Positions 1 through 64,000 of a stretch of 64,000 nucleotides of DNA are shown piece by piece. The position numbers and the translations under genes are program-made. The notes beneath the pieces are model-generated. The model was not told where the DNA came from. It made no database searches and saw only the letters and a list, made by a program, of their open reading frames with translations. How positions within the stretch are numbered: position 1 is the first letter of the stretch; each line of letters starts with the position of its first letter. This DNA comes from Cyanidioschyzon merolae (Eukaryota), in assembly GCA_000091205.1 (NCBI GenBank), contig AP006492.2; one strand, given 5' to 3'.

Positions 1-745
1 TAGAAAACACACCTTCAATGGGGTTGAACCACCCTGTGTTCTAAGGAATGAAAACCAGCTCTATCCAGACAGAATCGCCAAAAGATCGAAAACGAAGGAT
101 AACGGTGAAACGCCACGTTGTCTCATAAAAGCTTGCCGCCGGACGTCAGAGAAAAGTCTTCTATGACTCGACAAAGTGGTTGGTGCTATTCTATGACCCT
201 TGTCCTCGAGTTCGATCGTACACACAACGAGCTCACTGCTCCACGAATACCGATATACGCTCATACCATCTCGTCCGAAGCATGTCTCATTTACTGAAAA
301 GACACACAGTCGTCCCCTTGCTAACATCGATCGTCACTTTCCGGGAACATTGGTGTAGTTGCGATTCCAGTCGAAGATGGCGGTACGCAAACAAGGACTT
401 TTCTGGCAATTGTGTCCCAGTGTTTTCGGGGCCACTCGAACAAGCTGCTGAGAAACAGCGACGAGCGTGGCGGTTACTATCGTCGCTTTTTGCTGTCCGT
501 AAGGCGATCAACGAATCGTTGTCTACCATTGACAGCAAGCGTTTCTCCGAAAATGGGTTTTGGCGTGGTGCGCATATACGCCCTGCCTTCATTGTTCTGA
601 ACCATCAGAGCACTGTGATATAGCTGACCTCAAAGATGAATGCAGTCCTCCTTGCACTGTTCAGTAAAGAATATATCCCATAGGCCATTCGTCTACGATC
701 TATACGGTACATTGCATCGAAGTTTCGTTCTCTCGCTATACATTG
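1..745 (+). repeat. Dispersed repeat family R2, copy 1 (may extend beyond the window start)
   Basis: More than 600 bp of roughly 60-75% nucleotide similarity to 17330-18150. Example: 'tgtcccagtgttttcggggccactcgaacaagctgctgagaaacag' versus 'tatcccagtgttttgagtaccacgtgaacaagctgttgagaaacag'. Both copies share 'cagtcctccttgcac' and 'ctatacggtacattgcat' / 'ctgtacggtacattgcat'. Local GC is lower than in the neighbouring genes. Confidence 0.5.
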
Positions 746-1832
746 CGAAAAAAGCATTCGAATACTATGAGCGGGAATCGAGCAGCGACTCGTTCAGTGA
801 CTATCCACCCAGCTGCGCGAGCCGCTCTGCCACGAGTTGCGTTTGACGTACAAAGATCGAAAACTTGAAGAATACATGTTTTGGGCATGCAACATAGAAG
901 CAATTAAGAAGAGCGTATGCTTGCGCGTATACACTACATCATGGCATGCGTTCTGTGTCGAACTCTTGTTCGATAACGTTGCGACGCGACCCCTTTCCGA
1001 ATACGGAACCGATTCAACCGAAAAATTCGTCACAGGAGCCGCCCTCAAAAAACAACCAAAAAACCTTAAACTACAGTGGAATCTATAAGCCCCTGTTGCC
1101 GTACTTGTCTTGTCGTGACTCTGTATCTTTCAAGTAAAAGAAAATCTTTATGCAGGCACGAAGCGAGCAGTGTACTCCACGGTGACCGCTACACACAAGC
1201 GCAGCGGCAGCGTCTGCGCCACATCGCCCGTGAACGCACGTGCGACGATCACATCCCCGGATGCGTATCGAGCGAACAACCCAGGAACAGCGCGATCGCG
1301 CGAGCGCACCGCACACACACACGCTGGAGGGCGGGATGCGCACCCCTGCCCGGCACCACGAAGACGCAATCGCGGCTTGCGCGAGGCAGGCGGCGTCGCG
1401 CCATTGACTCGATACGCTGGGCTAGATCCCCGCGCGCGCGCGCGCGCTGTCACGGGGATCGTGATCACGCGCAGTCGATGCGTGCGATCGCATCGCACCG
1501 CACGTGCCGGCTGCCTGCTTCTATGCGCGTACGCGCTCGGAGCTGCAGATCAGCCGACACATGCGATCACATCGTGTGCGTGATGCTGACGCGAACGCGA
1601 GGCAGACTCCAGCGTCGGTACACGTCGGTGCAAAGAACAGTGCCCGCAAATGTTACCGCACGGAATTTCCGTGCTGGCGCTCGCGGGAGCACGGCATCGT
1701 ATTCGTCCCGTAAGAAAACAAATTAGTTGACTTGACTTTGGGTTGTAACCGGTTACTGCACTCTGAGCAGGAAACCCTCTGAAAGTCTGGTTCCCAAGTC
1801 ACAAGTACCTGCAACCGTAAGCAACACCAGTC

Positions 1833-2678
1833 ATGAAGCGTAGCCTAGCAGTGATTATTGTCGCAATTCTGCTGTTTGGGTACTCAGCGGTCGTACGGGC
1901 CGCGGTTGTCCGTCGCGCAGCCCCGGCACCTGCTGCATACATGCGAGGAACGGCCTCGGAACTGAAGTTCCGCAGCCAGGCACGTATACGTCTGCCGCCG
2001 CCGCCTCCGCCTCCGCCGAAGCCAACGCCGACGCCACCGCCCGCCGTTGGTGGTGCCGGTGGCGCAGGCGGGGCTGGTGGCGCTGTAGGTAATGGTAACT
2101 ATGGAGGAGCGGGTGGATATGGTGCTTTTGGCGGTGTCGGAGGTAATGGTGGTTTTGGCGGTGGCGGCGGGAACGCTGCCAATGGCGGAAATGCTGGCGA
2201 TGGAGGCACTGGCTTCTTCGGTGGTTCCGGAGGTGCAGGTGGGGACGGTGGATTTGGCAGCTTTGTTGGTAACGGCGGCTTTGGAGGAGACGGTGGAAAT
2301 GCTTCATATTCGGGCTTTGGCGGAACTGGTGGCAATGGAGGTGACGGAGGTGATGCGAGCAATGGAGGATATGGTGGTAATGGTGGGTATGGAGATGGCT
2401 ACGCATTTGGTGGCACCGGCGGTGATGGCGGTGTAGGTGGACCCTCTGGCAATGGTGCTGACGGTGGTGTTGGAGGCGAGGGTGATTTTGGCGGGTTCGG
2501 AGGCACTGGTGGCCCTGGCGGGTTCGGTGGCGCAGTTGCGAACGGTGGCTTTGGAGGCAATGGTGGATACGCATTTGAGGGGGGGAACGGAGGTAATGGT
2601 GGCGTGGGCGGCGGGGGAGGCCTTGCAGCAAACGGCGGCAGAGGAGGCAGCGGTGGCAATGCTAGCTCATTTTATTGA
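1833..2678 (+). CDS. Secreted glycine-rich protein. An N-terminal signal peptide is followed by a Pro-rich linker (PPPPPPPPKPTPTPPP) and then GGxGG / GGNGG repeats.
   Basis: The ORF starts MKRSLAVIIVAILLFGYSAVVRA, a hydrophobic signal-like segment, followed by a poly-Pro stretch and a long Gly-rich repetitive region. The antisense Pro-rich ORFs (1855..2631, 2099..2362, 2399..2659) are artefacts of the GGN repeat. Confidence 0.5.
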   Translation: MKRSLAVIIVAILLFGYSAVVRAAVVRRAAPAPAAYMRGTASELKFRSQARIRLPPPPPPPPKPTPTPPPAVGGAGGAGGAGGAVGNGNYGGAGGYGAFGGVGGNGGFGGGGGNAANGGNAGDGGTGFFGGSGGAGGDGGFGSFVGNGGFGGDGGNASYSGFGGTGGNGGDGGDASNGGYGGNGGYGDGYAFGGTGGDGGVGGPSGNGADGGVGGEGDFGGFGGTGGPGGFGGAVANGGFGGNGGYAFEGGNGGNGGVGGGGGLAANGGRGGSGGNASSFY

Positions 2679-4901
2679 TCGAGCAAGACTTCTACGTACG
2701 CAGACCAACGTTAATGCCGGGATGGATTGAATCTTTTGCCGAACAGGGCCATCATTGGAAAGCCGCATTCGAGAGGATGGCCTCAACAATATCGGGCACC
2801 TAAAGGGCGCACGTCAGATTACAAAAGTCTTGGAAATTTTGGGAGTGCTCCACTTCCGTCCATCAGTCCGGATCTGCGTCTGCTTCCAGATGCAAAAGAT
2901 ACCACGAACGCACGGACGTTGTTGTCAGCACCCAGTATCCAACACAAATTCGGAAGGTCGGCTCCATCGTCGATTTCGATGTCTTTTTTGCAGCGCTGCT
3001 GGAGAAACTCCTTTGAATTCGCTTGCCAGTACGGCAGCGGATTCGCGATCTGGTGGCATTGAGGAATCAACAAGGGCGCTGGGCACTATCCGCCCGAGAG
3101 CGCGTTTTCCTTGCAAGACGCCTTGCCTCGCCGAACGCACTGTAGCAAGGTGCGCGCGTTAGGCCTCAACGGAAGGAGCATTATGTATCGAGCGCGCCCA
3201 AAATTTGAGAGTCCGCGCCCTTGGGGCACGTCACCTACTCCGGTCTTGTGGAAAGGTCCGCGCATGCGTGGCATTCGCGTTCTACCCTCTTACACTGAGC
3301 ACTATGCGTCGAGGCATTTCAGCGGCATGGATCCGTCACAGTCTAGATGTAAACCCGAAAAGTGCTTCTGTTATCGGTGTACGATCAGGAGGAACTCGAC
3401 TAAAATGTCAGGTATGAGGAGCTGATAGATGCTACCCCGGTTTGCGTTCCTGTCCTTTGAGTGTGGTGGGACGAATGTCGACTGGCAAGGCAGTGATCGG
3501 CGGCGAATCCGTATTTCGGCACAAGGTGCTGCCACAGAAAAGAGGACCCAAAATTTCGCGTTCGTAGAGGGGCATCGTGAACGCAGAGACAGGTGTCATG
3601 GACGCCCACGACAAGTTTACCGCAGTCACATGTGCAGGCGGGCACCCAACCGAAGTTGTTTGCGCAGGTGCAAAAGATGGCGTTTTTCCACCGGGCTCGC
3701 AAAATCGTCAAGCGCTCGTGTCGCGACAGCGAATCAGCGTTCTGCATGATACGTCCAGTATGTAACGAACGCCCTATCTGTCACGTCGTATTTTTGGTCA
3801 CTTGATTGTCCAGCATACTTCTAGAAGCGCGTTGCTGACTTTCCGAGGATATCGCACAGCATAGCTCCTCTCCTGTCCGGCGTATGAGAAGCAGACGGGG
3901 GCTCTTGTACAAGAGTCGGCGCTCCTACTGTTCGCCATGGAGGCCCCGAGTCGAACTTCTGTTCAATATATAGTCTAGATAGAGAGGCTGGCAATACCCA
4001 GCGCCCAGAGCTCTGATTCTTCGTGCCTCATGAGATCGATGGGCGTAGGCAATACCGATTAACGAGCAAAAAGCTGTGGCAGCGAGCGAACGTGATTCCT
4101 TGTAAAGTCTAGTCAATACAATCGTGTCGCGCCGACTAGCAACGACCACATATCGCAATGTCAGTGCTGGTGCAGCGTCGCATCGACAGTCGGACGCACT
4201 GGCATAACGCGCTGAACGTCAGACATGCAAAGGTAGGGCAGGAGACCAGGAAACAGCGCGGTGTCCATTTGATTCAGTTTCGTCCCAACAATCACGAAGC
4301 AACGAATGAGTACCGAAAAGGTTTCGTGCATACAAAGCGAAGAATGCATCCACGCGCAACATTCGCCAGAGCAGATAGAGTGCATTCCCGTATTGAGGCA
4401 ACCATATATAAGACGGATCTTCCTTCAGTGCATACATTTGGAGCCCAAGTCGTGAGCCCTTGTTACGATGCCCTGCGTTTGCACGCGCATCATCGAGGCA
4501 AGTGTGCCGCCAAACGAATACTTCGCAAAGCGACAACGCTGCGTGACGCCTCGCCCGTGCGCACTGCACCTCAGCGGGCGACGCTCCCCGTAATGCACCA
4601 GCGATCATATTGGGAACGTGAGTTTCCTTAATCCTGCTGCGGCACAGTGCGAGGTCGCAGCGACAAGAAACCTCGGCAGCATGCTCCCGAAATCACCAGC
4701 AGGTTCGCAGGTCCTATCTGTTTCACCCGCTAAACGAACATCTCGAGTCCTCTGCCAGAATGAGGACATCCATGCACAATTCTAGTGAGCGTATCCGCGA
4801 GAGGCCGCCAAATAGCCATAGCACGTGCTTAGCGGCGGCGGAGTCCCGGAGGTAACGCACTCGCTATCGCTGTGCGCGCAGCCTCAATCAGGTCTGTCAC
4901 A

Positions 4902-5510
4902 CTATGATCCGCAGTTTGGATCGCAGGATGAATGGTTAGCGTGATCCGCAGTTTGGATCGCAGGATGAATGGTTAGCGTGATCCGCTGTCTAGGCCTCCG
5001 CAGCGGTGCCAGCGCCCAGGGCGGCATCACTTCCGCCGTGCCTGTAATCGTCAGTGAAACTATCGGTACCCCAGCTTGCTTTGCGACCCGAAACGGGCGC
5101 TGTTTGAAAGCACGGAGCATCCCGTCTTTCGAGCGCGTGCCCTCCGGAAAAAGCAACAGCGACACCCCGCGTTCCAGTCGCGAAACCATTTCTCGAAAGA
5201 CCCGCAGTTGATCCCGTCGACTATCCCGCTCAATCCCGATTTGACGAGCCATGCCCACCGCCCAGCCGATACTAGGGATCGCAAAAATGCTTCTTTTGGA
5301 GACAAACTTGAAAAACCGGCCTAGAAACGACACCGTGTAGATGTCCAGGTACGAATTGTGATTGCACACATAAAGCACAGTGGCATCAGGCGGAAGCAGA
5401 TTCTCCGTACCAACGGCACGCTGATGAATACCAGTGCTCAGCATGGACAGTCGCATGCAGAGCATCGCGATCCAGTCGTAAGCGCGCGCTCGGTATGGAT
5501 CACGGATCAT
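4902..5510 (-). CDS. 1-acyl-sn-glycerol-3-phosphate acyltransferase (PlsC/LPAAT family), apparently lacking the N-terminal membrane anchor
   Basis: The acyltransferase motif I is present as VCNHNSYLD (NHxxxxD) and motif III as FPEGTRS. The segment GTENLLPPDATVLYV upstream of the motif is typical of PlsC. The ORF starts exactly at the truncated end of Fanzor-like copy A. Its last roughly 25 codons are encoded by a 37-bp tandem duplication. Confidence 0.7.
   Translation of the reverse strand: MIRDPYRARAYDWIAMLCMRLSMLSTGIHQRAVGTENLLPPDATVLYVCNHNSYLDIYTVSFLGRFFKFVSKRSIFAIPSIGWAVGMARQIGIERDSRRDQLRVFREMVSRLERGVSLLLFPEGTRSKDGMLRAFKQRPFRVAKQAGVPIVSLTITGTAEVMPPWALAPLRRPRQRITLTIHPAIQTADHANHSSCDPNCGS
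4907..4990. repeat. Tandem duplication of a 37-bp unit 'atccgcagtttggatcgcaggatgaatggttagcgtg' (2 copies plus a partial third)
   Basis: The direct repeat is visible in the sequence. Its period is not a multiple of 3, and it forms the 3' end of the LPAAT ORF. Confidence 0.8.
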
Positions 5511-7469
5511 TCCATACGTTTCTTGCCGTTGGGAGTTGTACTCACTAATGCAAGGAGTCCATGAACTTTCGCCCTCCTTTCCATTTGCTCCTCCGTCAGC
5601 GGTCCGTACTGTGCTATATCCTCAGGACTCCGTTGGCATTTTTCCATCTCCACTCTCTGAAGTGTGCAACCAAGTTCATGGTGTGTATACGACGCTCGGA
5701 ACTCATCTACAGGTATTGTAACGAAACGCCGTGCGCACTCCCTGCATGTTCTTGTCGTTGGAGCTGGCGTAGTTCCTTTTTGGGTCTTCCAGCGCCCTGC
5801 CCCAAAAGCTACTACGAGCCTTAGACTCTCGTCCTCCTCCAAGGCGCTCAAGTGATTGGAAAAGATCGCGAATGCACGCTGCTTCCCACAGTACAAATTC
5901 ATTCGCAAACGAGCTCACCGAGGCTCGGTATACTCCTCCCACAGCGCATCCCAATGAGCAACGCGAACTTCCATGAATTCCCGAAAAGCTTCAAAGTCCG
6001 CGCCCTGGCTCGTCACCTCGCTCATAGCTTCCAGGTGATCCCTCATTCCTGCATTCCACGTCTCGATATTTTTCCTCGCATTCGTTATACGGGATTCTCG
6101 ATAGTATCTCGCTCTCGAGAACCTCAAAAGAAGCATATATTTCTGACGTATGTTGCCGTCGGTGCAATCTTCCGCACGCTTGGGTACAGCGATGGATATG
6201 ATATTCTTGTTCCAGGGGTTAAGGCCGACGACAAAGTCGTTCTCGTGGGGATTATACATCCAGTGGCCCGCCTTCTTGTTTCCGTGCTTCGGCAAGTGCG
6301 ATAACGTACACGGGATAGGACGAACTGCCTGCAACCGCTGATAGTCTACACATATGTATACCCCATCGTTGTCGATTGTCCCCGTGAATACCTTTTTTTC
6401 GCCGGTCTGGGACGCTTGAAATCGAAGATATTCTGCCAGTAGGAGTCCCGGTCTTCGCCGATGATTTCTTTGTTGCTCACACCGAGCGCTGGACTGATCT
6501 CCTTCATGAAGACGGAGAGGACTCTAGAGTCAATAGTAACAAAATGTGACTTGGACTCGCGTAAGCGAACGACAATGAAGCGCATCTGGAGAAGCGATTG
6601 AATGTCATCTCTCCAACGCTTCATTTTTTCCGTACTCAGCTCCATTTCGGCCTTGCGTTCGAGTTCTCGGTCCAAAAACATGAAGTAGGAGAGAATAAGG
6701 GGATAACATCTCTCTTCGTTTTTTCTCATATCTGACAATTTTTCTCTTGGGTTGACAAGCCCCAAGACCGAACGATGCTTTTGATGAGTCGCGCGAATTA
6801 CAGAAGCCCTATTTTTTCTAGAGCGTGATTTCCCCTTGTCGATGAATTCGATCTGCTGTTCATGCTGGCGATCGTCCTTCACACCGTCGATGACTGCCCA
6901 CATCCCTTCACGAAACAGGCCCGGGTACAGCGCAAAGACGGCGCGTGTCATGAAAAATTTGGGTATACGATCTTATTGTTCCTCACATTCGTGAGGAACC
7001 TCATTGCCCTGTATTCGTAGGTATCTGCGTCACCCCTGTATCGCGCACCGTAGAAGCGGGAGCTTGCGTAATTTTTCGGAGAGCATGGACTGTCTCATTT
7101 CTCCTCGATGTTTCGCAGGTGCCAAACATCAACTGGCTGACAAAGGTCATGTTGAAAACTTCTCCCGGAAACATCACTGTTTCGATGTGCATTGCGTTGC
7201 GGTATATCTCCCTCCGCAAATGCATCAGTCCCGAAAAAAGCGTTACAAACATAGCTTGAGCACGAATCGCCATCGTTTCTGAAGGCCTGTCGCAACGTTT
7301 CCTTGTATGGATCCTTAATATGCCCAAGAAGACAGAATTTCATCACCATTTCATCGATCAGTCGTCTTTCTTGCAACCTTTGACGAAGGGCCTCCCGTTT
7401 TTGCTTCTTCGCGTTAGCCTGTTCCTCTGCACTCGGCACTGTCCTTTGTTCTCTTCCGGCGGCCGGCAA
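5507..7469 (-). pseudogene. Decayed TnpB/Fanzor-like nuclease gene (copy A)
   Basis: Homology to copy B is spread over at least three reading frames. The frameshift positions differ from those in copy B, which argues for decay rather than introns. The C-terminal region carrying the RuvC-III motif and zinc-finger region is missing. Confidence 0.5.
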
Positions 7470-7644
7470 TACCGGTCATCCAGAACCCCATACCTCCAGT
7501 TGCATAAGTTTCGGTTTTTATATAAAACACTAGGGACGCTTCTGCTTTAAACGACGACAAATCAGTTAAATACTTTACCTTGAAGGTTGAAACACGATTG
7601 AAGTAAAACCTACACTTTGCTATCATTTGATCGCAAATACAACT
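5507..7644 (-). mobile_element. Fanzor/TnpB-like (OMEGA-family RuvC nuclease) element, copy A; 3'-truncated and frameshifted
   Basis: The fragmented ORFs 7095..7469, 7001..7327, 6346..6951, 5915..6334 and 5507..5908 are collinear and 55-75% identical in amino acids to the copy-B ORFs at 38399..40674. A RuvC-I-like motif FVVGLNPWNKNIISIAVP matches copy B's [18 protein letters not shown]. The upstream end shares 'ggttgaaacacg..gcaaatacaact' with copy B, with the boundary at about 7644. Homology stops abruptly at 5507, after KKRME, where copy B continues into the RuvC-III motif. The element is roughly 48% GC against roughly 60-65% in flanking genes. Confidence 0.55.
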
Positions 7645-7859
7645 GGCCCCGACACAGCTGTAGGCCAAAAAGTGGCCATTATCGCGTTTCTCTTCGCCGG
7701 CGAGACAGGTTGCGTGTTGTGACGGCCAGATATCGTGGTGCGCGTACGGGCCATATAATACAAAAAAAGAACGGAGTGTGGCCAATTACTTGCAACGAGG
7801 TAACGGTTCCTTTTCACATCTATTGCAGACCTTGAAAAGAGGAACCTTTTGCTCATGGT

Positions 7860-8340
7860 CTAACGATTACCTTCGAGGTGGAAGGTCCCACACACCGGAA
7901 GACGCTACCTGCTTTTGCTCCGCGTGACTCTGAGTGGTGGAGAATGTGACGCACCTGAGCGTCTCGTCCGAATCGCGTTTGGTTCTGGGACTAGGAGCGG
8001 ATGTGCTGCCTATGGGCGTCACCTTGGTCGCGGTGGACTCCTAGGATACCGCTTCGCGGTACCGCAGGCTGAAGGTCTGCATGTACAGCTTGGAGGCTCC
8101 CAGAAATGTAAATAGCCCTGATTCCGTTTCGCGTGAACCAAGCCTCTTCCGACGCCCTCAGTGGTATTGCGAAGCCGTTCTGTCACCGTGGTGCATTAGC
8201 ACCAGCGGTGTAGGTGCTATTCCGGGTGCTCAAGGAAGGTTAGGTGCACCGTTGAACGTGCGAAACAAGCAGTTCATTCGAGAGAAAGTAGGGGTGATGG
8301 AACGTGGAGAAAGAGTGCAGCATGAGGACGCATTCCCGAA
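7860..8340 (+). repeat. Interspersed repeat R1 (SINE-like), copy a
   Basis: The head 'ctaacgattaccttcgaggtggaaggtccc' and core 'ccgacgccctcagtggtattgcgaagccgttctgtc' match the other R1 copies. R1d, for example, reads 'ccgacgccctctgtggtatagaaaagccgtcctacgtc'. It lies about 215 bp beyond the upstream end of Fanzor-like copy A. Confidence 0.6.
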
Positions 8341-9217
8341 AGCCAATATCGATCAGGCAATCTGGGATATATGGTCAGTGGAGACGTTCTGTCGAACCAA
8401 AGAAAGCATAGCGCCGGAGGGAATTCCCTAATGGCTCTGGTGTTCGACGCATCGCCTTGGCAGATGCATATGCGCTGAAATCATCCCGCAGGAGGAAATT
8501 CCCTTATACTTCCGCTGGGCCGGTGCCCGCGGGCGGCAAACGTAGCACTTGCGCGTTTCCACTGCATGATTGACACGCAGTTACCGCCGTGGAGAGGCAC
8601 ACGTTAAGCTCGTTTGGAGCAACTGACCAGCTGCAGTCATATATACGTATCTCATCAACGGAGCGTCTTCAGAGACGTGAGCAAAGACGCGCAGGTCGTT
8701 TTGCGCTAAGCTTTAGAGGCTCGTGCGCGGTCTAAGATAGACGTCGACGCGCCGGTGTTGAGGAGAACGAAAACAGCGCCCTTGTGTGTGTAGTTGTCTG
8801 TCGAAAGACGAACAACTTCACTCCAGTAGAGCGTAAACGGGCGCCCCGGAGTCACGGATTTTGAAACTTGAGAAAACACTGGTGCGAAAGCACTCGTCTT
8901 TTCCACGGACTACACGCGTCACGGCGAGAGCGGGGCTCGTTGCTCATCAGTCGCGGCCGGGACGATTCTGAACCACGGAGACGTGAGTGCTACAGCCCAG
9001 TACACTGGATCAAGCGTTGAATGCACGTGCTCCTGGGGATATTGATAACGGCGCTTCTGATCGCCGCTGCGTTCTGGGTCGCATTGTCGATGGTGCGTCT
9101 GGAACGGCGCCTTGCGGAGCACGAGCAGCAGGCAACACAACGTTTATTGGAACCGCGTAAACCTGGTGAGCGCAGCGTGCGCGCGGAAACGAGCACTGCG
9201 CTCTCGTAGCAATACAT

Positions 9218-10582
9218 ATGGAGCGCTTGGGTGACGCCTGGGCGGGTTTCGGGAACGGCAACTGCAACTGCGGTTACAGTGACTGTTGCGGCACTGGTGA
9301 AATCTGCAAGCATGGTACGGAGGTACCGATGCAGGTATGCGGCGACGTTGCGGAAATAGACCGTACGACACCGCAAGCAGGTTGCACGGCATCACCGGGC
9401 TCGGCATCGGCACCGACTCGCCAGACGAGGCGACTCACGAATCGATTTGGTGCAGCTGTTCTCGCAGCTGCTCGCGGGTGGACAGAGCGGCCACTCTCGA
9501 CAACAGCCGCTGATAATGAAGCGGAGCCGGAACTCGCCGAGAACCTTCCATCGCACTTACCGTTGCGGAGACGGCTGATCAGCCGTACCGGCGTGAGCGA
9601 CTTGCCAGTGTCCACCTCAGAGCACGAGTTTTGGGACCTCTTCTACCGACAAAAGCGTGACCGATTTTTCAAACATCGTTACAATCTGCGAGCAGCGTTC
9701 CCAGAACTTGTACCGCCAAGCGTTCGGGCGGCACCGCATCGGCACGTGCCCGTGCATGAGCCACTACGCCCCCTGGTACCCGATGCGCGACACGTGCTGG
9801 AGGCGTCGCCAGACGAGCCGTCTCACTGGATGCTTGATGATTTCGAGCCTGCGCTAACGCACGGTAAAGTTGTTGTCGCCGAGTGCGGGTGTGGGGTCGG
9901 GAACGCGTTGATCCCGCTGTTGCGTGCGAATCCGGATCTCTTCTTCTTCGCCTTTGACTACTCTTTGGTGGCGCTACGCCTGCTGCTGTTGCAGCCTGAG
10001 TTCGACCAGGCACGCATCTACGCGTACTGCGCTGATCTAGGCGCGCCCGCTGCTCATACAACCGCCTTCGAAGCACCGCATGCGGCTGCTGAGACGCGCT
10101 CCGCAGCAGAAGCACCAGTCCGGAGTGCGCCTGCTGCCCAGCGCTGGACGACGGGCGTCTATCGTGCCCCGCCGCTGACTTGTGATTTCGTGACCTGCGT
10201 CTGGACGCTGAGCGCGCTACCCGTTGCATCGTTACCGCTGGCGGCATCGCGACTAGCTGCCATGCTGAGGCCGGGCGGAGCGCTGCTGCTGCGCGACTAC
10301 GCGGTTGGCGACCTCGCAGAGCTACGGCACCCGGCATGTGCGCGCGTTGGTACCGATCCGCAGCGTCACGAGTACCTCCGTGGCGACGGCACTCGCGTCC
10401 ACTACTTCCAAGTGGCAGAGCTAGAGAATTTATTCCAGCAAGCAGGTTTACAAACTGAATATGCACATATCGTCGAGCGTGAAATCGTGAACCGCCAGAA
10501 ACGACTCGTGATGCATCGCAGATGGATTGCGGGCAAATGGCGGAAACCGGATCTCGCACCAGCGCCAGCACGCATCCGGTGA
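9218..10582 (+). CDS. METTL2/6/8-family SAM-dependent methyltransferase (tRNA m3C-methyltransferase-like)
   Basis: EFWDLFYRQKRDRFFKHRYNLRAAFPEL matches the family N-terminal box. VVAECGCGVGNALIPLL is the SAM-binding motif I. LLLRDYAVGDLAELR and RGDGTRVHYFQVAELENLFQQAGL match the conserved C-terminal blocks. The N-terminal ~170 residues are low-complexity. Confidence 0.75.
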   Translation: MERLGDAWAGFGNGNCNCGYSDCCGTGEICKHGTEVPMQVCGDVAEIDRTTPQAGCTASPGSASAPTRQTRRLTNRFGAAVLAAARGWTERPLSTTAADNEAEPELAENLPSHLPLRRRLISRTGVSDLPVSTSEHEFWDLFYRQKRDRFFKHRYNLRAAFPELVPPSVRAAPHRHVPVHEPLRPLVPDARHVLEASPDEPSHWMLDDFEPALTHGKVVVAECGCGVGNALIPLLRANPDLFFFAFDYSLVALRLLLLQPEFDQARIYAYCADLGAPAAHTTAFEAPHAAAETRSAAEAPVRSAPAAQRWTTGVYRAPPLTCDFVTCVWTLSALPVASLPLAASRLAAMLRPGGALLLRDYAVGDLAELRHPACARVGTDPQRHEYLRGDGTRVHYFQVAELENLFQQAGLQTEYAHIVEREIVNRQKRLVMHRRWIAGKWRKPDLAPAPARIR

Positions 10583-10639
10583 CGTGTCCGCGCGCATGCG
10601 TGCGATCGAAGGTGCGGCCTCCAGCTACCATTCGCTGCC

Positions 10640-10690
10640 AATAACTATCTGTAAATGTATATACTGGTATATACATGTATATAAATATAC
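10640..10690. terminator. AT-rich tract between convergent METTL-like and TBC genes; likely a shared 3'-end / polyadenylation region
   Basis: An isolated AT-rich segment 'ctgtaaatgtatatactggtatatacatgtatataaatatacg' lies in otherwise GC-rich DNA, about 60 nt after the METTL stop codon. The functional role is inferred only. Confidence 0.25.
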
Positions 10691-11022
10691 GTCCTTGTAC
10701 GAATGGAATCCTCTACGCACGAGACAGGGTCCGTGTCCGCGATGCACGCTTCGGGGCTTGGACGGTGTATCGAGTGCAAGGCGAACACAGTGGGCACTTG
10801 CTGTGCACATACACATGCGTCGCCGTTCTTGCGCTTTCAGAAACATAAGCCAAGGATAGATACAGTTGTGCAGATGCTGGGTGCAAGAGGCGCCGCAGCA
10901 GGTCACGCTCTGATACCACGCTTGAGCTGTGCATAGCAACCCATCTTTACAGCGCAATGACGGTGGACACGTCTCGGTATCGCGTGCGCTTCGCGCTCGC
11001 TACCGCGCTAGGTCCAAGCATC

Positions 11023-14000
11023 CTAGCCATCCCCGGGAAACACGCATGGAAGCATCCGGTGCCCCAGGGTGAAGAGCATGCCCCTGCGACGATACCGCTC
11101 GGTGCACACTGGCGGCGGATCACGCTTCCAGCCGCCTTTTTCAGTATAAAACGAGTCGAGTGACGTAATGGCCGAGTCCGTACGGTGTAGTGACGCAATC
11201 TGTTCGGCTGCAACTGATTCGGCGAGCACTTGCCGCAGCGAGCCTTCCTCTTCAGTGCGAGCCTGCGTTTTGCGCGGCATGGCGGCCTCTCGATGCGCCT
11301 GCTGCTTCCGTTTTTGCGCGTTTCGGAATGCTTCCATGCGTTGTCGAAAGCGTGCAAACAAAAGCATCCGCCGGCCGGTTGGCGCGCAATGCTGCATCCT
11401 TGTGCCTGTCGCCGTTTCAGGTGCCTGCTCCAGTGGATGGAGCTGGCGGCGTGAGAATGACACGCTGTGCCATACATCGTTCATGAAGACACCGATCGAT
11501 GGGATCACGGCCTTGTCGGTGGCGAAGCCACGTTGCAAATACATCAACAAATCCTCAAAGGGAATCTCCGGGGAGAGCCTGCCCGCGTGTTCTGCTCGCT
11601 TCAACAACGTCAGCGTCGCGCGATGGAGAACCTTGACGTGGCCGTCGAGGAGCAGCGCGTCCCAGACGCGGCTCACGAGCGGAAACGGGAAATTGTACAG
11701 GAGAGCGGTAAGGTACCATTTGTCCGCGAACATCATGGGCGTAATACCTTTCGCCTCAAGCAGGCGTGCAGTCCGGGGCAGTTTCCGATGCAGAAGCCAA
11801 GCGAACGCCTCTACGCTCTGACATAGACGAGTAAACCCCGGAAGAAAAAACTCCCGAAACTGCAACGCTCCCTGCATAAACTGCACAAGCATGAAAAAGC
11901 AGCGCTCCTCGCTGCCGCCCGCGTATATGTACAGCGCTCCGGTGATGCTCGACATGCCCTGGCAGTAGCCCACGGCCGGATCCAGACAGGCATAAGCTCG
12001 CAGAATGTTGCGCAAGGCGCCAAGTCCCAGGGCTGCCCCACCGCGCCAGAACAATCGATGGTTGCAGAACGTCCTCGTGACGTCTCGGTCGATGATATCG
12101 AGCACTTCACGCGGCACTGGACCGCTTCCCGGGGCCGGCATGGTACTCGCTGCTGCACCACCACGGCTTCCAGTGGTGTCAGCGCGGGACGAGTCCGGTG
12201 CCGCAGTAGCCTTGCGCAAAAGCGTGCGGTACCAGTTGGGCGGCGACCGACCCCGTCGGCGCTCTACCTCCAAGAACAGAGGCCAAAAATACTTTCTCAG
12301 GCGATCGGGGATGCCACAACGACGCACCAGTCTCTGCGTTCGTCGAAAGAGCTCCGGGGGGCAGCGCGGCTCGTCGCTTTCATTGAATCTCCGCCACGCT
12401 CGCAGCAGTTCTAGCCAGGTCGAGGGCGGCTCGCTCGGTATCCGCTGCGTGTGTGCAAACATGGATGCACAGCAAAGACGCCGCCCGGGGCCCACGCTTT
12501 CGGTGTCAAGAGTCTCTGGTGCGGCTGGTACCACGGACGCCTTCTCGTCTATGGGCGTCGCTCCTGGTCGTGGTGCACGCGCGGCTTCACCAGCTGGCTC
12601 TGCGCCCGAAAGCGAATGACTGTGTCGGCTGCTAGTTCTTCGAAGCAGTCGTGCCGGGGCCGCCTCGATCGACGCAGAATCCAGGGTAGCGGTTAACTGA
12701 TCTTTTGTGTTGCGCGGCGCACTTGTTGTAGCAGCGGTGGGCGTATCCGGCCCGGCAGCATCGGATGCAGCAGCCCCCGTGCGGGCCGAGGCCTCCGTTT
12801 GCTGCCGAGCGGACTCGCTGCTTTCGAGACGCTCCGCAAGCTGCAAAGCGTCCTCGATAGCTGTCGAGGCCTCGGGAGCAGCCGCGGTCGCATCCCTACC
12901 TTCCAGTCCAGCTGCGAATGGCCGCCAAGGGCGACGACTCCGCCAGTCAAGCCGGCGGGCCCGCATCCGCAGCGACGCTCTTCTTTCCGACTGGGTTCCG
13001 CGACTCGAACTCCGACGGCGACCAGCGGCGTGCTGTTCTGGTGTCTGCACCAGCGGATCATCATCCAAAAGCTGTGACTCTGGTCTATTCGTCACCAGAA
13101 AACCGAAACAGTCTTCCCACTTGCCCGCCAGGACGCATGCTGCATCCGTCGCGAGCATCGATAGCGGAATCTCGCCCAGTTCACTGTACCGTCGTGCCGC
13201 TACAGCGAGGAAAGCGCCCAGCCCTGCTTGACGCCAAAGTCGATGCAGCGCGCCAAAGCGGGGCTCGTTCGTGGCTCGAATCGTGTCAAACGCTTTCTTC
13301 ATAATGAGAGGTGGAAAGCGCATACAGAACGAGGACCTATCCATGATATCGTTGCGGAGCACGAAGGCAAACGCTGGTAAGACCAGGGAGGTCGAAAACG
13401 CCAGGTACAGCGGATCAGCTGCTGTGGCGGCCATCGACTCGGGATTCGGGCGCGACACAGCCGCGCAGCTCTCGAGTACATGTAGAAATGCATACGCGGC
13501 AGCGTGGTATGGAAAGTCGCTCAGGATTAGTGCTTGCTCATCGGCATCCGACATTATGGGGCATCGCGAAAGCGCCATCGACGGGTGCCGCACCTGACAA
13601 GCGGCATGAATGTTGGCACTCGGCTCCGGGATCGTCGTCGATGAATCTTCAGCAGGCAGCAGAACGCTGTGTCGATATGGCTTGGTATAGAGATACCGCG
13701 GCGCTGACGCTAATGGTGATTCTGGTGCTGTTGGAAATTGCACTGGTGTCGCTGCTTCTTCGATTCTACCGTCGGTGTTGCCCTCCGCAAGTCTCACGAC
13801 CCGTTGTGATGCTGTTCGCAAACACGAGGAAGCATCGGACCGGTTGGCGGCTGCCAAAACCCGCGCGTATTCGAACGCATCCCAGAACTCTGCTTCGTTC
13901 GGATCCGTCGCCAGCGATGGGTCGATGAAACCCTCCGCATCGTGACTATCCCAAGACTGCTCACTTCCTACGTCATCGTCCGTGGCGCCGGGTGTCACCG

Positions 14001-15027
14001 GCGAACAGTTTGGCGACTCTACCAGCGCATCGATCGCTTTTTCGCTTGTGCGTCTATGCGACTGCCGTTTCGAGCGTTGCCGTTGACCATGATGCCCGGC
14101 GCTCGACACGTTTCGCCCGTCAGCGGTTTGGTGTTGCATGAGCTTCGTAAAGTACCGTAGAATACGACCATCTGCAGCACCAAGGACGATGCCAGCAAGG
14201 AATTGCAGCACTTTGCGTCCGTTTGGCGAATTGCATGCATCTGTTGCAGAACAGCACAACGTGAGCACATCTTGGGGTATGCGCGTCACAAGCTGCGCAC
14301 AAACACTCACAGCCGCCAGCTCGAGGTCACTCTCCGTGTGCTCCCTCGCCTCGGTCGGGTCATCGCAGCTGGCCGCTGTCTGCGACACGGGGCCAGCGCC
14401 GAGCGCCACAGGCCACGGCACACGATCAGCGCGCCGGGTTCGAGATTTGAGTTCGTATAGTTTAAATGCTTCATAGCGTGAGCGCAGGCGCCAATTGCGA
14501 GCACTGAGGCTGAGGAATCCGAGAGCGAACTCGCCACTCGGAGCTCGTTCTGCAGAGGATTGCTCGTGTCGGCGCGTGAACTCCTCAGCAAGCAGCACTG
14601 CGACTCGGGTGGCCTCAGACGGCTTCAACGATAAGATTTTCAGGTTCTCGAGGAGCGCGCACAACTGTGAAGCCAGAGAGCTGTCCACATCCTCGGCCGC
14701 GGTGCCCGCTGTACGAAGGCGCTCCAGCGTGGTGACCAGGCGTGCTGTCAGCGCTGGGGAACTCCTCGAGGCAAAAGCCTCTGAATTCATCAGCGACCCG
14801 CCCGTTACAGCGTAGCTTGTCCACAGCTCCGCACGCGGCCAGGAAACCGACCTAGTTGAGGACTGTAGTGAGCCCCGCTGACACGCTTTGAAAACGCCCA
14901 GCAAAGCTAAGCGCTCGTGGGTGCGCTTCTGAGCCCTACCGCCCTGAATCCTGGTTCCCAGTGAGCACAAAGGTGCACCCGAGTCGCTCACGAGCAACAC
15001 CGGTTCGACTGTCACCAGACGAAACAC
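11023..15027 (-). CDS. TBC-domain Rab GTPase-activating protein (1334 aa)
   Basis: The TBC catalytic core reads IDRDVTRTF, carrying the Arg finger, ... VGYCQGMSSITGALYIY with the YxQ Gln finger ... MFADKWYLTALLYNFPF. It is one continuous ORF. All plus-strand ORFs from 11168 to 14815 are antisense artefacts of this gene. Confidence 0.8.
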   Translation of the reverse strand: MFRLVTVEPVLLVSDSGAPLCSLGTRIQGGRAQKRTHERLALLGVFKACQRGSLQSSTRSVSWPRAELWTSYAVTGGSLMNSEAFASRSSPALTARLVTTLERLRTAGTAAEDVDSSLASQLCALLENLKILSLKPSEATRVAVLLAEEFTRRHEQSSAERAPSGEFALGFLSLSARNWRLRSRYEAFKLYELKSRTRRADRVPWPVALGAGPVSQTAASCDDPTEAREHTESDLELAAVSVCAQLVTRIPQDVLTLCCSATDACNSPNGRKVLQFLAGIVLGAADGRILRYFTKLMQHQTADGRNVSSAGHHGQRQRSKRQSHRRTSEKAIDALVESPNCSPVTPGATDDDVGSEQSWDSHDAEGFIDPSLATDPNEAEFWDAFEYARVLAAANRSDASSCLRTASQRVVRLAEGNTDGRIEEAATPVQFPTAPESPLASAPRYLYTKPYRHSVLLPAEDSSTTIPEPSANIHAACQVRHPSMALSRCPIMSDADEQALILSDFPYHAAAYAFLHVLESCAAVSRPNPESMAATAADPLYLAFSTSLVLPAFAFVLRNDIMDRSSFCMRFPPLIMKKAFDTIRATNEPRFGALHRLWRQAGLGAFLAVAARRYSELGEIPLSMLATDAACVLAGKWEDCFGFLVTNRPESQLLDDDPLVQTPEQHAAGRRRSSSRGTQSERRASLRMRARRLDWRSRRPWRPFAAGLEGRDATAAAPEASTAIEDALQLAERLESSESARQQTEASARTGAAASDAAGPDTPTAATTSAPRNTKDQLTATLDSASIEAAPARLLRRTSSRHSHSLSGAEPAGEAARAPRPGATPIDEKASVVPAAPETLDTESVGPGRRLCCASMFAHTQRIPSEPPSTWLELLRAWRRFNESDEPRCPPELFRRTQRLVRRCGIPDRLRKYFWPLFLEVERRRGRSPPNWYRTLLRKATAAPDSSRADTTGSRGGAAASTMPAPGSGPVPREVLDIIDRDVTRTFCNHRLFWRGGAALGLGALRNILRAYACLDPAVGYCQGMSSITGALYIYAGGSEERCFFMLVQFMQGALQFREFFLPGFTRLCQSVEAFAWLLHRKLPRTARLLEAKGITPMMFADKWYLTALLYNFPFPLVSRVWDALLLDGHVKVLHRATLTLLKRAEHAGRLSPEIPFEDLLMYLQRGFATDKAVIPSIGVFMNDVWHSVSFSRRQLHPLEQAPETATGTRMQHCAPTGRRMLLFARFRQRMEAFRNAQKRKQQAHREAAMPRKTQARTEEEGSLRQVLAESVAAEQIASLHRTDSAITSLDSFYTEKGGWKRDPPPVCTERYRRRGMLFTLGHRMLPCVFPGDG

Positions 15028-15028
15028 C

Positions 15029-15046
15029 TGTGTGTGTGTGTGTGTG
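15029..15046. repeat. (TG)9 microsatellite abutting the TBC gene start codon
   Basis: 'ctgtgtgtgtgtgtgtgtgc' is seen directly in the sequence. Confidence 0.8.
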
Positions 15047-17329
15047 CTGCAGTCAAAAGCACGTCCAGCTCGGTGCGGTGAAATCTGTCGCTCCGGGACA
15101 AGTGTTGCGCTAGATTGGCCCGCTTGTGAGCGAAACGGCCAGTCGTCAATCGCGCAGATTGTCCACTATGGGTGTCAATGGGCAGTTACGTGGCGCGGTG
15201 CTGTCGAAGCCGAGACGCGATTATCTGGCGGTGCCAAACATAGCTCCTATGTCCGTTAGGATCATATAGTTCCATAAATGCACTTTCCGCGATGCGCTTG
15301 GATCATGGACGTGCCTCCGGGGCGGGGGCGTATCGCGCGTTCGCGCTGGTGCCCCTCGAGCGCTGGTTCCGTTCTGCGGTACGCAGCGAGGCATCTGAAC
15401 GCGAGTCCGATCGATGCGGAACTCGGACACGTTCGCTCTGTTCCCGCGACTTGGTTTGTTCTCCGAAAATTTTCTAGATGCATAGTCCTGAAATTTGATG
15501 CGCAGCGAAAATCTATTATGGACTCATATGCAGTTCTCAGATGCTCGAACGTATTTTCGGATTAGGTTCTGTTGACGTTCTGCGACTGCTGGCAAGCGAT
15601 GCGTGACCGGAATCGAGATGATTCGCGGCGCACTCGAGCAAGGATTCATGAAATAGCTAATATTGCTGTGCAATGCATACGTTTTGGCGTTTACCTCTCT
15701 CCCTTTCTTACGTTTAACATGCGCACTTCGCACATTCATCGACGTTTGGATCTTTCTCTTTCAAGGCCAGTCGCGGGCGCAACGAAGCGCGGCCATGGAT
15801 TGACGCAGACAGCTACTGAAAATCGTCTGTAAACGACTTGCTCTCCAGCTCATCAAGAGAATTTGCAGAATGTGTCATGTCCAATAGCAATCTCCATTCG
15901 AAACACATACCTTCATTTGGTACAGGTTATCTGCAACACCGCATTTGGCAGCTGCATGATGGCTCTCACGAGATACGCTTCAAGAGGTTCGCGTCGCTTT
16001 TCTTTGTATGCAAAGGAGTGCTGCGCTCGAAATTTGGACATCGCAACGATGCTCTTCGGTAAACAGACCGTCACCGATATGTTGGAATGAAGTACCGACA
16101 GACTGAAATTTTATGGTTTGTTCCCTAGGCTGTTTGTTCCTTCCAGCACTTGTTTCATCCTGGAGAACATTGTGTTTTACGAATCCTCTATTGAATGAAA
16201 CAGCAAGCAGTCGCTTGTGCAAGTCGCAGAGACAACGCAGATACCTGCTGCATGCGCGGAAACATTGCAAGGCATTGCATGGCGCCACGTGCACCAGTCA
16301 AAGGCACGTATCGACCGATCATAGGAGCGTTCACGAGCCACCGGGTGCTGGTCAGATGAGCGGAGGGTTTCGCGGAAATGCGGGAACACCCGCACACAGT
16401 CAAGCCACCGCTGCGAAGACGCACCGATGCAGTATACAAAGATAGAGAGAATGACAAACGAAGCATAGATAGGGGCGGGTGACTCTGCATGAAATGCGTT
16501 GACCACAAGCGGAAGCAGCTCAGTGGGGACGTTAACGCTGCCATCAAGATTCCGCCAATGCTGATAGCGGAACTGGTGGGAATGCAGTTACCAACGTATT
16601 CGAATATGGAGACTCGTATGCGAAAAACAAGGTACAGTGGCAGCGGAACCCTGCAAACACCAGTATTGGTGCTAGAGCGCAGAAACAAAACCTATATTGT
16701 GTACGCCCGACTCTGCGAACCTGCTCTATGTTAACCGAACACGGCAGTATCCAGAATCCCTGAATGCGCTGCTGCGGTATGCAAGCCAATGAAACAGAAA
16801 ATGTCCAACGAGTTTCTAGGGTAAATGAATGACTACCCGCTGACGCCTTCCAGCCTTTTTCGACCGGCCGCCTGCTGTCAGCTTCAGTTTATCCAGGTAT
16901 ACACTGAGCTCGAGAGGCCGACCGAAAAACCTGCATCGCGTCAGTTTCAGAGGTCTCGTCTTCAGCACCGCACATCATCTGATACTGATTGCACCTTTCA
17001 AAGTCTCGGTTCATGAGCTCCTTGCGTTTTTACTGCCGCCGGCAGAATTCACCAGCGCAAGGACTCGTCGAACTCGTGCCCTCGGTGCCATTTCCCGCCC
17101 TGCCAGCTCTCTGTGCTTTTCTGTCGCCAAAACGGTCCGCTGGCTTCTCTCCATCTCGAACTTCAAAAGTGTACACCCTGGTTCATTCCTTATTCATGAA
17201 AATGAATGCACCCCTTTAAGCACTCGGGTGAGGAATTTCGCAGCAGGAGAGGCACTCGCGGAAGACAGACAAAATGTGCCCTGGCGTCACCGTGTCTTGA
17301 ACGCCTCGGCGATTCGTACAATGGACCGA

Positions 17330-18150
17330 TCAACGCGTTTCACCATAGAAACCACTCCTCTTTATAGCGTTGAATCTCGGAGAGGACGGAAGAGTGAAAA
17401 GCAGCTGCACCCCGATAGAATCCGGAAAAGCCCAAACGCAAAGTGAATGCTGAAATACTACGTTGTACAGTAGAAGAACGTCGCCAGAGGTCCGGGGAAA
17501 AGTCTTTAACGAGTCGACAGCATTGCTGCTGTTCTACGAGACTTCTTTACAAGCGAAACTGAGGCCACCAAATGGATCCACTGCTGCTAGAATAGAAGAT
17601 GATAACCTGTATCTCTTCGAGTTCGGTCATAGACACAACGGGCTCCCTCTCTGCAAATACCCATGGACGTTCCGACCGTATCCTCTGAAGCAAGTCTCAT
17701 ACACTGAAAAAAATAATCGACGTTTCTCTGCATCATAGCGATCGCGACGTTTCAGGAACGCTGTCGCTGCGATTTCTGTGGAAGACAGTCGTGCGTGAAC
17801 GCGGACTTTGTTGTGACTGTATCCCAGTGTTTTGAGTACCACGTGAACAAGCTGTTGAGAAACAGAGACACTTGCTGTGTCTACGATCGTTGGTTTTACT
17901 TTCCATATGCTGATCAACGGTTCGTTTTCTATCATTGACGATGAGCAGTCTTTCATAATATTTTTTGCGCAAAGCGCATCTACATGTGCCTTTCAGTAAT
18001 CCTCAACCATCTAAGCACTATGATATGACTCACCTGAACAAGAAATACAGTCCTCCTTGCACAGTTTCGCACAGAATACATCCTAGAGAGATTTCGTCTA
18101 TGATCTGTACGGTACATTGCATTGTGGAGTCGATCGCCTGCTATCCACCA
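17330..18150 (+). repeat. Dispersed repeat family R2, copy 2
   Basis: It is homologous to 1-745 (see copy 1) and carries an internal insertion of about 70 bp relative to copy 1. It sits in the low-GC block 15.4-18.2 kb. Confidence 0.5.
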
Positions 18151-18364
18151 TAGAATGGGTGGAGCAGTCTTGAGTTGAAAAAATTTTGGCTAGACATCTA
18201 CGGATATAACAGCACATAACAGTCATCGTTTTCGAGATCGAACGCGCGATCGCCTGGAACGCATCAGTCTCTGCACTGGTGTGTAGCGTCAGATTCTATG
18301 ATAGACGTTCACCTCTGTACGTTGGTGCAGCGTTGCAGCGATCGCACGCAGCAACTGCTTATCG

Positions 18365-19096
18365 ATGAAGTTGCACACGTTTCGGTGGATGAGTACTCAG
18401 GGTCCAGAGGTAACGTTTGGGCAGGAGTGTTCGCGGAACCCGGAGCGCTCGGTTGCGTTTACGACGGGAGCGAGCTCGAGCGTGCGGTTCCTGGTCGCGC
18501 GCCCTTCACCACCAGCGCCTGCGCTGGCGCAGCGGGCCCGCAACCGCAGCGCTACTCGCTCAACGTCTGGAGCACGCTTTGCGTTGCCCCGCAGAGTCGC
18601 CTGTCACGGTGTGCAAGAACGAAGACGACTGCTCACGTGCCTGGCTGGACAGCCGGATAGAGCGCGGCACGAGTCCGAGGACAACTCGAACGCAGGCGGT
18701 GCGCCTGCCGATAAAACCGGCAACACCGGCGGAAGCATACCACAGCGCAATCCACAACATCAAGTACCAAAAAGCTTGATCGACTGGAACGAAGAATGGA
18801 AGGCGTTCGTGAGTGAGGGAAAAATCGACTGGAGCCAGCTGCCCCGGGAACGGCCGGCGCCAACCGTCTGGACACGCAGCTCTGCCCGAGTGCGCCAACT
18901 ATGGTCGCAGTTTAGAGCGAGAACACCTACCTGGCGAGAGGTTTCTCGTGATTGGCGCTTCTGGGTTGCGCTGCTGATCACGCTGTCAGTGCTGAGTTCG
19001 GTATGGACGTATTCTGACGTCTCGCATCATGAGTCGATCCCGCCAGGCGTGAGGGCCGCACTCGAAAACCTCACAGTACTCTACGCACTGGTCTGA
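18365..19096 (+). CDS. Hypothetical protein with a C-terminal transmembrane segment (FWVALLITLSVLSSVW)
   Basis: The ORF has host-like GC and begins about 215 bp downstream of R2 copy 2. No recognisable domain is present, so this is a weak call. Confidence 0.25.
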   Translation: MKLHTFRWMSTQGPEVTFGQECSRNPERSVAFTTGASSSVRFLVARPSPPAPALAQRARNRSATRSTSGARFALPRRVACHGVQERRRLLTCLAGQPDRARHESEDNSNAGGAPADKTGNTGGSIPQRNPQHQVPKSLIDWNEEWKAFVSEGKIDWSQLPRERPAPTVWTRSSARVRQLWSQFRARTPTWREVSRDWRFWVALLITLSVLSSVWTYSDVSHHESIPPGVRAALENLTVLYALV

Positions 19097-19249
19097 GGCG
19101 TAACGTCTCGGACACGTTCGGCACCAGACAGGTGTATCTGTACGGTATCTTCGAATGGTTCGATCGTGCTGCAGGATGCTGAAAAAAACGATTGGTTTTG
19201 TGCTGTGGAGCCAATTGACGAAATTCATTACAGCGATTCCAGGACATCA

Positions 19250-20580
19250 TAGCTTTGTAGGGCGCAGAATTCTGGAAGCTGCGATCGCGACCCAGATCGG
19301 ATGGAGAACCATAACCGGATACGAACGACCTCTTTTCCTAAACAGTACATCTCGTGGCCGTATCCGGCTGACGCAGGGGGTGGCTTTGATTTTGCGAGCG
19401 CTCATACAAGTAGTGCATGCGCAGCACTGGTTGTCGACAGATACCAACAGCGATGCGTCGCACTGTTGTGCAGCGTGCTGCCCCGGTATCCGCGTCATTG
19501 CAGATACCGCTGAACCCGGGAGTGGAGTGACCGGTACGTTATGGTGAGGATCGCGCTTACCCGGAACACAAAGAATCCTGCAATTCATGACAAGGGGCGG
19601 CGTCTGTGCGTACATATCCATGTCCAAAGCGAGAGCACTTGCCTCCAAGCCATAATTTTGTGTCCAGAAATCGCATCCGTGGTCTACAGCAGACGCGGAT
19701 AAGCGCAAGCGTCGAGACGCTGGCTTGACTCTATACCGGAACTACAACCTCGCATACACATGCAAGTACTGGTGGGAGGCGCTGGAATTCCCGGGACTTG
19801 CTCGAGGTACCCAGTGGCTCGCGAAAATCCGCGTTGATGGCTTCTGGCTACCAGCACGGGCTCTAAGCCGTATAGGGACACTGGAATCGCACTGGGAATC
19901 ACACTGTCCCTGCTATCGAGACGAAATCCCCGAGACGCTGACATATTTAGGCTTACAGTGCCCGCGCTGGAAGCAGGAGCGCAGCGAGCTCCTTGCAGGA
20001 CAGCAGCAGCTGGACATCACCGTGATAGGCGAAGGCCGGACAATCACTTTGAGTGCAGCACTGGCAACTGATGGTCCGCTAACCGAGCCTCAACGCTCAT
20101 TCGTGGCCAATAAACTCACATGCTACCTTCTAGGCAGCAGGTCCAGCGAAGCGGATGCGTACACGGGCACAGTGCGCTTTCTGCGCCTACCTTCTGTGGT
20201 GGGTGTCAAGCACAAATCCGCATTTCCAACCGACAACAACGCATTCCATGCATGATCACCAAGGAGGGAGGCGACTCCCTCGATTTATCCTAACAGCCAA
20301 GTTTCTCCAGCGTGTTGTGCAGCGAAGGCAAGCCTGCATCCGCAGACTGTCCGAGCACACACTGACGACGAGACCCGATTCTACGTCGGGTGAACCACGC
20401 CTTGAGCCGACGCCCTCTGGGGTATAGAAAAGCCGTTCTGTCTCTATGATGCATCTGTACCAAAGGTAAAGACGCCATTGCGGACTATCTTGGCAGGCAT
20501 TAGGTGTGCGATAGAACGTTTGAGACGACCAGTATATCCGAGAAAAAGTATAGGTAATGTAACTTGGACGCATTGGGTAG
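19250..20580 (+). mobile_element. 5'-truncated non-LTR (LINE-like) retrotransposon 3' fragment, terminating in the R1 tail module
   Basis: ORF 19725..20255 contains HWESHCPCYRDEIPETLTYLGLQCPRWKQER, which resembles the C-terminal zf-RVT (C-x2-C ... ET..H....CP) motif of non-LTR ORF2 proteins. An upstream ORF contains a degenerate YPADAGGG that is possibly derived from the YADD box. The 3' 350 bp carry the R1 core 'ccttgagccgacgccctctggggtatagaaaagccgttctgtc' and the R1 tail 'gaccagtatatccgagaaaaagtataggtaatgtaac'. Confidence 0.35.
20230..20580 (+). repeat. R1 repeat, copy b (LINE-3' variant with an alternative head)
   Basis: Its core and tail are shared with R1d/e/f. The head 'cctaacagccaagtttctccagcgtg' is shared only with copy c ('ttctaactgccaagtgtctccaaggc'). 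Confidence 0.55.
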
Positions 20581-20782
20581 TATGATGAACGATTTCTCGA
20601 TGACCGTTAACCATTCCGCATTCTTCGATCCCTGATCCTTGTGAATGGTTTGTCATCGGAGAACAAAAACCATCCTCGTCAAGTGCACGGCGATTGATTG
20701 TATACAGCATTGCTGGGTGCTTTTCTGCAGCCGTTTGCGGGCAGTAGTTATGTGCTTCGTTTTCACATCGTGATTCTTTATC

Positions 20783-21382
20783 ATGAGCCAGGACTTGACT
20801 GCAGATGAGAAGCGAGTGCTCGCAAGCTTGCGTTCGGCCCGAGCGCAGGCGCTGGCTTGTCGTCAGCAGCTTGTTCTGTTGCAGGAACGGCTGCTCGTAG
20901 CACAGGGCGGTCCAGTGGAAACGCAAGTTTCCAGCAGCCTCGTAACACAATATGGCCTTGTGCTGCGGCTTTATGGTCTAGTATGGGCGGAAGTGCAGCG
21001 TCTCCTGGTCGAGTGCGAGTCGTGGCTCGTTGAGCCGGTTGTAGCATCGAGCCGCGTCCCGGAGCTGCTTCGAACACGACTCGACGTCCGCCTTGAGCAG
21101 TCCGACGAAGCACTCGAACGCGCAGCAGCCCGCTTCCTCACCGAGAGCAAATGGAGCTTGACTGAGCTCGAAATGCAAATCAGGGAACATAGCCAGTGCG
21201 TGCTGACTGCCGGCGAGTCGCTGACCGAGACACTGCGTGCGTTCGAGCTCGACGAACGGTACGTGGGACGGCAGGCGCTCTCACCAAGAGTCGGAGACAG
21301 CGAGCGACTATGGAGTGTTGAGGACCTGCTTCCAACGCTTCGAGCACTAGATTCGGGTTATGCACCGCCAGAAACTGGCTAG
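20783..21382 (+). CDS. Hypothetical coiled-coil protein (199 aa)
   Basis: The ORF has host-like composition and sits 200 bp downstream of R1b. No recognised domain. Confidence 0.3.
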   Translation: MSQDLTADEKRVLASLRSARAQALACRQQLVLLQERLLVAQGGPVETQVSSSLVTQYGLVLRLYGLVWAEVQRLLVECESWLVEPVVASSRVPELLRTRLDVRLEQSDEALERAAARFLTESKWSLTELEMQIREHSQCVLTAGESLTETLRAFELDERYVGRQALSPRVGDSERLWSVEDLLPTLRALDSGYAPPETG

Positions 21383-22372
21383 GATAGCGGGCAACGCCAA
21401 CGAATGCCTCGTTCGATACGAGGCACCCGCTCTCTGGCTTGCCGAGAGAGCCTCCTCTATGCTGCGATGACGTTGTGAACCTGTCGTGTTGACGGAGCAG
21501 ACACAGTCCTGTCACTGGCTGGCGGATACGTGCGCTCGGAACGGAACACGACCAGAAAAACAAACCCGTGGCGAAGCGTACACAGAGGTGGCAGTGTTTT
21601 GCGGCAAGCGCCGTGCATTCGCTCTCGAGCCACGACATCGAGTCCAGTAACTGAATAGATTCTAGAGTGTGCGATTTTGGCGCTAGTGCAATTGCTCTGG
21701 AGCATCGACATCGAGTCCATGAGTTGAGCATCTTCCAGACTATGCAAGTTTCGTGCTAGCTAGTGCGGGCGCTGAACGAGAATCGGAGTCCGCGCTATGC
21801 CGGCATACGAGCCCACGAGCGGGGAAGGCGGTCGACTCCGCGAACACTCTACATGAGCGGTGCCGCACCCGTTCCTGGGAATAGATGCGGAACGACGCGG
21901 TGGTGTCAATACGGTCGACGCGGACTCGGAATGCACGGAATCGGCCTCGTTGTATTCCCTATGAACGAATTCGTGCTTTATCCAAAAATCGACGCCTCGG
22001 GAAGCGCCGTTGCTATGAGGCTACCAGCCGGTAGCACCGGCACAAGCCGGCCACCGGATTTGTGTGCTGTTTGGGGTCAGCGACGGCGGATCCGTCCATG
22101 CGCTTCTTGGCGACGCGCGCTGGAGTTAGGTCCGATGGCGCATGGAGACGGACACCGCGCTGGACGCCCATGGACGGCATGGAAAGCACTTGCCTCGCCA
22201 GGATTTTCGCGAGGGTTCCAGTGGCGCAGTGCTCGCTCGAAACGCCCCTTATAGACACAGATTTGCCCTGTACTCTCGACAGAGCGTTTCGACTCGCATG
22301 TCGTAGTCGGTGCGCGCAGCGGCTCCACGGGCAGGCCACTGTGTGCGCTCCGCGAGCGAACCTCGCACCTGA

Positions 22373-23740
22373 TTATTGCGCATCGTACGCACCCATCTGT
22401 GTGTACTTTTGTACAACCAAATGATAGAGATTCTCCGCACGTGCCTGGCGCTTCTCCGACTTGCTTAGTGCCGGACTGATGCCTGCGTCGAGGTCGACTT
22501 GTGGCATTAGACTCATCCAGAGTCGTGCATAACTGACGACGCGCTGTTCGCCTTTCTCTTTTTCTACTTGATCTGGCGGCGGTAACATGTTGAAGGTGCC
22601 GATTGCCATCGGGTAGTAGTGACACGGACGACCTGCCTTCTCAGCCGATAGCCGGAAAAGCTCTATTGCGTCTGGATCAAAAGATGCACAGGTGACGCGT
22701 CCCGTTTCGGGGGAGCGTCGATCACGCCCCCCGCTGGGCGCAAACCAGACGCAGCGGCCTCCGTCGGCGAAGAGACGTTCCATTTCCCGCAGGGTCTTAC
22801 GATTGTGAGCCTGCTTCTCCGAACGCCGATCCGGCTCGTCTAAGATATGTTTTTTCGAGTACACCGTCAGCATGGAGCGACCGACGCTAAACGGCGCTGC
22901 TAGTGGATCGTCACGCACCCGATCACCGGCCATATACAGAATGCTCTCCGCGAGTGCTGCCCCAGATTCGCCGAAATGATGGCGAAACATATGGTAGATG
23001 GCAAAAGGATCGGCTTCGCTTTGATGATTCCCCACCAGGCATACGTTATCACCAGCTGCGAGCTGCGCTCGGATGCATGCGAACGACGCCTCCGAGGACG
23101 GATCCAGGTAGGAGCGTTGCAGATCACAAAGCGGTCGCGAAAATCTGTTTCCAAATGCGGTATAGTTGAACTCAGGTCCGCTCACAGCTTGATGATACGG
23201 CTTGAAATGGAAGGGGTGCTTCAGCTCATAGATAAGAATATCGAAAAGTGTTGAAAAGTTATCCGAGCACCAGCGTAAGACCTGCTTTGGGTCGGTTGAC
23301 GGACACCCGAACAGCACTAGCGCCCCGTCCGCAGCCGCGGCTAGCGCAGCTTTCTCGTACGATTCATACCAGCCGCGTAAAACTGAGCACGCTCTGGTGC
23401 TCAGAAGCGAACGTTGTCGGAAGAGCTCGAGACGCTCGAGAAACGTCAACTTGGGGTTCGCGTCCGAGAACAGCTTTCGGTCACAACAGGTAGGCGTCGG
23501 ACAAAGCAGCTCGATTGGAAAGCGAAAGCTTTCATTTTCCGCGGTCTGGGCAAAAAGTGTGCGCGCCCCGGGGGCATTCGATTCCGCAGCGAGCGCGACC
23601 CAGCGAGGCAGCGCACGCTTGCGTCTCTGTAACTGCCAGTGAAGTCGTTGCCGCGTTAACAACAAGGATAATTGACGCTTCGTTCGTTGTCTAGAACCTC
23701 TCAAACCGAAAGAAATACAAGACACCCACATGGAATGCAC
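22373..23740 (-). CDS. ATS1: Soluble plastid-type glycerol-3-phosphate acyltransferase (ATS1/GPAT family)
   Basis: LVGNHQSEADPFAI matches the ATS1-specific NHQSEADP acyltransferase box. AGDRV..DPL..PFSVGRSMLTVYSKKH, WFAPSGGRDR and LPPPDQVE are all collinear with plant and algal ATS1. Confidence 0.85.
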   Translation of the reverse strand: MHSMWVSCISFGLRGSRQRTKRQLSLLLTRQRLHWQLQRRKRALPRWVALAAESNAPGARTLFAQTAENESFRFPIELLCPTPTCCDRKLFSDANPKLTFLERLELFRQRSLLSTRACSVLRGWYESYEKAALAAAADGALVLFGCPSTDPKQVLRWCSDNFSTLFDILIYELKHPFHFKPYHQAVSGPEFNYTAFGNRFSRPLCDLQRSYLDPSSEASFACIRAQLAAGDNVCLVGNHQSEADPFAIYHMFRHHFGESGAALAESILYMAGDRVRDDPLAAPFSVGRSMLTVYSKKHILDEPDRRSEKQAHNRKTLREMERLFADGGRCVWFAPSGGRDRRSPETGRVTCASFDPDAIELFRLSAEKAGRPCHYYPMAIGTFNMLPPPDQVEKEKGEQRVVSYARLWMSLMPQVDLDAGISPALSKSEKRQARAENLYHLVVQKYTQMGAYDAQ

Positions 23741-24000
23741 GTCTTCTGTTCTTGGAGAGGTTGCTTACACCTCCAAAGGACGCTAGTGCAGGTCCGCAGG
23801 AGGCGCACCCCTCGGCAGCATCGCCGATCGCCGTTGTCGGACGCCCTGTTGCCGTCCGAATTCGGCGGCATGCGCGAATTGCGGCTCGTGCTAGAAACTC
23901 TTTTGTCTACGCGGCTGGACTAGTGCCGAGGCGGAGCGCTCGCTCCAAGTACCCTTATCCGGAACCCAAACACGCTTGGGGCTCTGTCGCTTCGTCCAGG

Positions 24001-24570
24001 GGACTAGCAGCGTCTGTTTGCGGTGATGATGACAAGCGCTTCCAGACTGCTCCCCATGCAGTGATTCCCCAAAAGTCTCTTCGAAGAAAACTTGACGGAC
24101 ACGCTTCTCCTCGACGGCTAGCAGCGTCTCTTTGCGGCGATGATGACAAGCGCTTCCAGACTGCTCTCTATGCGGAGATTCTCCAAAAGTCTCTTCGAAG
24201 AAAACTTGACGGACACGCTTCTCCTCGACGGCTAGCAGCGTCTCTTTGCGGTGATGATGACATGCGCTTCCAGACTGCTCCCCATGCAGTGATTCCCCAA
24301 AAGTGTCTTCGAAGAAAACTTGACGGACACGCTTCTCCTCGACGGCTAGCAGCGTCTCTTTGCGGCGATGATGACAAGCGCTTCCAGACTGCTCTCCATG
24401 CAGTGATTCCCCAAAAGTCTCTTCGAAGAAAACTTGACGGACACGCTTCTCCTCGACGGCTAGCAGCGTCTGTTTGCGGTGATGATGACAAGCGCTTCCA
24501 GACTGCTCTCCATGCAGTGATTCCCCAAAAGTCTCTTCGAAGAAGGCTTGAAAAACACGCATATACGCCC
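24001..24570. repeat. Minisatellite of 5 near-identical copies of a 114-bp (38-codon) unit
   Basis: Units start at about 24001, 24118, 24232, 24346 and 24460 ('gg(a/c)tagcagcgtct(g/c)tttgcgg(t/c)gatgatgaca(a/t)gcgcttccagactgct...'). The repeat is in frame on both strands. The plus strand reads LAASLCGDDDKRFQTALHAVIPQKSLRRKLDGHASPRR, and the minus strand is also open. It lies about 260 bp upstream of the ATS1 start codon. Confidence 0.8.
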
Positions 24571-25160
24571 GCATGAGTGCCGACCCGACGAGTGCGTACC
24601 TCACAGGGCTCGCGCGTCCAAGCGAGTCTCATACAAGACCGGCCGCTCGACGATCCGTCGGCAGCATTGACGTCCCCTGACTCAGCCAACATGAACGCAC
24701 TTTCACCAGAATAAGCTTTGATGCATCCAGTAGCAGAGGCAGAAGGCTAGTGGTATCGACACTCTGCCACAGAAAAACTGATAATTCGCCATACCGAGTC
24801 GATGAGCAATTCGAACGTATGGACAAGAGCCTCGAGACGCAATGCAGCTTTGCAGAAACGACGTGTATGCTGTACAGCGCGGCATCCTGCCAGGAAGCGC
24901 CGTACGCGTCAGGCGCTCGTCATGCGCCCCAGCGGCGCCCAGGGATAGCCACGAGGCCGCGGCATCGCCGATGCCAATCGATCGTCTGTCGCCCGCAAGG
25001 CACTGCACAAACGCGGAGCACGGAGCGTATGCCCCGCGATCAGTTGCCGTTCAGCAGCAGGCCAAAGCAGGCAACAGCGGCTCTTCTGCTTGCAGCCCGC
25101 ATGGTGACAGCATACCGTCGATGATCCCGGAGTCGTCGATCCAGCGCAACGTGTCGAAGC

Positions 25161-25196
25161 AGTAGCAGGAGCAGGAGCAGCAGCAGCAGCAGCAGC
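25161..25196. repeat. (CAG)n trinucleotide microsatellite
   Basis: 'gcaggagcaggagcagcagcagcagcagcagcc'. The poly-Leu and poly-Gln ORFs across it are artefacts. Confidence 0.8.
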
Positions 25197-25498
25197 CACG
25201 CATGCTCTAGCACCCAAGTCGCTCGCATCGTGACAGAATACAGCTTTTATAAAGCTCCATGGCATTTATCCTATTGCCAGCGAGTAGCATGCTCCCGCAC
25301 TGACCATTGGATACGCATCACGATCGACACTGGCACCCTGAACTGGTCACGATAGCACCTCTAGAGGAGCATGTAGCGCCAGGCTGCTGCACGCGGGCTG
25401 GCGGCTGGCATGCGCATTGAATCCCTGGGGGGGCGCGCGTCGCCCCGCGTGGCTCGACGCTATCCTTCGCGTTACCGCGTGGTGCCGTTGCTCTTGCC

Positions 25499-26665
25499 AT
25501 GTCGGCAGAAGGCGGAGCCAGCGAGTCCAAATCTGTTGACAGAGCAGACGAAGACGTTGTCATGCCGGGTGATGTCCAGCAACGAACGCCTATGGAAACC
25601 AGTTCTTCACGAGAACCCGAACAGGCGTCTCCGCCAAGTCCCGCGAGGCGCGACAGCGACGCCGGCGCCCACTCTAGCGTGACGCCAACGGTGCCGTTGC
25701 ACGCTGAGGAGCGCACGTCACCTCGACAGGACCAAACTGGTGCAGGAACCGATGCGACTGCGATTGCAAGCACGGCACCAAGTCCCGGGGGAGCGAATGC
25801 GTCCGGGTTGCCGGATCCTCAAGAACTGGAGCTTGCCGCAGCACGCAAGAGAAGACGACAGTGGTTGTACAGCCAGGAGCGCAATGACCCTGAGGAGGCT
25901 TTCCAGCGTGAGCGTCCGTTCTTGCAGCACGTTCCGCTTGCGGCAACGGCGGCTGGCGCAACGGAATCGGTACCCGAAGCACTCCTGTGCCAGTTACGAC
26001 GTAATCCATACGGAGACTCGCGGGCGTCGGCGTTAGCCTATACCTTGGGCCTGGGCGGGCGTTTACTCCTTCACTCTACTGCGCTTTATTGTCGTCGAAT
26101 GACAGGAATGTGGGGCGAATCCCCAAAGGGTCGATGTATTCAGCGAGTCTGCGCTCGCAAAATCGACGCAGAAACTGGAACAGTTCTCTACTGGTGCGGC
26201 ATCCGTGCGAACGAGGACGCGGGAGACTCCACGAACACCGATTCCGTGACCTGGCGATGGCTGCGTCGTCGAACGCTCGCGCGACTCGCTCCGGAAAAGT
26301 TGCTGGACTTTGACCGTCGACACCCGGAGACACCGCACATTGCGCGCCTCGAGACACTCAAGCAGCAAGGCAAGGTCCGCTACACGCGGGAGGCGCTCGA
26401 CCCCTGCCTTGTTCGTTTGCAAATAGCGCACGGGCGCCTGAATCTGGATATTTATGCGAGCCATGTCGAAATTACGCTACCGGACACGCACTTGCGTCCA
26501 TACCGTCCGACGTTACATCTGGCGGGCAAAGTTTGCGCGCTGCCGTCAACAGACTCGAGCGCTTTATCGTCTTTGATGACGGAACCAGCGTCCCGATTCT
26601 ACGCTCGATTGCGACACTCGCTTGCAAAGTCGCTTGGAAACGGGGCAGATGACTCGCACCCGTAG
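25499..26665 (+). CDS. Hypothetical protein (388 aa) with an acidic, Ser/Pro-rich N-terminus
   Basis: A long ORF of host-like composition. No recognisable domain. Confidence 0.4.
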   Translation: MSAEGGASESKSVDRADEDVVMPGDVQQRTPMETSSSREPEQASPPSPARRDSDAGAHSSVTPTVPLHAEERTSPRQDQTGAGTDATAIASTAPSPGGANASGLPDPQELELAAARKRRRQWLYSQERNDPEEAFQRERPFLQHVPLAATAAGATESVPEALLCQLRRNPYGDSRASALAYTLGLGGRLLLHSTALYCRRMTGMWGESPKGRCIQRVCARKIDAETGTVLYWCGIRANEDAGDSTNTDSVTWRWLRRRTLARLAPEKLLDFDRRHPETPHIARLETLKQQGKVRYTREALDPCLVRLQIAHGRLNLDIYASHVEITLPDTHLRPYRPTLHLAGKVCALPSTDSSALSSLMTEPASRFYARLRHSLAKSLGNGADDSHP

Positions 26666-26940
26666 ACTGCACCGTACGACGTATGAACTGTTGGACGCTG
26701 CTTAGGCTTGATCGCCACCGCAGCGGACCATGCACTCGCATTCGTGGCGTTTTGTTGCTATCGTTGCTGGTGCTCCATATACCACTCTTCTACACCTATC
26801 ATTACTGAGAGGCTGGACATGATTCGGCGCTGCGAGTGTTCTTCGGAGGCGTGATTTCACGCCCTCGTGCAGTTGCTTGCATACCAGCATGCCTGTTGGA
26901 CTTGGCTGTGCGACTGTCCATGAGACGGATCATAGGCTCT

Positions 26941-29328
26941 TTACGTCGGGGTATCTAGTGCGGGATTGGTGCTATTCGCGTCAGCGATCGGCGCGGCCTC
27001 GTTGACGCACACGGGCAAGGGGACTGAAATCCCGGGCGAAGCATCGGCCGGTGTATCCGGCTGCGTCGCATCCGTCGTCTTGGCAACTTCAAAGCCGCCG
27101 CCATGTTGCGTACGGGGCACTGGCCCAGATACCGATCGTACGCCCGCTTCGGTAGTAGACGCAGGCAGTGCCCAGTTGAGCTGGTCGAGAACCCACGGCG
27201 CTAAAGTGAACTTTCCGCGATCTGCTTTGCGAAACGGGGACGACTCGCGCCGTCGCTTCATATTTCGATAAATTTGACTGCTAAAGGTATTGTGCGGCTC
27301 GGGCGAAACCGTGGGATTGAAACCCCGAGCCCGTGCAATCCGGAGAATCTCGCGGGCATCCATTTCGACTCGAGCAGGGAGCGCGGCTCGCGCTTTTGAC
27401 AATCTGTCGCGATCCTGATCAGAGACACCTTCGCCTTGGGTTTCCGCTCTGCTGCTGTATTCGACGACGCGTCGCCGACGCATCCATTCCGCTTCGCGCA
27501 GCACGAGAAACGCAGCTTGTAAAAAGCGGTTATTGGAGAGCCCTGCGGCCTCATCGTAGCCGGTGAGACCTCGCGTTCGCGTCCCTAGAACGTATCGCCT
27601 GCCGTCATCAAGCATCGTCATCACGAGGAGAGGCCCGGCTTCTTCCTCCTCGGGCCGTAACGGTGCCGCTGGCGGCAACGGCACCTGTCTCGCTGTCGAC
27701 GACGCTCTGCGTCTGGATGCTCGCGGCAACCTGGTGCCCGAAGCGGGCGTCGTCGACGTCCAAGTGAGCGGCCCCATAGCTACCCTCGGAGGCACCCATG
27801 GAGCGCCCTGTGCATTCAGCACAACCATATCCGGCTCAAGGAGGCGTGATGCCGGCTCCGGAAGCGGATGCTCGTGGACGCACTGCGCGCACGTGATGAT
27901 CCCGATGCGAAGGCCGGGCTCTAGGGCGTGTCGAATCGCGAACGGCTCATGACGCCTGCCGGCAGGTGCGTGCCGCGCACAGAAGCACCGTGTGCACATC
28001 TTACACAGGTATCCGTAGTCGGTGGGCTGATGGCCACACACGGAACACCCATGTTGATCACAGAGAAAGGGCGTCTCTGCATGTTCAGCAGCGCCCATAC
28101 AGGATGGATGGAAAGCGCGTCTGCAACTCGACAGGATGCAGAAGCGCATTTCGCCCGAGGCCTGCCCACAGATCCCACACGCCTGCAGCGACGTCATCCT
28201 GGGCTCTGCGGTGTTTCGCGGTTGCTGGCTTGTGCTCGTATCGTTCATAACCATTCTGGTCTGTTCGAATCGGGTCGTCTTGCTTTCGTTTGGGGATACG
28301 ACCACCAGGCGCCTATCGTTGCTGCGAAATCGAGAGGCGTGACCCTGATCGGAATCGGTATCCGCTTCGGTTTCGGTGGAGGAGTCATCCGCGGGTTTGG
28401 CGCGTGCCTCGGCGTCGCCCGGGCTCGGTGCGAAATGCACCGGGGCGGGTGCTGCCCTCAGCGGTTCCGTTACAGAGGCGCCAGACGGCTGCACGTCCAT
28501 GGCGGTTGCCGCTGCGGCTGTCGCCGGATGCCCAAAGGTCGGCAAACTCGTGCCGCTCGCAATGCAGGTAGCCAGTTGCGCAGATCGGATGGAAGACAGC
28601 CGTCTGCGCTGACTCGCTGCTGGAGAGCGTACCAAGTGAAATACTGGCCAGAGCCAGAGTGCAAGTGCACTCGCTTCGTTGCCGGATCCAGCGCCTGCTC
28701 CCATGGCCTCCAAAGACTGCGCATTCCGCAAAACCTCTTCCGGGAAAAGCCCGTCTAAAGGCGCTCCGCCCGCCGCTGACTCGAACGTCGCGCTCTTCGC
28801 TCCTTCCCTGCTGATCAAGAGACAGGCTCGCGGTATCAGCGTCCCCTGGAGGTCCATGAGGCACCAGTCCGAGACCGGTGTGCCGTAGACTCCGGAGAAC
28901 GCTCCGTCAGATTCGGTTGTGGGGCCAACAAAAAACCGCTGTGCTTCGTCCAAAAGTTGTCCCGCCGTCAGGCTACTGGTCACTCGAAACCGGCGAAACT
29001 GACCCTGGTAAATAACCCAAGCGAAAGCCGGACCAGCACTCGACGGCCGCGCCGCCTCTGCAGTTCGAGCTCGCTCAGCGTGCTCCAACCGCTGCTGCGG
29101 AGCGTCCTGTGAACCCAGAACATACGCTTGTGCCGGCAACGCGTGTGCGGTATCCCTGGTACTGCCCGCACGGAACACCACCTGAGCCTGGTCACACCCG
29201 ACTGAGGCAGGGCTCGCACAGGCTCCAGCCATCCTGCCTCTTGTGAGCCCTGGGCTCCTCATAAACGGCTCCTGGTACGTATCATGGCCTTGTACAGGCT
29301 CACTGGCGTTCTCGGAGGCACCGTCCAT
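26941..29328 (-). CDS. PHD-like / treble-clef zinc-finger protein (795 aa)
   Basis: CGICGQASGEMRFCILSSCRRAFHPSC has C-x2-C-x9-C-x4-C-x4-H-x2-C spacing. A second Cys/His cluster follows: CDQHGCSVCGHQ...CKMCTRCFCARH. The Cys/His clusters lie in the middle of the ORF (about residue 380 of 795). The plus-strand ORFs 27928..28758 and others are antisense. Confidence 0.55.
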   Translation of the reverse strand: MDGASENASEPVQGHDTYQEPFMRSPGLTRGRMAGACASPASVGCDQAQVVFRAGSTRDTAHALPAQAYVLGSQDAPQQRLEHAERARTAEAARPSSAGPAFAWVIYQGQFRRFRVTSSLTAGQLLDEAQRFFVGPTTESDGAFSGVYGTPVSDWCLMDLQGTLIPRACLLISREGAKSATFESAAGGAPLDGLFPEEVLRNAQSLEAMGAGAGSGNEASALALWLWPVFHLVRSPAASQRRRLSSIRSAQLATCIASGTSLPTFGHPATAAAATAMDVQPSGASVTEPLRAAPAPVHFAPSPGDAEARAKPADDSSTETEADTDSDQGHASRFRSNDRRLVVVSPNESKTTRFEQTRMVMNDTSTSQQPRNTAEPRMTSLQACGICGQASGEMRFCILSSCRRAFHPSCMGAAEHAETPFLCDQHGCSVCGHQPTDYGYLCKMCTRCFCARHAPAGRRHEPFAIRHALEPGLRIGIITCAQCVHEHPLPEPASRLLEPDMVVLNAQGAPWVPPRVAMGPLTWTSTTPASGTRLPRASRRRASSTARQVPLPPAAPLRPEEEEAGPLLVMTMLDDGRRYVLGTRTRGLTGYDEAAGLSNNRFLQAAFLVLREAEWMRRRRVVEYSSRAETQGEGVSDQDRDRLSKARAALPARVEMDAREILRIARARGFNPTVSPEPHNTFSSQIYRNMKRRRESSPFRKADRGKFTLAPWVLDQLNWALPASTTEAGVRSVSGPVPRTQHGGGFEVAKTTDATQPDTPADASPGISVPLPVCVNEAAPIADANSTNPALDTPT

Positions 29329-29789
29329 AGACCAGAACCTCCTGGTAACGAACGCCCCCTGATTCTTGTTCTAGTCGAACGCAAAACTTGTCATCAATGC
29401 GTTCAGGCGTGCGCCAGGACGCGCGCTGCTGCAGTGCATCGTGGCAGGCATCGGCGGCAGCTGCCCTGCGGGACGTTGGATGCGCTGTGCAGCGGCGCAA
29501 CGACGTGCGAGGCGGCGGCGGCGGCGGCGACGGCGCAAGTCGTCCCCGCCAGGAACGGGGTCACAGCATAGGTGTATAGCTGTCGGTGTCCATTGAGCAG
29601 TGGGATTAGAAGATAAACGTATTTACCCATGACAAGTGATAACGATGCGAATCCTTGTACTGTTCGGATATGCAGACACTAGCTGGAGGCACTTTCCGAC
29701 AGACGTTCTCTGTTAGCGTTGCGAAAATCGGAAGCTCGTCCCGAATCGATCCGTCGTAAGGCAGCAGAAGCAGCAGCAGCACTGAGCAG

Positions 29790-30700
29790 GTGTCCAAGAT
29801 CGCACGTGTCCAGCTCTGGATTCTCGCGTGGGCCTCGAAGGTAACGTCAACTCCGGCGAACAGGTTCCGTTTCCATCTGAAAAAGTCCCTTTTCGATGCT
29901 GTGGGTATATTGATGCACGCTTACGCGCTGCTCGTGTCCGTCCGAGGTATCCGGCGATACCGGAAGCGTGCCGTTCGCGACCACTGGGCCCAGCCTCGAC
30001 GTCTTTTGGAGCCTCATGATGCGTGCTCCATGACAGTACGGCTGGATCGGTTCACGTATCGTGTCGTGTACGAAGGACCTCCGGTCCGATTTTTCCCGGT
30101 CGTTGCGCACTCATGCCGCTGGGTTGTCCCCAAGCGTACAGAGCCTCGTGAATCGCGCCGGGCGTGCGTCCATCGAGCGATAGCCCCGCACCAAGTTGTT
30201 AGAGGCGGCGCTAACCGCACACGCACCAGCACATCGACTAGCTGCTCGTCGGGAGGCATTTCATCGAGCAGGACGAGCACGCAGGTTCACGGATTCAGCA
30301 GCACATCGACTAGCTGCTAGTCGGGAGGCATTTCATCGAGCAGGACGAGCACGCAGGTTCACGGATTCAGCAGCACATCGACTAGCTGCTAGTCGGGAGG
30401 CATTTCATCGAGCAGGACGAGCATGCAGGTTCACGGATTCGTTCACCTCGTCACTCGCGTAAGCCGAGCAAAGGTCCGCGTATCGAAACGTCAACACACG
30501 CGATACATGGTGGTGAAGGAGAAACGCGCTCCCCAGAATTCTTTCTAACTGCCAAGTGTCTCCAAGGCAACGTGGCGCGAGTGCAGGTCAGTGTACGCAG
30601 GCTGTCGGAGCATAAATCGATAACGATGAATACCGGTCCCGCATGGAATGAATCAAGTCGCATGCTGATGCCCTTCGCGGCATAGCAAAGCCGTTCTGCC
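29790..30700 (+). mobile_element. Second 5'-truncated LINE-like 3' fragment. It comprises a degenerate ORF, a 72-bp x3 tandem array and the R1 tail module (copy c).
   Basis: ORF 29790..30320 (KIARVQLWILAWASKV...DHWAQPRRLLEPHDACSM) aligns weakly with the 19725..20255 ORF (AKIRVDGFWLPARALS...SHWESHCPCYRDE). The 3' part, about 30490-30700, carries the R1 core '...gcatagcaaagccgttctgcctccgtggtgca' in the same order as copy b. Confidence 0.3.
30228..30440. repeat. Tandem repeat of about 2.9 copies of a 72-bp (24-codon) unit
   Basis: The unit is 'agcacatcgactagctgctcgtcgggaggcatttcatcgagcaggacgagcacgcaggttcacggattcagc'. It encodes AAHRLAASREAFHRAGRARRFTDS in frame. Confidence 0.8.
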
Positions 30701-31092
30701 TCCGTGGTGCACCTGCGCCAGCGCCACAGGCGCTATGGAGGGTGCTTATGAAAGACTCGACCCACCGTGGAACGTTCGACACGACCGTTTTCTCCAGACG
30801 GGTGCTTGGTAAATGCAACTTGGGGGTAGCGTCAAGCACGAGCAACGCTTTATCCAATCTCTATATTCTTTCGTGCCTTCGCAGGCATCTCCAGTCTGTG
30901 TAAAAAACCCCTCTGTCCATCGAGAGAAATCATCGACGCCAGCGCATGATGCCGCTGCGCGCGCGCTGCACCGCACCGCACGGGACCATCGCCAGTCCAT
31001 GCATTTCGTCTGAGATAGCCAGCGGCGATTCCCGTTCCGGAACGTGTAACGTGATTTGTTCAGTGTGAGACAAATACAGCTTCGTACGCAGC

Positions 31093-32133
31093 TTGCATTC
31101 GTCTTTGGAACGGAACATGGATCCTAACAGGAAGAAACTGTGCTGTTTTTTGGGATTATTTTTGCCAGCAGGCAAGCTGCTAACCAAAAGAAAGCAACGG
31201 AAACGTGAGAGTAGCGCTTTCGCGGGGAGGTGCTCGCCTGCGCTGACGCTCTGCGCAGTCACGACGTCAGAACAGACGCCGAAGCCTGTACAGTCAACGG
31301 CTGCTGAAGACTCCGCGGAAAGCGAGCTGCAGCTGCAGCTTCTGGGTCCGTTGCGTAGGCGCTCGCTATGGGAGCGCGTCGACCACTACCGTCAGCAGGT
31401 GGCCGCGGAAACCCCAAGTCTACCCTCAACCCGGAACGCCCTGTTGAGCAACTTTGTTCCACGGAACAAAGCTGCTGCTGAAGAGGGTCTTGGTCTCGAG
31501 TGGGACGAGGCTATCGAGGAACTGGCCTGCGGTGCACCGGCGACGATATGCCCTGTGATTCGCTTCACCTGTCGCCGAGGACACGTGGTTTCAGTGGCAG
31601 CGAATAGCAAGCTCGCTTCCCGGGGTGAATGCCCTGTTTGTCAGTATGCGGCGCGCTGCGGACGGGCGTCGTCTTTGAGGGAGTATCGACCTCTGCAAAG
31701 CAAGCGCTTTGAGCGCTACACGCTCGACATGCTCAAGGCTGCTGCAATGGAACGCGGCGGCGAGCTCCTCTCCACCGAATACGTCAATGCACGTCGGAAG
31801 CTGCTCTGGCGCTGTGGACAGTGTAAGCACGAGTGGTTCGCTACGACGGACAATATTTTGAGACTCGGTTCGTGGTGTCCAAAGTGCGCTCGCCGCCAGG
31901 GCCGTAATCGGGTAACGCTTGCAGATATGCAGGCCATTGCGGATATGCATGGTGGAGTGTGTCTGTCGAAAGAGTATCGGGGTGCCATGGTTCCACTACA
32001 GTTTCGTTGTGCAGAGGGTCACGAGTTCTGGGCGAACCCGAATAACATACGGCGAGGGATTCGTGGCCATGGAACGCAGCGCAAGCCGAGCTGGTGCCCG
32101 CACTGCGCGCGTGAGCGCCGCCAAAAGTCTTGA
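31093..32133 (+). CDS. Protein with three DUF4379-type zinc-ribbon repeats
   Basis: The repeats are FTCRRGHVVSVAANSKLASRGECPVCQ, WRCGQCKHEWFATTDNILRLGSWCPKCAR and FRCAEGHEFWANPNNIRRGIRGHGTQRKPSWCPHCAR. All fit W/F-x-C-x2-GH-x-W/F...CP-x-CA. The start may instead be M9 (MDPNRKK). Confidence 0.6.
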   Translation: MHSSLERNMDPNRKKLCCFLGLFLPAGKLLTKRKQRKRESSAFAGRCSPALTLCAVTTSEQTPKPVQSTAAEDSAESELQLQLLGPLRRRSLWERVDHYRQQVAAETPSLPSTRNALLSNFVPRNKAAAEEGLGLEWDEAIEELACGAPATICPVIRFTCRRGHVVSVAANSKLASRGECPVCQYAARCGRASSLREYRPLQSKRFERYTLDMLKAAAMERGGELLSTEYVNARRKLLWRCGQCKHEWFATTDNILRLGSWCPKCARRQGRNRVTLADMQAIADMHGGVCLSKEYRGAMVPLQFRCAEGHEFWANPNNIRRGIRGHGTQRKPSWCPHCARERRQKS

Positions 32134-35100
32134 GTCCAGCACGCTGTGCACAGTGCTCGAGAGCCTGCACACAACCAACGACATTCGTCGCTGGTTTGAT
32201 GGACTCCGAGCATTTCAAAGCAGCAAGAGTGTCGTGCGGCAGCTCTAAGGGTCATCATGGCGTCGATTGCGCGCATGAAGGGTACGGAAGTTCGATTGTC
32301 GAGGCCGGAACGCTAGCCTGGTGGCGGATGACACGGATCACGACGCAGCGCATCGTCGGCTTGAGACCGCCCGGAACGGCAGTTCCTCAGTCTGGGTACA
32401 CCTGCATCATCAACACGCTTCGTTGACGCTGGAGAAGAGACTGATGGCGATTGTTGGTAACGTTGTGCGGTGGATGTGGCGCTCGCCCTACAGTTTAAAG
32501 TTTTCGGGATTGCATTTTTTGTGCTTAAGGTTGTTTTTAGAAATCGCATCACTTTAGGACTCGAATACGCAACAGTGGGCCGGTACGCTAGATTTTGCGA
32601 GCTAGAACTTTGGACACGAGCGCGTCGTAGGGACCCCGTATGGTCGTAAAGGTATGGCGTGCACCCCGTACGGAAACGGAAACGAGACACCGCGCGGTGT
32701 GTTGTTATCACGATTGTCAGGTTCTATCATACGTTGTACATAAAGGTCAAATCATGGGACGTCATGGTCGTTCGCCATGTACCGAAAGGAACTGGTCTTA
32801 GCGTACATGACCTGCGCTGCAGCCTCGCTGGATTGCTGAACCGCATCACGCCGGGGCATCGCTCCAGACAAGAATCCAATGTAATGAGGCGTACCCACTG
32901 GTTTCATGATCCCAAGTGAGCAGCGTTTCAGCACAATGCCCTCACTGAATACGAAATGAATCCCTCAAGGGCTCGCCTGAAAGCAAGAAGCTGGACGCTC
33001 GGGAAGCTCGAACGATTTTCCGGAATTTTGATCGAGCATACGGCGTCTCGATATAGAAGGTGCTTCCGCGCATCGCTGCTGCTAGAATGATACCCAAGTT
33101 AGCCGCGCATCCGCGATTGCCTCGGCATCTGCTCTTCGATCAGCGTACCGTGCGCCATCTCGTGCGTCCGCCTCTGTTCCACGTTCGTCTGTTCTATCTG
33201 TTCCAGCGTGCACCTACGCTAGTGATTTGTTGATTTCGTCCGGATCGCATCGATGAGAATCGAGAACGATGGCGTCCTGGAAGCGTTGTACACTTACGTC
33301 AGTGGAGCATGCGTACAGCGTTTGAGCGCTGCAGCATGCCGAGCGCAATGGATACCCACAACTCAATGCGACATAGCGGCCATTTCCTCATCCAACTCTT
33401 TGAACAAGTTGCCGAATGCAAGTTTTTCGTCAAAGTACAAGTGAAACAATTGGCGGCCCAACACGTTTTCATATATTCCTGCGAAAAATCGTCGACGTGC
33501 GCCGTTTCAACGCCCATTTACGCGCTTGATCAAGCGTACGAAACATCCACCTCTGCTCTATACGGTGCTGAGGACGTCGATATCAAAATCCTGGCGTCGT
33601 CACGCGCCATGCTGATATGCTTCCTGGCATTCAGTGTGCCCGTCCCTCGATAAATTCGGAACCGCGCATACGTTGAGCAGGTTCATCTGCTTTCCAATCA
33701 AGTTTCTGGCGTTGTGCTCTTGGTTTCGAGGCACGACGATCTCCTTGGTGACCGTCGCTCCAGGAAACACGCTCATCACAAAGTGCTTCTCTTCATTGAC
33801 ATAATTCCGTTGAAATTGTGTCCCGTTGCTCCACGCAGGCCTGAGCTTCACTGCGTGCATATAGATCGGTGTTCCGTCGCTCTCCATCGTACTCATATAT
33901 TACGCTTCACGTACTCCTCGTAAACATGAAACATTGAACGAGCTCCGCCGGTGCACTCTGCCATGGTGTTTGAATGCTTCATACTTGCTCGCAGAAACGA
34001 TCTCCTTATCCGCTTCCACCATTGCGTGGGCGGATGGCATGCATGTGATCTTCATTCTCTAAATCCACTTTTTCCATGGTTTCAGACATAATCGGGGACG
34101 ATGGCGCTCGAGCTCGCCTCTTCGATATATGGGTCGAGTATTCCGCAGGTACTTTGCGTCACCTTCTCTGGAGCGGGCACGCCTATGGGCCGCAGCGCGA
34201 CTTTCCGCCCCGCCCTGCGTACGAGCAGGAGTTCCTTAGCTCGCTTCAGGGCTAGCACAGCGAAAGAATGGTTCGTAAACGAACATTGCCACGGATGCGA
34301 ACGACTCGTCTATTGATCTGTGAGCATCAAATTGGTGTTGGATAACAGAAAAGACGCCTTCGACTGGACTGAATCAGAAACAATAGACTGCACCGGAGTG
34401 CAGCGCAAAGTCGAACTATGCTGTGAAATATTGCACGGTTTTTGGGCGATAAAAAGTGACCTCGACATAGCGCATGACAGACGAGCATCGGACGGCGACG
34501 GCACGAAGCATGCATCGACAAAACGTCATATGATGAACGATCTTTTCTGTTGGACGCTTCATAGGCAAGCGCGCGACTGAGTCGGCTACGAGGCCCATGA
34601 TTTCGAAATGCTTGCTCGTCGCTTCTTCATGATGAGCAGATTTTCCCGCTTTGAGTACCCCGAGAAAGGTCTACGATTTCTCCCGAATGAAGTTTCATTG
34701 AGCAAGACGAACACCTGCCGCTCCTGTAATACGCGTTCACGTTTCAGTGCGAAATCAATCGGTTGTTGTTCGATGCACGACGCTCTCGAGCAGAAGCAAG
34801 CCTTATCGCGTTGTCCATCGGTTTCTTTTCTTCACCTTTCATAGCACCGGTAGAGACGCATCATATCGCGTGGCTCGTTTCGACTTCATTTCATCATAGA
34901 TTGTATGAAAAAGAAAGGATTGGCGAAGAGACATTCGCGCGGCAAGCGTTTGATAATTTCTGATTCAGTTGCACAACGTTCAGGGTATTGACTACCAGAA
35001 CGGTGGTTCATCCATCTGGTTCATGTGAAATAACTGACTTAAGCAATAAATCCCGTTTTTCGCGAGAGACCAGTGACACCATCGATTCCTTCCTCAACCA

Positions 35101-35444
35101 TTCCCCAATCTACAGGATACGTTTCTTCTGTTGAATTCCTGTAAGAAAAACAAACAAAAGCGGAAAAGCGTGCACTGATAAGAGCATTATGCAAGTCACT
35201 ACGCTTCCCCTAACGCTAGGCTCCGAACACGACCGCGACGGTGTATTCGCCTCGGTGGTCTTCGCTCTGACCCCAATCCATGGAAGCGAGCCGAATGCAT
35301 GTACATCGAGACGCAGCGCGTTCACGTGGTCAGCATATCCAGAGAAGCAAACCTGATGTGCGTAGACAGCTGAGGAGGCGTCGCTGCATCGGCTGCTGGG
35401 GCGCAGATTTTGCCCATTGTTGCAGCGCGGACAAGTGTTCCGAA

Positions 35445-36028
35445 TTCTCGAAAATTTACCTTCTAGGTGGAAGGTCTCGCGAGCCGGACGAGCCTGCCGG
35501 GCATACGCCCTGTGCGCCTCTGCAGCGACCGATGCTGTAGGGAGATCTCCGCTGCCCCTCGGCAACGTAATCAATCTGGGGCTCGCAGCGAGTATGCTGC
35601 GTTTCCGCGTCGCGCAGGTCGCAGAGGACTCCGAGCATATCGCTTCGCGCTATCGCAGGCAATACGTCTGTATGCGCATCTTGCAGGCTCCCTGAATGAC
35701 AATGAATCCCGAATCCATATCGTGCAGAACACGCCTCGAGCCGACGCCCTCTGTGGTATAGAAAAGCCGTCCTACGTCCGTGATGCATCCGTACCAAAGG
35801 TAAAGACGCCACTGCGGACTATCAGGGCAGGCATTAGGTGTCCGATAGAACGTAGGAAACGACCAGAATATCCGAGAAAAAGTATAGGTAATGTAACATG
35901 GAAGTAGGGCGTTTGAAGGATACTTCACCTCGCACTAAAAAAACACAAAAAAAAAGTAAGAAAAGAAAAATGCGCGTGATCGGAGAACGCTGGCACAAGT
36001 ACACCTTTTGTCCATGAAAAAAAAATCG
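35445..36028 (+). repeat. R1 repeat, copy d (most complete copy, with an A-rich tail)
   Basis: Head 'ttctcgaaaatttaccttctaggtggaaggtctcgcgagccggacgag'. Core 'cctcgagccgacgccctctgtggtatagaaaagccgtcctacgtccgtgatgcatccgtaccaaagg'. Tail 'gaccagaatatccgagaaaaagtataggtaatgtaac...aaaaaaacacaaaaaaaaagtaagaaaagaaaaatgcgc...gtccatgaaaaaaaaatcgg'. It ends 408 bp upstream of the bZIP ATG. Confidence 0.6.
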
Positions 36029-36435
36029 GTGCTTCCAATTCTGGACACAGGTGGTGCTGGCGCAGCATCGCACAGCGCGCTCCATCAGCATGCCGCGGCA
36101 CACCGCGCGCCGTGGGCGCCACACACGCGAGCGTCTGCTCAGCGCGCTGCGCGGCACAGGAATCCAGATGCATGCGGTCTGTTGTTTTTTTTGATTGTTC
36201 GTTGCTGGTGGTCGCGTCTCGGCTGCAAGTTGCATATTCTTCGTGTCGGCGTGGTTGTGGGGTGCGTTCTTCCACTGGTACTAGAGGACAGGTTGTCAAT
36301 CTTGGTCGCTGACGACGAAAGCGCTCTTTAAGGGTTAGGCGCTGCGCTACTAACGCGGCACGCGTTTGACGGCAAGCTCTCTGCACCAGATAGGACGCTG
36401 CGGCTGCACCGACGCGTTCGCTTCGGCGTTCGTGT

Positions 36436-38151
36436 ATGAGTGAGGAGCGTGTGCATCAAAGCTCACCGCCTGCCTGCTTTAGAGGACCAGAATCAACGCC
36501 GTCTGTTTCGTCCACCGACGAACTCGCTGGTACGAAGCGTGAGCACCTTGTAGACTCGGAAAGGAGTTACCTGCAGCTGCCGGCGCTGACGGATCACTCC
36601 GATCTTTCGCTTGCCAGTTTACCCCTATTAGTGCAAGTCTCGGACACCCAGTCAGGGGATAGCGCGAAATCTGACTCGGAGCGAGCTTATGCACTAGTGC
36701 ACGTGTCACCTATTGCGACGGTTCGGGAGGTAAAGCAAGAGCTCGTGAAACAGGGTATAATCCCTGTCGAAGATCTACCTTCGGTGCAGCTGATATTTGG
36801 AGAAGAGACGTTATCGGAAAACTCCCCTTTAACAGAGTACTTCCTTCCGGAACTCTACGACTATTCGGAGGCATTGCTGCGAATGATTGATCAAGGAGGA
36901 CTCGACGTGGAGCAGAAACATGAAGCCATGGAGCGCGCGCTCCAAGTGATAGGGAGTATGCGCGATGGAATCTCCTCGGGCCGCGAGTCCAGCAGCACGA
37001 AGCCATCTGTGGCAAGTGCGGTTCAGCGCGCGGCAGCGCCTGGTAGCGAGCGACTTCAGCTGCCCGGAATCGACATGCTACCGCGGCCGTTAGGAACGAG
37101 CGCCGTCCATCTCGAGAACGAGGGCGCTACCGACGTTGTGGCAACTAGAAACGTTTCACCCGGGAAGGGCGTGACAGCAGCGCCTCTATGGTCGCCTATG
37201 CTGCCGTCTTTGTCGCCCACAGGAGCCAGCGTCATCGCAACCGAACCGTATGCGCTCTGGACGCCAATGCAGCTGAGCACGCCGATGGATATGGCCGAAA
37301 GGTTACACATGCTGGAGCCGAGACTTTTCACACCTGAGGGTGTTTCTGCTGTGGGGGCGTTCGTGCCGCTTTCAGCACGTCTGCGGCAGCAGAACGGGGG
37401 CCATTCCGCCCGTCTTATCGCGCAAGAGCCGGCTCTTCAACCAGGCGGTGGAGCGATAAGTGGCACCTCCTCCTTCGTCGACGCTAGAACACGCTCGCTG
37501 GCAGAAGCAGGACCGCTCGAATCCTCAGTAATACGGGGATCAGAAGCTCCTTGTGACATACCCAAGAAACGTGCAAAATACGCGAGGGCCGCGTCCGGAG
37601 CGCGAACCAGCACAGCGGGTAGCTCGTACTCGAGCGATATGACTGGACAATCACGCTGCGATCAGGACTGCGAATCTCCGCAACCTGGCGACGCAAGCTC
37701 CCTAGCGAGGAGCGGACCCCATGAACACACGGCGTCCGTTCAGAGCGCCGCGAACCAGCGTCTTGTTTCGAATTTGAAAAATTTACCGGATCGATGGGTC
37801 ATGGAAGGCGCCCACGAGGGCCAGGTCCCTGTTCGCGGTCGTAGCCAGGCGAGTCAGGGAACAGAGGCGTCTTCGAGCGACAGCCGCCCAGTACGGCTTG
37901 CGAGCCTGTCGCCCGAAGAGCGCCGCCGGCGCCGCATGGAGCAGAACCGCAAAAGCGCGGAACGCTCGCGCTTGCGCAAAAAGGAACTCGAACAGCGATA
38001 TCGTGCGGCGGTCCGTCAGCTTAGTGAAGAGAATGCTGAGCTGCGTCGACAGCTCGACTCGTTTCGCGAACAAATTCAACGAATGCAGCAGCTACTCGCG
38101 GTGCAGATGCGAGCGACATCCGCACCGCTGGACACACCGTCGCAACAGTAA
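36436..38151 (+). CDS. bZIP transcription factor with a possible N-terminal ubiquitin-like segment
   Basis: The C-terminus RRRRRMEQNRKSAERSRLRKKELEQRYRAAVRQLSEENAELRRQLDSFREQIQRMQQLL carries the N-x7-R basic-region signature NRKSAERSRLRKK followed by heptad leucines. Confidence 0.8.
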   Translation: MSEERVHQSSPPACFRGPESTPSVSSTDELAGTKREHLVDSERSYLQLPALTDHSDLSLASLPLLVQVSDTQSGDSAKSDSERAYALVHVSPIATVREVKQELVKQGIIPVEDLPSVQLIFGEETLSENSPLTEYFLPELYDYSEALLRMIDQGGLDVEQKHEAMERALQVIGSMRDGISSGRESSSTKPSVASAVQRAAAPGSERLQLPGIDMLPRPLGTSAVHLENEGATDVVATRNVSPGKGVTAAPLWSPMLPSLSPTGASVIATEPYALWTPMQLSTPMDMAERLHMLEPRLFTPEGVSAVGAFVPLSARLRQQNGGHSARLIAQEPALQPGGGAISGTSSFVDARTRSLAEAGPLESSVIRGSEAPCDIPKKRAKYARAASGARTSTAGSSYSSDMTGQSRCDQDCESPQPGDASSLARSGPHEHTASVQSAANQRLVSNLKNLPDRWVMEGAHEGQVPVRGRSQASQGTEASSSDSRPVRLASLSPEERRRRRMEQNRKSAERSRLRKKELEQRYRAAVRQLSEENAELRRQLDSFREQIQRMQQLLAVQMRATSAPLDTPSQQ

Positions 38152-40825
38152 TCCATTGAGGTCCCTACGCTTTACTTAGAGCTTTTCGTTCGCTTTTAAG
38201 CCGAGACGGCAGGTTGCGCAACGTCATCGAGTTGTAGACGCGCACGAATAGCGAGTGCTTATTTCTCGACACGATGAAACTGGATTCGGAAAATAGATTC
38301 ATGAACTAAAGAGTGAACTGATTCCCGATGGAGGCCGAACGCCGTTCGAAAGTCGAACGACGGCAGTGCACCGTAGTGGCGAGAAGGCCGCCCTAGACTT
38401 AACGACTCCAACTGGCGTACTGACGCTTCCTAGGCTTTCTGGACCGGCCACCCACTACTGATTCCAACTTCTTCTCATATAAATCAACTTTGAGAGGTTG
38501 TCCAATAAAGTTCTCTCGTGTCCGCTCTGGAGGTCTTTTCTCCAGCACCGCGCATCTCCTGATATTGATAGCGGCGTTGAAGTCTCGGTTAACGAACTCC
38601 ATACGCTTCTTGCCATCATTGGTTGTACATACTAATGCAATGAGTCCACGAACTTTTGCCTTCCGTTCCATTTGCTCTCCCGTCAGCGGTCCGTACTTTG
38701 CAATTTCCTCAGGACTCCTCTGGCACTTTTCCATCTCCAGGCTCTGGAGTGTGCACCCCAGTTCATGATGTGTATAAAATGTTCGAAACTCATGGATCGG
38801 TATTGTGACAAAACGCCGTGCACACTCCTTGTACGTTCTTGTCGTCGGAGCTGGCAGAGTTCCTTTTTGGGTGTTCCATCGCCCTGCTCCGTACGCTACT
38901 ACAAGCCTCTGTCTTTCATCCTTCTTCGAGGCGCTCAACTCATTGAAAAAATTCGCGAACGCCCGCTACCTCCCACCATATAGATTCGTACGCAGACGAG
39001 CCCACCGGGGCTCTGTATACTCCTCCCACAGCGCCTCCCAATGGGCAACAAGAACTTCCATGAAATTCCGAAAAGCTGTAAAGTCCGCTCCTCGGCTCGT
39101 CACCTCGCTCATAGCTTCAAGGTGATCCTTCATTCCTGCGTTCCACGTAACGATTTTCTTCCTTGCATTCATTATACCGGATTCTCGGTAGTATCTTGCT
39201 CTGGAGAACCTCCAAAGGCGCATGTCTTTCTGACGTAATTTGCCGTCAGTACCATATTCCGCACGCTTCGGTGCTGTGATGGTTATGATATTCGTGTTCC
39301 CAGGGTCTGCGCCGACGACAAAGTCGTTATCTTGGACTCTCTCCGTCGCAGGACCCGCCTCCTTCTTTTCTTCATGTTTCGCCGCGCCAACGACAAGGTC
39401 GTTATCCCGCACCTCCTGCATTGCAGGACCCGCCTTCTTCTCATCTTCATCCTTCGTGACGGGCGCAGCCAAAGGCGGACCAGCACGATCTTTCTACAAC
39501 CGCCGATAGTGTACACACAAGGCTACTCCATCGGTTTCGATCAACCCAGTGAACCACTTTTGCTCGCTCATTTTGAGACGTTTGAAATTGAAGATATTCT
39601 TCCAGTACGTTTCCCGGTTTTCATCGGAGAACTCCTCCCTGTTACCATTGAACTCCGGACTGATCCCCTTCATGATGCCGTAAAGGACTCTGGAGTCGGT
39701 ACTCACGAAATGTGACTTGATGTTGCACATTGGAACGACGTTGAAGCGCTTCCCCATTGGGACAGCCTTCCGTCTCTCCCACTCTTCATTTTTTTTCCCC
39801 ACTCAGCTTCATCTCTGCTTTGCGCTCGAGTTCTCGGTCCATGAACACGAAATACCGTACGACGAGGCGATCGTATCTTTCCTTATCTTTTTTCATGTCT
39901 GATATCTTGTCTGTTGGATTCGCCAACCCAGTACCGCACGATGCTCTTGAATAGCCGCACGGATTACAGAAGCTTCATTCGTGCTCTCGTTTGACGCCTT
40001 CTCGTCGACAAATTCGACCTCATCTTCACGCTTGCGATCTTTCACGATGTCGTTGATAATCGCCCATTTCCCATGGCGAGAGATGCCCTGGTACAGCGCA
40101 AACACGGCGCGTATCATGAAACGTTCGGGGTTCACTGTCAAATGGTTCTTCAGATTCGTGAAGTACTTCATTGCCCCGTCTGTGTAAATATCCCCGTCAC
40201 CCTTGTATCGAGTACCCTCGAGGCTGTAAAAGGGATGTTTTTCGTGGAGAGCATGCACTAGCTCATTTTGCCTCCTCGTTTCCCCTGTACCAAGCATCAG
40301 GTAACGAATAAAGTCTTATCGAAAAACTCGTCCGGAATCTCGACCGTTTCCGTGTGCGTCACGTCTCCGTACATCTCCCTCGCCAAATGAATCAATCCTG
40401 ACGACACCTCGACAACACGCTTGGAGTACGAGTCGACACGTTTTGCTGATACCCTCTCGCAACTTTTCCCTCTAGGGATCCTTGATATGTCCAAGACGAA
40501 AAGGTTTTCACCATAATATCGTCGTGCTGTCGTCTTTCCTGCAGCTTCTGACGTTGGACCTCTCCGTTTTGCCTCTTCGTCTTGTATTGTGGCTCCGGGC
40601 TTGGTACTTTTGTTCGTTTTTTTTCTGGCAGCCGGCGACACCTGTCTTCCAGGATCCTTCATTTCCATGTCCATAGCTTTCCTTTGTTATTTTTTTGAAG
40701 AAGAGCGCACATGAAACGCGTTTGCTGTACACCGCGGGAAAGCACTTGAGTACACGCATTTGAGGGTTGAAACACGGTTGCACTGACAGACTATACGCTG
40801 CTAGGGCTTTAATGCAAATACAACT
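38152..40825 (-). mobile_element. Fanzor/TnpB-like (OMEGA-family RuvC nuclease) element, copy B; the more complete copy
   Basis: The ORF series 40297..40674, 39893..40297, 39494..39802, 38966..39472 and 38399..38938 reconstructs a roughly 700-aa protein. A RuvC-I-like motif reads [18 protein letters not shown]. The C-terminus has a TnpB-like Cys-containing helper region (EFRTFYTHHELGC...EKCQ) and a RuvC-III-like motif FVNRDFNAAINIRRC. Its upstream boundary at about 40825 is defined by homology to copy A ending after 'gcaaatacaact'. The low-GC 3' flank 38152-38398 presumably holds the right end of the element. Confidence 0.6.
38399..40674 (-). pseudogene. TnpB/Fanzor-like RuvC nuclease gene (copy B), interrupted by at least three frameshifts and an internal 20-codon tandem duplication
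   Basis: See the mobile-element entry. The frameshift sites differ from those of copy A. A duplicated peptide [20 protein letters not shown] / [21 protein letters not shown] lies immediately before RuvC-I. Confidence 0.55.
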
Positions 40826-41033
40826 CGTACGTTATAGCAATACGCTCATATTAAGGATCGCGTTTCCCAGTTACGGCAAGATGCGCTTTGCGTCTCATGC
40901 ATGCCAGATATGGAGATGCGCGTCTTGACTGCGCTCTAAAATAAAGAGCGGATAGGAACCTCTAAATACCAACTATATAACAATTTCTGGCCCCGCCTGC
41001 GATAAACGTTGAAAAAGGGAAAAGCTTACGGTA

Positions 41034-41640
41034 TTCTCGAAAGTATACCTTTTAGGTGCAAGGTCCCGCGAGCCGGACGATTCTGCCAGGGTTGTGCCTC
41101 ATGGTCGCCGCAGTGCTTCGTGCTGTAGTAAGATCTGAGCAGTTCGTCCGAAACGCAGTTGATTCTGGTACTCGTAGCGGGTATGCTGCACGTGGGCGTC
41201 GCTCTGGTCGCAGTGGACTCCTCGAATATCGTTTCGCGCTGCCACCGGCACTACGTCCGTCTCTACTGTTTCCACGCTCCCGGAATAATAATGTACTCCA
41301 GACCACGTGTCGGATGCATCATAATTCGATCCGACGCCCTCAGAAGCATGGAAAACCCGCCCTGACTTCGTGCTGCATCTGCCGCAGCGGTCTGACCGCA
41401 GACGCGGGTGCCCCAGACAGGCAAGACCCCCGATAGAACGTAAAAGAACGATCAGTATTTTCGAAAGCAAGTCTGAATGATAGACCTTGGTACACCAGCA
41501 TGACGAACGCTTTGTTTCGATTACCAGTACGCATCCCGCAATCTGGGATCCTTCGTCAATGGAACCGGTTTATCAAGAGTAGAGAAGATCACAAGCAGCG
41601 TGGCCGCCGCCTGCCTGACACAGCGGCTACACGGCCTACA
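41034..41640 (+). repeat. R1 repeat, copy e
   Basis: Head 'ttctcgaaagtataccttttaggtgcaaggtcccgcgagccggacgattctgccaggg'. Core 'ccgacgccctcagaagcatggaaaacccgccctgac'. Its extended 3' part, 'gcatcccgcaatctgggatcc', is shared with copy g ('gcatcccgcagtctaggatcc'). It lies about 210 bp beyond the upstream end of Fanzor-like copy B, separated by a spacer homologous to that of copy A. Confidence 0.55.
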
Positions 41641-41728
41641 GCATTGCTGTTTATCGACGCGCTGCCAAACGGACGCGCAGGGACTCGTCGTACGCGTTAC
41701 ACTCTCTCGGTGGAAGCACACGTTTCCA

Positions 41729-42115
41729 ATGGCAACACGACACATGCTTTGGATGCTTGGACGTTATATTCGAAAGGTGCCTTTAGGGCGTTTGGGTGAC
41801 TCGGCACGGGCGCGAGCGCTGTCAAGCAGCGCGGCGCGCGGGCATGCCTCCTCTTCGCACGTCGCTGGCTCGGAAGGTGCACACGCGAACGCTACGTTTG
41901 AACGCTGGCGACTGATGAGCGCACTCGGAGCACTACCCGTTCTGATCTACGGTGTATGGCTGTTCCGGCAGCCGCACGAGCACGCAGAGCCGCCGCCTCC
42001 GTACCCGTATCTGCGGAGGCGGGTGCGCGATCCAGCTTTTCCCTGGGGCAACCACGAGCTGCTGGGCACGCCCTGGGATCATGAGTCGCCCCACGCTCAC
42101 ACAGACTCTGAGTGA
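41729..42115 (+). CDS. COX6A: Cytochrome c oxidase subunit VIa (COX6A). The start is uncertain, because the ORF opens at 41600 inside the R1e tail.
   Basis: WRLMSALGALPVLIYGVWLF is a single TM helix. It is followed by PYPYLRRRVRDPAFPWGNHELLGTPWDHE, which matches the COX6A signature (hlriRtKpfPWGdGnhtlFhN). Confidence 0.55.
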   Translation: MATRHMLWMLGRYIRKVPLGRLGDSARARALSSSAARGHASSSHVAGSEGAHANATFERWRLMSALGALPVLIYGVWLFRQPHEHAEPPPPYPYLRRRVRDPAFPWGNHELLGTPWDHESPHAHTDSE

Positions 42116-42445
42116 GCATCACGGACTGAGGGGACGCGTTGGTTTTCTAGTCTGGCAATATGCCCGAGCATCGCGTGTAACGGCTTCGATCGCGGATACA
42201 TCCTAATCATCAGGCTTATCGTCACGGAAGCTTTTCATGGAAATCCTATCTCGAACTCAGGTAATGCTGCGGATGTGGACGGGTGCTCGCGTGGTCTCTT
42301 GGGTCTCGTCACCTCTCGCCCGGCATACAGAGCATGCTACGGACGGGCGCGTGCCCATCAGGAACACAACGTGCCTGTGATCTCCCGTTCCCGTACGCGA
42401 TGCTCGTTTCTGTAGCGCGCTGGATGCAGCCTCCACCCTGGTAAC

Positions 42446-43876
42446 ATGCGTAAAATGCTCGACACGATGTTGAAGAACGCTCCCGAGCGTCCCGCGGCCT
42501 CCGATATCCGCATCCCCGGTGAGCCAGGAGGCACCGGCACCAGCCGCGCGCGCGCACATGCACCCCGAATCCGCGCCCCTGAGCATGGCTCGCTGTCGAC
42601 GAGCGGGCCTCTTCCTTCCAGTGCCTTGGCAAAGCTGGGTTTCTCAACGAAGGTTTCCGGGTTGCGGGCGCTTGTGCTGCGCGCTGTCGCAGGCAGAGGC
42701 GGGCCCGGGTGCGTTTCGTTTGCTCGGGCGCGCTTTCGCCGTGTAGGTCCGCCGGACGGTGGCACCGGTGGCGACGGCGGGAACGTCATCGTTCAGGTCA
42801 GTGCGTCCGTGAGCTGCTTGCCTTCTCATCGGCACGTGGTCGTCGTGCGTGCAGAGAATGGTGCTCCAGGCCAACGCTGGGAACGGAGTGGACGTCGCGG
42901 CAAGGACGTGCGCTTCGTGGTGCCTCCAGGCACCTGGCTGCGCTGGCTGCGTGATCCAAGCACCATCGACAGTAGTCGCCCGCATGTGTTTCTGAATCTG
43001 AACGATACCGAGGATGACCAGCGCATGAACGACGCGGTACAAGCTCTTTCGGCCTTGGAGCCGTCTTGCTTTGCGCGAAACGATGCGTCTGATTCTGTTA
43101 AATTTGATGTGGACGACGGAGCGGCAACGTCGGCGTCCTCGGATTTCCCGGCGTCCGTCAAGTCCGCACCCGCCCATGTTTTGGTGAAGAGCAGCGTTGT
43201 TGCTGCCGCAGGCGGTAAGGGAGGACACGGAAACACCTTTTATCAGTCGTCGGTGAATCGCTCACCAAAGCAAGCGCAGGCGGGTCTTGAGGGCGCCGAA
43301 CAGCTCGTGCTGCTCGAGCGGCTCCCAGTCGCTGATATCGCCATCGTCGGTGCCCCGAATGCCGGCAAGTCGAGTTTGTTGGCAACATTGACGCGTGCGC
43401 GGCCTGAGATTGCGCCAACCCCATACACCACGACGGAGCCGATGCTGGGCGTACTCGAAGATCACCAGACCTGGATGCGGTCGATCCTGGTGGAGATTCC
43501 CTCCAAGACCCTGGAAGACGCCCAGCAAAGCCCGGAACTTGTGTGGCACTTATTTCGCGCGTGCCGTCATGTGGTTGCAGTGGTCGACCACCAGCGTACC
43601 GCGGGCAATACGCGACTGCTGCGGGAGCAGGTTCGTGCTCTGCAACGCATGGTCGCACCTCGAGTCCTCGCTGGTTGCGTCGTGCGTTCGCATTTGCTCC
43701 AGGGCCAGCCACAAAAGGACCAAGCGATGCCGCAACACATGGAAGGCGTGGCGTTGCTTACGCGTTTAGCGGATGTGCGCCAGGCTTTACTCAAACTAAC
43801 CACAGAGCCACCCTGGGTGCTTCACACGGACAATGAACAGGGAACGCGGCATTCGCAACGGATGCTTGGGCGTTGA
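42446..43876 (+). CDS. OBG: Obg/CgtA-family GTPase (organellar type) with a divergent G3 region
   Basis: The Obg-fold N-domain reads FARARFRRVGPPDGGTGGDGGNVIVQ ... AENGAPGQ ... VPPGTWLR. The G1 motif is IAIVGAPNAGKSSLL and the G2 region is TPYTTTEPMLGV. The expected DxxG (G3) is replaced by VEIPS. A long acidic insertion separates the Obg fold from the G domain. Confidence 0.8.
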   Translation: MRKMLDTMLKNAPERPAASDIRIPGEPGGTGTSRARAHAPRIRAPEHGSLSTSGPLPSSALAKLGFSTKVSGLRALVLRAVAGRGGPGCVSFARARFRRVGPPDGGTGGDGGNVIVQVSASVSCLPSHRHVVVVRAENGAPGQRWERSGRRGKDVRFVVPPGTWLRWLRDPSTIDSSRPHVFLNLNDTEDDQRMNDAVQALSALEPSCFARNDASDSVKFDVDDGAATSASSDFPASVKSAPAHVLVKSSVVAAAGGKGGHGNTFYQSSVNRSPKQAQAGLEGAEQLVLLERLPVADIAIVGAPNAGKSSLLATLTRARPEIAPTPYTTTEPMLGVLEDHQTWMRSILVEIPSKTLEDAQQSPELVWHLFRACRHVVAVVDHQRTAGNTRLLREQVRALQRMVAPRVLAGCVVRSHLLQGQPQKDQAMPQHMEGVALLTRLADVRQALLKLTTEPPWVLHTDNEQGTRHSQRMLGR

Positions 43877-43900
43877 CCACGAGGCGAAAGCGCCGACCGT

Positions 43901-45073
43901 TTAGCCGCTCTGTGGTGTACGCAGGTCAAACTCAAAGTATGCGCTACATAGCTCGGTGATAGTATCGTTGAGCCGTCTAAAATCCTCTTGCCGTTCCAGC
44001 GCATGATCGCCATGCTTCACGAGAGTGACGGTGACGTCACGGGAGCGCAGCAGCTGGGCGAGCAGAATTGAGCGCTCCGCTGGTACTTCTTCATCATTTA
44101 AGCCGTGGATGAGGCGAACTGGAACGTCGATGGGTAGCGACCCGGGTTCGCCGCGCAGGAGAAGATGCGAACGAGCGTCCTCGACGAGCGCGCGTGAGAT
44201 GGGATACTCCTCGAAACCGTGTTTCCACATGATACTGCCTTTTTCCACGACCTGCCGCTGTTGCTCTGGCGTCATTCGCGGCCAGACCAGGTCTTCGGTA
44301 AAGTCCGGATCCGCTGCTAGCCCAATGATGCCGCTGATGCGCTCCGGACGTCTCATGGCGAGCAGCAGCGCAATCCAGCCGCCGATACCTTCGCCAACCA
44401 ACAGCACTCGACCGCAAGCGCCGAGCACCTTCTCCAGCAGCGCCTCCGCGTGCGAGGTCCATAAAGACAAGGTTCCGATCTCAGTGAAGACTCCAGAGGA
44501 TCGGCCGGTACCGGCGTAGTCGGCACAGAACATGCCCTGCCCGGTCTGACGGCAGAACACCTCCAGTTCAGACGCTTTCGAGTGCATGCGCGATTTCGCT
44601 AAACCCGGCAGGAAGAACACAAACGGACGCACCGTACCCAATTGAAAGTCATAGTATATTGAAAAACCCTCAATGTCCACCACTTTGTTCCGTCCAGCCA
44701 CTGGCGTCAACCGCTTCAGCGCCGACGTAGGCAGCGTCGTCGTCGCCCGCAGGCCACCGAGGTGAACGCTGGGCTTCCGCACGCGACGCGTTTCCGCCCC
44801 GAGTCCTGGTCTAGGGCTCACACTTTCGCATCTAGACTCGTGACAACTACGAAACGTGGAATTGAACCCTTTGAAAGGAACACTGAGGAACGCCATACCA
44901 AACGCTATCGCAACTGCGGAACAAGTACACTGCACGCAACGTGCATGCATGCGTGTGCCTGCGTTCATGCGGGACGCGAGATGTCGATCGCTTCTGCGCG
45001 CTGCGTGTGTTCTCAGGCGTGCGTCCCGCGGGCATCTGGCGCAGGGCGCGGTGTCCGTGCGCTGGCGCGCCAA
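43901..45073 (-). CDS. Alpha/beta-hydrolase-fold protein; the nucleophile elbow reads GEGIGG instead of GHSMGG
   Basis: LLVGEGIGGWIALLLAMRRPERISGIIGLAADPDF and the downstream HG...D / KHGDH blocks fit the alpha/beta-hydrolase fold. The Ser of GxSxG appears to be replaced by Gly. The stop codon lies only 24 bp from the Obg stop (convergent genes). Confidence 0.65.
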   Translation of the reverse strand: MARQRTDTAPCARCPRDARLRTHAARRSDRHLASRMNAGTRMHARCVQCTCSAVAIAFGMAFLSVPFKGFNSTFRSCHESRCESVSPRPGLGAETRRVRKPSVHLGGLRATTTLPTSALKRLTPVAGRNKVVDIEGFSIYYDFQLGTVRPFVFFLPGLAKSRMHSKASELEVFCRQTGQGMFCADYAGTGRSSGVFTEIGTLSLWTSHAEALLEKVLGACGRVLLVGEGIGGWIALLLAMRRPERISGIIGLAADPDFTEDLVWPRMTPEQQRQVVEKGSIMWKHGFEEYPISRALVEDARSHLLLRGEPGSLPIDVPVRLIHGLNDEEVPAERSILLAQLLRSRDVTVTLVKHGDHALERQEDFRRLNDTITELCSAYFEFDLRTPQSG

Positions 45074-45079
45074 TCGCCA

Positions 45080-45690
45080 AGCCCTGTATGCCCAGCGACA
45101 CGCTGATCGATGCTCTTGTCATCAACAGAGCGACTATAGAAAAGACCGGGGATATGCGATTTCATGCCTGGTATCAGCAAATGGAAAAGCGTTCATCGAT
45201 CCAGAGCCTATATCCGAGTCCCATGTACGCGTCAATCAATCGCCGGCTTCGCGTACCGCGTTGCACCCGAGCGCTAGCATCTTGCGTGCGTTGGGGTGCG
45301 CGCGCCGGCACGCACCTCTCGATGCGTGCCGGCGCATTCGGGCGGGCGATGCTGCGAGTAACGCCTCTGCTGCTGCCGAGCATGCAACAGGCGATGCGTC
45401 CTCGAGCCGACGCCCTCTGTATGGTACGGCAACGCCGTTCTGTCTCCGTGCAGGGACCGCACCGGCGCTATAGGCGCTATTGCGGTCGCCGCTTTCGGCA
45501 GGCACTAGGCACACACGATAGGACGTATGAGATGACCAGAATATCCGAGATGAAGGATAGGTAATGTAACGTGGGAGTAGGGGATTCGGTGGATACTTGA
45601 CCGCGCACTGAAAAAATAACACAAAAAAGTAGGAATAGAAAAATACGCATTATCGGAGAACGCTGGCCTAAGTAAACGTTTTGTCAATGA
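45080..45690 (+). repeat. R1 repeat, copy f (head partly degenerate)
   Basis: Core 'cctcgagccgacgccctctgtatggtacggcaacgccgttctgtctccgtgcaggg'. Tail 'gaccagaatatccgagatgaaggataggtaatgtaacgtgggagtagggg...gcgcactgaaaaaataacacaaaaaagtaggaatagaaaaatacgc...gtcaatgaaagaaaaactgg'. Confidence 0.55.
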
Positions 45691-46761
45691 AAGAAAAACT
45701 GGCAACACGTATGATGCAGAATGACACGGTGGGCGTGCTTGCCCCGATGGTATCTCGCGTTTGGCGTCGAGCCCTGGCGTGCGTCTGTGCGTGCCACGCG
45801 CGTCACGTAAGCGATACATGATGCTGGTGTGTGCCTCTGCCCACGGGACGCTCCCGTGTCGAACGGCGGGCCGCCTTCACGAAGCGTCTGCGCGGAGCCA
45901 ACACCCAGGTGCCTCCAGAAGGGTACGCAGAGACCAGTTGACCTGAGGCAGCGCTTGCGCCAGTACGGACGCGTTTCTGGTGCATGACCGCAGCGCTACC
46001 CCTATCGGATACTTGTCGTTGGTGTTGGTCGGCACAGCGAGCCGTACGAGTGTGCGTTCCGGCGCCTGTCGCGCTCAAGAGAACCCTGTATGGATAGCGC
46101 CAAGCGTGCGATACCCGGTTCCGAGGCCAGCTTCCATGACGCCGTATAGCCGTCCCGCCTCTCCGTCAGGCAACAGCAGCAGCGCACCCGGCTGCACAAC
46201 AAGTATCTACGATAGGCTCTGCATTCGTGAGGTCGATGGATCGCTCGAACCCCTATATCCCAGATAATGCCTTTTCCATACGTCGTGCTGTACATCCATC
46301 TATGGACAAGAAGTGTACTCGATTCCGCACCTGCCTGCGGAAAGCGCCGCCAGCACCAGCAGCTCGCGCGCCCTTGTTATCATGGTGAAAGTTCAATGAA
46401 ACGTTCCACGGCATCCGCCAAGCAAAGTCGTTCTCAGCATGACGCAAGACGTGCACCAAGCTGCACCAGCAAAAATTACCGCTCATGCTTGCCTGTGGAC
46501 GTCTCATCTTGGTGTCGCGCTGGATCATGATACCGGTTACCTGGCGCGCGAGATGCGCCAGTGCCACACAGCGGCGCGCGTGTGGCCAGCACGACGCCCC
46601 GCTCCGCCTCCCTGCCCTGAACGTATCGTGTGTCGAGGGGCAGGCATCGCTGCGTACTAGCACTGGTACCAGGTGCGAGCAGTCCGGTGTGACTTCGCTT
46701 TCCAGGCGTACGGGTGTTGTGTCTGTGACGATACGCACGGTGGTTTGCAAAAAATCGCAAA

Positions 46762-49700
46762 ATGGGACTGGTCTCTTTTCGGCAGCGGTCGTACCGCTGG
46801 TTTGACCGTTTCTCGGTGATGCTGACGCGGAACCTACGTCTCGTGTACCGCGACACCTTTGCGCTCGTGCTGGTGTTGCTCGTTCCGTTCCTCTTCACGT
46901 TCTTTGTCTTTATCGCGCACTTGTCGTACAATGACGATGCGATTTTCTCTCGAACGACGGGGCCGAAACCGGACCCGCCGGCAATTCCTTTATCCAGCTA
47001 CGTGGAGCCGTGTCGTGCAGTTGTCAGTGATCGTTGCTACAACTTTGCGGTGGTTCCTGGCTCCAACAGCACCGTGGTCGGCTGGGTACAGGAGGTCTCC
47101 AGGCGCCTTGGGCTGTCCACCGCAGTGAACGAGTCGGGAGGTATCATTACATTCGAAACCTCTGATGCGTTGAACGAGTTCATGGTTGCCAACCCGAACG
47201 TGACCCAGGCTGCGTACGTGTTCGAGCCCGAGCAGCTGCGCGCTATCGACGCTGGACGCATTAGTTTCACGGTTCAGTACAACCAGTCTTGCCAACAGAC
47301 GTTTCCTGGTTTTATTTGTAGATACCAGGAGGTGTATTTGGTCCCTGGAATGATTGCGGCGATGAACGACGTCCTGCTGGGGACCAGGCTGAACCTGAGC
47401 AGCGCCTTCATGCCGCATCCGAAACTGCAGTCTGCATTGGACGCTTTTGAAGAATTCGGTCCCTTTATGATGTTTGGATCGCTGGTTATTGTTTTTGTTT
47501 ATTATCTGATGGTCTTGGTGGGTGAGAAAGAGTTGAAACTGCGAGAGGCGTTGAAAATGATCGGTTTGTCGCAGTCGCTGTACTTTCTGAGCGAGGGCGT
47601 TGTTTTCATCCTCGTTTCGACGCTATCAGTATTTCTGCTGTATGCGTTCGGAGCCCTTTTCCAATTTCAGTTCTATCTTAAGAACGCCTTTGGATGCGTG
47701 TTTTTCACGTACTGGATTTTCTCTCTGAGTTTGATATGCTGGGCGTTTTTCTTCCACGTTTTCCTAACCCGATCGAATCAGGTTTCATCGGCTGCGTTCG
47801 TTTTCTTCATCCTGAGTTACCTGTTGGGGTCCTCCGGCGCCTACCTCTACTACGACAAACCCTCGGGAGGTCCATTCGTATCGAGGTCGCTTCTATTTCT
47901 GCGATATGTATTCGCGCTTTTGAGCCCAGTGATGTTTTACAAATGCGTTACCGACCTGAGTATTTACTCGGCTGTGTTCACTGGTCTAAGATGGAGCGAT
48001 CGCGCCAGCTACACGAACTTGTGGCCGCTGACGCAGTGCTGGAGCTGGATGATCTGGACGGGCATCGTCGTTCTGGTGCTCGCCATCTACCTCGACAACG
48101 TGCTTCCGAACGTCTATGGTGTCAGCCTGCCCTGGTGGTACCCGTTCTCTGCTGCCTACTGGCGAGGAGACGCACTGCATCTCCAGCAGCAAAAGCGAAA
48201 AGCATGGCGCCTTTTCCGCCGCCACCGCCGCCAGCGTAGCCAAACAGACACCACCGGCGATGCAGACGACGCGGAAGCGGACGAGGCAGTCAGCGCTGCG
48301 ATCGCAGCGCTCACTGCCCAGCAGCGACATGTGGACGCTGACGACGCGGTCAACGGCAAGGAGGGATACGAGCCGAAAGACGCTGCTGCGGCCGCTGCAC
48401 TGACGAAGTCGTGGGCGGCCTCTGCGCTCGAACACAATGGTGACATGCCCGCTATCGACGCCAGCGATCACGAGGGTATCATTGTGGCTCCGGAAACAGA
48501 CGCCAAGGCAGCGTCAGCGCCGTTGATATTGGCATCATCATCATCATCACCAATGTCGTCGTCGACGGAGTTGGAGTCTGCCAGGGAGCCCGATACGACG
48601 GCGTCGTTCCTGGAACGGCTCCAGTCCATGGTGGAGGTCGCACGCGAGCCTTCACATCGTCACAGCGATGACACGCCAGAAGCGAAGACGGCGGACGCAG
48701 CAGTCGACGCAGACGTGGCAGCGGAGCGCGAGGCCGTTCTCAGCGGTAGAGGGCTCTCGCCGGCGAGCGCTCTGGTGATCCGCCGTCTCACGAAGCATTT
48801 CCGCAAGCAGCTTGCCGTCGACGATCTGTGTTTGTCGGCCGACCATGGAGCACTGACCTGTCTTCTGGGTCCGAATGGAAGCGGGAAGACAACCACCTTT
48901 AATATGCTCACCGGTGTGTTTCGTCCTACCGCTGGAGACGCCTGGGTCTACGGTTACTCGATCACGCAGGAACAGCAGCTGTTACGCCCACTCATGGGGG
49001 TGTGTCCGCAGCACGATATTCAGTGGGCGAATCTCACGGCCGCTGAACATGTGTACTTGTTTGCGACGTTGAAAGGCATCCCCCGATCGAAGCGGCACGA
49101 TGAAGTGAGCCGACGTCTCGAGCAGGTGGATCTGCTGCGTGTTAGCCACAAGTACCCGCGTCAGATGTCCGGTGGCATGCGGCGGCGGCTCTCGGTGGCC
49201 ATGGCCCTGGTCGGAGATCCGCTCATTGTCTACCTCGATGAACCGACGACAGGCATGGACCCGAGCATGCGGAGAGCAGTCTGGAACATGATTGCCGCTG
49301 CGAAACCAGGTCGAACAATCGTGCACACGACGCATTCTATGGAGGAGGCTGACGTGCTGGGTGACCGCATCGCGATCATGTATCGCGGGCGACTGTCGGT
49401 ACTCGGAACACCGCTTCGTCTGAAACACAAGTTTGGTACCGGGTATCGACTGAGCGTCACAGTGCAGGCAACGCAGAGCGAGGCTTTGCACGATCGCCTG
49501 CGGGCGCTCTACCCACGAGTCAAGCGCCTGAGCATCAGCACGCTCGCAGACCAGCGGTATGTGCTGTGTGAATACGAGCTGGTGCCGCTGGAGTCCACGA
49601 ATCTCTTCCGCACCAGTGATGGCGGTGGCACGAACCAGTATCGCTCAGTGCAAGCGCAGCGACGCCTCTTCCAAGAGATGGAGAACAATGCCAGCGGCTG

Positions 49701-49929
49701 GGGAATTGCCGACTTTTCGGTGAGTGGCACCTCCCTCGAGAGCGTGTTTATTCGTGTATTTGAGCTTAACGAGCAGCTTCAGCATACGGCGGAAGCGAGC
49801 GCTAGGGCGGCAGCCGCTGAACCTAAGCGGCGGACCTGGCCTTGGCTGCGTTGGCCTTGGGTCAAATCTCGTCGAGGCGAGCTCCAGTCGCAGCCGATGC
49901 AAACCGCAGAGACGGAGACTCGTCGCTAG
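46762..49929 (+). CDS. ABCA-family half-size ABC transporter with one TMD and one NBD
   Basis: An N-terminal TM helix is followed by a large extracytosolic loop and then a multi-helix TMD. Walker A is LLGPNGSGKTTTFNMLTG, the ABC signature is MSGGMRRRLSVAMAL, Walker B is LIVYLDEPTTGMD and the H-loop is HTTHSMEEAD. A Ser-rich low-complexity insert (SSSSSPMSSS) precedes the NBD. Confidence 0.85.
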   Translation: MGLVSFRQRSYRWFDRFSVMLTRNLRLVYRDTFALVLVLLVPFLFTFFVFIAHLSYNDDAIFSRTTGPKPDPPAIPLSSYVEPCRAVVSDRCYNFAVVPGSNSTVVGWVQEVSRRLGLSTAVNESGGIITFETSDALNEFMVANPNVTQAAYVFEPEQLRAIDAGRISFTVQYNQSCQQTFPGFICRYQEVYLVPGMIAAMNDVLLGTRLNLSSAFMPHPKLQSALDAFEEFGPFMMFGSLVIVFVYYLMVLVGEKELKLREALKMIGLSQSLYFLSEGVVFILVSTLSVFLLYAFGALFQFQFYLKNAFGCVFFTYWIFSLSLICWAFFFHVFLTRSNQVSSAAFVFFILSYLLGSSGAYLYYDKPSGGPFVSRSLLFLRYVFALLSPVMFYKCVTDLSIYSAVFTGLRWSDRASYTNLWPLTQCWSWMIWTGIVVLVLAIYLDNVLPNVYGVSLPWWYPFSAAYWRGDALHLQQQKRKAWRLFRRHRRQRSQTDTTGDADDAEADEAVSAAIAALTAQQRHVDADDAVNGKEGYEPKDAAAAAALTKSWAASALEHNGDMPAIDASDHEGIIVAPETDAKAASAPLILASSSSSPMSSSTELESAREPDTTASFLERLQSMVEVAREPSHRHSDDTPEAKTADAAVDADVAAEREAVLSGRGLSPASALVIRRLTKHFRKQLAVDDLCLSADHGALTCLLGPNGSGKTTTFNMLTGVFRPTAGDAWVYGYSITQEQQLLRPLMGVCPQHDIQWANLTAAEHVYLFATLKGIPRSKRHDEVSRRLEQVDLLRVSHKYPRQMSGGMRRRLSVAMALVGDPLIVYLDEPTTGMDPSMRRAVWNMIAAAKPGRTIVHTTHSMEEADVLGDRIAIMYRGRLSVLGTPLRLKHKFGTGYRLSVTVQATQSEALHDRLRALYPRVKRLSISTLADQRYVLCEYELVPLESTNLFRTSDGGGTNQYRSVQAQRRLFQEMENNASGWGIADFSVSGTSLESVFIRVFELNEQLQHTAEASARAAAAEPKRRTWPWLRWPWVKSRRGELQSQPMQTAETETRR

Positions 49930-50494
49930 GTAGCGTTTCGCGAACAATTCAGCACGCGACTCCCGCATGATATTGAACCAGCAAGATGTCGCGATACCTG
50001 AACAAGGAACGAGTGCGGGCATTTCCTCAAGCGTTCCGCAGATGGCAAAGGTGAAGCACAACTCGAACGCTCCATGCTGCAGTGTCGGTAACCAGATATC
50101 AAAGTGGCGACGCATGCTTCATGAGCTGGACAAGCGATATCGTCTCAGCTTGACTTGGTGCGTTGGCGTCTGTAAAGATCGGCATATACGGCCAGCAGAG
50201 CTACAGTTTGGACATGACTTTGCTGTTCAGCGACGCAGTCGTCGCAAGCGTCGTCTACCAGTCACGTCGGTGGTCGTAGCACATCGCCGATGCCTAGCTG
50301 TTGCCTCCGCGTTTGGCACTAGGATGTTCGGCGCACTGCAGCAGCGAGAACAGCAGCAGTGCGCGCTGAGGTCTGTCTGCCAAATGGGGAACCCTGCGCG
50401 GTCTGTGCAGCGTGCCGGTCGCAGCAGGTACTGGACTAGACGCCGACGGTACGGCGGTACAGGGTATTTTGCCTATGCTCGAATGCAGCAGGCG

Positions 50495-50545
50495 CTCTTC
50501 CGTATTCACACACAAACACACAGACACACAGACAAACATAGATCA
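50495..50545. repeat. Imperfect (CA)n / (ACAG)n microsatellite
   Basis: 'cacacaaacacacagacacacagacaaacatagatcaaca'. Confidence 0.7.
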
Positions 50546-51174
50546 ACAAGGAGTGCCCGATGTCGCTGCTCAAGGAACGTGTCGATGACGCCCTATGCAA
50601 ATACACGCGGGTACATTGGACACGATTTCGCGTGCGCCGCTCTTCAAACATACACTCTTGGGAAAAACCTTTTTCACGCAGGCGCCGCTGCTTGGTAACC
50701 TATCGCGCAGCAGTGATCCAGCGTGTCTCGACCTGACACCTTCATTCATGAACCCGCGCTTCATACCAAGCAGCAGAGCATGGAGCCAGAATCTCTGTTA
50801 TCCGACGCTGTCTGCATAGAGGAGTGCTCGCATGCAACCTGCTGGCGCATGTGGATACGCGTTCTTCACAGCTTTCTGCCCTTGGACTAGTCTACGGGCG
50901 TGCGCGCTCACTTTCCCCGAAAGTCGATAGAGCAATCACTCGACGGCACCAAGCGTCGTCATTCTTCGCGGGAAACGTCGTCTTCGCTTCGATGGTTGTC
51001 GACAACAGTCGCGCATCCAGGGGATACTGGTACCATGCATCAGTCGCATGCAATCAGTGAACACACTGAACGAGATACCAGAAACAAAACGAGAGAAACC
51101 AAATTCTAACTAGCGTCTAGATAAGAATGTCGTTCAAACTTCACGGTAAGCATTGACAGGGAGACGTTTTCCGC

Positions 51175-52030
51175 GTATTCGAGTGTTACGCTTCTGGGGG
51201 CAGGAGGCCCCGCGAACCGGACGAGTCTACCGGGCTTGCGCTCCGTGTGCCTCTGCATTGCCGGGCTCAGGAGCAAGACGCAAGGAACTCGTTCGCCACG
51301 CAGTTCATTCTGGGACTAGGAGCGGTTGGGCTGTCTCTGGGCGTCGACCTGGTCACGGAAGTCTCCAAGCATATCGCTCCACGCTGCCGCAAGCTGAAGA
51401 GCTGGCTGCGCAACTCGCACGCTCCCAGCAGGACGAAGAGGCCGGATTCCTTGTTCAATGAACCACGCCTCGAGCCGACACCCCCAGTGGTGTGGCAAAG
51501 CCGTTCTGACTGGGTGCTCCATTCGCACCGGCGGTACAGACGTTACGGTGGGTGCTCACTGGATGCGCTCAGTCCACGACAGATCGTATCGAGCGACCAG
51601 TCCATCCGAGAGCAAGGATCGGAGATGGAACTTGAAGGTACACTGAAGAATAATGGACGCTTTTCTTAATCTCAATATGCATCCCGCAGTCTAGGATCCA
51701 CGCTCCAAGTAAACGTTCTGGATGAACAAACGCAATCCACAAGGGTCGTCTGCGCCGCTGTGCCGCTCCGGGAACGCGGCAGCGATCCATGCAATCGCCC
51801 AGCTCGCTTGCAACGCATGGCGATCGTCCCGGAGGCGCGGCCGGAGCGGCAGCTCAAGGCAACGAAGGGCGAGGCGAGGCAGCGCGGTGCGGCAGGCGCC
51901 ACCGGCGGCGATCGCATCGATCACATGCACCGCGCACTGAAAAACCCCCCAAAAAGAAAGGCAAAATGCGCATCATCGGAGAACGCTGGCCTGAGTGAAC
52001 GTTTTGTCCATGAAAAAGAAAATCGATCGC
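51175..52030 (+). repeat. R1 repeat, copy g (with a duplicated or extended 3' region)
   Basis: Head 'gtattcgagtgttacgcttctgggggcaggaggccccgcgaaccggacgagtctaccgggc'. Core 'cctcgagccgacacccccagtggtgtggcaaagccgttctgac'. Tail 'gcgcactgaaaaaccccccaaaaagaaaggcaaaatgcgcatcatcggagaacgctggcctgagtgaacgttttgtccatgaaaaagaaaatcgatcgc'. The tail overlaps the first codons of the SAS-6 ORF. Confidence 0.55.
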
Positions 52031-53818
52031 ATGCGCGCCAGCTGCGCGCACACGCACGTCGCTGCCGGCAGTTCAAAATCATTCGCCGCTGCGCAACGCA
52101 CAACGCGATCCTGGACAGTTGCCGCATTCCCAGGGCGCACGCGCGTGGCGCCCTTCGTGCATCCGACGGTTGCGGAGGTACTGGTGCTGGTACCCGCGAG
52201 CGTGGACATTGCTTTCCACCAAGTGCTGGGTTGGCGACAGGCCCCTTGGATGAATGAACCTCCAACGTTTGGATCAGCGTCAGCGCTGACGGATCCGCGA
52301 AGTCAAAACGGGGTACCTGAGCGTGCTGACGCTTTTCCTGGGCGCTACGAACAGCGTGTCCCGTTTACGGTGCGATGCGTGCGTACCGGTAGCGAGCGCA
52401 CGCAGGTTCCGCTGCGTGTTCAGCTGCGTGCAGACGGCGCTGATCAGGAGGCTGGGGATGATGATGCATCTGCACCTCCTTGGGAGTCCTCGGAGCGGTA
52501 TGCTCGTGGAATGGGTGTGTCTGCGGCCTCAGCGAGCGAACTGTCGACTGGCCGACGCGTCGCGCACGTCGGACCGCTGGCGCTGCGAACTTTGCGACTG
52601 CGTATCACTGACCCCGCAGACCCGATCTTTCTATACGAGTGGCGCATGACAGAGGAAGAGTATCCACGGTTCAAGGCAGACCAGTGTCTCTTTGTTGATT
52701 TTGGCCGCTTTCCGCGAACACTGGTGGACCTCTTCGAACAGTGTCGTCGGGAGGGAAGCGGTTTTCACGCCTTGCTCCGCCTGGAAGACGGGGCAGCACG
52801 ACTTTCGGTCTTCGAAACGACAGCGTTCCGAAACTTGCCGCACTTGGCATTGGAATTGCAGGCAGCGAGCGGGGAACGGCTACAGCGCTACCTCGTCTCG
52901 AGTCTGCACAGCGCGGAACGGAGAGCTACCCGTTTGGAGGAGTCCATGGAGCAGATGCGCCGATCACTAGACGAGCGCACGGCTCGAGTCCAGGAGCTCA
53001 TGGGACAGGTGGCGCAACTCCAACAAGAGCGCTCTCAGGCAGCGGAGGCAGCACGGGCCCAGCATCAGGCCGAGCTCGCCGAGGTCCGCGAGCAAGCCCT
53101 CAAAGAGGCGCTCCAGAGACAGGAGCAGTGGCAGCAGGAGCGTCGTGCACTCGAAGAACGATATCGGGAGGAGATAGCCACGCTCTCGGAGCGAATACGA
53201 CAGAACGAAACGGACATGCAGCGGCTCACCGACGAACGATACGCCCGTGAGCAACAGATTCGGCAGCTCGAGCTACGCCTGAGCGCCCAGCAGAGCGAGC
53301 ACGAAACCATGCGGTCGGAGCTGGACAGAGTGCGCCAGGATCTTCGGGAGCGCGCCCGTGCGGTGCACGAGCTTGAGCGACAACTGGACGCAGTGAACGC
53401 CCAGATCCAGGGACTGGAGCGGGCCCTGCAAGACAAAGACGCCTGGATAGAACGCATGCGCCAGATGCTAGAGCTTGCGAACGCTCAAAAGAGCACACTG
53501 GAAGAGACAATTTTAGCCCATCGGGAGGCTCGGGCACGCCTCGAACGACAGCTCGAGGCAGCAGCTGCCGAAATAGAGCGCGGCAATAGTCTCCTGGAGC
53601 GATTACAGTCAGCGCTCCGCGAGGCCAAGACGAAGGCGCGACTCAAGGCTGCGGTTGCGGAGCAGCAGGAGGCGCTGCTGCGAGAGCGCCAGCGCGAGAT
53701 CGACGCTCTGAGAGAGCAGCTCACCGCGCTGACGACGCACACACGACCATGGCGTGCCCCTGGGGCTCCCCCGGAGCCGACCTCGGCATCAGCAAGCTCA
53801 GAAATTTCCGCCCCCTGA
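51995..53818 (+). CDS. SAS6: SAS-6 centriole cartwheel protein. The true start is probably downstream, at M13 (52031) or M86 (52250).
   Basis: The N-terminal head domain ITDPADPIFLYEWRMTEEEYPRFKADQCLFVDFGRFPRTLVDLFEQC matches the SAS-6 PISA block; human SAS-6 reads [47 protein letters not shown]. About 330 residues of heptad-rich coiled coil follow. The first 12 codons of the ORF are R1g tail sequence. Confidence 0.8.
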   Translation: MNVLSMKKKIDRMRASCAHTHVAAGSSKSFAAAQRTTRSWTVAAFPGRTRVAPFVHPTVAEVLVLVPASVDIAFHQVLGWRQAPWMNEPPTFGSASALTDPRSQNGVPERADAFPGRYEQRVPFTVRCVRTGSERTQVPLRVQLRADGADQEAGDDDASAPPWESSERYARGMGVSAASASELSTGRRVAHVGPLALRTLRLRITDPADPIFLYEWRMTEEEYPRFKADQCLFVDFGRFPRTLVDLFEQCRREGSGFHALLRLEDGAARLSVFETTAFRNLPHLALELQAASGERLQRYLVSSLHSAERRATRLEESMEQMRRSLDERTARVQELMGQVAQLQQERSQAAEAARAQHQAELAEVREQALKEALQRQEQWQQERRALEERYREEIATLSERIRQNETDMQRLTDERYAREQQIRQLELRLSAQQSEHETMRSELDRVRQDLRERARAVHELERQLDAVNAQIQGLERALQDKDAWIERMRQMLELANAQKSTLEETILAHREARARLERQLEAAAAEIERGNSLLERLQSALREAKTKARLKAAVAEQQEALLRERQREIDALREQLTALTTHTRPWRAPGAPPEPTSASASSEISAP

Positions 53819-53957
53819 TCGTCACCGACCAGACTCGCTGGAGCGAGTCTGCCCAGACAGCTGACCGCCAAGTCGCCAACACAGCAACGGCGTCTGCGCG
53901 GTCCCGCTCCAGACCAGGACATATGAGGTACTCGTTGCGGCCTTGTCTTGGCGACAC

Positions 53958-55364
53958 TCATTGAAAAGGCGGCTCCAGTGGTGTGGATCTCGGGCCGGTC
54001 TCTGCTTTTGGACGTCGACGCTTCCCCGTTGCCGGCCACTGATGATGTTTGTAATGGCGGTAGCTTCCTTGTTGTTGTTGTTGTTGTTGTTGTTGTTGAA
54101 GCGCCTCGGCGGCATGCCTGCCGTCGCTCGATGTGTGGCGAGGCTTGCGAATCAGCGGGCCGGATGATGGCGACGGCTCTTTGCGCATTGCCTCCGCTTG
54201 CTGATGCTTTCCAACGGCGTGCGGTGGCGGAGCTCGGCTTGCTCCTGCCAGCTGACGCGATGTCGTCTCCTGCGCTGTATCAGCGACAATCTCGACAGCG
54301 CATTCGGCAAGCGTTGCTCCGGATGGCGCCCCGAGCGCCCGGGCTGACGCTGGGAGTCGCTGCCAGGCGGCGGCATCGGCCGCGCGACGCTGCGCTCTGC
54401 AGAGCCGCGCAAAATAGTCCGCGCGGAAACGATCAAGCGCAGACGCCAAGGTTGGTGCGTCGATATGACACTCACGTAGCCATTGCGCAATATCCTCGCC
54501 GGCACGCAAACGACACAGGCACATGGCCACACAAAGCGCAGCAGCGGCTAACTCCTCCTTCGGATACAGACACGCGCAGACTGTGCGGTGAGCTTCGTTT
54601 AGAAACGAGCACGCAACCTGCAGCATTGTTCGCACGCTCGTCTCAGACCAGGGCACAGTATCGCCGTTTCGGGCGCGAATGAGCTTTTCCAACAAAGCCC
54701 ACTGATGAAACATTGTTCGGTGGACGCTTTCGCCCACATCTAAATCCCAGTTCAGGGTTTGTAGCACATCTCGCTCCGCTTGGGCAATACGCTCACGGCA
54801 GCGGACGTAGAGGTCTTGATGGAGCTGCTCGTCGAGCAGCAGGCACCCGCCTGTGCGGAGGGCGTAGCTCTGGCGAACGAGATCTCGCATGCGAACCACA
54901 TTCTCAGTTGCTTTACAGGCAATCGAAACACAAGCGGTTGCGATATCGAGCTCATCAAACGTCGCATCAAAGCGCTCGAGCAGGAAGAAGCGATGAAAGA
55001 GCAGGCGCGCTGCGATCAGTGTCGTTATCGGTAGCCGCAGACTCGCACGAAGCCGCTCACCTACACCACTACGCTCTGCGCGGTGCGATCCAGCAGCCGT
55101 TTCAGCGTCGAGCGTCGTTGTCGACGGCGACGACGACGTTGTCACCGGTTCACCTATTCTCTGACACAGACGGTCCATGAACGCCATCACAAGGCGACGT
55201 CGTCGCTCGTCTTCGCGAAGGGCACCAGCATCAGGCGCCGTCGTCTCGGACGCACGCGTTGCCTTAGTTGCCGTCCCGCGAGAGACCGCCTCGCGTGCCG
55301 TAAACACCCACAGCGAGTCCAGCTGTCGCAGCGGCGGACGCTGACGCTGACCTGCAGCCGCCAT
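53958..55364 (-). CDS. Transcriptional-type cyclin (cyclin L/K/T/C family fold) with a C-terminal poly-Gln tract
   Basis: LRLPITTLIAARLLFHRFFLLE ... LDIATACVSIACKATE matches cyclin-box helices 1-3 of the C/H/K/L/T group. A second repeat follows. The QQQQQQQQQ tract is encoded by (TTG)n on the plus strand at 54069-54098. The plus-strand ORF 53948..54682 is antisense. Confidence 0.7.
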   Translation of the reverse strand: MAAAGQRQRPPLRQLDSLWVFTAREAVSRGTATKATRASETTAPDAGALREDERRRRLVMAFMDRLCQRIGEPVTTSSSPSTTTLDAETAAGSHRAERSGVGERLRASLRLPITTLIAARLLFHRFFLLERFDATFDELDIATACVSIACKATENVVRMRDLVRQSYALRTGGCLLLDEQLHQDLYVRCRERIAQAERDVLQTLNWDLDVGESVHRTMFHQWALLEKLIRARNGDTVPWSETSVRTMLQVACSFLNEAHRTVCACLYPKEELAAAALCVAMCLCRLRAGEDIAQWLRECHIDAPTLASALDRFRADYFARLCRAQRRAADAAAWQRLPASARALGAPSGATLAECAVEIVADTAQETTSRQLAGASRAPPPHAVGKHQQAEAMRKEPSPSSGPLIRKPRHTSSDGRHAAEALQQQQQQQQQQGSYRHYKHHQWPATGKRRRPKAETGPRSTPLEPPFQ

Positions 55365-55794
55365 GCCAGCTGCAGTGTCCGCGGATGCCGCAACCTCAAC
55401 CGCTCGGTGCCGGAGTTCCGAAACTGACCCCTCTCCGAGTCTTGTTTACGAGTCGTTCCAGGGCTCCCGCCAGTCGGTCGCTGCTGCGGAGCCTCGTCAA
55501 CGAGCGCTGGGTGCGCGGCCCCAGCGACTACGCACGAGACACCGCGAAACGCTGCACGCAACGAGTCAACCAGCTTCACTGCAGCCGCAAGCGCCTTGAG
55601 CCCTTGCTCACTGGTGATAAACCGGGCTTGACAAACGGAACACTCGTTGACGGGTACGCAACGCACACGCAGCAGCAGAGGCACACGCCTACCGCCGTTC
55701 CATCGCAGCGACACGGCGGCGTGCCGGGCGAGGCGGCGCCTTCGATCGACTGCCGCGCGATGCGTAGGCGCGCCGCCTCGCCCGGCACGCCGCT

Positions 55795-55985
55795 GAGAGT
55801 GTGTGTGCTTGTGTATCTGCGTCTGCGTCTGTGTGCTTGTGTATCTGTGTGTCTGTGTGCTTGTGTGTCTGTGTCTGTGTCTGTGAGTGTGTGTGCTTGT
55901 GTGTCTGTGTCTGCGTCTGTGTGCGTCTGCGTCTGTGTGTCTGTGTGCTTGTGTGTCTGTGTCTGTGTCTGTGTGTCTGTGTCGG
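55795..55985. repeat. Imperfect (TGTGTC)n / (TGTGCG)n microsatellite of about 190 bp
   Basis: It lies between the GapA 3' end and the cyclin 5' end, both on the minus strand. ORFs 55187..56083, 55385..56017, 55576..56034 and 55801..56064 are repeat artefacts. Confidence 0.85.
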
Positions 55986-56539
55986 GATACAGGAAGCGTC
56001 CAGCGAGTCGCTGCTGACTGCACGTGTTCCGCAAAGCCCAGAGCGTGCCAGTCTCGGACGATAACTGGACCGTATTGCGTCATCGGGATCGTGCTTTCGC
56101 CGCCTTACCGACGACGAGCTTCGCTTGCAATGAAGTACGCACCATCGAAGCATCCTTGAGGCAGCATGCGCTGGATGCGCGCTACCATCAGGGTAGCATC
56201 CATCGCTGCCCTCTCTTTCACCGTCTCACTCTACATCAGAAGACGTTCGACGCGCCTCAGACCCGCCTTGATATCGGGATCGGGTGCTCGGTGCGTCACG
56301 CGCTGCTCAAGGTGCCACGGGGCATCTGGCAGGTGCTTGCGATACCACCAGGGCTGGTGGTGTGAAACCGGAGCCCGCCCGGAGCAAATGCACCCGCGTC
56401 GGATGATCGGATGCAGATGCGTGGTGTCCGCTGGAGAGTATTTTCGGTTCTTCCGGTCGCTTTACCTGGGATGAACATTCGGATACGCGTCTGTGCTGCT
56501 CGTTCGATCGAGTCCGTTTACCACTTGCTTGCTCCGTGT

Positions 56540-57781
56540 CTAGAAATGCTGCGCTATGTAGTTGGCCAAGTCCACAACCCGTTGACTGTAGCCATACTCG
56601 TTGTCGTACCAGGCTACCACTTTGACGAGCGTATCACCCATCACCGTCGTCAGCGCTGCATCCACAATGCTTGAGTTGACGTTCATCCGATAATCCGATG
56701 AGACGAGCGGCTCATCGCTCACCGCCAGGATACCCTTCATTGGCCCTTCCGCTGCTCGTACGAAAGCTGCATTCACTTCCTCCTTGAACGTTGGTTTCTT
56801 CACCGTGCAGACAAAGTCGACGATAGAAACGTTCGGGGTCGGCACTCGCAGGGCAATGCCGGTGAGCTTGCCCTTCACTGGTGGATACACCAGCGCAACC
56901 GCCTGCGCGGCACCCGTCGAGGTCGGCACGATGTTCAACGCGGCCGCACGGGCGCGACGCAGGTCGCGATGCGATGCATCCAGCAGACGCTGGTCCCCGG
57001 TATACGAATGCGTCGTGGTCATCATGCCGGAAACGATGCCGAATTCCTCGTCGAGCACCTTCACGAACGGTGCCATGCCGTTGGTGGTGCACGACGCGTT
57101 GCTCACCACATGGTCGGTGGCGTGGTTATACTGGGTGTTGTTCAGACCCATGACAAAGGTCGGGACGCCTTCGCCTTTCGCTGGCGCTGTGATGACCACC
57201 TTTTTGGCACCCGCTTCGATGTGCTTGCCTGCCCCGTCCCTTGAGATAAAGACACCCGTTGCCTCGATGACGATGTCGACGTTGAGGTCCCTCCAAGGCA
57301 GCTGGGTCGGATCGCGGTTGCTGACAACGGTAACCGGCTTCCCGTCAATGAGCATGGTACTCTCCCCGCTAACCTTCACGTCAAACGGTGCAATTCCCAG
57401 AATAGAGTCGTACTTCAGCAGATGAGCGGCAGTTTTGATGCCAGCCGTATCGTTGATCCCCACCAGCTCCAGGTTCGCGTTCGGGGTCGCTTGCAGGCAG
57501 CGCACAAAGTTGCGTCCGATGCGACCGAACCCGGAAACCGCTACCCGCACCTTCATCACAAGATTCGAGTGCGCAGCACGTTGCCGGCTCCGCGTCAGCG
57601 GCACACCTAAGCTTCGCGTACGTGCAGTGAAGGCACCAGGCTGGTCACCAGCCTGCAGCCGGGGTCCGACGGCCTCGCGGCTCGTAGCGCGCACCGCCGT
57701 GCCGCGAAAACCACCAACTGGAGCTACGAAAGCAGCACACGTAAACACCATTCTCCAAAAAGAGAGCGTTTTTCTTGTCAA
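56540..57781 (-). CDS. GAPA: GapA/B-type plastid glyceraldehyde-3-phosphate dehydrogenase (Calvin-cycle type) with an N-terminal targeting extension of about 75 aa
   Basis: It is near-collinear with plant and algal GapA: [87 protein letters not shown] and [24 protein letters not shown]. The N-terminal extension [36 protein letters not shown]... is hydrophobic, then hydroxylated and basic. Confidence 0.9.
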
Positions 57782-57939
57782 TTCACTGGTTACAACGACC
57801 GCAGAAGACCTAAAGGCGCCGACGTCGTCCTACAATGAGACAGCGAACGCGATAACACGTACGAGTTTGCGAATGCAGCAGCCGCGAGCGCAGCGCCCAG
57901 TCTCGCCGCGTCGCCAGAAGATCAGCTGGTGGACGAAGC

Positions 57940-58068
57940 CGCTGCTGCTGCGGCTCCTGCGGCTGCTGCGGCTGCTGCTGCGGCTGCCGCGGCTGCGGTC
58001 TATCGCGTCGACGTCGATGTCGCCGCCGCCGCCGCCGCCGCCGCCGCGAGGCATCGACGACGCCCACG
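57940..58068. repeat. GC-rich trinucleotide repeats, (GCT/GCG)n then (GCC)n
   Basis: 'gctgctgctgcggctcctgcggctgctgcggctgctgctgcggctgccgcggctgcgg...gccgccgccgccgccgccgccgccgcg'. They lie in the divergent intergenic region between GapA and the DnaJ-HEAT gene. Confidence 0.8.
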
Positions 58069-58084
58069 AACGCATCGAGGCGCA

Positions 58085-58155
58085 GCGCGAATCGTATCGG
58101 GTATAAAATGTATAACTAGGTTTTATATGGAACATGTTTGTATACAATTATATTA
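58085..58155. promoter_or_regulatory. AT-rich, TATA-like island in the divergent GapA / DnaJ-HEAT intergenic region; a candidate bidirectional promoter
   Basis: 'gtataaaatgtataactaggttttatatggaacatgtttgtatacaattatattaaaatgaatatatgg' is embedded in DNA of more than 65% GC. This call rests on position and composition only. Confidence 0.3.
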
Positions 58156-58223
58156 AAATGAATATATGGACATAGATCGGGCGAGCTGGCACTTTCCGCA
58201 TCCCAGGTCTGCTCAGTACCTGC

Positions 58224-59858
58224 GTGGCATTGACGACAGGTCTGGATGGCTGGGTTCGGTCGGTGCGAGACCATCGCGGGTTACACGTTGTCGCTCCGTC
58301 AGCTTCCATGTTTCTATCACTAGCAGACATTCGAAGGTGTTCTCTGCGCGACCGTCGGTGGTCGGGGCGGCGGCGCGCGCAACCCAGGTCAGTGTGCTGG
58401 CAGTGTGCGCAGCGCAACGCGAGCACGCGTCGCCAAGGCGTTGCACGCGAGGACCTGTACCGAGTTCTGGGGGCAACGCGGGACTCGAGCCCGGCGGAGA
58501 TCCGGCGCGCGTTCCTTGAACAGAGCCAGCGGTGGCATCCTGATCGCAACCCGGGTGACGAGCGCGCGAGCGAGCGTTTTGAGGCTGTCAAAACCGCTTA
58601 CCAGGTGCTCCGCGATGCAACCCTCCGAGCAGCGTACGACGAAGCCGGATTTGCCGGCCTGGACGCTGTTATCTCGGTTGAGTCTCGACACGAGCGAATG
58701 AAAGACGCTTTAAAGGAGGTGCAGCAGCTCGAACGTGATAACGCGAGCACTGAAGAACTCGCGTTCTGGGGACTCGACGGCAGCAACCTGGCCCTACTCG
58801 AAGGCGCCGAGCCCGTAGTACCCTCGGACGGGGGCGCATCCAGCGCTGTGGACCAACCGACCGACGCTCGGCCGCGTTCTGTTGCCGAAGCAATAGCGAA
58901 TTTGAATCATCCCGATGAGGGCTATCGCTACTATGCCGTCTGGTGGTTGTCGCGGTTTCGTGTTCGAGAGGCAGCCGATGCCCTCGTGGCGGTGTTACGT
59001 CATTCCACGGACCGAACGGCGCTTGGCGGGTACCCGCTCCGACGACGCGCTGCCTTGGCGCTCGGCAACCTTGGTGCATTAGAGGCGTTAACATTCCTTC
59101 AGGAGGCGCTCGGCAATGACGAGGACTGGCATCTGCGCCACAGAGCCGCTGAGGCTATCGCCAAAATTCTCATGCAGCAACCGAGCTACATGCCGAACTC
59201 CCAGTTGACAGAAGCGCTCCTGTCTCGACTGGAAACGTTTCAGAGCGAGGCGCACAACGAAACCGAATCGGTGACGCTGCCACCAGGCTTCGACCTCTCG
59301 ACGCTGGACGAGGCGAAGCGAGCGCGTCTGCTCGAGATCTTTGCTAAGCGACGCGCCGATGAGGCGCGAGCTCGTCGCAGCACCCAGACACCAACACTGG
59401 GTGTCGATCTCCAATCAGCGATGATGCAGGAACCGTACGAATGGCTCCTGAAAGCACTTGGATACGTAGCTGGACGCATGCGCTCGGATCCGGCCGTCTG
59501 GGCGCGTTACGAAGACCGTTTCGTCTCAGCGATGCGACCCCTGACGAAACATCCAGTGCCGCTCGTACAGTACGCAGCGCACAAGGCCATGTACCAAGCG
59601 ACCGGCAAAGTGGAACATTTGCATGCACTTCATGGTGCTCTCGAATTCGGTGCCGAACATCACTTTTCCCAGCGCGTCCTCGTACGAGATCTCGGAGAGC
59701 TCGGGCAGCTTGAGTCGGCATCGGCCATTGCGAACTGTGCGATGGTCGAAAATAGCTTCAAAGTTTTCGCCATTCGCCAGATCATTCAGCGTTGCAACTT
59801 GGAGCTCACGCACTCGGCCCTCGACCCGCTCTTTCACCTCTTGGACGACCTGCTCTAA
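58224..59858 (+). CDS. J-domain protein fused to E/Z-type (PBS-lyase / CpcE / NblB-like) HEAT repeats
   Basis: The J domain reads DLYRVLGATRDSSPAEIRRAFLEQSQRWHPDRNPGDERASERFEAVKTAYQVLRD and includes HPD. The HEAT repeats are NHPDEGYRYYAVWWLSRFRVREAADALVAVL, RRRAALALGNLGALEALTFLQEAL and NDEDWHLRHRAAEAIAKI. All fit the PBS-lyase repeat consensus D..VR..AA.ALG.IG...A...L...L.D. Confidence 0.75.
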   Translation: MALTTGLDGWVRSVRDHRGLHVVAPSASMFLSLADIRRCSLRDRRWSGRRRAQPRSVCWQCAQRNASTRRQGVAREDLYRVLGATRDSSPAEIRRAFLEQSQRWHPDRNPGDERASERFEAVKTAYQVLRDATLRAAYDEAGFAGLDAVISVESRHERMKDALKEVQQLERDNASTEELAFWGLDGSNLALLEGAEPVVPSDGGASSAVDQPTDARPRSVAEAIANLNHPDEGYRYYAVWWLSRFRVREAADALVAVLRHSTDRTALGGYPLRRRAALALGNLGALEALTFLQEALGNDEDWHLRHRAAEAIAKILMQQPSYMPNSQLTEALLSRLETFQSEAHNETESVTLPPGFDLSTLDEAKRARLLEIFAKRRADEARARRSTQTPTLGVDLQSAMMQEPYEWLLKALGYVAGRMRSDPAVWARYEDRFVSAMRPLTKHPVPLVQYAAHKAMYQATGKVEHLHALHGALEFGAEHHFSQRVLVRDLGELGQLESASAIANCAMVENSFKVFAIRQIIQRCNLELTHSALDPLFHLLDDLL

Positions 59859-60248
59859 TGCCTAGGAGCATCTATGATGCACGTGTCTAACGACGTTCAC
59901 GAGCGGGAGCAGTTTTATTTTGACACGATTTCGATGGACGCGGAGGCACAGATGAGTAGACCGCTCACACGTAGTCTGCCTCCGTTCGTACAGGCGACTT
60001 TTGTGTGTGTGCGTGTCTGTCGCTGATGCACCTCTTGGCGGCAGCAGCAGGATTCGTTCATTACTTCGTTCGTCGGGGATGGCATCGGCAACATCTGCCA
60101 ACGCACGCACCATTCCACCACCCGCACTTCCATCCGATTTAAATGATCCGAAACCACAAATTCCCGTCCCGATCGGCAAGGGAGTATCGAAGGAGTAGCG
60201 TCGACGCGTGAGCACGTCCCAGCAGGCACGGCGGGCTATGCGCTCACT

Positions 60249-61442
60249 TCAGGTATCGGCAGCGTGGACGCAGCGCGCCGTGCTGGAGGCTGGGGATGAT
60301 GTTGCCTCATTGAACTGAGCAAGTGCGCGCTGCGCTCGAGCTCGTACCACCACATCTGCATCCTGGTTTGCAATGTGAGCCAAAATATTGGTTATTTCTG
60401 GCTTTTCGATAAACTTGCGATGCAGTAAATGCGATAGCGACCAAACCAACGCATAACGTATTGTCCAGTCGGGGTCACCCACGAGCGACGACAGCGATGC
60501 GACTGCATCCTCACAACGCGCTCTCCCGTTTGCCGACTCTTCGTATTTCAGCTGAGCGAGGCAGCGCACCGCAGCACGCCGTACGTTAGGAATGGGTCCA
60601 CGAAGCGCACACTGCTTTGCAACCGTGAAGACCGCGTCTGCGTCGCCTATTGCACCCAGTGCTCGCAGCGCGTACGCGTTAACGGCATAGTTCAGAGCGC
60701 CAACGCCCTGTAGCAGTACCGGGACGGCGCCCTTTCCATAAAGTCGCACGAGAAGATCCAGCGCTATTCGCGCTGCAACCGGATTATTGTAGCCGAGCGA
60801 GTCCACAAGAAAAGGAATGAGCGTATCCGGCGGTCTGGTGCCTCTGTCATTGGCAGACTGCTGCTGTTGCCAAAGCCAGTCGGCTATGCGTTCCATAGCG
60901 TCGATGAATGCAGCTGGTGAGTCAGGACCGCGAACAATCATCTGGACCAAGGGTTTGATCTGATCCGGAAGCTGTTGCTCATCAATGTCGTACGCAAGGC
61001 CCCCATTGACACCAGACATTCGTGGTTCGGTGCGTGCTGGGCCTTGGAGCCGCTGCGCAGGGCGATAGCGCCGGCTTGCAACTGCCCATGTGCGAGCGGT
61101 TGGAGCGCTCAGACACCTCGGTGCACGGGCAGCCGCTGCTGAGCGTCTCCATCGCTGTACACAGTGCGCTGTCCAGGTCGTGAACATGAGGCGTCTGTGA
61201 CACTCTGGAAACCCAGAGTACGTGCTCGTGCTCCGGCACGAACGAGTGTCGACACAGCACCGTTTGTGCGTCGCCTCAGCGGCAACGAACTTGCTGCGCT
61301 CGCGTGCTTTGAGAAGAGAAACTGGATTAATATGTACATTTATGGACTCGGTACATCGAGGGAATTTTGTTTGATCGCTGGTAAGTGCTGCTGTAGTGCG
61401 GCGGCAGCAGCGCCTTCTGCCCCGCCTTCGAATCGGCGACAT
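60249..61442 (-). CDS. E/Z-type HEAT-repeat (PBS-lyase-like) protein, convergent with the DnaJ-HEAT gene
   Basis: NPVAARIALDLLVRLYGKGAVPVLLQGV, NAYALRALGAIGDADAVFTV, PNVRRAAVRCLAQL and GDPDWTIRYALVWSLSHL are repeated E/Z HEAT units. Confidence 0.6.
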   Translation of the reverse strand: MSPIRRRGRRRCCRRTTAALTSDQTKFPRCTESINVHINPVSLLKARERSKFVAAEATHKRCCVDTRSCRSTSTYSGFPECHRRLMFTTWTAHCVQRWRRSAAAARAPRCLSAPTARTWAVASRRYRPAQRLQGPARTEPRMSGVNGGLAYDIDEQQLPDQIKPLVQMIVRGPDSPAAFIDAMERIADWLWQQQQSANDRGTRPPDTLIPFLVDSLGYNNPVAARIALDLLVRLYGKGAVPVLLQGVGALNYAVNAYALRALGAIGDADAVFTVAKQCALRGPIPNVRRAAVRCLAQLKYEESANGRARCEDAVASLSSLVGDPDWTIRYALVWSLSHLLHRKFIEKPEITNILAHIANQDADVVVRARAQRALAQFNEATSSPASSTARCVHAADT

Positions 61443-62606
61443 AGCAAACTTGTGTCGCCTGCTTCGGTATCCAACGCTGCACGTGATCTGAGCTTGGCGG
61501 GAAAAGCTGTGAGCAAAAGCATCCAGTCACTACGTTCGAACTCGCGATAGATCGAGCGAGTCGAAGCAAACAATCTGCTGTCGTGGAGGACTTGGAGGCG
61601 TTGCACGCTCACCACGCATCCCATCGGCACGGCAATGGCGTTCGCAACGACGCTTCCGACGCTGCTGCTACTGCTACTGGCACATGCGCTCAGCTCGGCA
61701 TCCGGAGAACCGCTCGAACGAAGCGTGATACCGCATTGCAGGTCTGGTCTGTAATCCATGAAACGGATGACATCTAGGTCTGGTGAGCGGTCTCGTTCCT
61801 GACTGCCGACAACAGTCCCGCATCCGATGGACATACAGAACGCCTCATCGCTTCCGTACCCGCGATGACGACAACAGCAACAACAAATGGCGTTCGCCAC
61901 GCGTGGCGGAGCGATGCCCTGCACCATCCGCGAGTGCGTTCGTGACTCGCGGGCGCCAAAAGAGGTACACTTGGCAGGGCGCGCCAAGCGCACGCTCGCT
62001 GTATCATACCGTACTCTAAACGGGAATTCAGGTCGGGAGCGTTCTGGATGGGGAAGCGCATGTCGTGGATTTGCGGTATCCTGTCCGGCGACCCACAGCT
62101 GTTGTGCTCCCGGATACCTGATGTGCGATGCTGCAACGCGATGTACTTGAGAACTGGGTGTGCGGCCAAGGCATGGGACCCCTAACCTGTGTCCTATAAA
62201 TACAGGAATATACAGCTTCCAACTAAGGTCTTTGGCGGGTCGCACCCCGCGGTGCACCACTGCTGCACTAGCGCTGCTTTAACGTGCTCGGTACTAGTCC
62301 GTGCTCAGTGTGGACGTTTCGCTGCTCGGTGCGGCCTTGTTCTGGGTACAGAACGTATGGTTGTACGGAGTCGTTGCGTGCAGCACGAAAGCCGAATCTG
62401 GTGCTCGCCACTGCGGTTCAGAACGTGCGCTAGAGTGTCGCGAGGTGTTCGCCGCGACCCCGCAGAGCCACCATTCGAGCGCAGTGTCGCACCAGGGGAG
62501 CGACCAAGGCGCCTTAACGTTGTAAGAAGCAGTGCGCGGGAATATTGGACCTGCTGCTGCGCAGCACGAAGGAACCAGGGACGAACGCGAACTGCCCGGT
62601 AGTCAC

Positions 62607-64000
62607 ATGTCGTGCGCGGACGGAGCGCTAGCGTCTTTGATGACCACAGTGCATAACGCGATTGCAAACACGGCGACTTGTTTGCAGCAGTGTCTAGAGA
62701 CACTGACTGAGGACTTGAGGTCGCAGTTGTGCTCTGGGCAGCAACAGCAGGTCGTACCGCAGCGGCGCCGCGAGCTCTTCTTTCGTCTGCGTGCATGGGC
62801 TGCGGCCACTGCACGAAGCAAAGTTCGCATACTAGAGTTTGCGACGTCTGGTGCCAACGCGTTACGACAAAATGGCGTCATCAGTTTCGACGAACAGCTT
62901 TTAGAGTGGTTTGCTACGCAGCTTGCGCATGTTCAGCCTGAGGATAGAAACGGAAACTCTATCGTTTCTCCTCCAGAGACACACCATCTGGCAGCCTTGT
63001 TCGTGCTCGTGGAAGCGCTTCGAAGTTGGATTCAGGTCCAGACCAAGCTTGTCAACTTGCAGCGGACAGGTCAACACACGAAAAAGCGTGTGCAGGAGTT
63101 GGAAACTTTGGAGGAGTGGTATGAATGGTGGCGATCGAAGGGTCTAGCAGCCTTGTGGCGCATCGTAAGTGAGGCTTTCTTGAAGCTCCTTTACGGACTC
63201 GCTTCGGAGCGGGGACTGCTCGAGTTTCCAGCATCCAACCTCCGGAGCACAGCAGAAGCACATCTGGGCATGCGACTGTGGCTCATTTCAGTGTTAGAGC
63301 GTATGATGCTGCTTTGGATGGAGGTTTTTCTGCAAAATACTGTCGATCCTGCAGTGGAAATCAGCGACACCGACTCCTCGACAGAAAGCGAGCAGAGTAT
63401 TCACCTGCCGCCGAGTGGCTGGCCAGAAGCGCTCGCGCTCTACAGTGTTCGGCTTGTGCAGGGCGTTGCAGCCGTGTTCGCGTTCGCCTCCAGGGAGGCG
63501 TCCAGGTCATCACCATCATTATCATCATCATTACCGACGCCGTCGTCGCCGTATTTGAACCTTGCGCTAACCACCATGGAGGCTACACGCATCCTGAGTC
63601 GAGTACATTGCACCTGCTGGGCATCTCCAGAGCAAGCCAAACAGTTTCTGATCTCCCTCATGCGCGCACTCTTCAAAAGTACGGACCCGGCGCTCCGGAC
63701 GACATCAGCGGTCACCTTCGAGGAAGTCGCCCGCGACGCGCTTCACTTTGATGTTATGCGACTTGTGGTGCGGTCGCACGGTCTCGACGCCGTGTGCCTT
63801 GCGATGGAGCAGATAGCCGCGGGCGAGGTATCCAGCCCCAGCGGCTTATGGATGGCTCTCTGTCACTGCGGCTCAGCGTGGATGGAGTCGCCCGATGTAG
63901 TGAACGCTTTGGTCGCTGCGGATCTGCAGGAAGCAGAACAAACCGACGAGCGCATGGTTGACCTTGTTGATGGCTTCCTCAACATGTGGGACAGCACCCT
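62607..64000 (+). CDS. Hypothetical protein, 5' partial view. The ORF runs off the 3' end of the window and is absent from the supplied ORF track because it has no in-window stop.
   Basis: Manual translation from the ATG at 62607 (MSCADGALASLMTTVHNAIANTATCLQQCLETL...) stays open for more than 464 codons, to position 64000, with host-like codon composition. It includes a Ser-rich tract (SSPSLSSSLPTPSSP). No recognised domain. Confidence 0.4.
   Translation, partial: MSCADGALASLMTTVHNAIANTATCLQQCLETLTEDLRSQLCSGQQQQVVPQRRRELFFRLRAWAAATARSKVRILEFATSGANALRQNGVISFDEQLLEWFATQLAHVQPEDRNGNSIVSPPETHHLAALFVLVEALRSWIQVQTKLVNLQRTGQHTKKRVQELETLEEWYEWWRSKGLAALWRIVSEAFLKLLYGLASERGLLEFPASNLRSTAEAHLGMRLWLISVLERMMLLWMEVFLQNTVDPAVEISDTDSSTESEQSIHLPPSGWPEALALYSVRLVQGVAAVFAFASREASRSSPSLSSSLPTPSSPYLNLALTTMEATRILSRVHCTCWASPEQAKQFLISLMRALFKSTDPALRTTSAVTFEEVARDALHFDVMRLVVRSHGLDAVCLAMEQIAAGEVSSPSGLWMALCHCGSAWMESPDVVNALVAADLQEAEQTDERMVDLVDGFLNMWDST

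Follow-up and report, generated by a model that had tools for sequence, protein, structure and literature searches.

What kind of mobile element left the broken nuclease gene at positions 38152-40825 of the 64,000-nt stretch of Cyanidioschyzon merolae DNA analysed here (the window), where does this element begin and end, and does it carry a structure that could serve as the scaffold of a guide RNA? The earlier note on this DNA had proposed an inactivated copy, referred to as copy B, of a multi-copy element with a TnpB/Fanzor-type RuvC nuclease in an algal nuclear genome. The host is indeed the red alga C. merolae 10D, whose entries BAM80172-BAM80184 include exact matches to five proteins of the window, and the family profile, the predicted fold and the catalytic residues agree on the nature of the nuclease. 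Copy B, located on chromosome 10, is very probably one of the decayed copies of CMe-1A, a mobile element whose only gene encodes Fanzor1; this assignment is based on the match to the published description rather than on an alignment to the Repbase consensus. The family has been known since 2013, as have its host, copy number and odd structure: CMe-1A was described in C. merolae as an element of about 3 kb, present in about 150 copies that are about 80% identical to the consensus, lacking TIRs, with TSDs that were not determined and with the 5′ 635 bp of the consensus representing a separate repeat, TE-N2_CMe (Bao and Jurka 2013, PMC3627910).

Copy B agrees with CMe-1A in its residence in the 10D genome, the size of about 3 kb, the identity of about 80%, the lack of TIRs, the TE-N2_CMe stretch of about 635 bp at the 5′ side, the presence of the Fanzor1 ORF only and the mostly decayed state of the copies; there is no essential difference, copy B being one copy of the family. 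What the present analysis adds to the description of CMe-1A is the exact right end, the conserved structured 3′ module of 82 nt, the occurrence of at least three alternative 5′ contexts, a 25-aa tandem repeat of variable copy number and the finding that the C4 zinc finger has been lost. In other species, Fanzor1 was shown in 2023-2024 to have RNA-guided activity (Saito et al. 2023; Xu et al. 2024). The main yield of this work is that a Fanzor element can be recognised by reading raw sequence, and the precise right end, the sense-biased 3′ module and the loss of the zinc finger are modest additions that could guide an experiment.

Decay of copy B and its relatives

All features of the element described below are on the minus strand. 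The Fanzor1 pseudogene occupies positions 38399-40674, with the ATG at 40674 and the stop codon at 38399-38401. The earlier suggestion that collinear minus-strand ORFs make up one protein was borne out by three-frame translation, in which the stitched pieces yield a repaired protein of 759 aa with three frameshifts and two in-frame stops; the three protein motifs quoted at the time, among them ...EKCQ and FVNRDFNAAINIRRC, were found as well. The first frameshift, at 40297-40299, ends ORF piece 1 at a site that the near-intact relative P0006 crosses in a single frame. The second lies at the AVLG / LANPTDK junction (39893-39930, near 39930) and the third at the SGEKK / NEEWERRK junction (39786-39802, near 39790). 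The stop codons are found at 39494-39496 (RRL*KDR, with K in relatives) and at 38966-38968 (YGGR*RAF, with Q or K in relatives). Because of these three frameshifts and two stops, copy B is, as judged from its reading frames, a genomic fossil unable to make the protein.

The window contains two copies of the element and two further Fanzor1-like fragments. The second copy, at about 5510-8390, is frameshifted at sites other than those of copy B, as had been claimed, and has two stops inside the aligned pieces. Beyond the window, metagenome contigs carrying C. merolae-like sequence yielded at least 220 related stretches, and the closest homologues match the repaired protein of copy B with E = 7e-227 and identity of 63-89%, a family resemblance that, at the sequence level, is far above chance. 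A near-full ORF is kept in only 1 of about 80 related loci. The dN/dS ratio between copies, about 0.24 over the last 168 codons and biased downward since the sample was restricted to copies without stops or gaps, suggests past purifying selection on the family. The product of the ancestral ORF would have had the Fanzor1 build and a length of about 680-750 aa.

At 39309-39450, immediately ahead of the RuvC-I strand, the gene contains 1.9 copies of a 75-bp (25-aa) in-frame tandem repeat, detected both by Tandem Repeats Finder and as a blastn self-match. The number of units varies among relatives, with 4-5 in P0002 and P0006. The GC content is 0.497 over 38152-40825, 0.50 for the whole element and 0.55-0.62 for neighbouring genes, so that the element is lower in GC, as the earlier note had stated, although its figures of 48% against 60-65% do not hold.

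Protein family, fold and catalytic residues

A family profile built from 111 relatives and compared with PDB sequences matched PpFz1 of Parasitella (E 1.9e-18), SpuFz1 of Spizellomyces (7.6e-11) and GtFz1 of Guillardia (0.0026), and nothing besides these three Fanzor1 proteins below E 10. Only the profile produced such matches: a phmmer search of PDB sequences with the single repaired protein retrieved nothing relevant. The fold was examined for the intact relative P0112, which is 45% identical to copy B, rather than for the broken protein of the window. In a Foldseek search with its AF2 model (pLDDT 91.8, pTM 0.88), the top seven matches were SpuFz, GtFz and PpFz chains (E 2.5e-17 to 3.4e-15), the Fanzor1 matches having probability 1.00 and TM 0.52-0.75. 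Cas12f came next (E 1e-4 to 1e-3, TM 0.2-0.35). The profile search and the structure prediction, both envisaged in the earlier note, thus lead to the solved Fanzor1 proteins, whose structures are the closest to the fold of the model. The Pfam models OrfB_IS605 and OrfB_Zn_ribbon, named there as well, fared differently, neither of them matching the repaired copy B. In a Pfam scan of this protein and five relatives, no TnpB or Fanzor model scored above threshold; the sole match of the five relatives was sub-threshold (PF07282, 12.1 bits against a cut-off of 26.3). A precomputed PF07282 match exists for the distant relative P0237, and the precomputed family of the close relatives is PF26935 (DUF8286), with 6427 representative clusters at E <= 0.001. 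Assignment to Fanzor2 or IS607-type TnpB was considered and rejected, given that profile and fold recovered only Fanzor1 chains and that no serine recombinase is present in the copy B element.

The catalytic residues align with those of SpuFz1. The codon of the RuvC-I Asp, within GAD-PG, is at 39305-39307 (family D398; D777 of the SpuFz1 chain, which is native D383), that of the non-canonical RuvC-II Glu, within IH-E-FRT, at 38789-38791 (family E569; SpuFz1 E541), and that of the RuvC-III Asp, within NR-D-FNAAINI, at 38582-38584 (family D636; SpuFz1 D606). The DPG and NRD blocks, previously read as RuvC-I and RuvC-III, are therefore equivalent, residue for residue, to the segments around D383 and D606 of SpuFz1. 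In the family, D398, G536 and E569 are each conserved in 111/111 members and D636 in 110/111. The canonical RuvC-II site is occupied by the invariant Gly (AYG), and the invariant Glu is found 33 residues downstream; the same rearrangement, in which the canonical RuvC-II Glu is lost and an alternative Glu lies downstream, has been published for Fanzors. The catalytic triad of the ancestral protein would have consisted of Asp, the alternative Glu and Asp, in an element without a transposase of its own.

The signature of 2013 places a [TS]-[TS] pair and then a C4 zinc finger before the RD motif (Bao and Jurka 2013, PMC3627910). The family has T or S at positions 572 and 573, the corresponding pair in copy B being T-F, and the C4 zinc finger is missing from the clade of copy B: H/D/Y and D/T, respectively, predominate at the positions opposite SpuFz1 C942 and C945, and a single Cys, C621, is kept in 74/111 family members. 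Since the authors of the signature themselves placed CMe-1 in Fanzor1, we read this loss, seen in the alignment, as variation at the level of the clade that would not exclude it from Fanzor1.

Compared with the experimentally characterised SpuFz1, GtFz1 and PpFz1 (Saito et al. 2023; Xu et al. 2024), the family of copy B agrees in the WED, REC, RuvC and TNB regions and in its non-canonical catalytic triad and likewise has a short structured 3′ non-coding region in the size range of omega RNAs. It differs from them in sequence, with only 11-16% identity, and in the zinc finger, which is of the CCCC type in SpuFz1 and not conserved in the clade of copy B, itself a pseudogene. With prokaryotic TnpB of IS200/IS605 and IS607 it shares the RuvC nuclease gene adjoining the right end of a mobile element, the occurrence of many copies without a transposase and a structured RNA expected over the 3′ end of the gene. 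However, the Pfam TnpB models miss copy B, the RuvC-II Glu is relocated, and the family has an N-terminal basic NLS-like stretch, a eukaryotic host and no TnpA. The likeness to Cas12f and compact type V effectors is limited to a distant RuvC and TNB core fold, at the low TM values given above, and copy B, in contrast to these effectors, belongs to a mobile eukaryotic element and has no CRISPR array.

Ends of the element and its 5′ modules

The whole element, as delimited by the homology limits of other copies, is CMe-1A-like, spans 38333-41590 and consists, in 5′ to 3′ order, of a TE-N2_CMe-like module, the Fanzor1 core and a structured 3′ end. Its size of about 3.26 kb is in line with the roughly 3-kb CMe-1A consensus. 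On the right side, alignment of the 3′ flanks, as proposed earlier, was decisive: more than 50 related copies lose likeness at 38333-38340, so that the boundary previously set at 38152 is replaced by one near 38333. For the same reason, the segment 38152-38332, between the stop codon of the bZIP gene and the right end, is host spacer outside the element, and beyond the terminal hairpin the sequence differs in all unrelated copies. Copy B and the neighbouring bZIP gene are arranged tail to tail. The earlier assignment of the whole 247-bp stretch downstream of the ORF to a possible omega RNA therefore stands for its first approximately 66 nt, which belong to the element, and fails for the part beyond 38333.

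On the left side, 40825 was rejected as the terminus because similarity to other copies runs on upstream; it is weak between copies A and B and strong to other copies, extending to about 40930. The 12-mer gcaaatacaact, previously thought to mark this end, is present at two positions of the window only, 7633 and 40814; it is common to both copies and does not represent a terminus. Upstream of about 40930, other copies carry differing sequences, and in copy B the TE-N2_CMe-like module (40931-41590) follows, which opens with GATCTTCTC... at 41590 and contains no long ORF. Its identity to the corresponding module of loci L001, L013/L015, L029, L030, L051 and L077 and to the window segments 35444-35789 and 7955-8209 is about 68%. 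Within this subfamily, homology stops at about 41575-41590, which gives the left end. At least three alternative 5′ modules exist among the copies, blurring the true left end, and one of these contexts is an inverted TE-N2-like end abutting the Fanzor1 core.

The element begins with GATY... and its right end is the hairpin itself, without a CTRR tail. It has no TIRs, and neither a TSD nor a conserved target motif, apart from a weak G bias, was found just outside the right end. No transposase gene, HUH-type or other, was seen in the copy B element, nor was a second long ORF present in the ORF listing. The combination of a 3′ hairpin with the lack of TIRs and TSDs led us to consider a Helitron-like class, which was rejected as the termini lack 5′-TC...CTRR-3′ and a Rep/helicase gene is missing; a 3′ hairpin is all that the copy B element has in common with Helitrons or IS200/IS605.

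The structured 3′ module and its possible roles

The 3′ terminal module (38331-38409) comprises a hairpin spanning the stop codon (H1, 38395-38407), a second hairpin (H2, 38378-38393), a conserved single-stranded ACUACNGURCA (38367-38377) and the terminal hairpin H3 (38335-38366), with a stem of roughly 19 bp rich in G-U pairs. The segment that had earlier been described as capable of forming a hairpin, at 38342-38363, is the core of H3. The module measures 82 nt, of which only about 66 nt of element sequence lie past the stop codon. A covariance model detected it with 68.4 bits and E 8e-13, with no other match in the window. When 60 distinct copies are compared, the share of paired cells is 78.7%, with slid controls reaching 40-46%, and 23/30 pairs show changes on both sides; these counts are biased towards the structure because the alignment was fitted to the same hand-specified model.

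The structure was specified by hand, and a covariance model adopted, because alignment by sequence alone misplaced the hairpins, the two main variants of which fall out of register. RNAalifold applied to a MAFFT alignment of 42 right ends accordingly failed to recover the hairpins and returned only a trivial 4-pair stem. The 101-nt 3′ region of copy B itself folds no better than shuffled sequence (z = -0.74), and an Rfam scan of 37900-41800 gave no match. Over roughly the final 40-50 codons, the three codon positions differ little in conservation; this suggests that a constraint at the nucleotide level reaches into the end of the ORF, as with overlapping omega RNAs.

Fanzor1 omega RNAs are reported to be 75-150 nt in size, a range that includes the 82-nt module, and by this analogy the module is a candidate omega-RNA scaffold. 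If intact copies behave like the tested Fanzor1 proteins, they would transcribe an omega RNA from the 3′ end of the element, the putative source being the module around the stop codon with its terminal hairpin. This RNA would continue into the flanking DNA as the source of the guide, and the protein with its RNA would cut matching DNA adjoining a short motif; such cutting might help the element to persist or spread. Tentatively, the module could thus be the omega-RNA scaffold of a large zinc-finger-less Fanzor1 clade (DUF8286), and the rare intact copies of C. merolae could be active RNA-guided nucleases, which, as part of the same tentative reading, may be adapted to an alga of hot, acidic springs. 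In that case, a compact editor that tolerates heat would become available, together with a genetically tractable host for testing what Fanzors contribute to their elements. The sense-biased module is a natural candidate for a guide-RNA scaffold, C. merolae is genetically manipulable with a very small genome, and an intact copy could be used to learn what role Fanzor plays, in the native host, for an element that lacks a transposase.

The location of the hairpin exactly where the copies lose likeness is also what one would see if it were mainly a transposition signal at the DNA level that a transposase acting in trans recognises in single-stranded or cruciform form, like the subterminal hairpins of IS200/IS605 and the 3′ hairpin of Helitrons. 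Further points agree with this role: the element lacks TIRs, a detectable TSD and a transposase, a common 3′ end joined to varied 5′ modules is the pattern of elements mobilised via the 3′ end, and L043 and L014, with quite different terminal sequences, still have a strong palindrome there. Against this, the G-U-rich stem is more stable on the sense strand in 38/41 copies (mean -17.7 kcal/mol against -11.8 for the antisense strand), which points to selection on the sense transcript and not on duplex DNA; moreover, the element shows neither a transposase gene, of the HUH or any other type, nor termini like those of Helitrons. We consider a mainly DNA-level role possible, if on the unlikely side, and the hairpin could serve as both signal and scaffold.

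Conservation of the structure on the sense strand, over the stop codon and a short 3′ UTR, would also fit an ordinary mRNA 3′-end element involved in termination, processing or stability and having no guiding role. This is improbable, as the structure stops exactly at the boundary, where the guides of TnpB and Fanzor join the scaffold, and as the equal conservation of codon positions extends into the ORF; a scan of the 3′ region for bacterial-type promoters and terminators yielded nothing useful, and no terminator-like site was found there.

Compared with these roles of the module in the family, it is very improbable that copy B itself is still functional or domesticated, be it by frameshifting or read-through, in the form of a truncated protein or by regulating the bZIP gene. 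Although its three catalytic codons (D, E and D) are undamaged, its last ORF piece of 179 aa is unbroken and the bZIP stop codon is 182 bp from the element, the frameshifts and stops are spread over the ORF, none of the pieces is annotated in the 10D proteome or has an NCBI entry, and most sister copies are broken elsewhere, as neutral decay predicts.

Copy B as a decayed member of a Fanzor1 family

The coding region of copy B, a pseudogene element, consists of collinear minus-strand ORF pieces that run from an ATG at 40674 to a TAA at 38399-38401 and, when joined, encode a protein of 759 aa. On this strand it is interrupted by three frameshifts (near 40299, 39930 and 39790) and two in-frame stop codons (39494-39496 and 38966-38968), which are real lesions because the near-intact relative P0006 stays in a single frame across all five sites. 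The three catalytic codons are all intact, the GC fraction is 0.50 in the element versus 0.55-0.62 in neighbouring genes, and the three protein motifs quoted in an earlier note on this DNA were all found in the translation. Directly before the RuvC-I strand lies an in-frame 75-bp tandem repeat (39309-39450, minus strand). Its 25-aa unit re-duplicates the start of the RuvC-I β-strand, is present in 2 to 5 tandem copies, the number differing among copies (39309-39450 and the related proteins P0002, P0006 and P0010), and is absent from the distant intact relatives P0112 and P0120.

Single-sequence searches with the repaired copy-B protein returned no match in Pfam, nor did phmmer among PDB sequences. 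A database search with this protein identified 188 relatives, including close ones that are 63-89% identical and mostly fragments, and two that are intact, at 676 and 699 aa, and share 45% identity with copy B. A second search, with intact P0112 as the query, identified a broad set of 600-700-aa proteins (32-64% identity) that carry the precomputed Pfam label PF26935 (DUF8286); this is a large clade, with 891 representative clusters at E 1e-30 and 6427 at the looser cut-off of E <= 0.001. The profile of A1, an alignment of 111 relatives, matched only three distinct PDB sequences, all of them Fanzor1 nucleases: Parasitella PpFz1 (E 1.9e-18), Spizellomyces SpuFz1 (7.6e-11) and Guillardia GtFz1 (0.0026). 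The AlphaFold2 model of P0112, computed confidently with A1 as input (pLDDT 91.8, pTM 0.88), had SpuFz, GtFz and PpFz chains as its best seven Foldseek matches in the PDB (E 2.5e-17 to 3.4e-15, TM up to 0.75), with Cas12f far behind. In the HMM alignment, the family-invariant D398, E569 and D636 correspond to D777, E935 and D1000 of the SpuFz1 chain, which, after subtraction of a 394-residue tag, are D383, E541 and D606, the catalytic residues of this enzyme (Xu et al. 2024). The canonical RuvC-II position is occupied by an invariant glycine and an invariant glutamate lies 33 residues downstream, the same rearranged site as reported for Fanzors. The profile matches, the fold and the aligned catalytic residues thus support the original reading of a TnpB/Fanzor-type RuvC nuclease.

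The clade has not conserved the four cysteines that form the zinc finger in SpuFz1 and TnpB, so that the earlier description of a degenerate Cys-containing region was fair wording. In A1, the CCCC finger is replaced by residues that are mostly H/D/Y and D/T (P0112 positions 576-581 and 621), with one moderately conserved Cys left in this region; in the Cyanidioschyzon merolae branch, an HH...C...C pattern might serve as a substitute metal site.

Five proteins encoded in the window match exactly within the C. merolae 10D entries BAM80172-BAM80184, which include a "bZIP transcription factor" and CYME_CMJ329C. A single Fanzor1 family, CMe-1A, has been described in this genome (Bao and Jurka 2013; PMC3627910), with about 150 copies, some still intact, that each share about 80% identity with a consensus of roughly 3 kb, without TIRs, with TSDs undetermined in 2013, and with 5' 635 bp matching a separate repeat, TE-N2_CMe, of about 70 copies. 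All features seen in the window element agree with this description, and finding it is thus a correct rediscovery of a known family; small additions are the exact placement of the right end, the structure of the 3' module and the loss of the zinc finger.

Boundaries of the element

The element noted earlier at 38152-40825 is real, but both its boundaries need correction. In a comparison with 79 related loci from metagenome contigs, several of which match the window itself at 98-99% identity, the 3' homology of nearly all copies to copy B ends at 38333-38340, past which every copy has a different sequence. The element therefore extends only about 66 nt past the stop codon, which leaves 38152-38332 as host spacer. 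Towards the 5' end, similarity between copy B and copy A, the second broken copy, fades at 40825, the site of a shared 12-mer, and other copies remain alike to about 40930, upstream of which at least three kinds of sequence occur. The kind carried by copy B resembles TE-N2_CMe and reaches 41590, where its common start GATY(Y)n..CGATGACAAAACG lies. In a further kind this TE-N2-like end also borders the core, but in inverted orientation. These varied 5' contexts explain the difficulty of defining the ends in 2013. Neither a TIR nor a TSD or flanking motif was found. At L011, L012, L019, L031-L033, L037, L042 and L051, copies form head-to-head pairs or adjoin an inverted partial copy; these palindromic arrangements, a few kb long, could reflect nested insertion, fold-back repair or assembly artefact.

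The 3' structured module and a candidate omega RNA

The last 12 nt of the ORF and the 3' tail form a conserved minus-strand unit of four parts. The first, a hairpin of 5 bp, spans the stop codon (38395-38407), and the second is a hairpin of the form GGCG...CGCC (38378-38393). Next comes ACUACUGUACA, conserved and single-stranded (38367-38377), and last a terminal hairpin (38335-38366; up to about 19 bp), the core of which, ccgttcgaaagtcgaacgacgg, is the segment previously singled out as hairpin-capable. Stem sequences vary by subfamily with pairing kept (e.g. CGTCGTTCGA/TCGAACGGCG vs CGTTTTTC/GAAAGGCG), and G-U pairs are numerous in the outer stem of the terminal hairpin. The mean fold is -17.7 kcal/mol for the sense strand versus -11.8 for the antisense, and in 38 of 41 copies the sense fold is the more stable one. 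Fifteen copies served to build a covariance model, which recovered 68 instances in the related loci and, in the window, a sole match at 38331-38409. In its alignment, 78.7% of cells pair versus 40-46% with slid partners, both partners have changed in 23 of 30 pairs and none of 500 shuffles reached the observed scores, figures that are inflated by the fitting of the alignment to the proposed structure. Against the structure, RNAalifold on a plain alignment of right ends did not recover it, the 101-nt 3' region of copy B itself folds no better than shuffles (z = -0.74), and an Rfam search gave no match. The dip in third-position conservation disappears in the last 40-50 codons, where all three positions score 0.83-0.87, which hints that nucleotide-level constraint extends into the ORF end.

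Fanzor1 omega RNAs, the guide RNAs of these nucleases, are 75-150 nt long and place at least one stem-loop ahead of the guide, and the 3' module thus has the right place and size. We give even or slightly better than even chances to the module being an omega RNA, the main rival being a DNA-level transposition signal. By analogy with tested relatives, an intact copy would produce the Fanzor1 protein together with an RNA from its 3' end that continues into the adjoining sequence; protein and RNA in complex would cleave matching DNA beside a target-adjacent motif (TAM), and the cleavage would help the element to be retained or copied. Copy B is a single decayed copy of a Fanzor1 element that lacks a transposase, and it has none of these roles today. 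Across copies dN/dS is about 0.24, indicating, in a sample biased toward unbroken copies, a long-maintained coding capacity of the family; a near-full ORF is found at one of about 80 sampled loci.

In one subfamily (L057, L061 and L062) the module is lost, and a short satellite of CGCACACACGCACGAATGCG-like units follows the stop codon. At the locus of P0112, an intact distant relative that comes from another organism and is 45% identical, there is also a strong hairpin, CCAGAG..GGAAAA...UUUUCC..CUCUGG (L005, 2150-2215), about 25 nt past the stop codon; it is a single case, and the 101-nt region folds no more stably than shuffles (z = -0.67).

Other remnants in the window

Copy A (5510-8390, minus strand) shares 82% identity with copy B over its RuvC half and 68% over its N-terminal half, with at least three frame changes and two stops. 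Since it is cut off at residue 694, it is without the 3' module, and the covariance model found no match there. A much more divergent, heavily broken Fanzor1-like remnant (32923-34049 and 35444-35985, minus strand) aligns with P0112 at 28% identity across about 340 aa (E 1.8e-27); some 1.4 kb upstream of the remnant is a TE-N2-like segment. The remnant may belong to a second Fanzor1 lineage of C. merolae, for which the 2013 paper reported one family only (PMC3627910). An isolated fragment at 16840-17238 (minus strand), within another low-GC stretch, encodes, at 38% identity (E 7.5e-19), the RuvC-III region from the C-terminus of a CMe-1-like Fanzor. Solo TE-N2-like 5'-module segments at 20363-20568, 45400-45698 and 51186-51640, with no Fanzor ORF or right-end module nearby, are 66-85% identical to the 35444-36024 copy and fit TE-N2_CMe as a separate repeat.

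Follow-up and report, generated by a model that had tools for sequence, protein, structure and literature searches.

The convergent gene pair described here is the already annotated and published cpcE/cpcF pair of the red alga Cyanidioschyzon merolae, the two genes of its phycocyanin lyase. As a locus it is known and ordinary; what goes beyond the existing annotation is a J-domain fusion of red-algal CpcE, which makes it a modestly interesting variant. Taking identity and mechanism jointly, we consider it probable that the two genes are nuclear cpcE and cpcF of C. merolae and that the J domain tethered to CpcE couples the lyase to a stromal Hsp70.

The cpcE/cpcF locus of C. merolae

In the window, by which we mean the whole 64-kb stretch of DNA that was analysed, cpcE (+) and cpcF (-) converge tail-to-tail with 390 bp between their stop codons (59859..60248). 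This agrees with the sequence-only reading, which had described a convergent pair of HEAT-repeat genes at this distance; both of its ORFs were found again, and the spacer, read directly from the sequence, presumably houses the 3' UTRs of both genes. The true coding sequences are shorter than these maximal ORFs (58224..59858, +, 544 aa; 60249..61442, -, 397 aa). The maximal ORF of cpcE begins with a GTG at 58224, and the CDS occupies 58308..59858 on the + strand (516 aa plus stop, start MFLSL), with 100% identity over 516 aa to BAM80186.1/XP_005534793.1. The maximal ORF of cpcF extends to 61442 and the CDS only to 61187 (60249..61187, -; 312 aa plus stop, start MFTTW), its product being an exact match to BAM80187.1/XP_005534794.1. 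An exact protein look-up of the 397-aa ORF on the - strand gave no match because the real cpcF CDS is the 312-aa version. The product names in GenBank are "phycocyanobilin lyase alpha subunit" for BAM80186.1 and "beta subunit" for BAM80187.1, and a 2026 paper tabulates XP_005534793.1 as C. merolae CpcE and XP_005534794.1 as CpcF (PMC13193486). A tRNA scan and an Rfam scan of the whole 64-kb window were both empty.

Divergently transcribed from cpcE is a gene for a GapA-type plastid GAPDH (56540..57751, -), an exact match to BAM80185.1 (NCBIfam PRK07403, E = 8.4e-156). The sequence-only reading had called this gene GapA, which holds. It had also taken the gene as the mark of a green-type genome, in whose lineage phycobilisomes would not be expected, and this does not hold. 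The exact matches BAM80185.1, BAM80186.1 and BAM80187.1 all lie on one 839,707-bp record, and the window is nuclear DNA of C. merolae 10D, a red alga with phycobilisomes and phycocyanin; GapA, present here in a red-algal genome, is no marker of the green lineage. The pair could in principle be a novel, Hsp70-coupled pair of HEAT proteins of a green-type lineage, acting on a tetrapyrrole or plastid complex other than the phycobilisome, as the GapA-type neighbour would suggest, but this very improbable reading is refuted by the exact identity of three genes to C. merolae 10D proteins. Against it also stand the flanking genes, which are syntenic with Cyanidiococcus, and the nature of C. merolae itself, a phycocyanin-containing red alga whose lyases are tabulated (PMC13193486). 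Because the premise of a lineage without phycobilisomes fails, the presence of the pair is not surprising.

The GapA-type neighbour is found in Cyanidiococcus too, and the tail-to-tail arrangement of cpcE and cpcF recurs there and in Cyanidium, where the spacer is 48 bp. In two-subunit design and in having neighbouring genes, the C. merolae pair resembles CpcE/CpcF of Nostoc PCC 7120 (PDB 5n3u, a phycocyanobilin:Cys-alpha84-phycocyanin lyase). The cyanobacterial genes are co-directional in the cpc operon (PMC2327270), whereas those of C. merolae converge; the red-algal genes are nuclear, and their products bear presequences.

Assignment of both proteins by profile and fold

Judged by best match and predicted fold, the two proteins belong with CpcE and CpcF of Nostoc (chains A and B of PDB 5n3u), and neither groups with NblB or CpeY, with importins or with generic HEAT proteins. 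Among NCBIfam profiles, CpcE matches NF058502 (CpcE) at E = 1e-42 and 146.4 bits, followed by CpeY at 1.1e-07 and NblB at 8.8e-05, and CpcF matches NF058515 at E = 1.2e-32 over profile positions 31-199 of 200. Both scores fall under the curated equivalog cut-offs (146.4 bits against 330 for CpcE, 113.1 bits against 220 for CpcF), and the assignment therefore rests on best-match rank and fold and not on a curated threshold; the CpcE match is split in two by a red-algal insertion, and the NCBIfam model is meant for annotating bacterial and archaeal genomes and not eukaryotic proteins. The closest cyanobacterial relatives of CpcE carry the name phycocyanobilin lyase alpha subunit.

Solved structures give the same answer. 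The best sequence matches are 5n3u_A for CpcE (E = 9.6e-32) and 5n3u_B for CpcF (E = 1.1e-20). When the AF2 model of CpcE (pLDDT 82.8) is compared by Foldseek, the best match is 5n3u_A (E = 3.1e-13, TMt 0.84), with the second at E = 2.4e-05, and for the AF2 model of CpcF (pLDDT 84.1) it is 5n3u_B (E = 5.5e-08, TMt 0.90, rmsd 1.8 A, 34% identity). In both models, the 5n3u chains outrank generic repeat proteins by 3 to 8 orders of magnitude. These matches narrow the bilin-lyase type proposed from the sequence to CpcE and CpcF specifically, and the pair is predicted to attach phycocyanobilin to Cys-84 of alpha-phycocyanin.

If the resemblance to CpcE/F were merely at the level of the repeats, the two proteins could be generic HEAT/ARM or importin-like proteins, the outcome against which the sequence-only reading had asked that its proposal be checked. 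Several observations lean this way: Pfam HEAT_EZ stays under its cut-off of 27 for both proteins (20.9 and 15 bits), the strongest Pfam repeat match is to HEAT_2 (E = 2.5e-21 in the - strand protein, and present along with HEAT_PBS in the + strand protein), and the fold matches include designed alphaRep and armadillo proteins. Even so, the leading matches, ahead by many orders of magnitude, are to the CpcE and CpcF profiles and to the 5n3u chains and cover both protein halves, and importins occur among the fold matches only at E ~1e-3 with TM 0.2-0.3 (~0.2 against CpcE). There are also non-repeat motifs shared with the cyanobacterial proteins, namely YYAxWW, GGYPLRRxAA (in its longer form GGYPLRRxAAxALG) and ENSFK in CpcE, and LGYNNP, NY...A..R and VRRAA in CpcF, and we regard a generic repeat identity as extremely improbable.

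Architecture of CpcE and CpcF

CpcE consists, in order, of a presequence, a J domain, a helix with a flexible linker, the CpcE N-terminal half, an insertion of ~80 residues and the CpcE C-terminal half. The presequence (residues 1-44; 58308..58439, +) is disordered in the AF2 model (pLDDT <50), contains 12 R/K against 2 D/E and has a Phe at position 2, and it is presumed to be a plastid transit peptide; in red-algal homologues the presequences vary, with a Phe near the N-terminus. The J domain (residues 49-111 of the 516-aa protein; 58452..58640, +) is followed by residues 112-185 (58641..58862, +), in which the AF2 model places a long helix at 115-143 and pLDDT drops below 50 at 148-180. The linker holds a red-algal motif, GEQLDFLSDTGxL, and a second motif, DACPRSVEEAI (~residues 185-195), begins at the linker end and enters the N-terminal half (alignments A1 and A3).

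The two halves of the lyase body are both HEAT solenoids. The N-terminal half (residues 186-290; 58863..59177, +) aligns to 5n3u_A residues 9-114 and to CpcE profile positions 4-102, with a mean pairwise identity of 0.60 among red algae, and in the C-terminal half (residues 373-516; 59424..59855, +) residues 406-495 align to 5n3u_A 164-250, the ENSFK and DSLL motifs here being found in cyanobacteria too. Between them lies the red-alga-specific insertion (residues 291-372; 59178..59423, +), with the motif LFDLxxLxPxVRxKLExxFxxRRxNExRxRRTTMTPQLGV (motif identity 0.61 among red algae) and a helix at 335-355 in the predicted model; it was not found in the 4 cyanobacterial CpcE sequences of alignment A1.

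CpcF has a simpler layout. Residues 1-56 (61020..61187, -), of low pLDDT, with 12 R/K against 1 D/E and a Phe at position 2, are presumed to be a transit peptide, and homologues again have variable, Phe-containing presequences. From these basic, Phe-containing presequences, plastid import would be expected for both CpcE and CpcF. Residues 57 to ~90 (60918..61019, -) form a red-algal N-terminal extension, MSGVNGG(I/L)xY(D/E)(I/V)D..LP, which was not found in the cyanobacterial CpcF sampled in alignment A5; some gene callers start at the Met of MSGVNGG, and 256-aa versions of CpcF exist as a result. Compared with the cyanobacterial proteins, the additions in red-algal CpcE are thus the J domain, the conserved linker and the ~80-residue insertion, and in red-algal CpcF the extension that starts MSGVNGG. 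The linker motifs, the CpcE insertion and the CpcF extension are conserved in red algae and absent from the sampled cyanobacterial proteins.

The J domain of red-algal CpcE

The N-terminal DnaJ domain that had been read from the sequence, with its HPD motif intact, is borne out. Pfam DnaJ (PF00226) matches at E = 8e-19 over profile positions 1-63 of 63, at residues 77-139 of the maximal ORF, and the match contains WHPDRN, the HPD being residues 77-79 of the 516-aa protein (58536..58544). In the solved-structure sequence search, E. coli DnaJ J-domain structures match the same region at E ~1e-15, and its pLDDT in the AF2 model is 96-98. Full-length DnaJ profiles match CpcE at residues 74-165 only; PF00684 and PF01556 gave no match in CpcE, which has no G/F region, zinc finger or DnaJ C-terminal domain. 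In C. merolae, as in all the other red algae sampled, CpcE is a class C (type III) J-domain protein. HPD stands unchanged in 25 of 25 red-algal CpcE sequences, and the J region has a mean pairwise identity of 43%.

Every sampled red-algal CpcE carries the J domain, and the sample covers four classes. The fusion was found in Cyanidioschyzon, Cyanidium, two Galdieria species, Porphyridium, Rhodosorus, Gracilariopsis, Gracilaria and Agarophyton, and in Cyanidiococcus it is present with the J domain split by an assembly frameshift. No J domain was found on cyanobacterial CpcE (~260-320 aa) among the matches listed. When 1.84 billion representatives were searched exhaustively by profile, the full architecture turned up in only ~9 clusters, and the named ones are all red algae. 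Several red-algal CpcE models had appeared to be J-less (P0003, P0010, P0011, P0107, P0108, P0012 and P0215); they are N-terminally truncated and start inside the J domain, as was so in all 5 that were inspected. Four proteins that scored high in this exhaustive search and resembled further J-plus-repeat fusions (P0216, P0227, P0232 and P0246) have no relationship to CpcE: they are proteins with several J domains, ordinary DnaJ proteins or J-plus-ankyrin proteins. In the literature searched, a coverage to which most subscription journals do not belong, we found no description of a J-domain/CpcE fusion.

Possible coupling of bilin attachment to Hsp70

E/F lyases are textbook examples of ATP-independent, chaperone-like enzymes. 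A J domain with an invariant HPD predicts Hsp70 recruitment at the chromophore-attachment step of eukaryotic phycobilisome biogenesis, and Hsp70 coupling, which the sequence-only reading had suggested, is a reasonable inference because lyase partners of the CpcE/CpcF kind are combined here with a J domain whose HPD is intact. The J domain of CpcE would be expected to stimulate the ATPase of a partner Hsp70, and the choice of that partner and of the affected step is likewise a prediction; red-algal plastid genomes encode their own DnaK (PMC10255470). If red algae do couple alpha-phycocyanin chromophorylation to plastid Hsp70 in this way, the CpcE/CpcF solenoid pair would hold phycocyanobilin and apo-CpcA as in cyanobacteria, and the tethered J domain would trigger ATP hydrolysis on stromal Hsp70 (DnaK). 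The Hsp70 might then clamp at the lyase, either keeping the new apo-alpha subunit bilin-competent or pulling the finished subunit off, and the "chaperone-like but ATP-independent" E subunit of cyanobacteria would have become ATP-coupled. In its fullest form, this proposal makes the J domain, linker and ~80-residue insertion of CpcE, together with the CpcF extension, a pan-rhodophyte module that would tie either the chromophorylation of Cys-84 or the freeing of the completed subunit to ATP hydrolysis by plastid DnaK; we tentatively give this form slightly less than an even chance.

Two known systems can be compared with this proposal. PecE and CpeZ, HEAT-repeat lyase subunits, are reported to hold their apoproteins in a chaperone-like manner (PMC2327270, PMC10254012), but they work independently of ATP and lack a J domain, whereas the E subunit of C. 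merolae is fused to an Hsp70-recruiting module. The second system is that of Fe-S cluster transfer. HscB, working with HscA and IscU, is a client-dedicated class C J-domain protein. As in CpcE, its type places a J domain with HPD on a domain that binds one particular client or cofactor carrier, without a G/F or zinc-finger region, and by analogy Hsp70 would be aimed at a cofactor-transfer step in both; beyond the J domain there is no sequence relationship, the HscB profile match to CpcE being marginal (E = 0.046).

The J domain may also serve a purpose apart from the lyase reaction: it might engage stromal Hsp70 while the protein is imported or shortly afterwards, or act in general quality control of the lyase itself, or have no function at all, as a neutral relic. 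Hsp70 plays no part in the work of cyanobacterial CpcE/F, and catalysis therefore has no intrinsic need of a J domain; in red-algal CpcE the J domain sits directly behind the presequence, with a disordered linker between it and the lyase body. A relic is difficult to reconcile with an HPD invariant in all 25 sequences and a J region conserved in four red-algal classes, imported proteins generally need no J domain of their own, and the conservation of the linker motifs and the CpcE insertion together with the J domain suggests an integrated module. On this balance, a non-lyase role seems improbable.

A coupling of the lyase to Hsp70 could also run mainly in reverse, with J-CpcE/CpcF carrying out Hsp70-assisted disassembly of, or bilin detachment from, phycocyanin during phycobilisome turnover or nitrogen starvation, much as NblB might. 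CpcE/F catalyses release as well as attachment, and it has been suggested to act in degradation (PMC2327270); Hsp70 and J proteins often drive disassembly. NblB, the phycobilisome degradation protein and a CpcE homologue, is an E/Z-type HEAT protein that acts on phycobiliproteins. Both proteins do match the NblB profile, but only weakly (22.1 and 25.7 bits against a cut-off of 300, in one short stretch each), as compared with 146 bits for the CpcE profile and 113 for that of CpcF. The C. merolae lyase table, which is no complete genome survey, lists a single CpcE/CpcF pair (PMC13193486), so that alpha-84 attachment would otherwise be without an enzyme. We consider a mainly reverse role unlikely.

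If chromophore attachment is indeed coupled to Hsp70, red-algal CpcE would be the first case of a bilin lyase with a physical link to an ATP-driven chaperone, and the fusion would be a molecular synapomorphy of Rhodophyta. In heterologous production of red-algal phycocyanin, co-expression of DnaK or removal of the J domain might alter yields. C. merolae permits homologous recombination, which makes the Hsp70 prediction directly testable in the alga itself.

A convergent cpcE/cpcF pair in a red-algal genome

Two ORFs, one of 544 aa on the + strand (58224..59858) and one of 397 aa on the − strand (60249..61442), converge with 390 bp between their stop codons. From its first ATG (58308) the + strand product is identical over 516 residues (100%) to BAM80186.1/XP_005534793.1, which carries the database name phycocyanobilin lyase alpha subunit, and the − strand product from ATG 61187 (312 aa) exactly matches BAM80187.1/XP_005534794.1, "phycocyanobilin lyase beta subunit". 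Upstream of cpcE, a GAPDH ORF on the − strand (56540..57781) matches BAM80185.1 exactly from ATG 57751, and all three genes lie on a single 839,707-bp record. The locus is thus already known, both from the reference-genome annotation and from a 2026 FEBS Journal paper whose Table S2 enters XP_005534793.1 as the CpcE and XP_005534794.1 as the CpcF of C. merolae (PMC13193486).

The sequence-only reading had described a tail-to-tail pair of HEAT-repeat ORFs, one with a J domain, and the ORF positions, spacing and Pfam domains bear this out as written. It went astray in assigning the pair to a green-type lineage without phycobilisomes. The exact product matches, the typical eukaryotic nuclear genes among the other ORFs (RabGAP-TBC, bZIP, Obg GTPase, ABC transporter, SAS-6, cyclin) and a gene order shared with Cyanidiococcus identify the genome as that of a phycocyanin-containing red alga. 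GapA-type GAPDH is present in red algae too, as the window shows, and the surprise claimed for the pair depends on the mistaken lineage.

Assignment to the CpcE and CpcF families

In Pfam searches the + strand product has a complete DnaJ domain (PF00226, E 8e-19, residues 77-139 of the 544-aa ORF, with WHPDRN) followed by HEAT_2 (E 2e-17) and HEAT_PBS (E 1.4e-10), and the − strand product has HEAT_2 (E 2.5e-21). NCBIfam profiles favor CpcE for the + strand protein (E 1e-42, versus 1e-07 for CpeY and 9e-05 for NblB), its match being split in two by an insertion, and CpcF for the − strand protein (E 1.2e-32, profile positions 31-199 of 200, with NblB at 7e-06), at scores that do not reach the curated equivalog cut-offs (146 versus 330 bits for CpcE, 113 versus 220 bits for CpcF). 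The best sequence matches among solved structures are the two chains of the Nostoc CpcE/CpcF structure, 5n3u_A for CpcE (E 9.6e-32, two stretches) and 5n3u_B for CpcF (E 1.1e-20).

Predicted structures gave the same best Foldseek matches: 5n3u_A for the CpcE model (mean pLDDT 82.8; E 3.1e-13, TMt 0.84), with a designed alphaRep second (E 2.4e-05), and 5n3u_B for the CpcF model (mean pLDDT 84.1; E 5.5e-08, TMt 0.90, rmsd 1.8 A, 34% identity). Generic or importin-like repeats would be the alternative, and importins reach no better than E about 1e-3 and TM about 0.2 in these searches; the CpcE and CpcF profiles and the 5n3u chains win despite Pfam HEAT_EZ falling below its own cut-off in both products. 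That the two genes are cpcE and cpcF of C. merolae we regard as nearly certain.

A J domain conserved across red-algal CpcE

CpcE (516-aa numbering) begins with a presequence that is disordered and strongly basic and has Phe at position 2 (residues 1-44; 12 R/K, 2 D/E), followed in the structure model by the J domain (about 45-114, pLDDT 96-98, HPD at 77-79), a long helix (115-143) and a disordered linker (148-180). The lyase halves, assigned by sequence match to 5n3u_A, are residues about 186-290 and 373-516, and between them lies the insertion (291-372; 59178..59423, + strand), with a confident helix at 335-355. Since Pfam and NCBIfam detect neither a G/F region nor a zinc-finger or DnaJ C-terminal domain, CpcE is, judged by its domain content, a class-C J protein.

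A search with the HEAT part of CpcE alone returned red-algal proteins about 470-575 aa long, almost all of them with PF00226, the named matches being Cyanidium, Galdieria partita, G. sulphuraria, Gracilariopsis chorda, Agarophyton chilense and Porphyridium purpureum; a Gracilaria domingensis protein came from a full-length search. None of the 90 listed CpcE-like matches ranking below the red algae (about 260-320 aa long, with many named cyanobacteria among them) has PF00226. In a 25-sequence red-algal alignment H77, P78 and D79 are invariant, and mean pairwise identity is 0.17 in the presequence, 0.43 in the J domain, 0.60 and 0.55 in the N- and C-terminal halves, and 0.61 in the insertion core motif. 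When 1.84 billion representative proteins were searched exhaustively with the red-algal HMM, about nine clusters, Rhodosorus marinus among them, showed the complete J-plus-CpcE architecture, and all their named members are red algae. On the named species that carry it, the fusion covers Cyanidiophyceae, Porphyridiophyceae, Stylonematophyceae and Florideophyceae. Bangiales may be the source of one Ala/Gly-rich sequence, a guess by composition.

Other J-containing high scorers in the HMM search were multi-J or ordinary DnaJ proteins unrelated to CpcE. The few "J-less" red-algal CpcE models are truncated gene calls, since all start within J-domain helices III-IV. Cyanidiococcus cpcE has the J domain with HPD, split by a frameshift in the assembly that is probably an indel: at about 7900..8000 of sequence L002, from Cyanidiococcus yangmingshanensis VWRR01000018.1, frame 1 reads ..RRWHPDRNPGD.. 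and frame 2 goes on ..IKAAYEVLRD.., which explains the 433-aa truncated "hypothetical protein" F1559_003018. Databases record the fusion under automatic names, UniRef for example as "J domain-containing protein" and JGI calls as "curved DNA-binding protein CbpA". In a full-text literature search reaching few subscription journals we found no paper describing or discussing it.

The insertion of about 80 residues interrupts the solenoid of CpcE in every red alga sampled and is absent from the sampled cyanobacterial CpcE sequences. Its red-alga-specific motif, LFDLxxLxPxVRxKLExxFxxRRxNExRxRRTTMTPQLGV, includes the highly conserved basic part ..FxxRRxNExRxRRTTMTPQLGV.

A possible Hsp70-coupled lyase

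CpcE/F joins phycocyanobilin to Cys-alpha84 and can also carry out the reverse reaction. An HPD-bearing J domain stimulates ATP hydrolysis by Hsp70. The E/F lyases have been described as "chaperone-like, but ATP-independent", with direct evidence of chaperone-like function for the E subunit PecE (PMC2327270), and red-algal plastids have their own DnaK, plastid-encoded in Bangiales (PMC10255470). What has been shown is which genes these are, how their domains are arranged, and that the J domain and its HPD are conserved; to this we add a proposal. CpcE and CpcF would both enter the plastid, and the lyase body would bind bilin and apo-CpcA. At the lyase, the J domain on its flexible linker would load plastid Hsp70 onto CpcA in its apo- or holo-form, so that holding or release of CpcA would become coupled to ATP. 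We give this role slightly better than even chances, and it is clearly testable experimentally in C. merolae. Rival roles would be an NblB-like disassembly, with J-CpcE/CpcF acting in the reverse direction, or a part in import or quality control. We regard the J-fused red-algal CpcE as a modestly interesting, uncharacterised variant on a known enzyme.

The CpcF N-terminus

CpcF begins with a basic presequence of 56 residues, also with Phe at position 2, directly followed by the conserved stretch MSGVNGGLAYDIDEQQLP and then the solenoid. The N-terminal extension beginning MSGVNGG is red-alga-specific in an alignment of red-algal and cyanobacterial CpcF. Its Met (Met57; 61017..61019, − strand), immediately past the variable presequence, is kept in nearly all red-algal CpcF, and several gene callers place the start there and so report 256-aa versions. 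This Met may be a relic, may belong to the processing site, or may be an alternative start giving a presequence-less form.

Gene order and neighborhood

The block of ABC transporter, SAS-6, cyclin, GapA, cpcE and cpcF (46762..61187) is collinear with L002 of Cyanidiococcus yangmingshanensis, where the tail-to-tail pair is kept. Cyanidium caldarium also keeps it, though there the spacer is 48 bp and the flanking genes differ, the two being the only genes of the block still together. Linkage appears to be limited to Cyanidioschyzon, Cyanidiococcus and Cyanidium, since in Galdieria sulphuraria and Porphyridium purpureum cpcF was not called within 8 kb either side of cpcE. The cyanobacterial genes are usually co-directional within the cpc operon (PMC2327270), whereas the C. 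merolae pair is convergent.

No tRNA or Rfam matches were found across the whole window. ORFs of at least 220 aa are absent on both strands from 2700..9200, 32100..36400 and 38200..42400, in a genome otherwise fairly compact. The start codons of GapA and cpcE are separated by a 556-bp divergent spacer (57752..58307) that may be a shared promoter region; at 57941..58047 and 58100..58170 it contains GCTGCG and CGC triplet-repeat arrays and, after them, a small patch very rich in AT. The interval from the cyclin-like gene to GapA has an imperfect tandem array rich in GT (55793..55983), with units such as TGTGTC and GTCTGTGT and an 88-bp higher-order period (2.2 copies), which produces spurious long ORFs on both strands.
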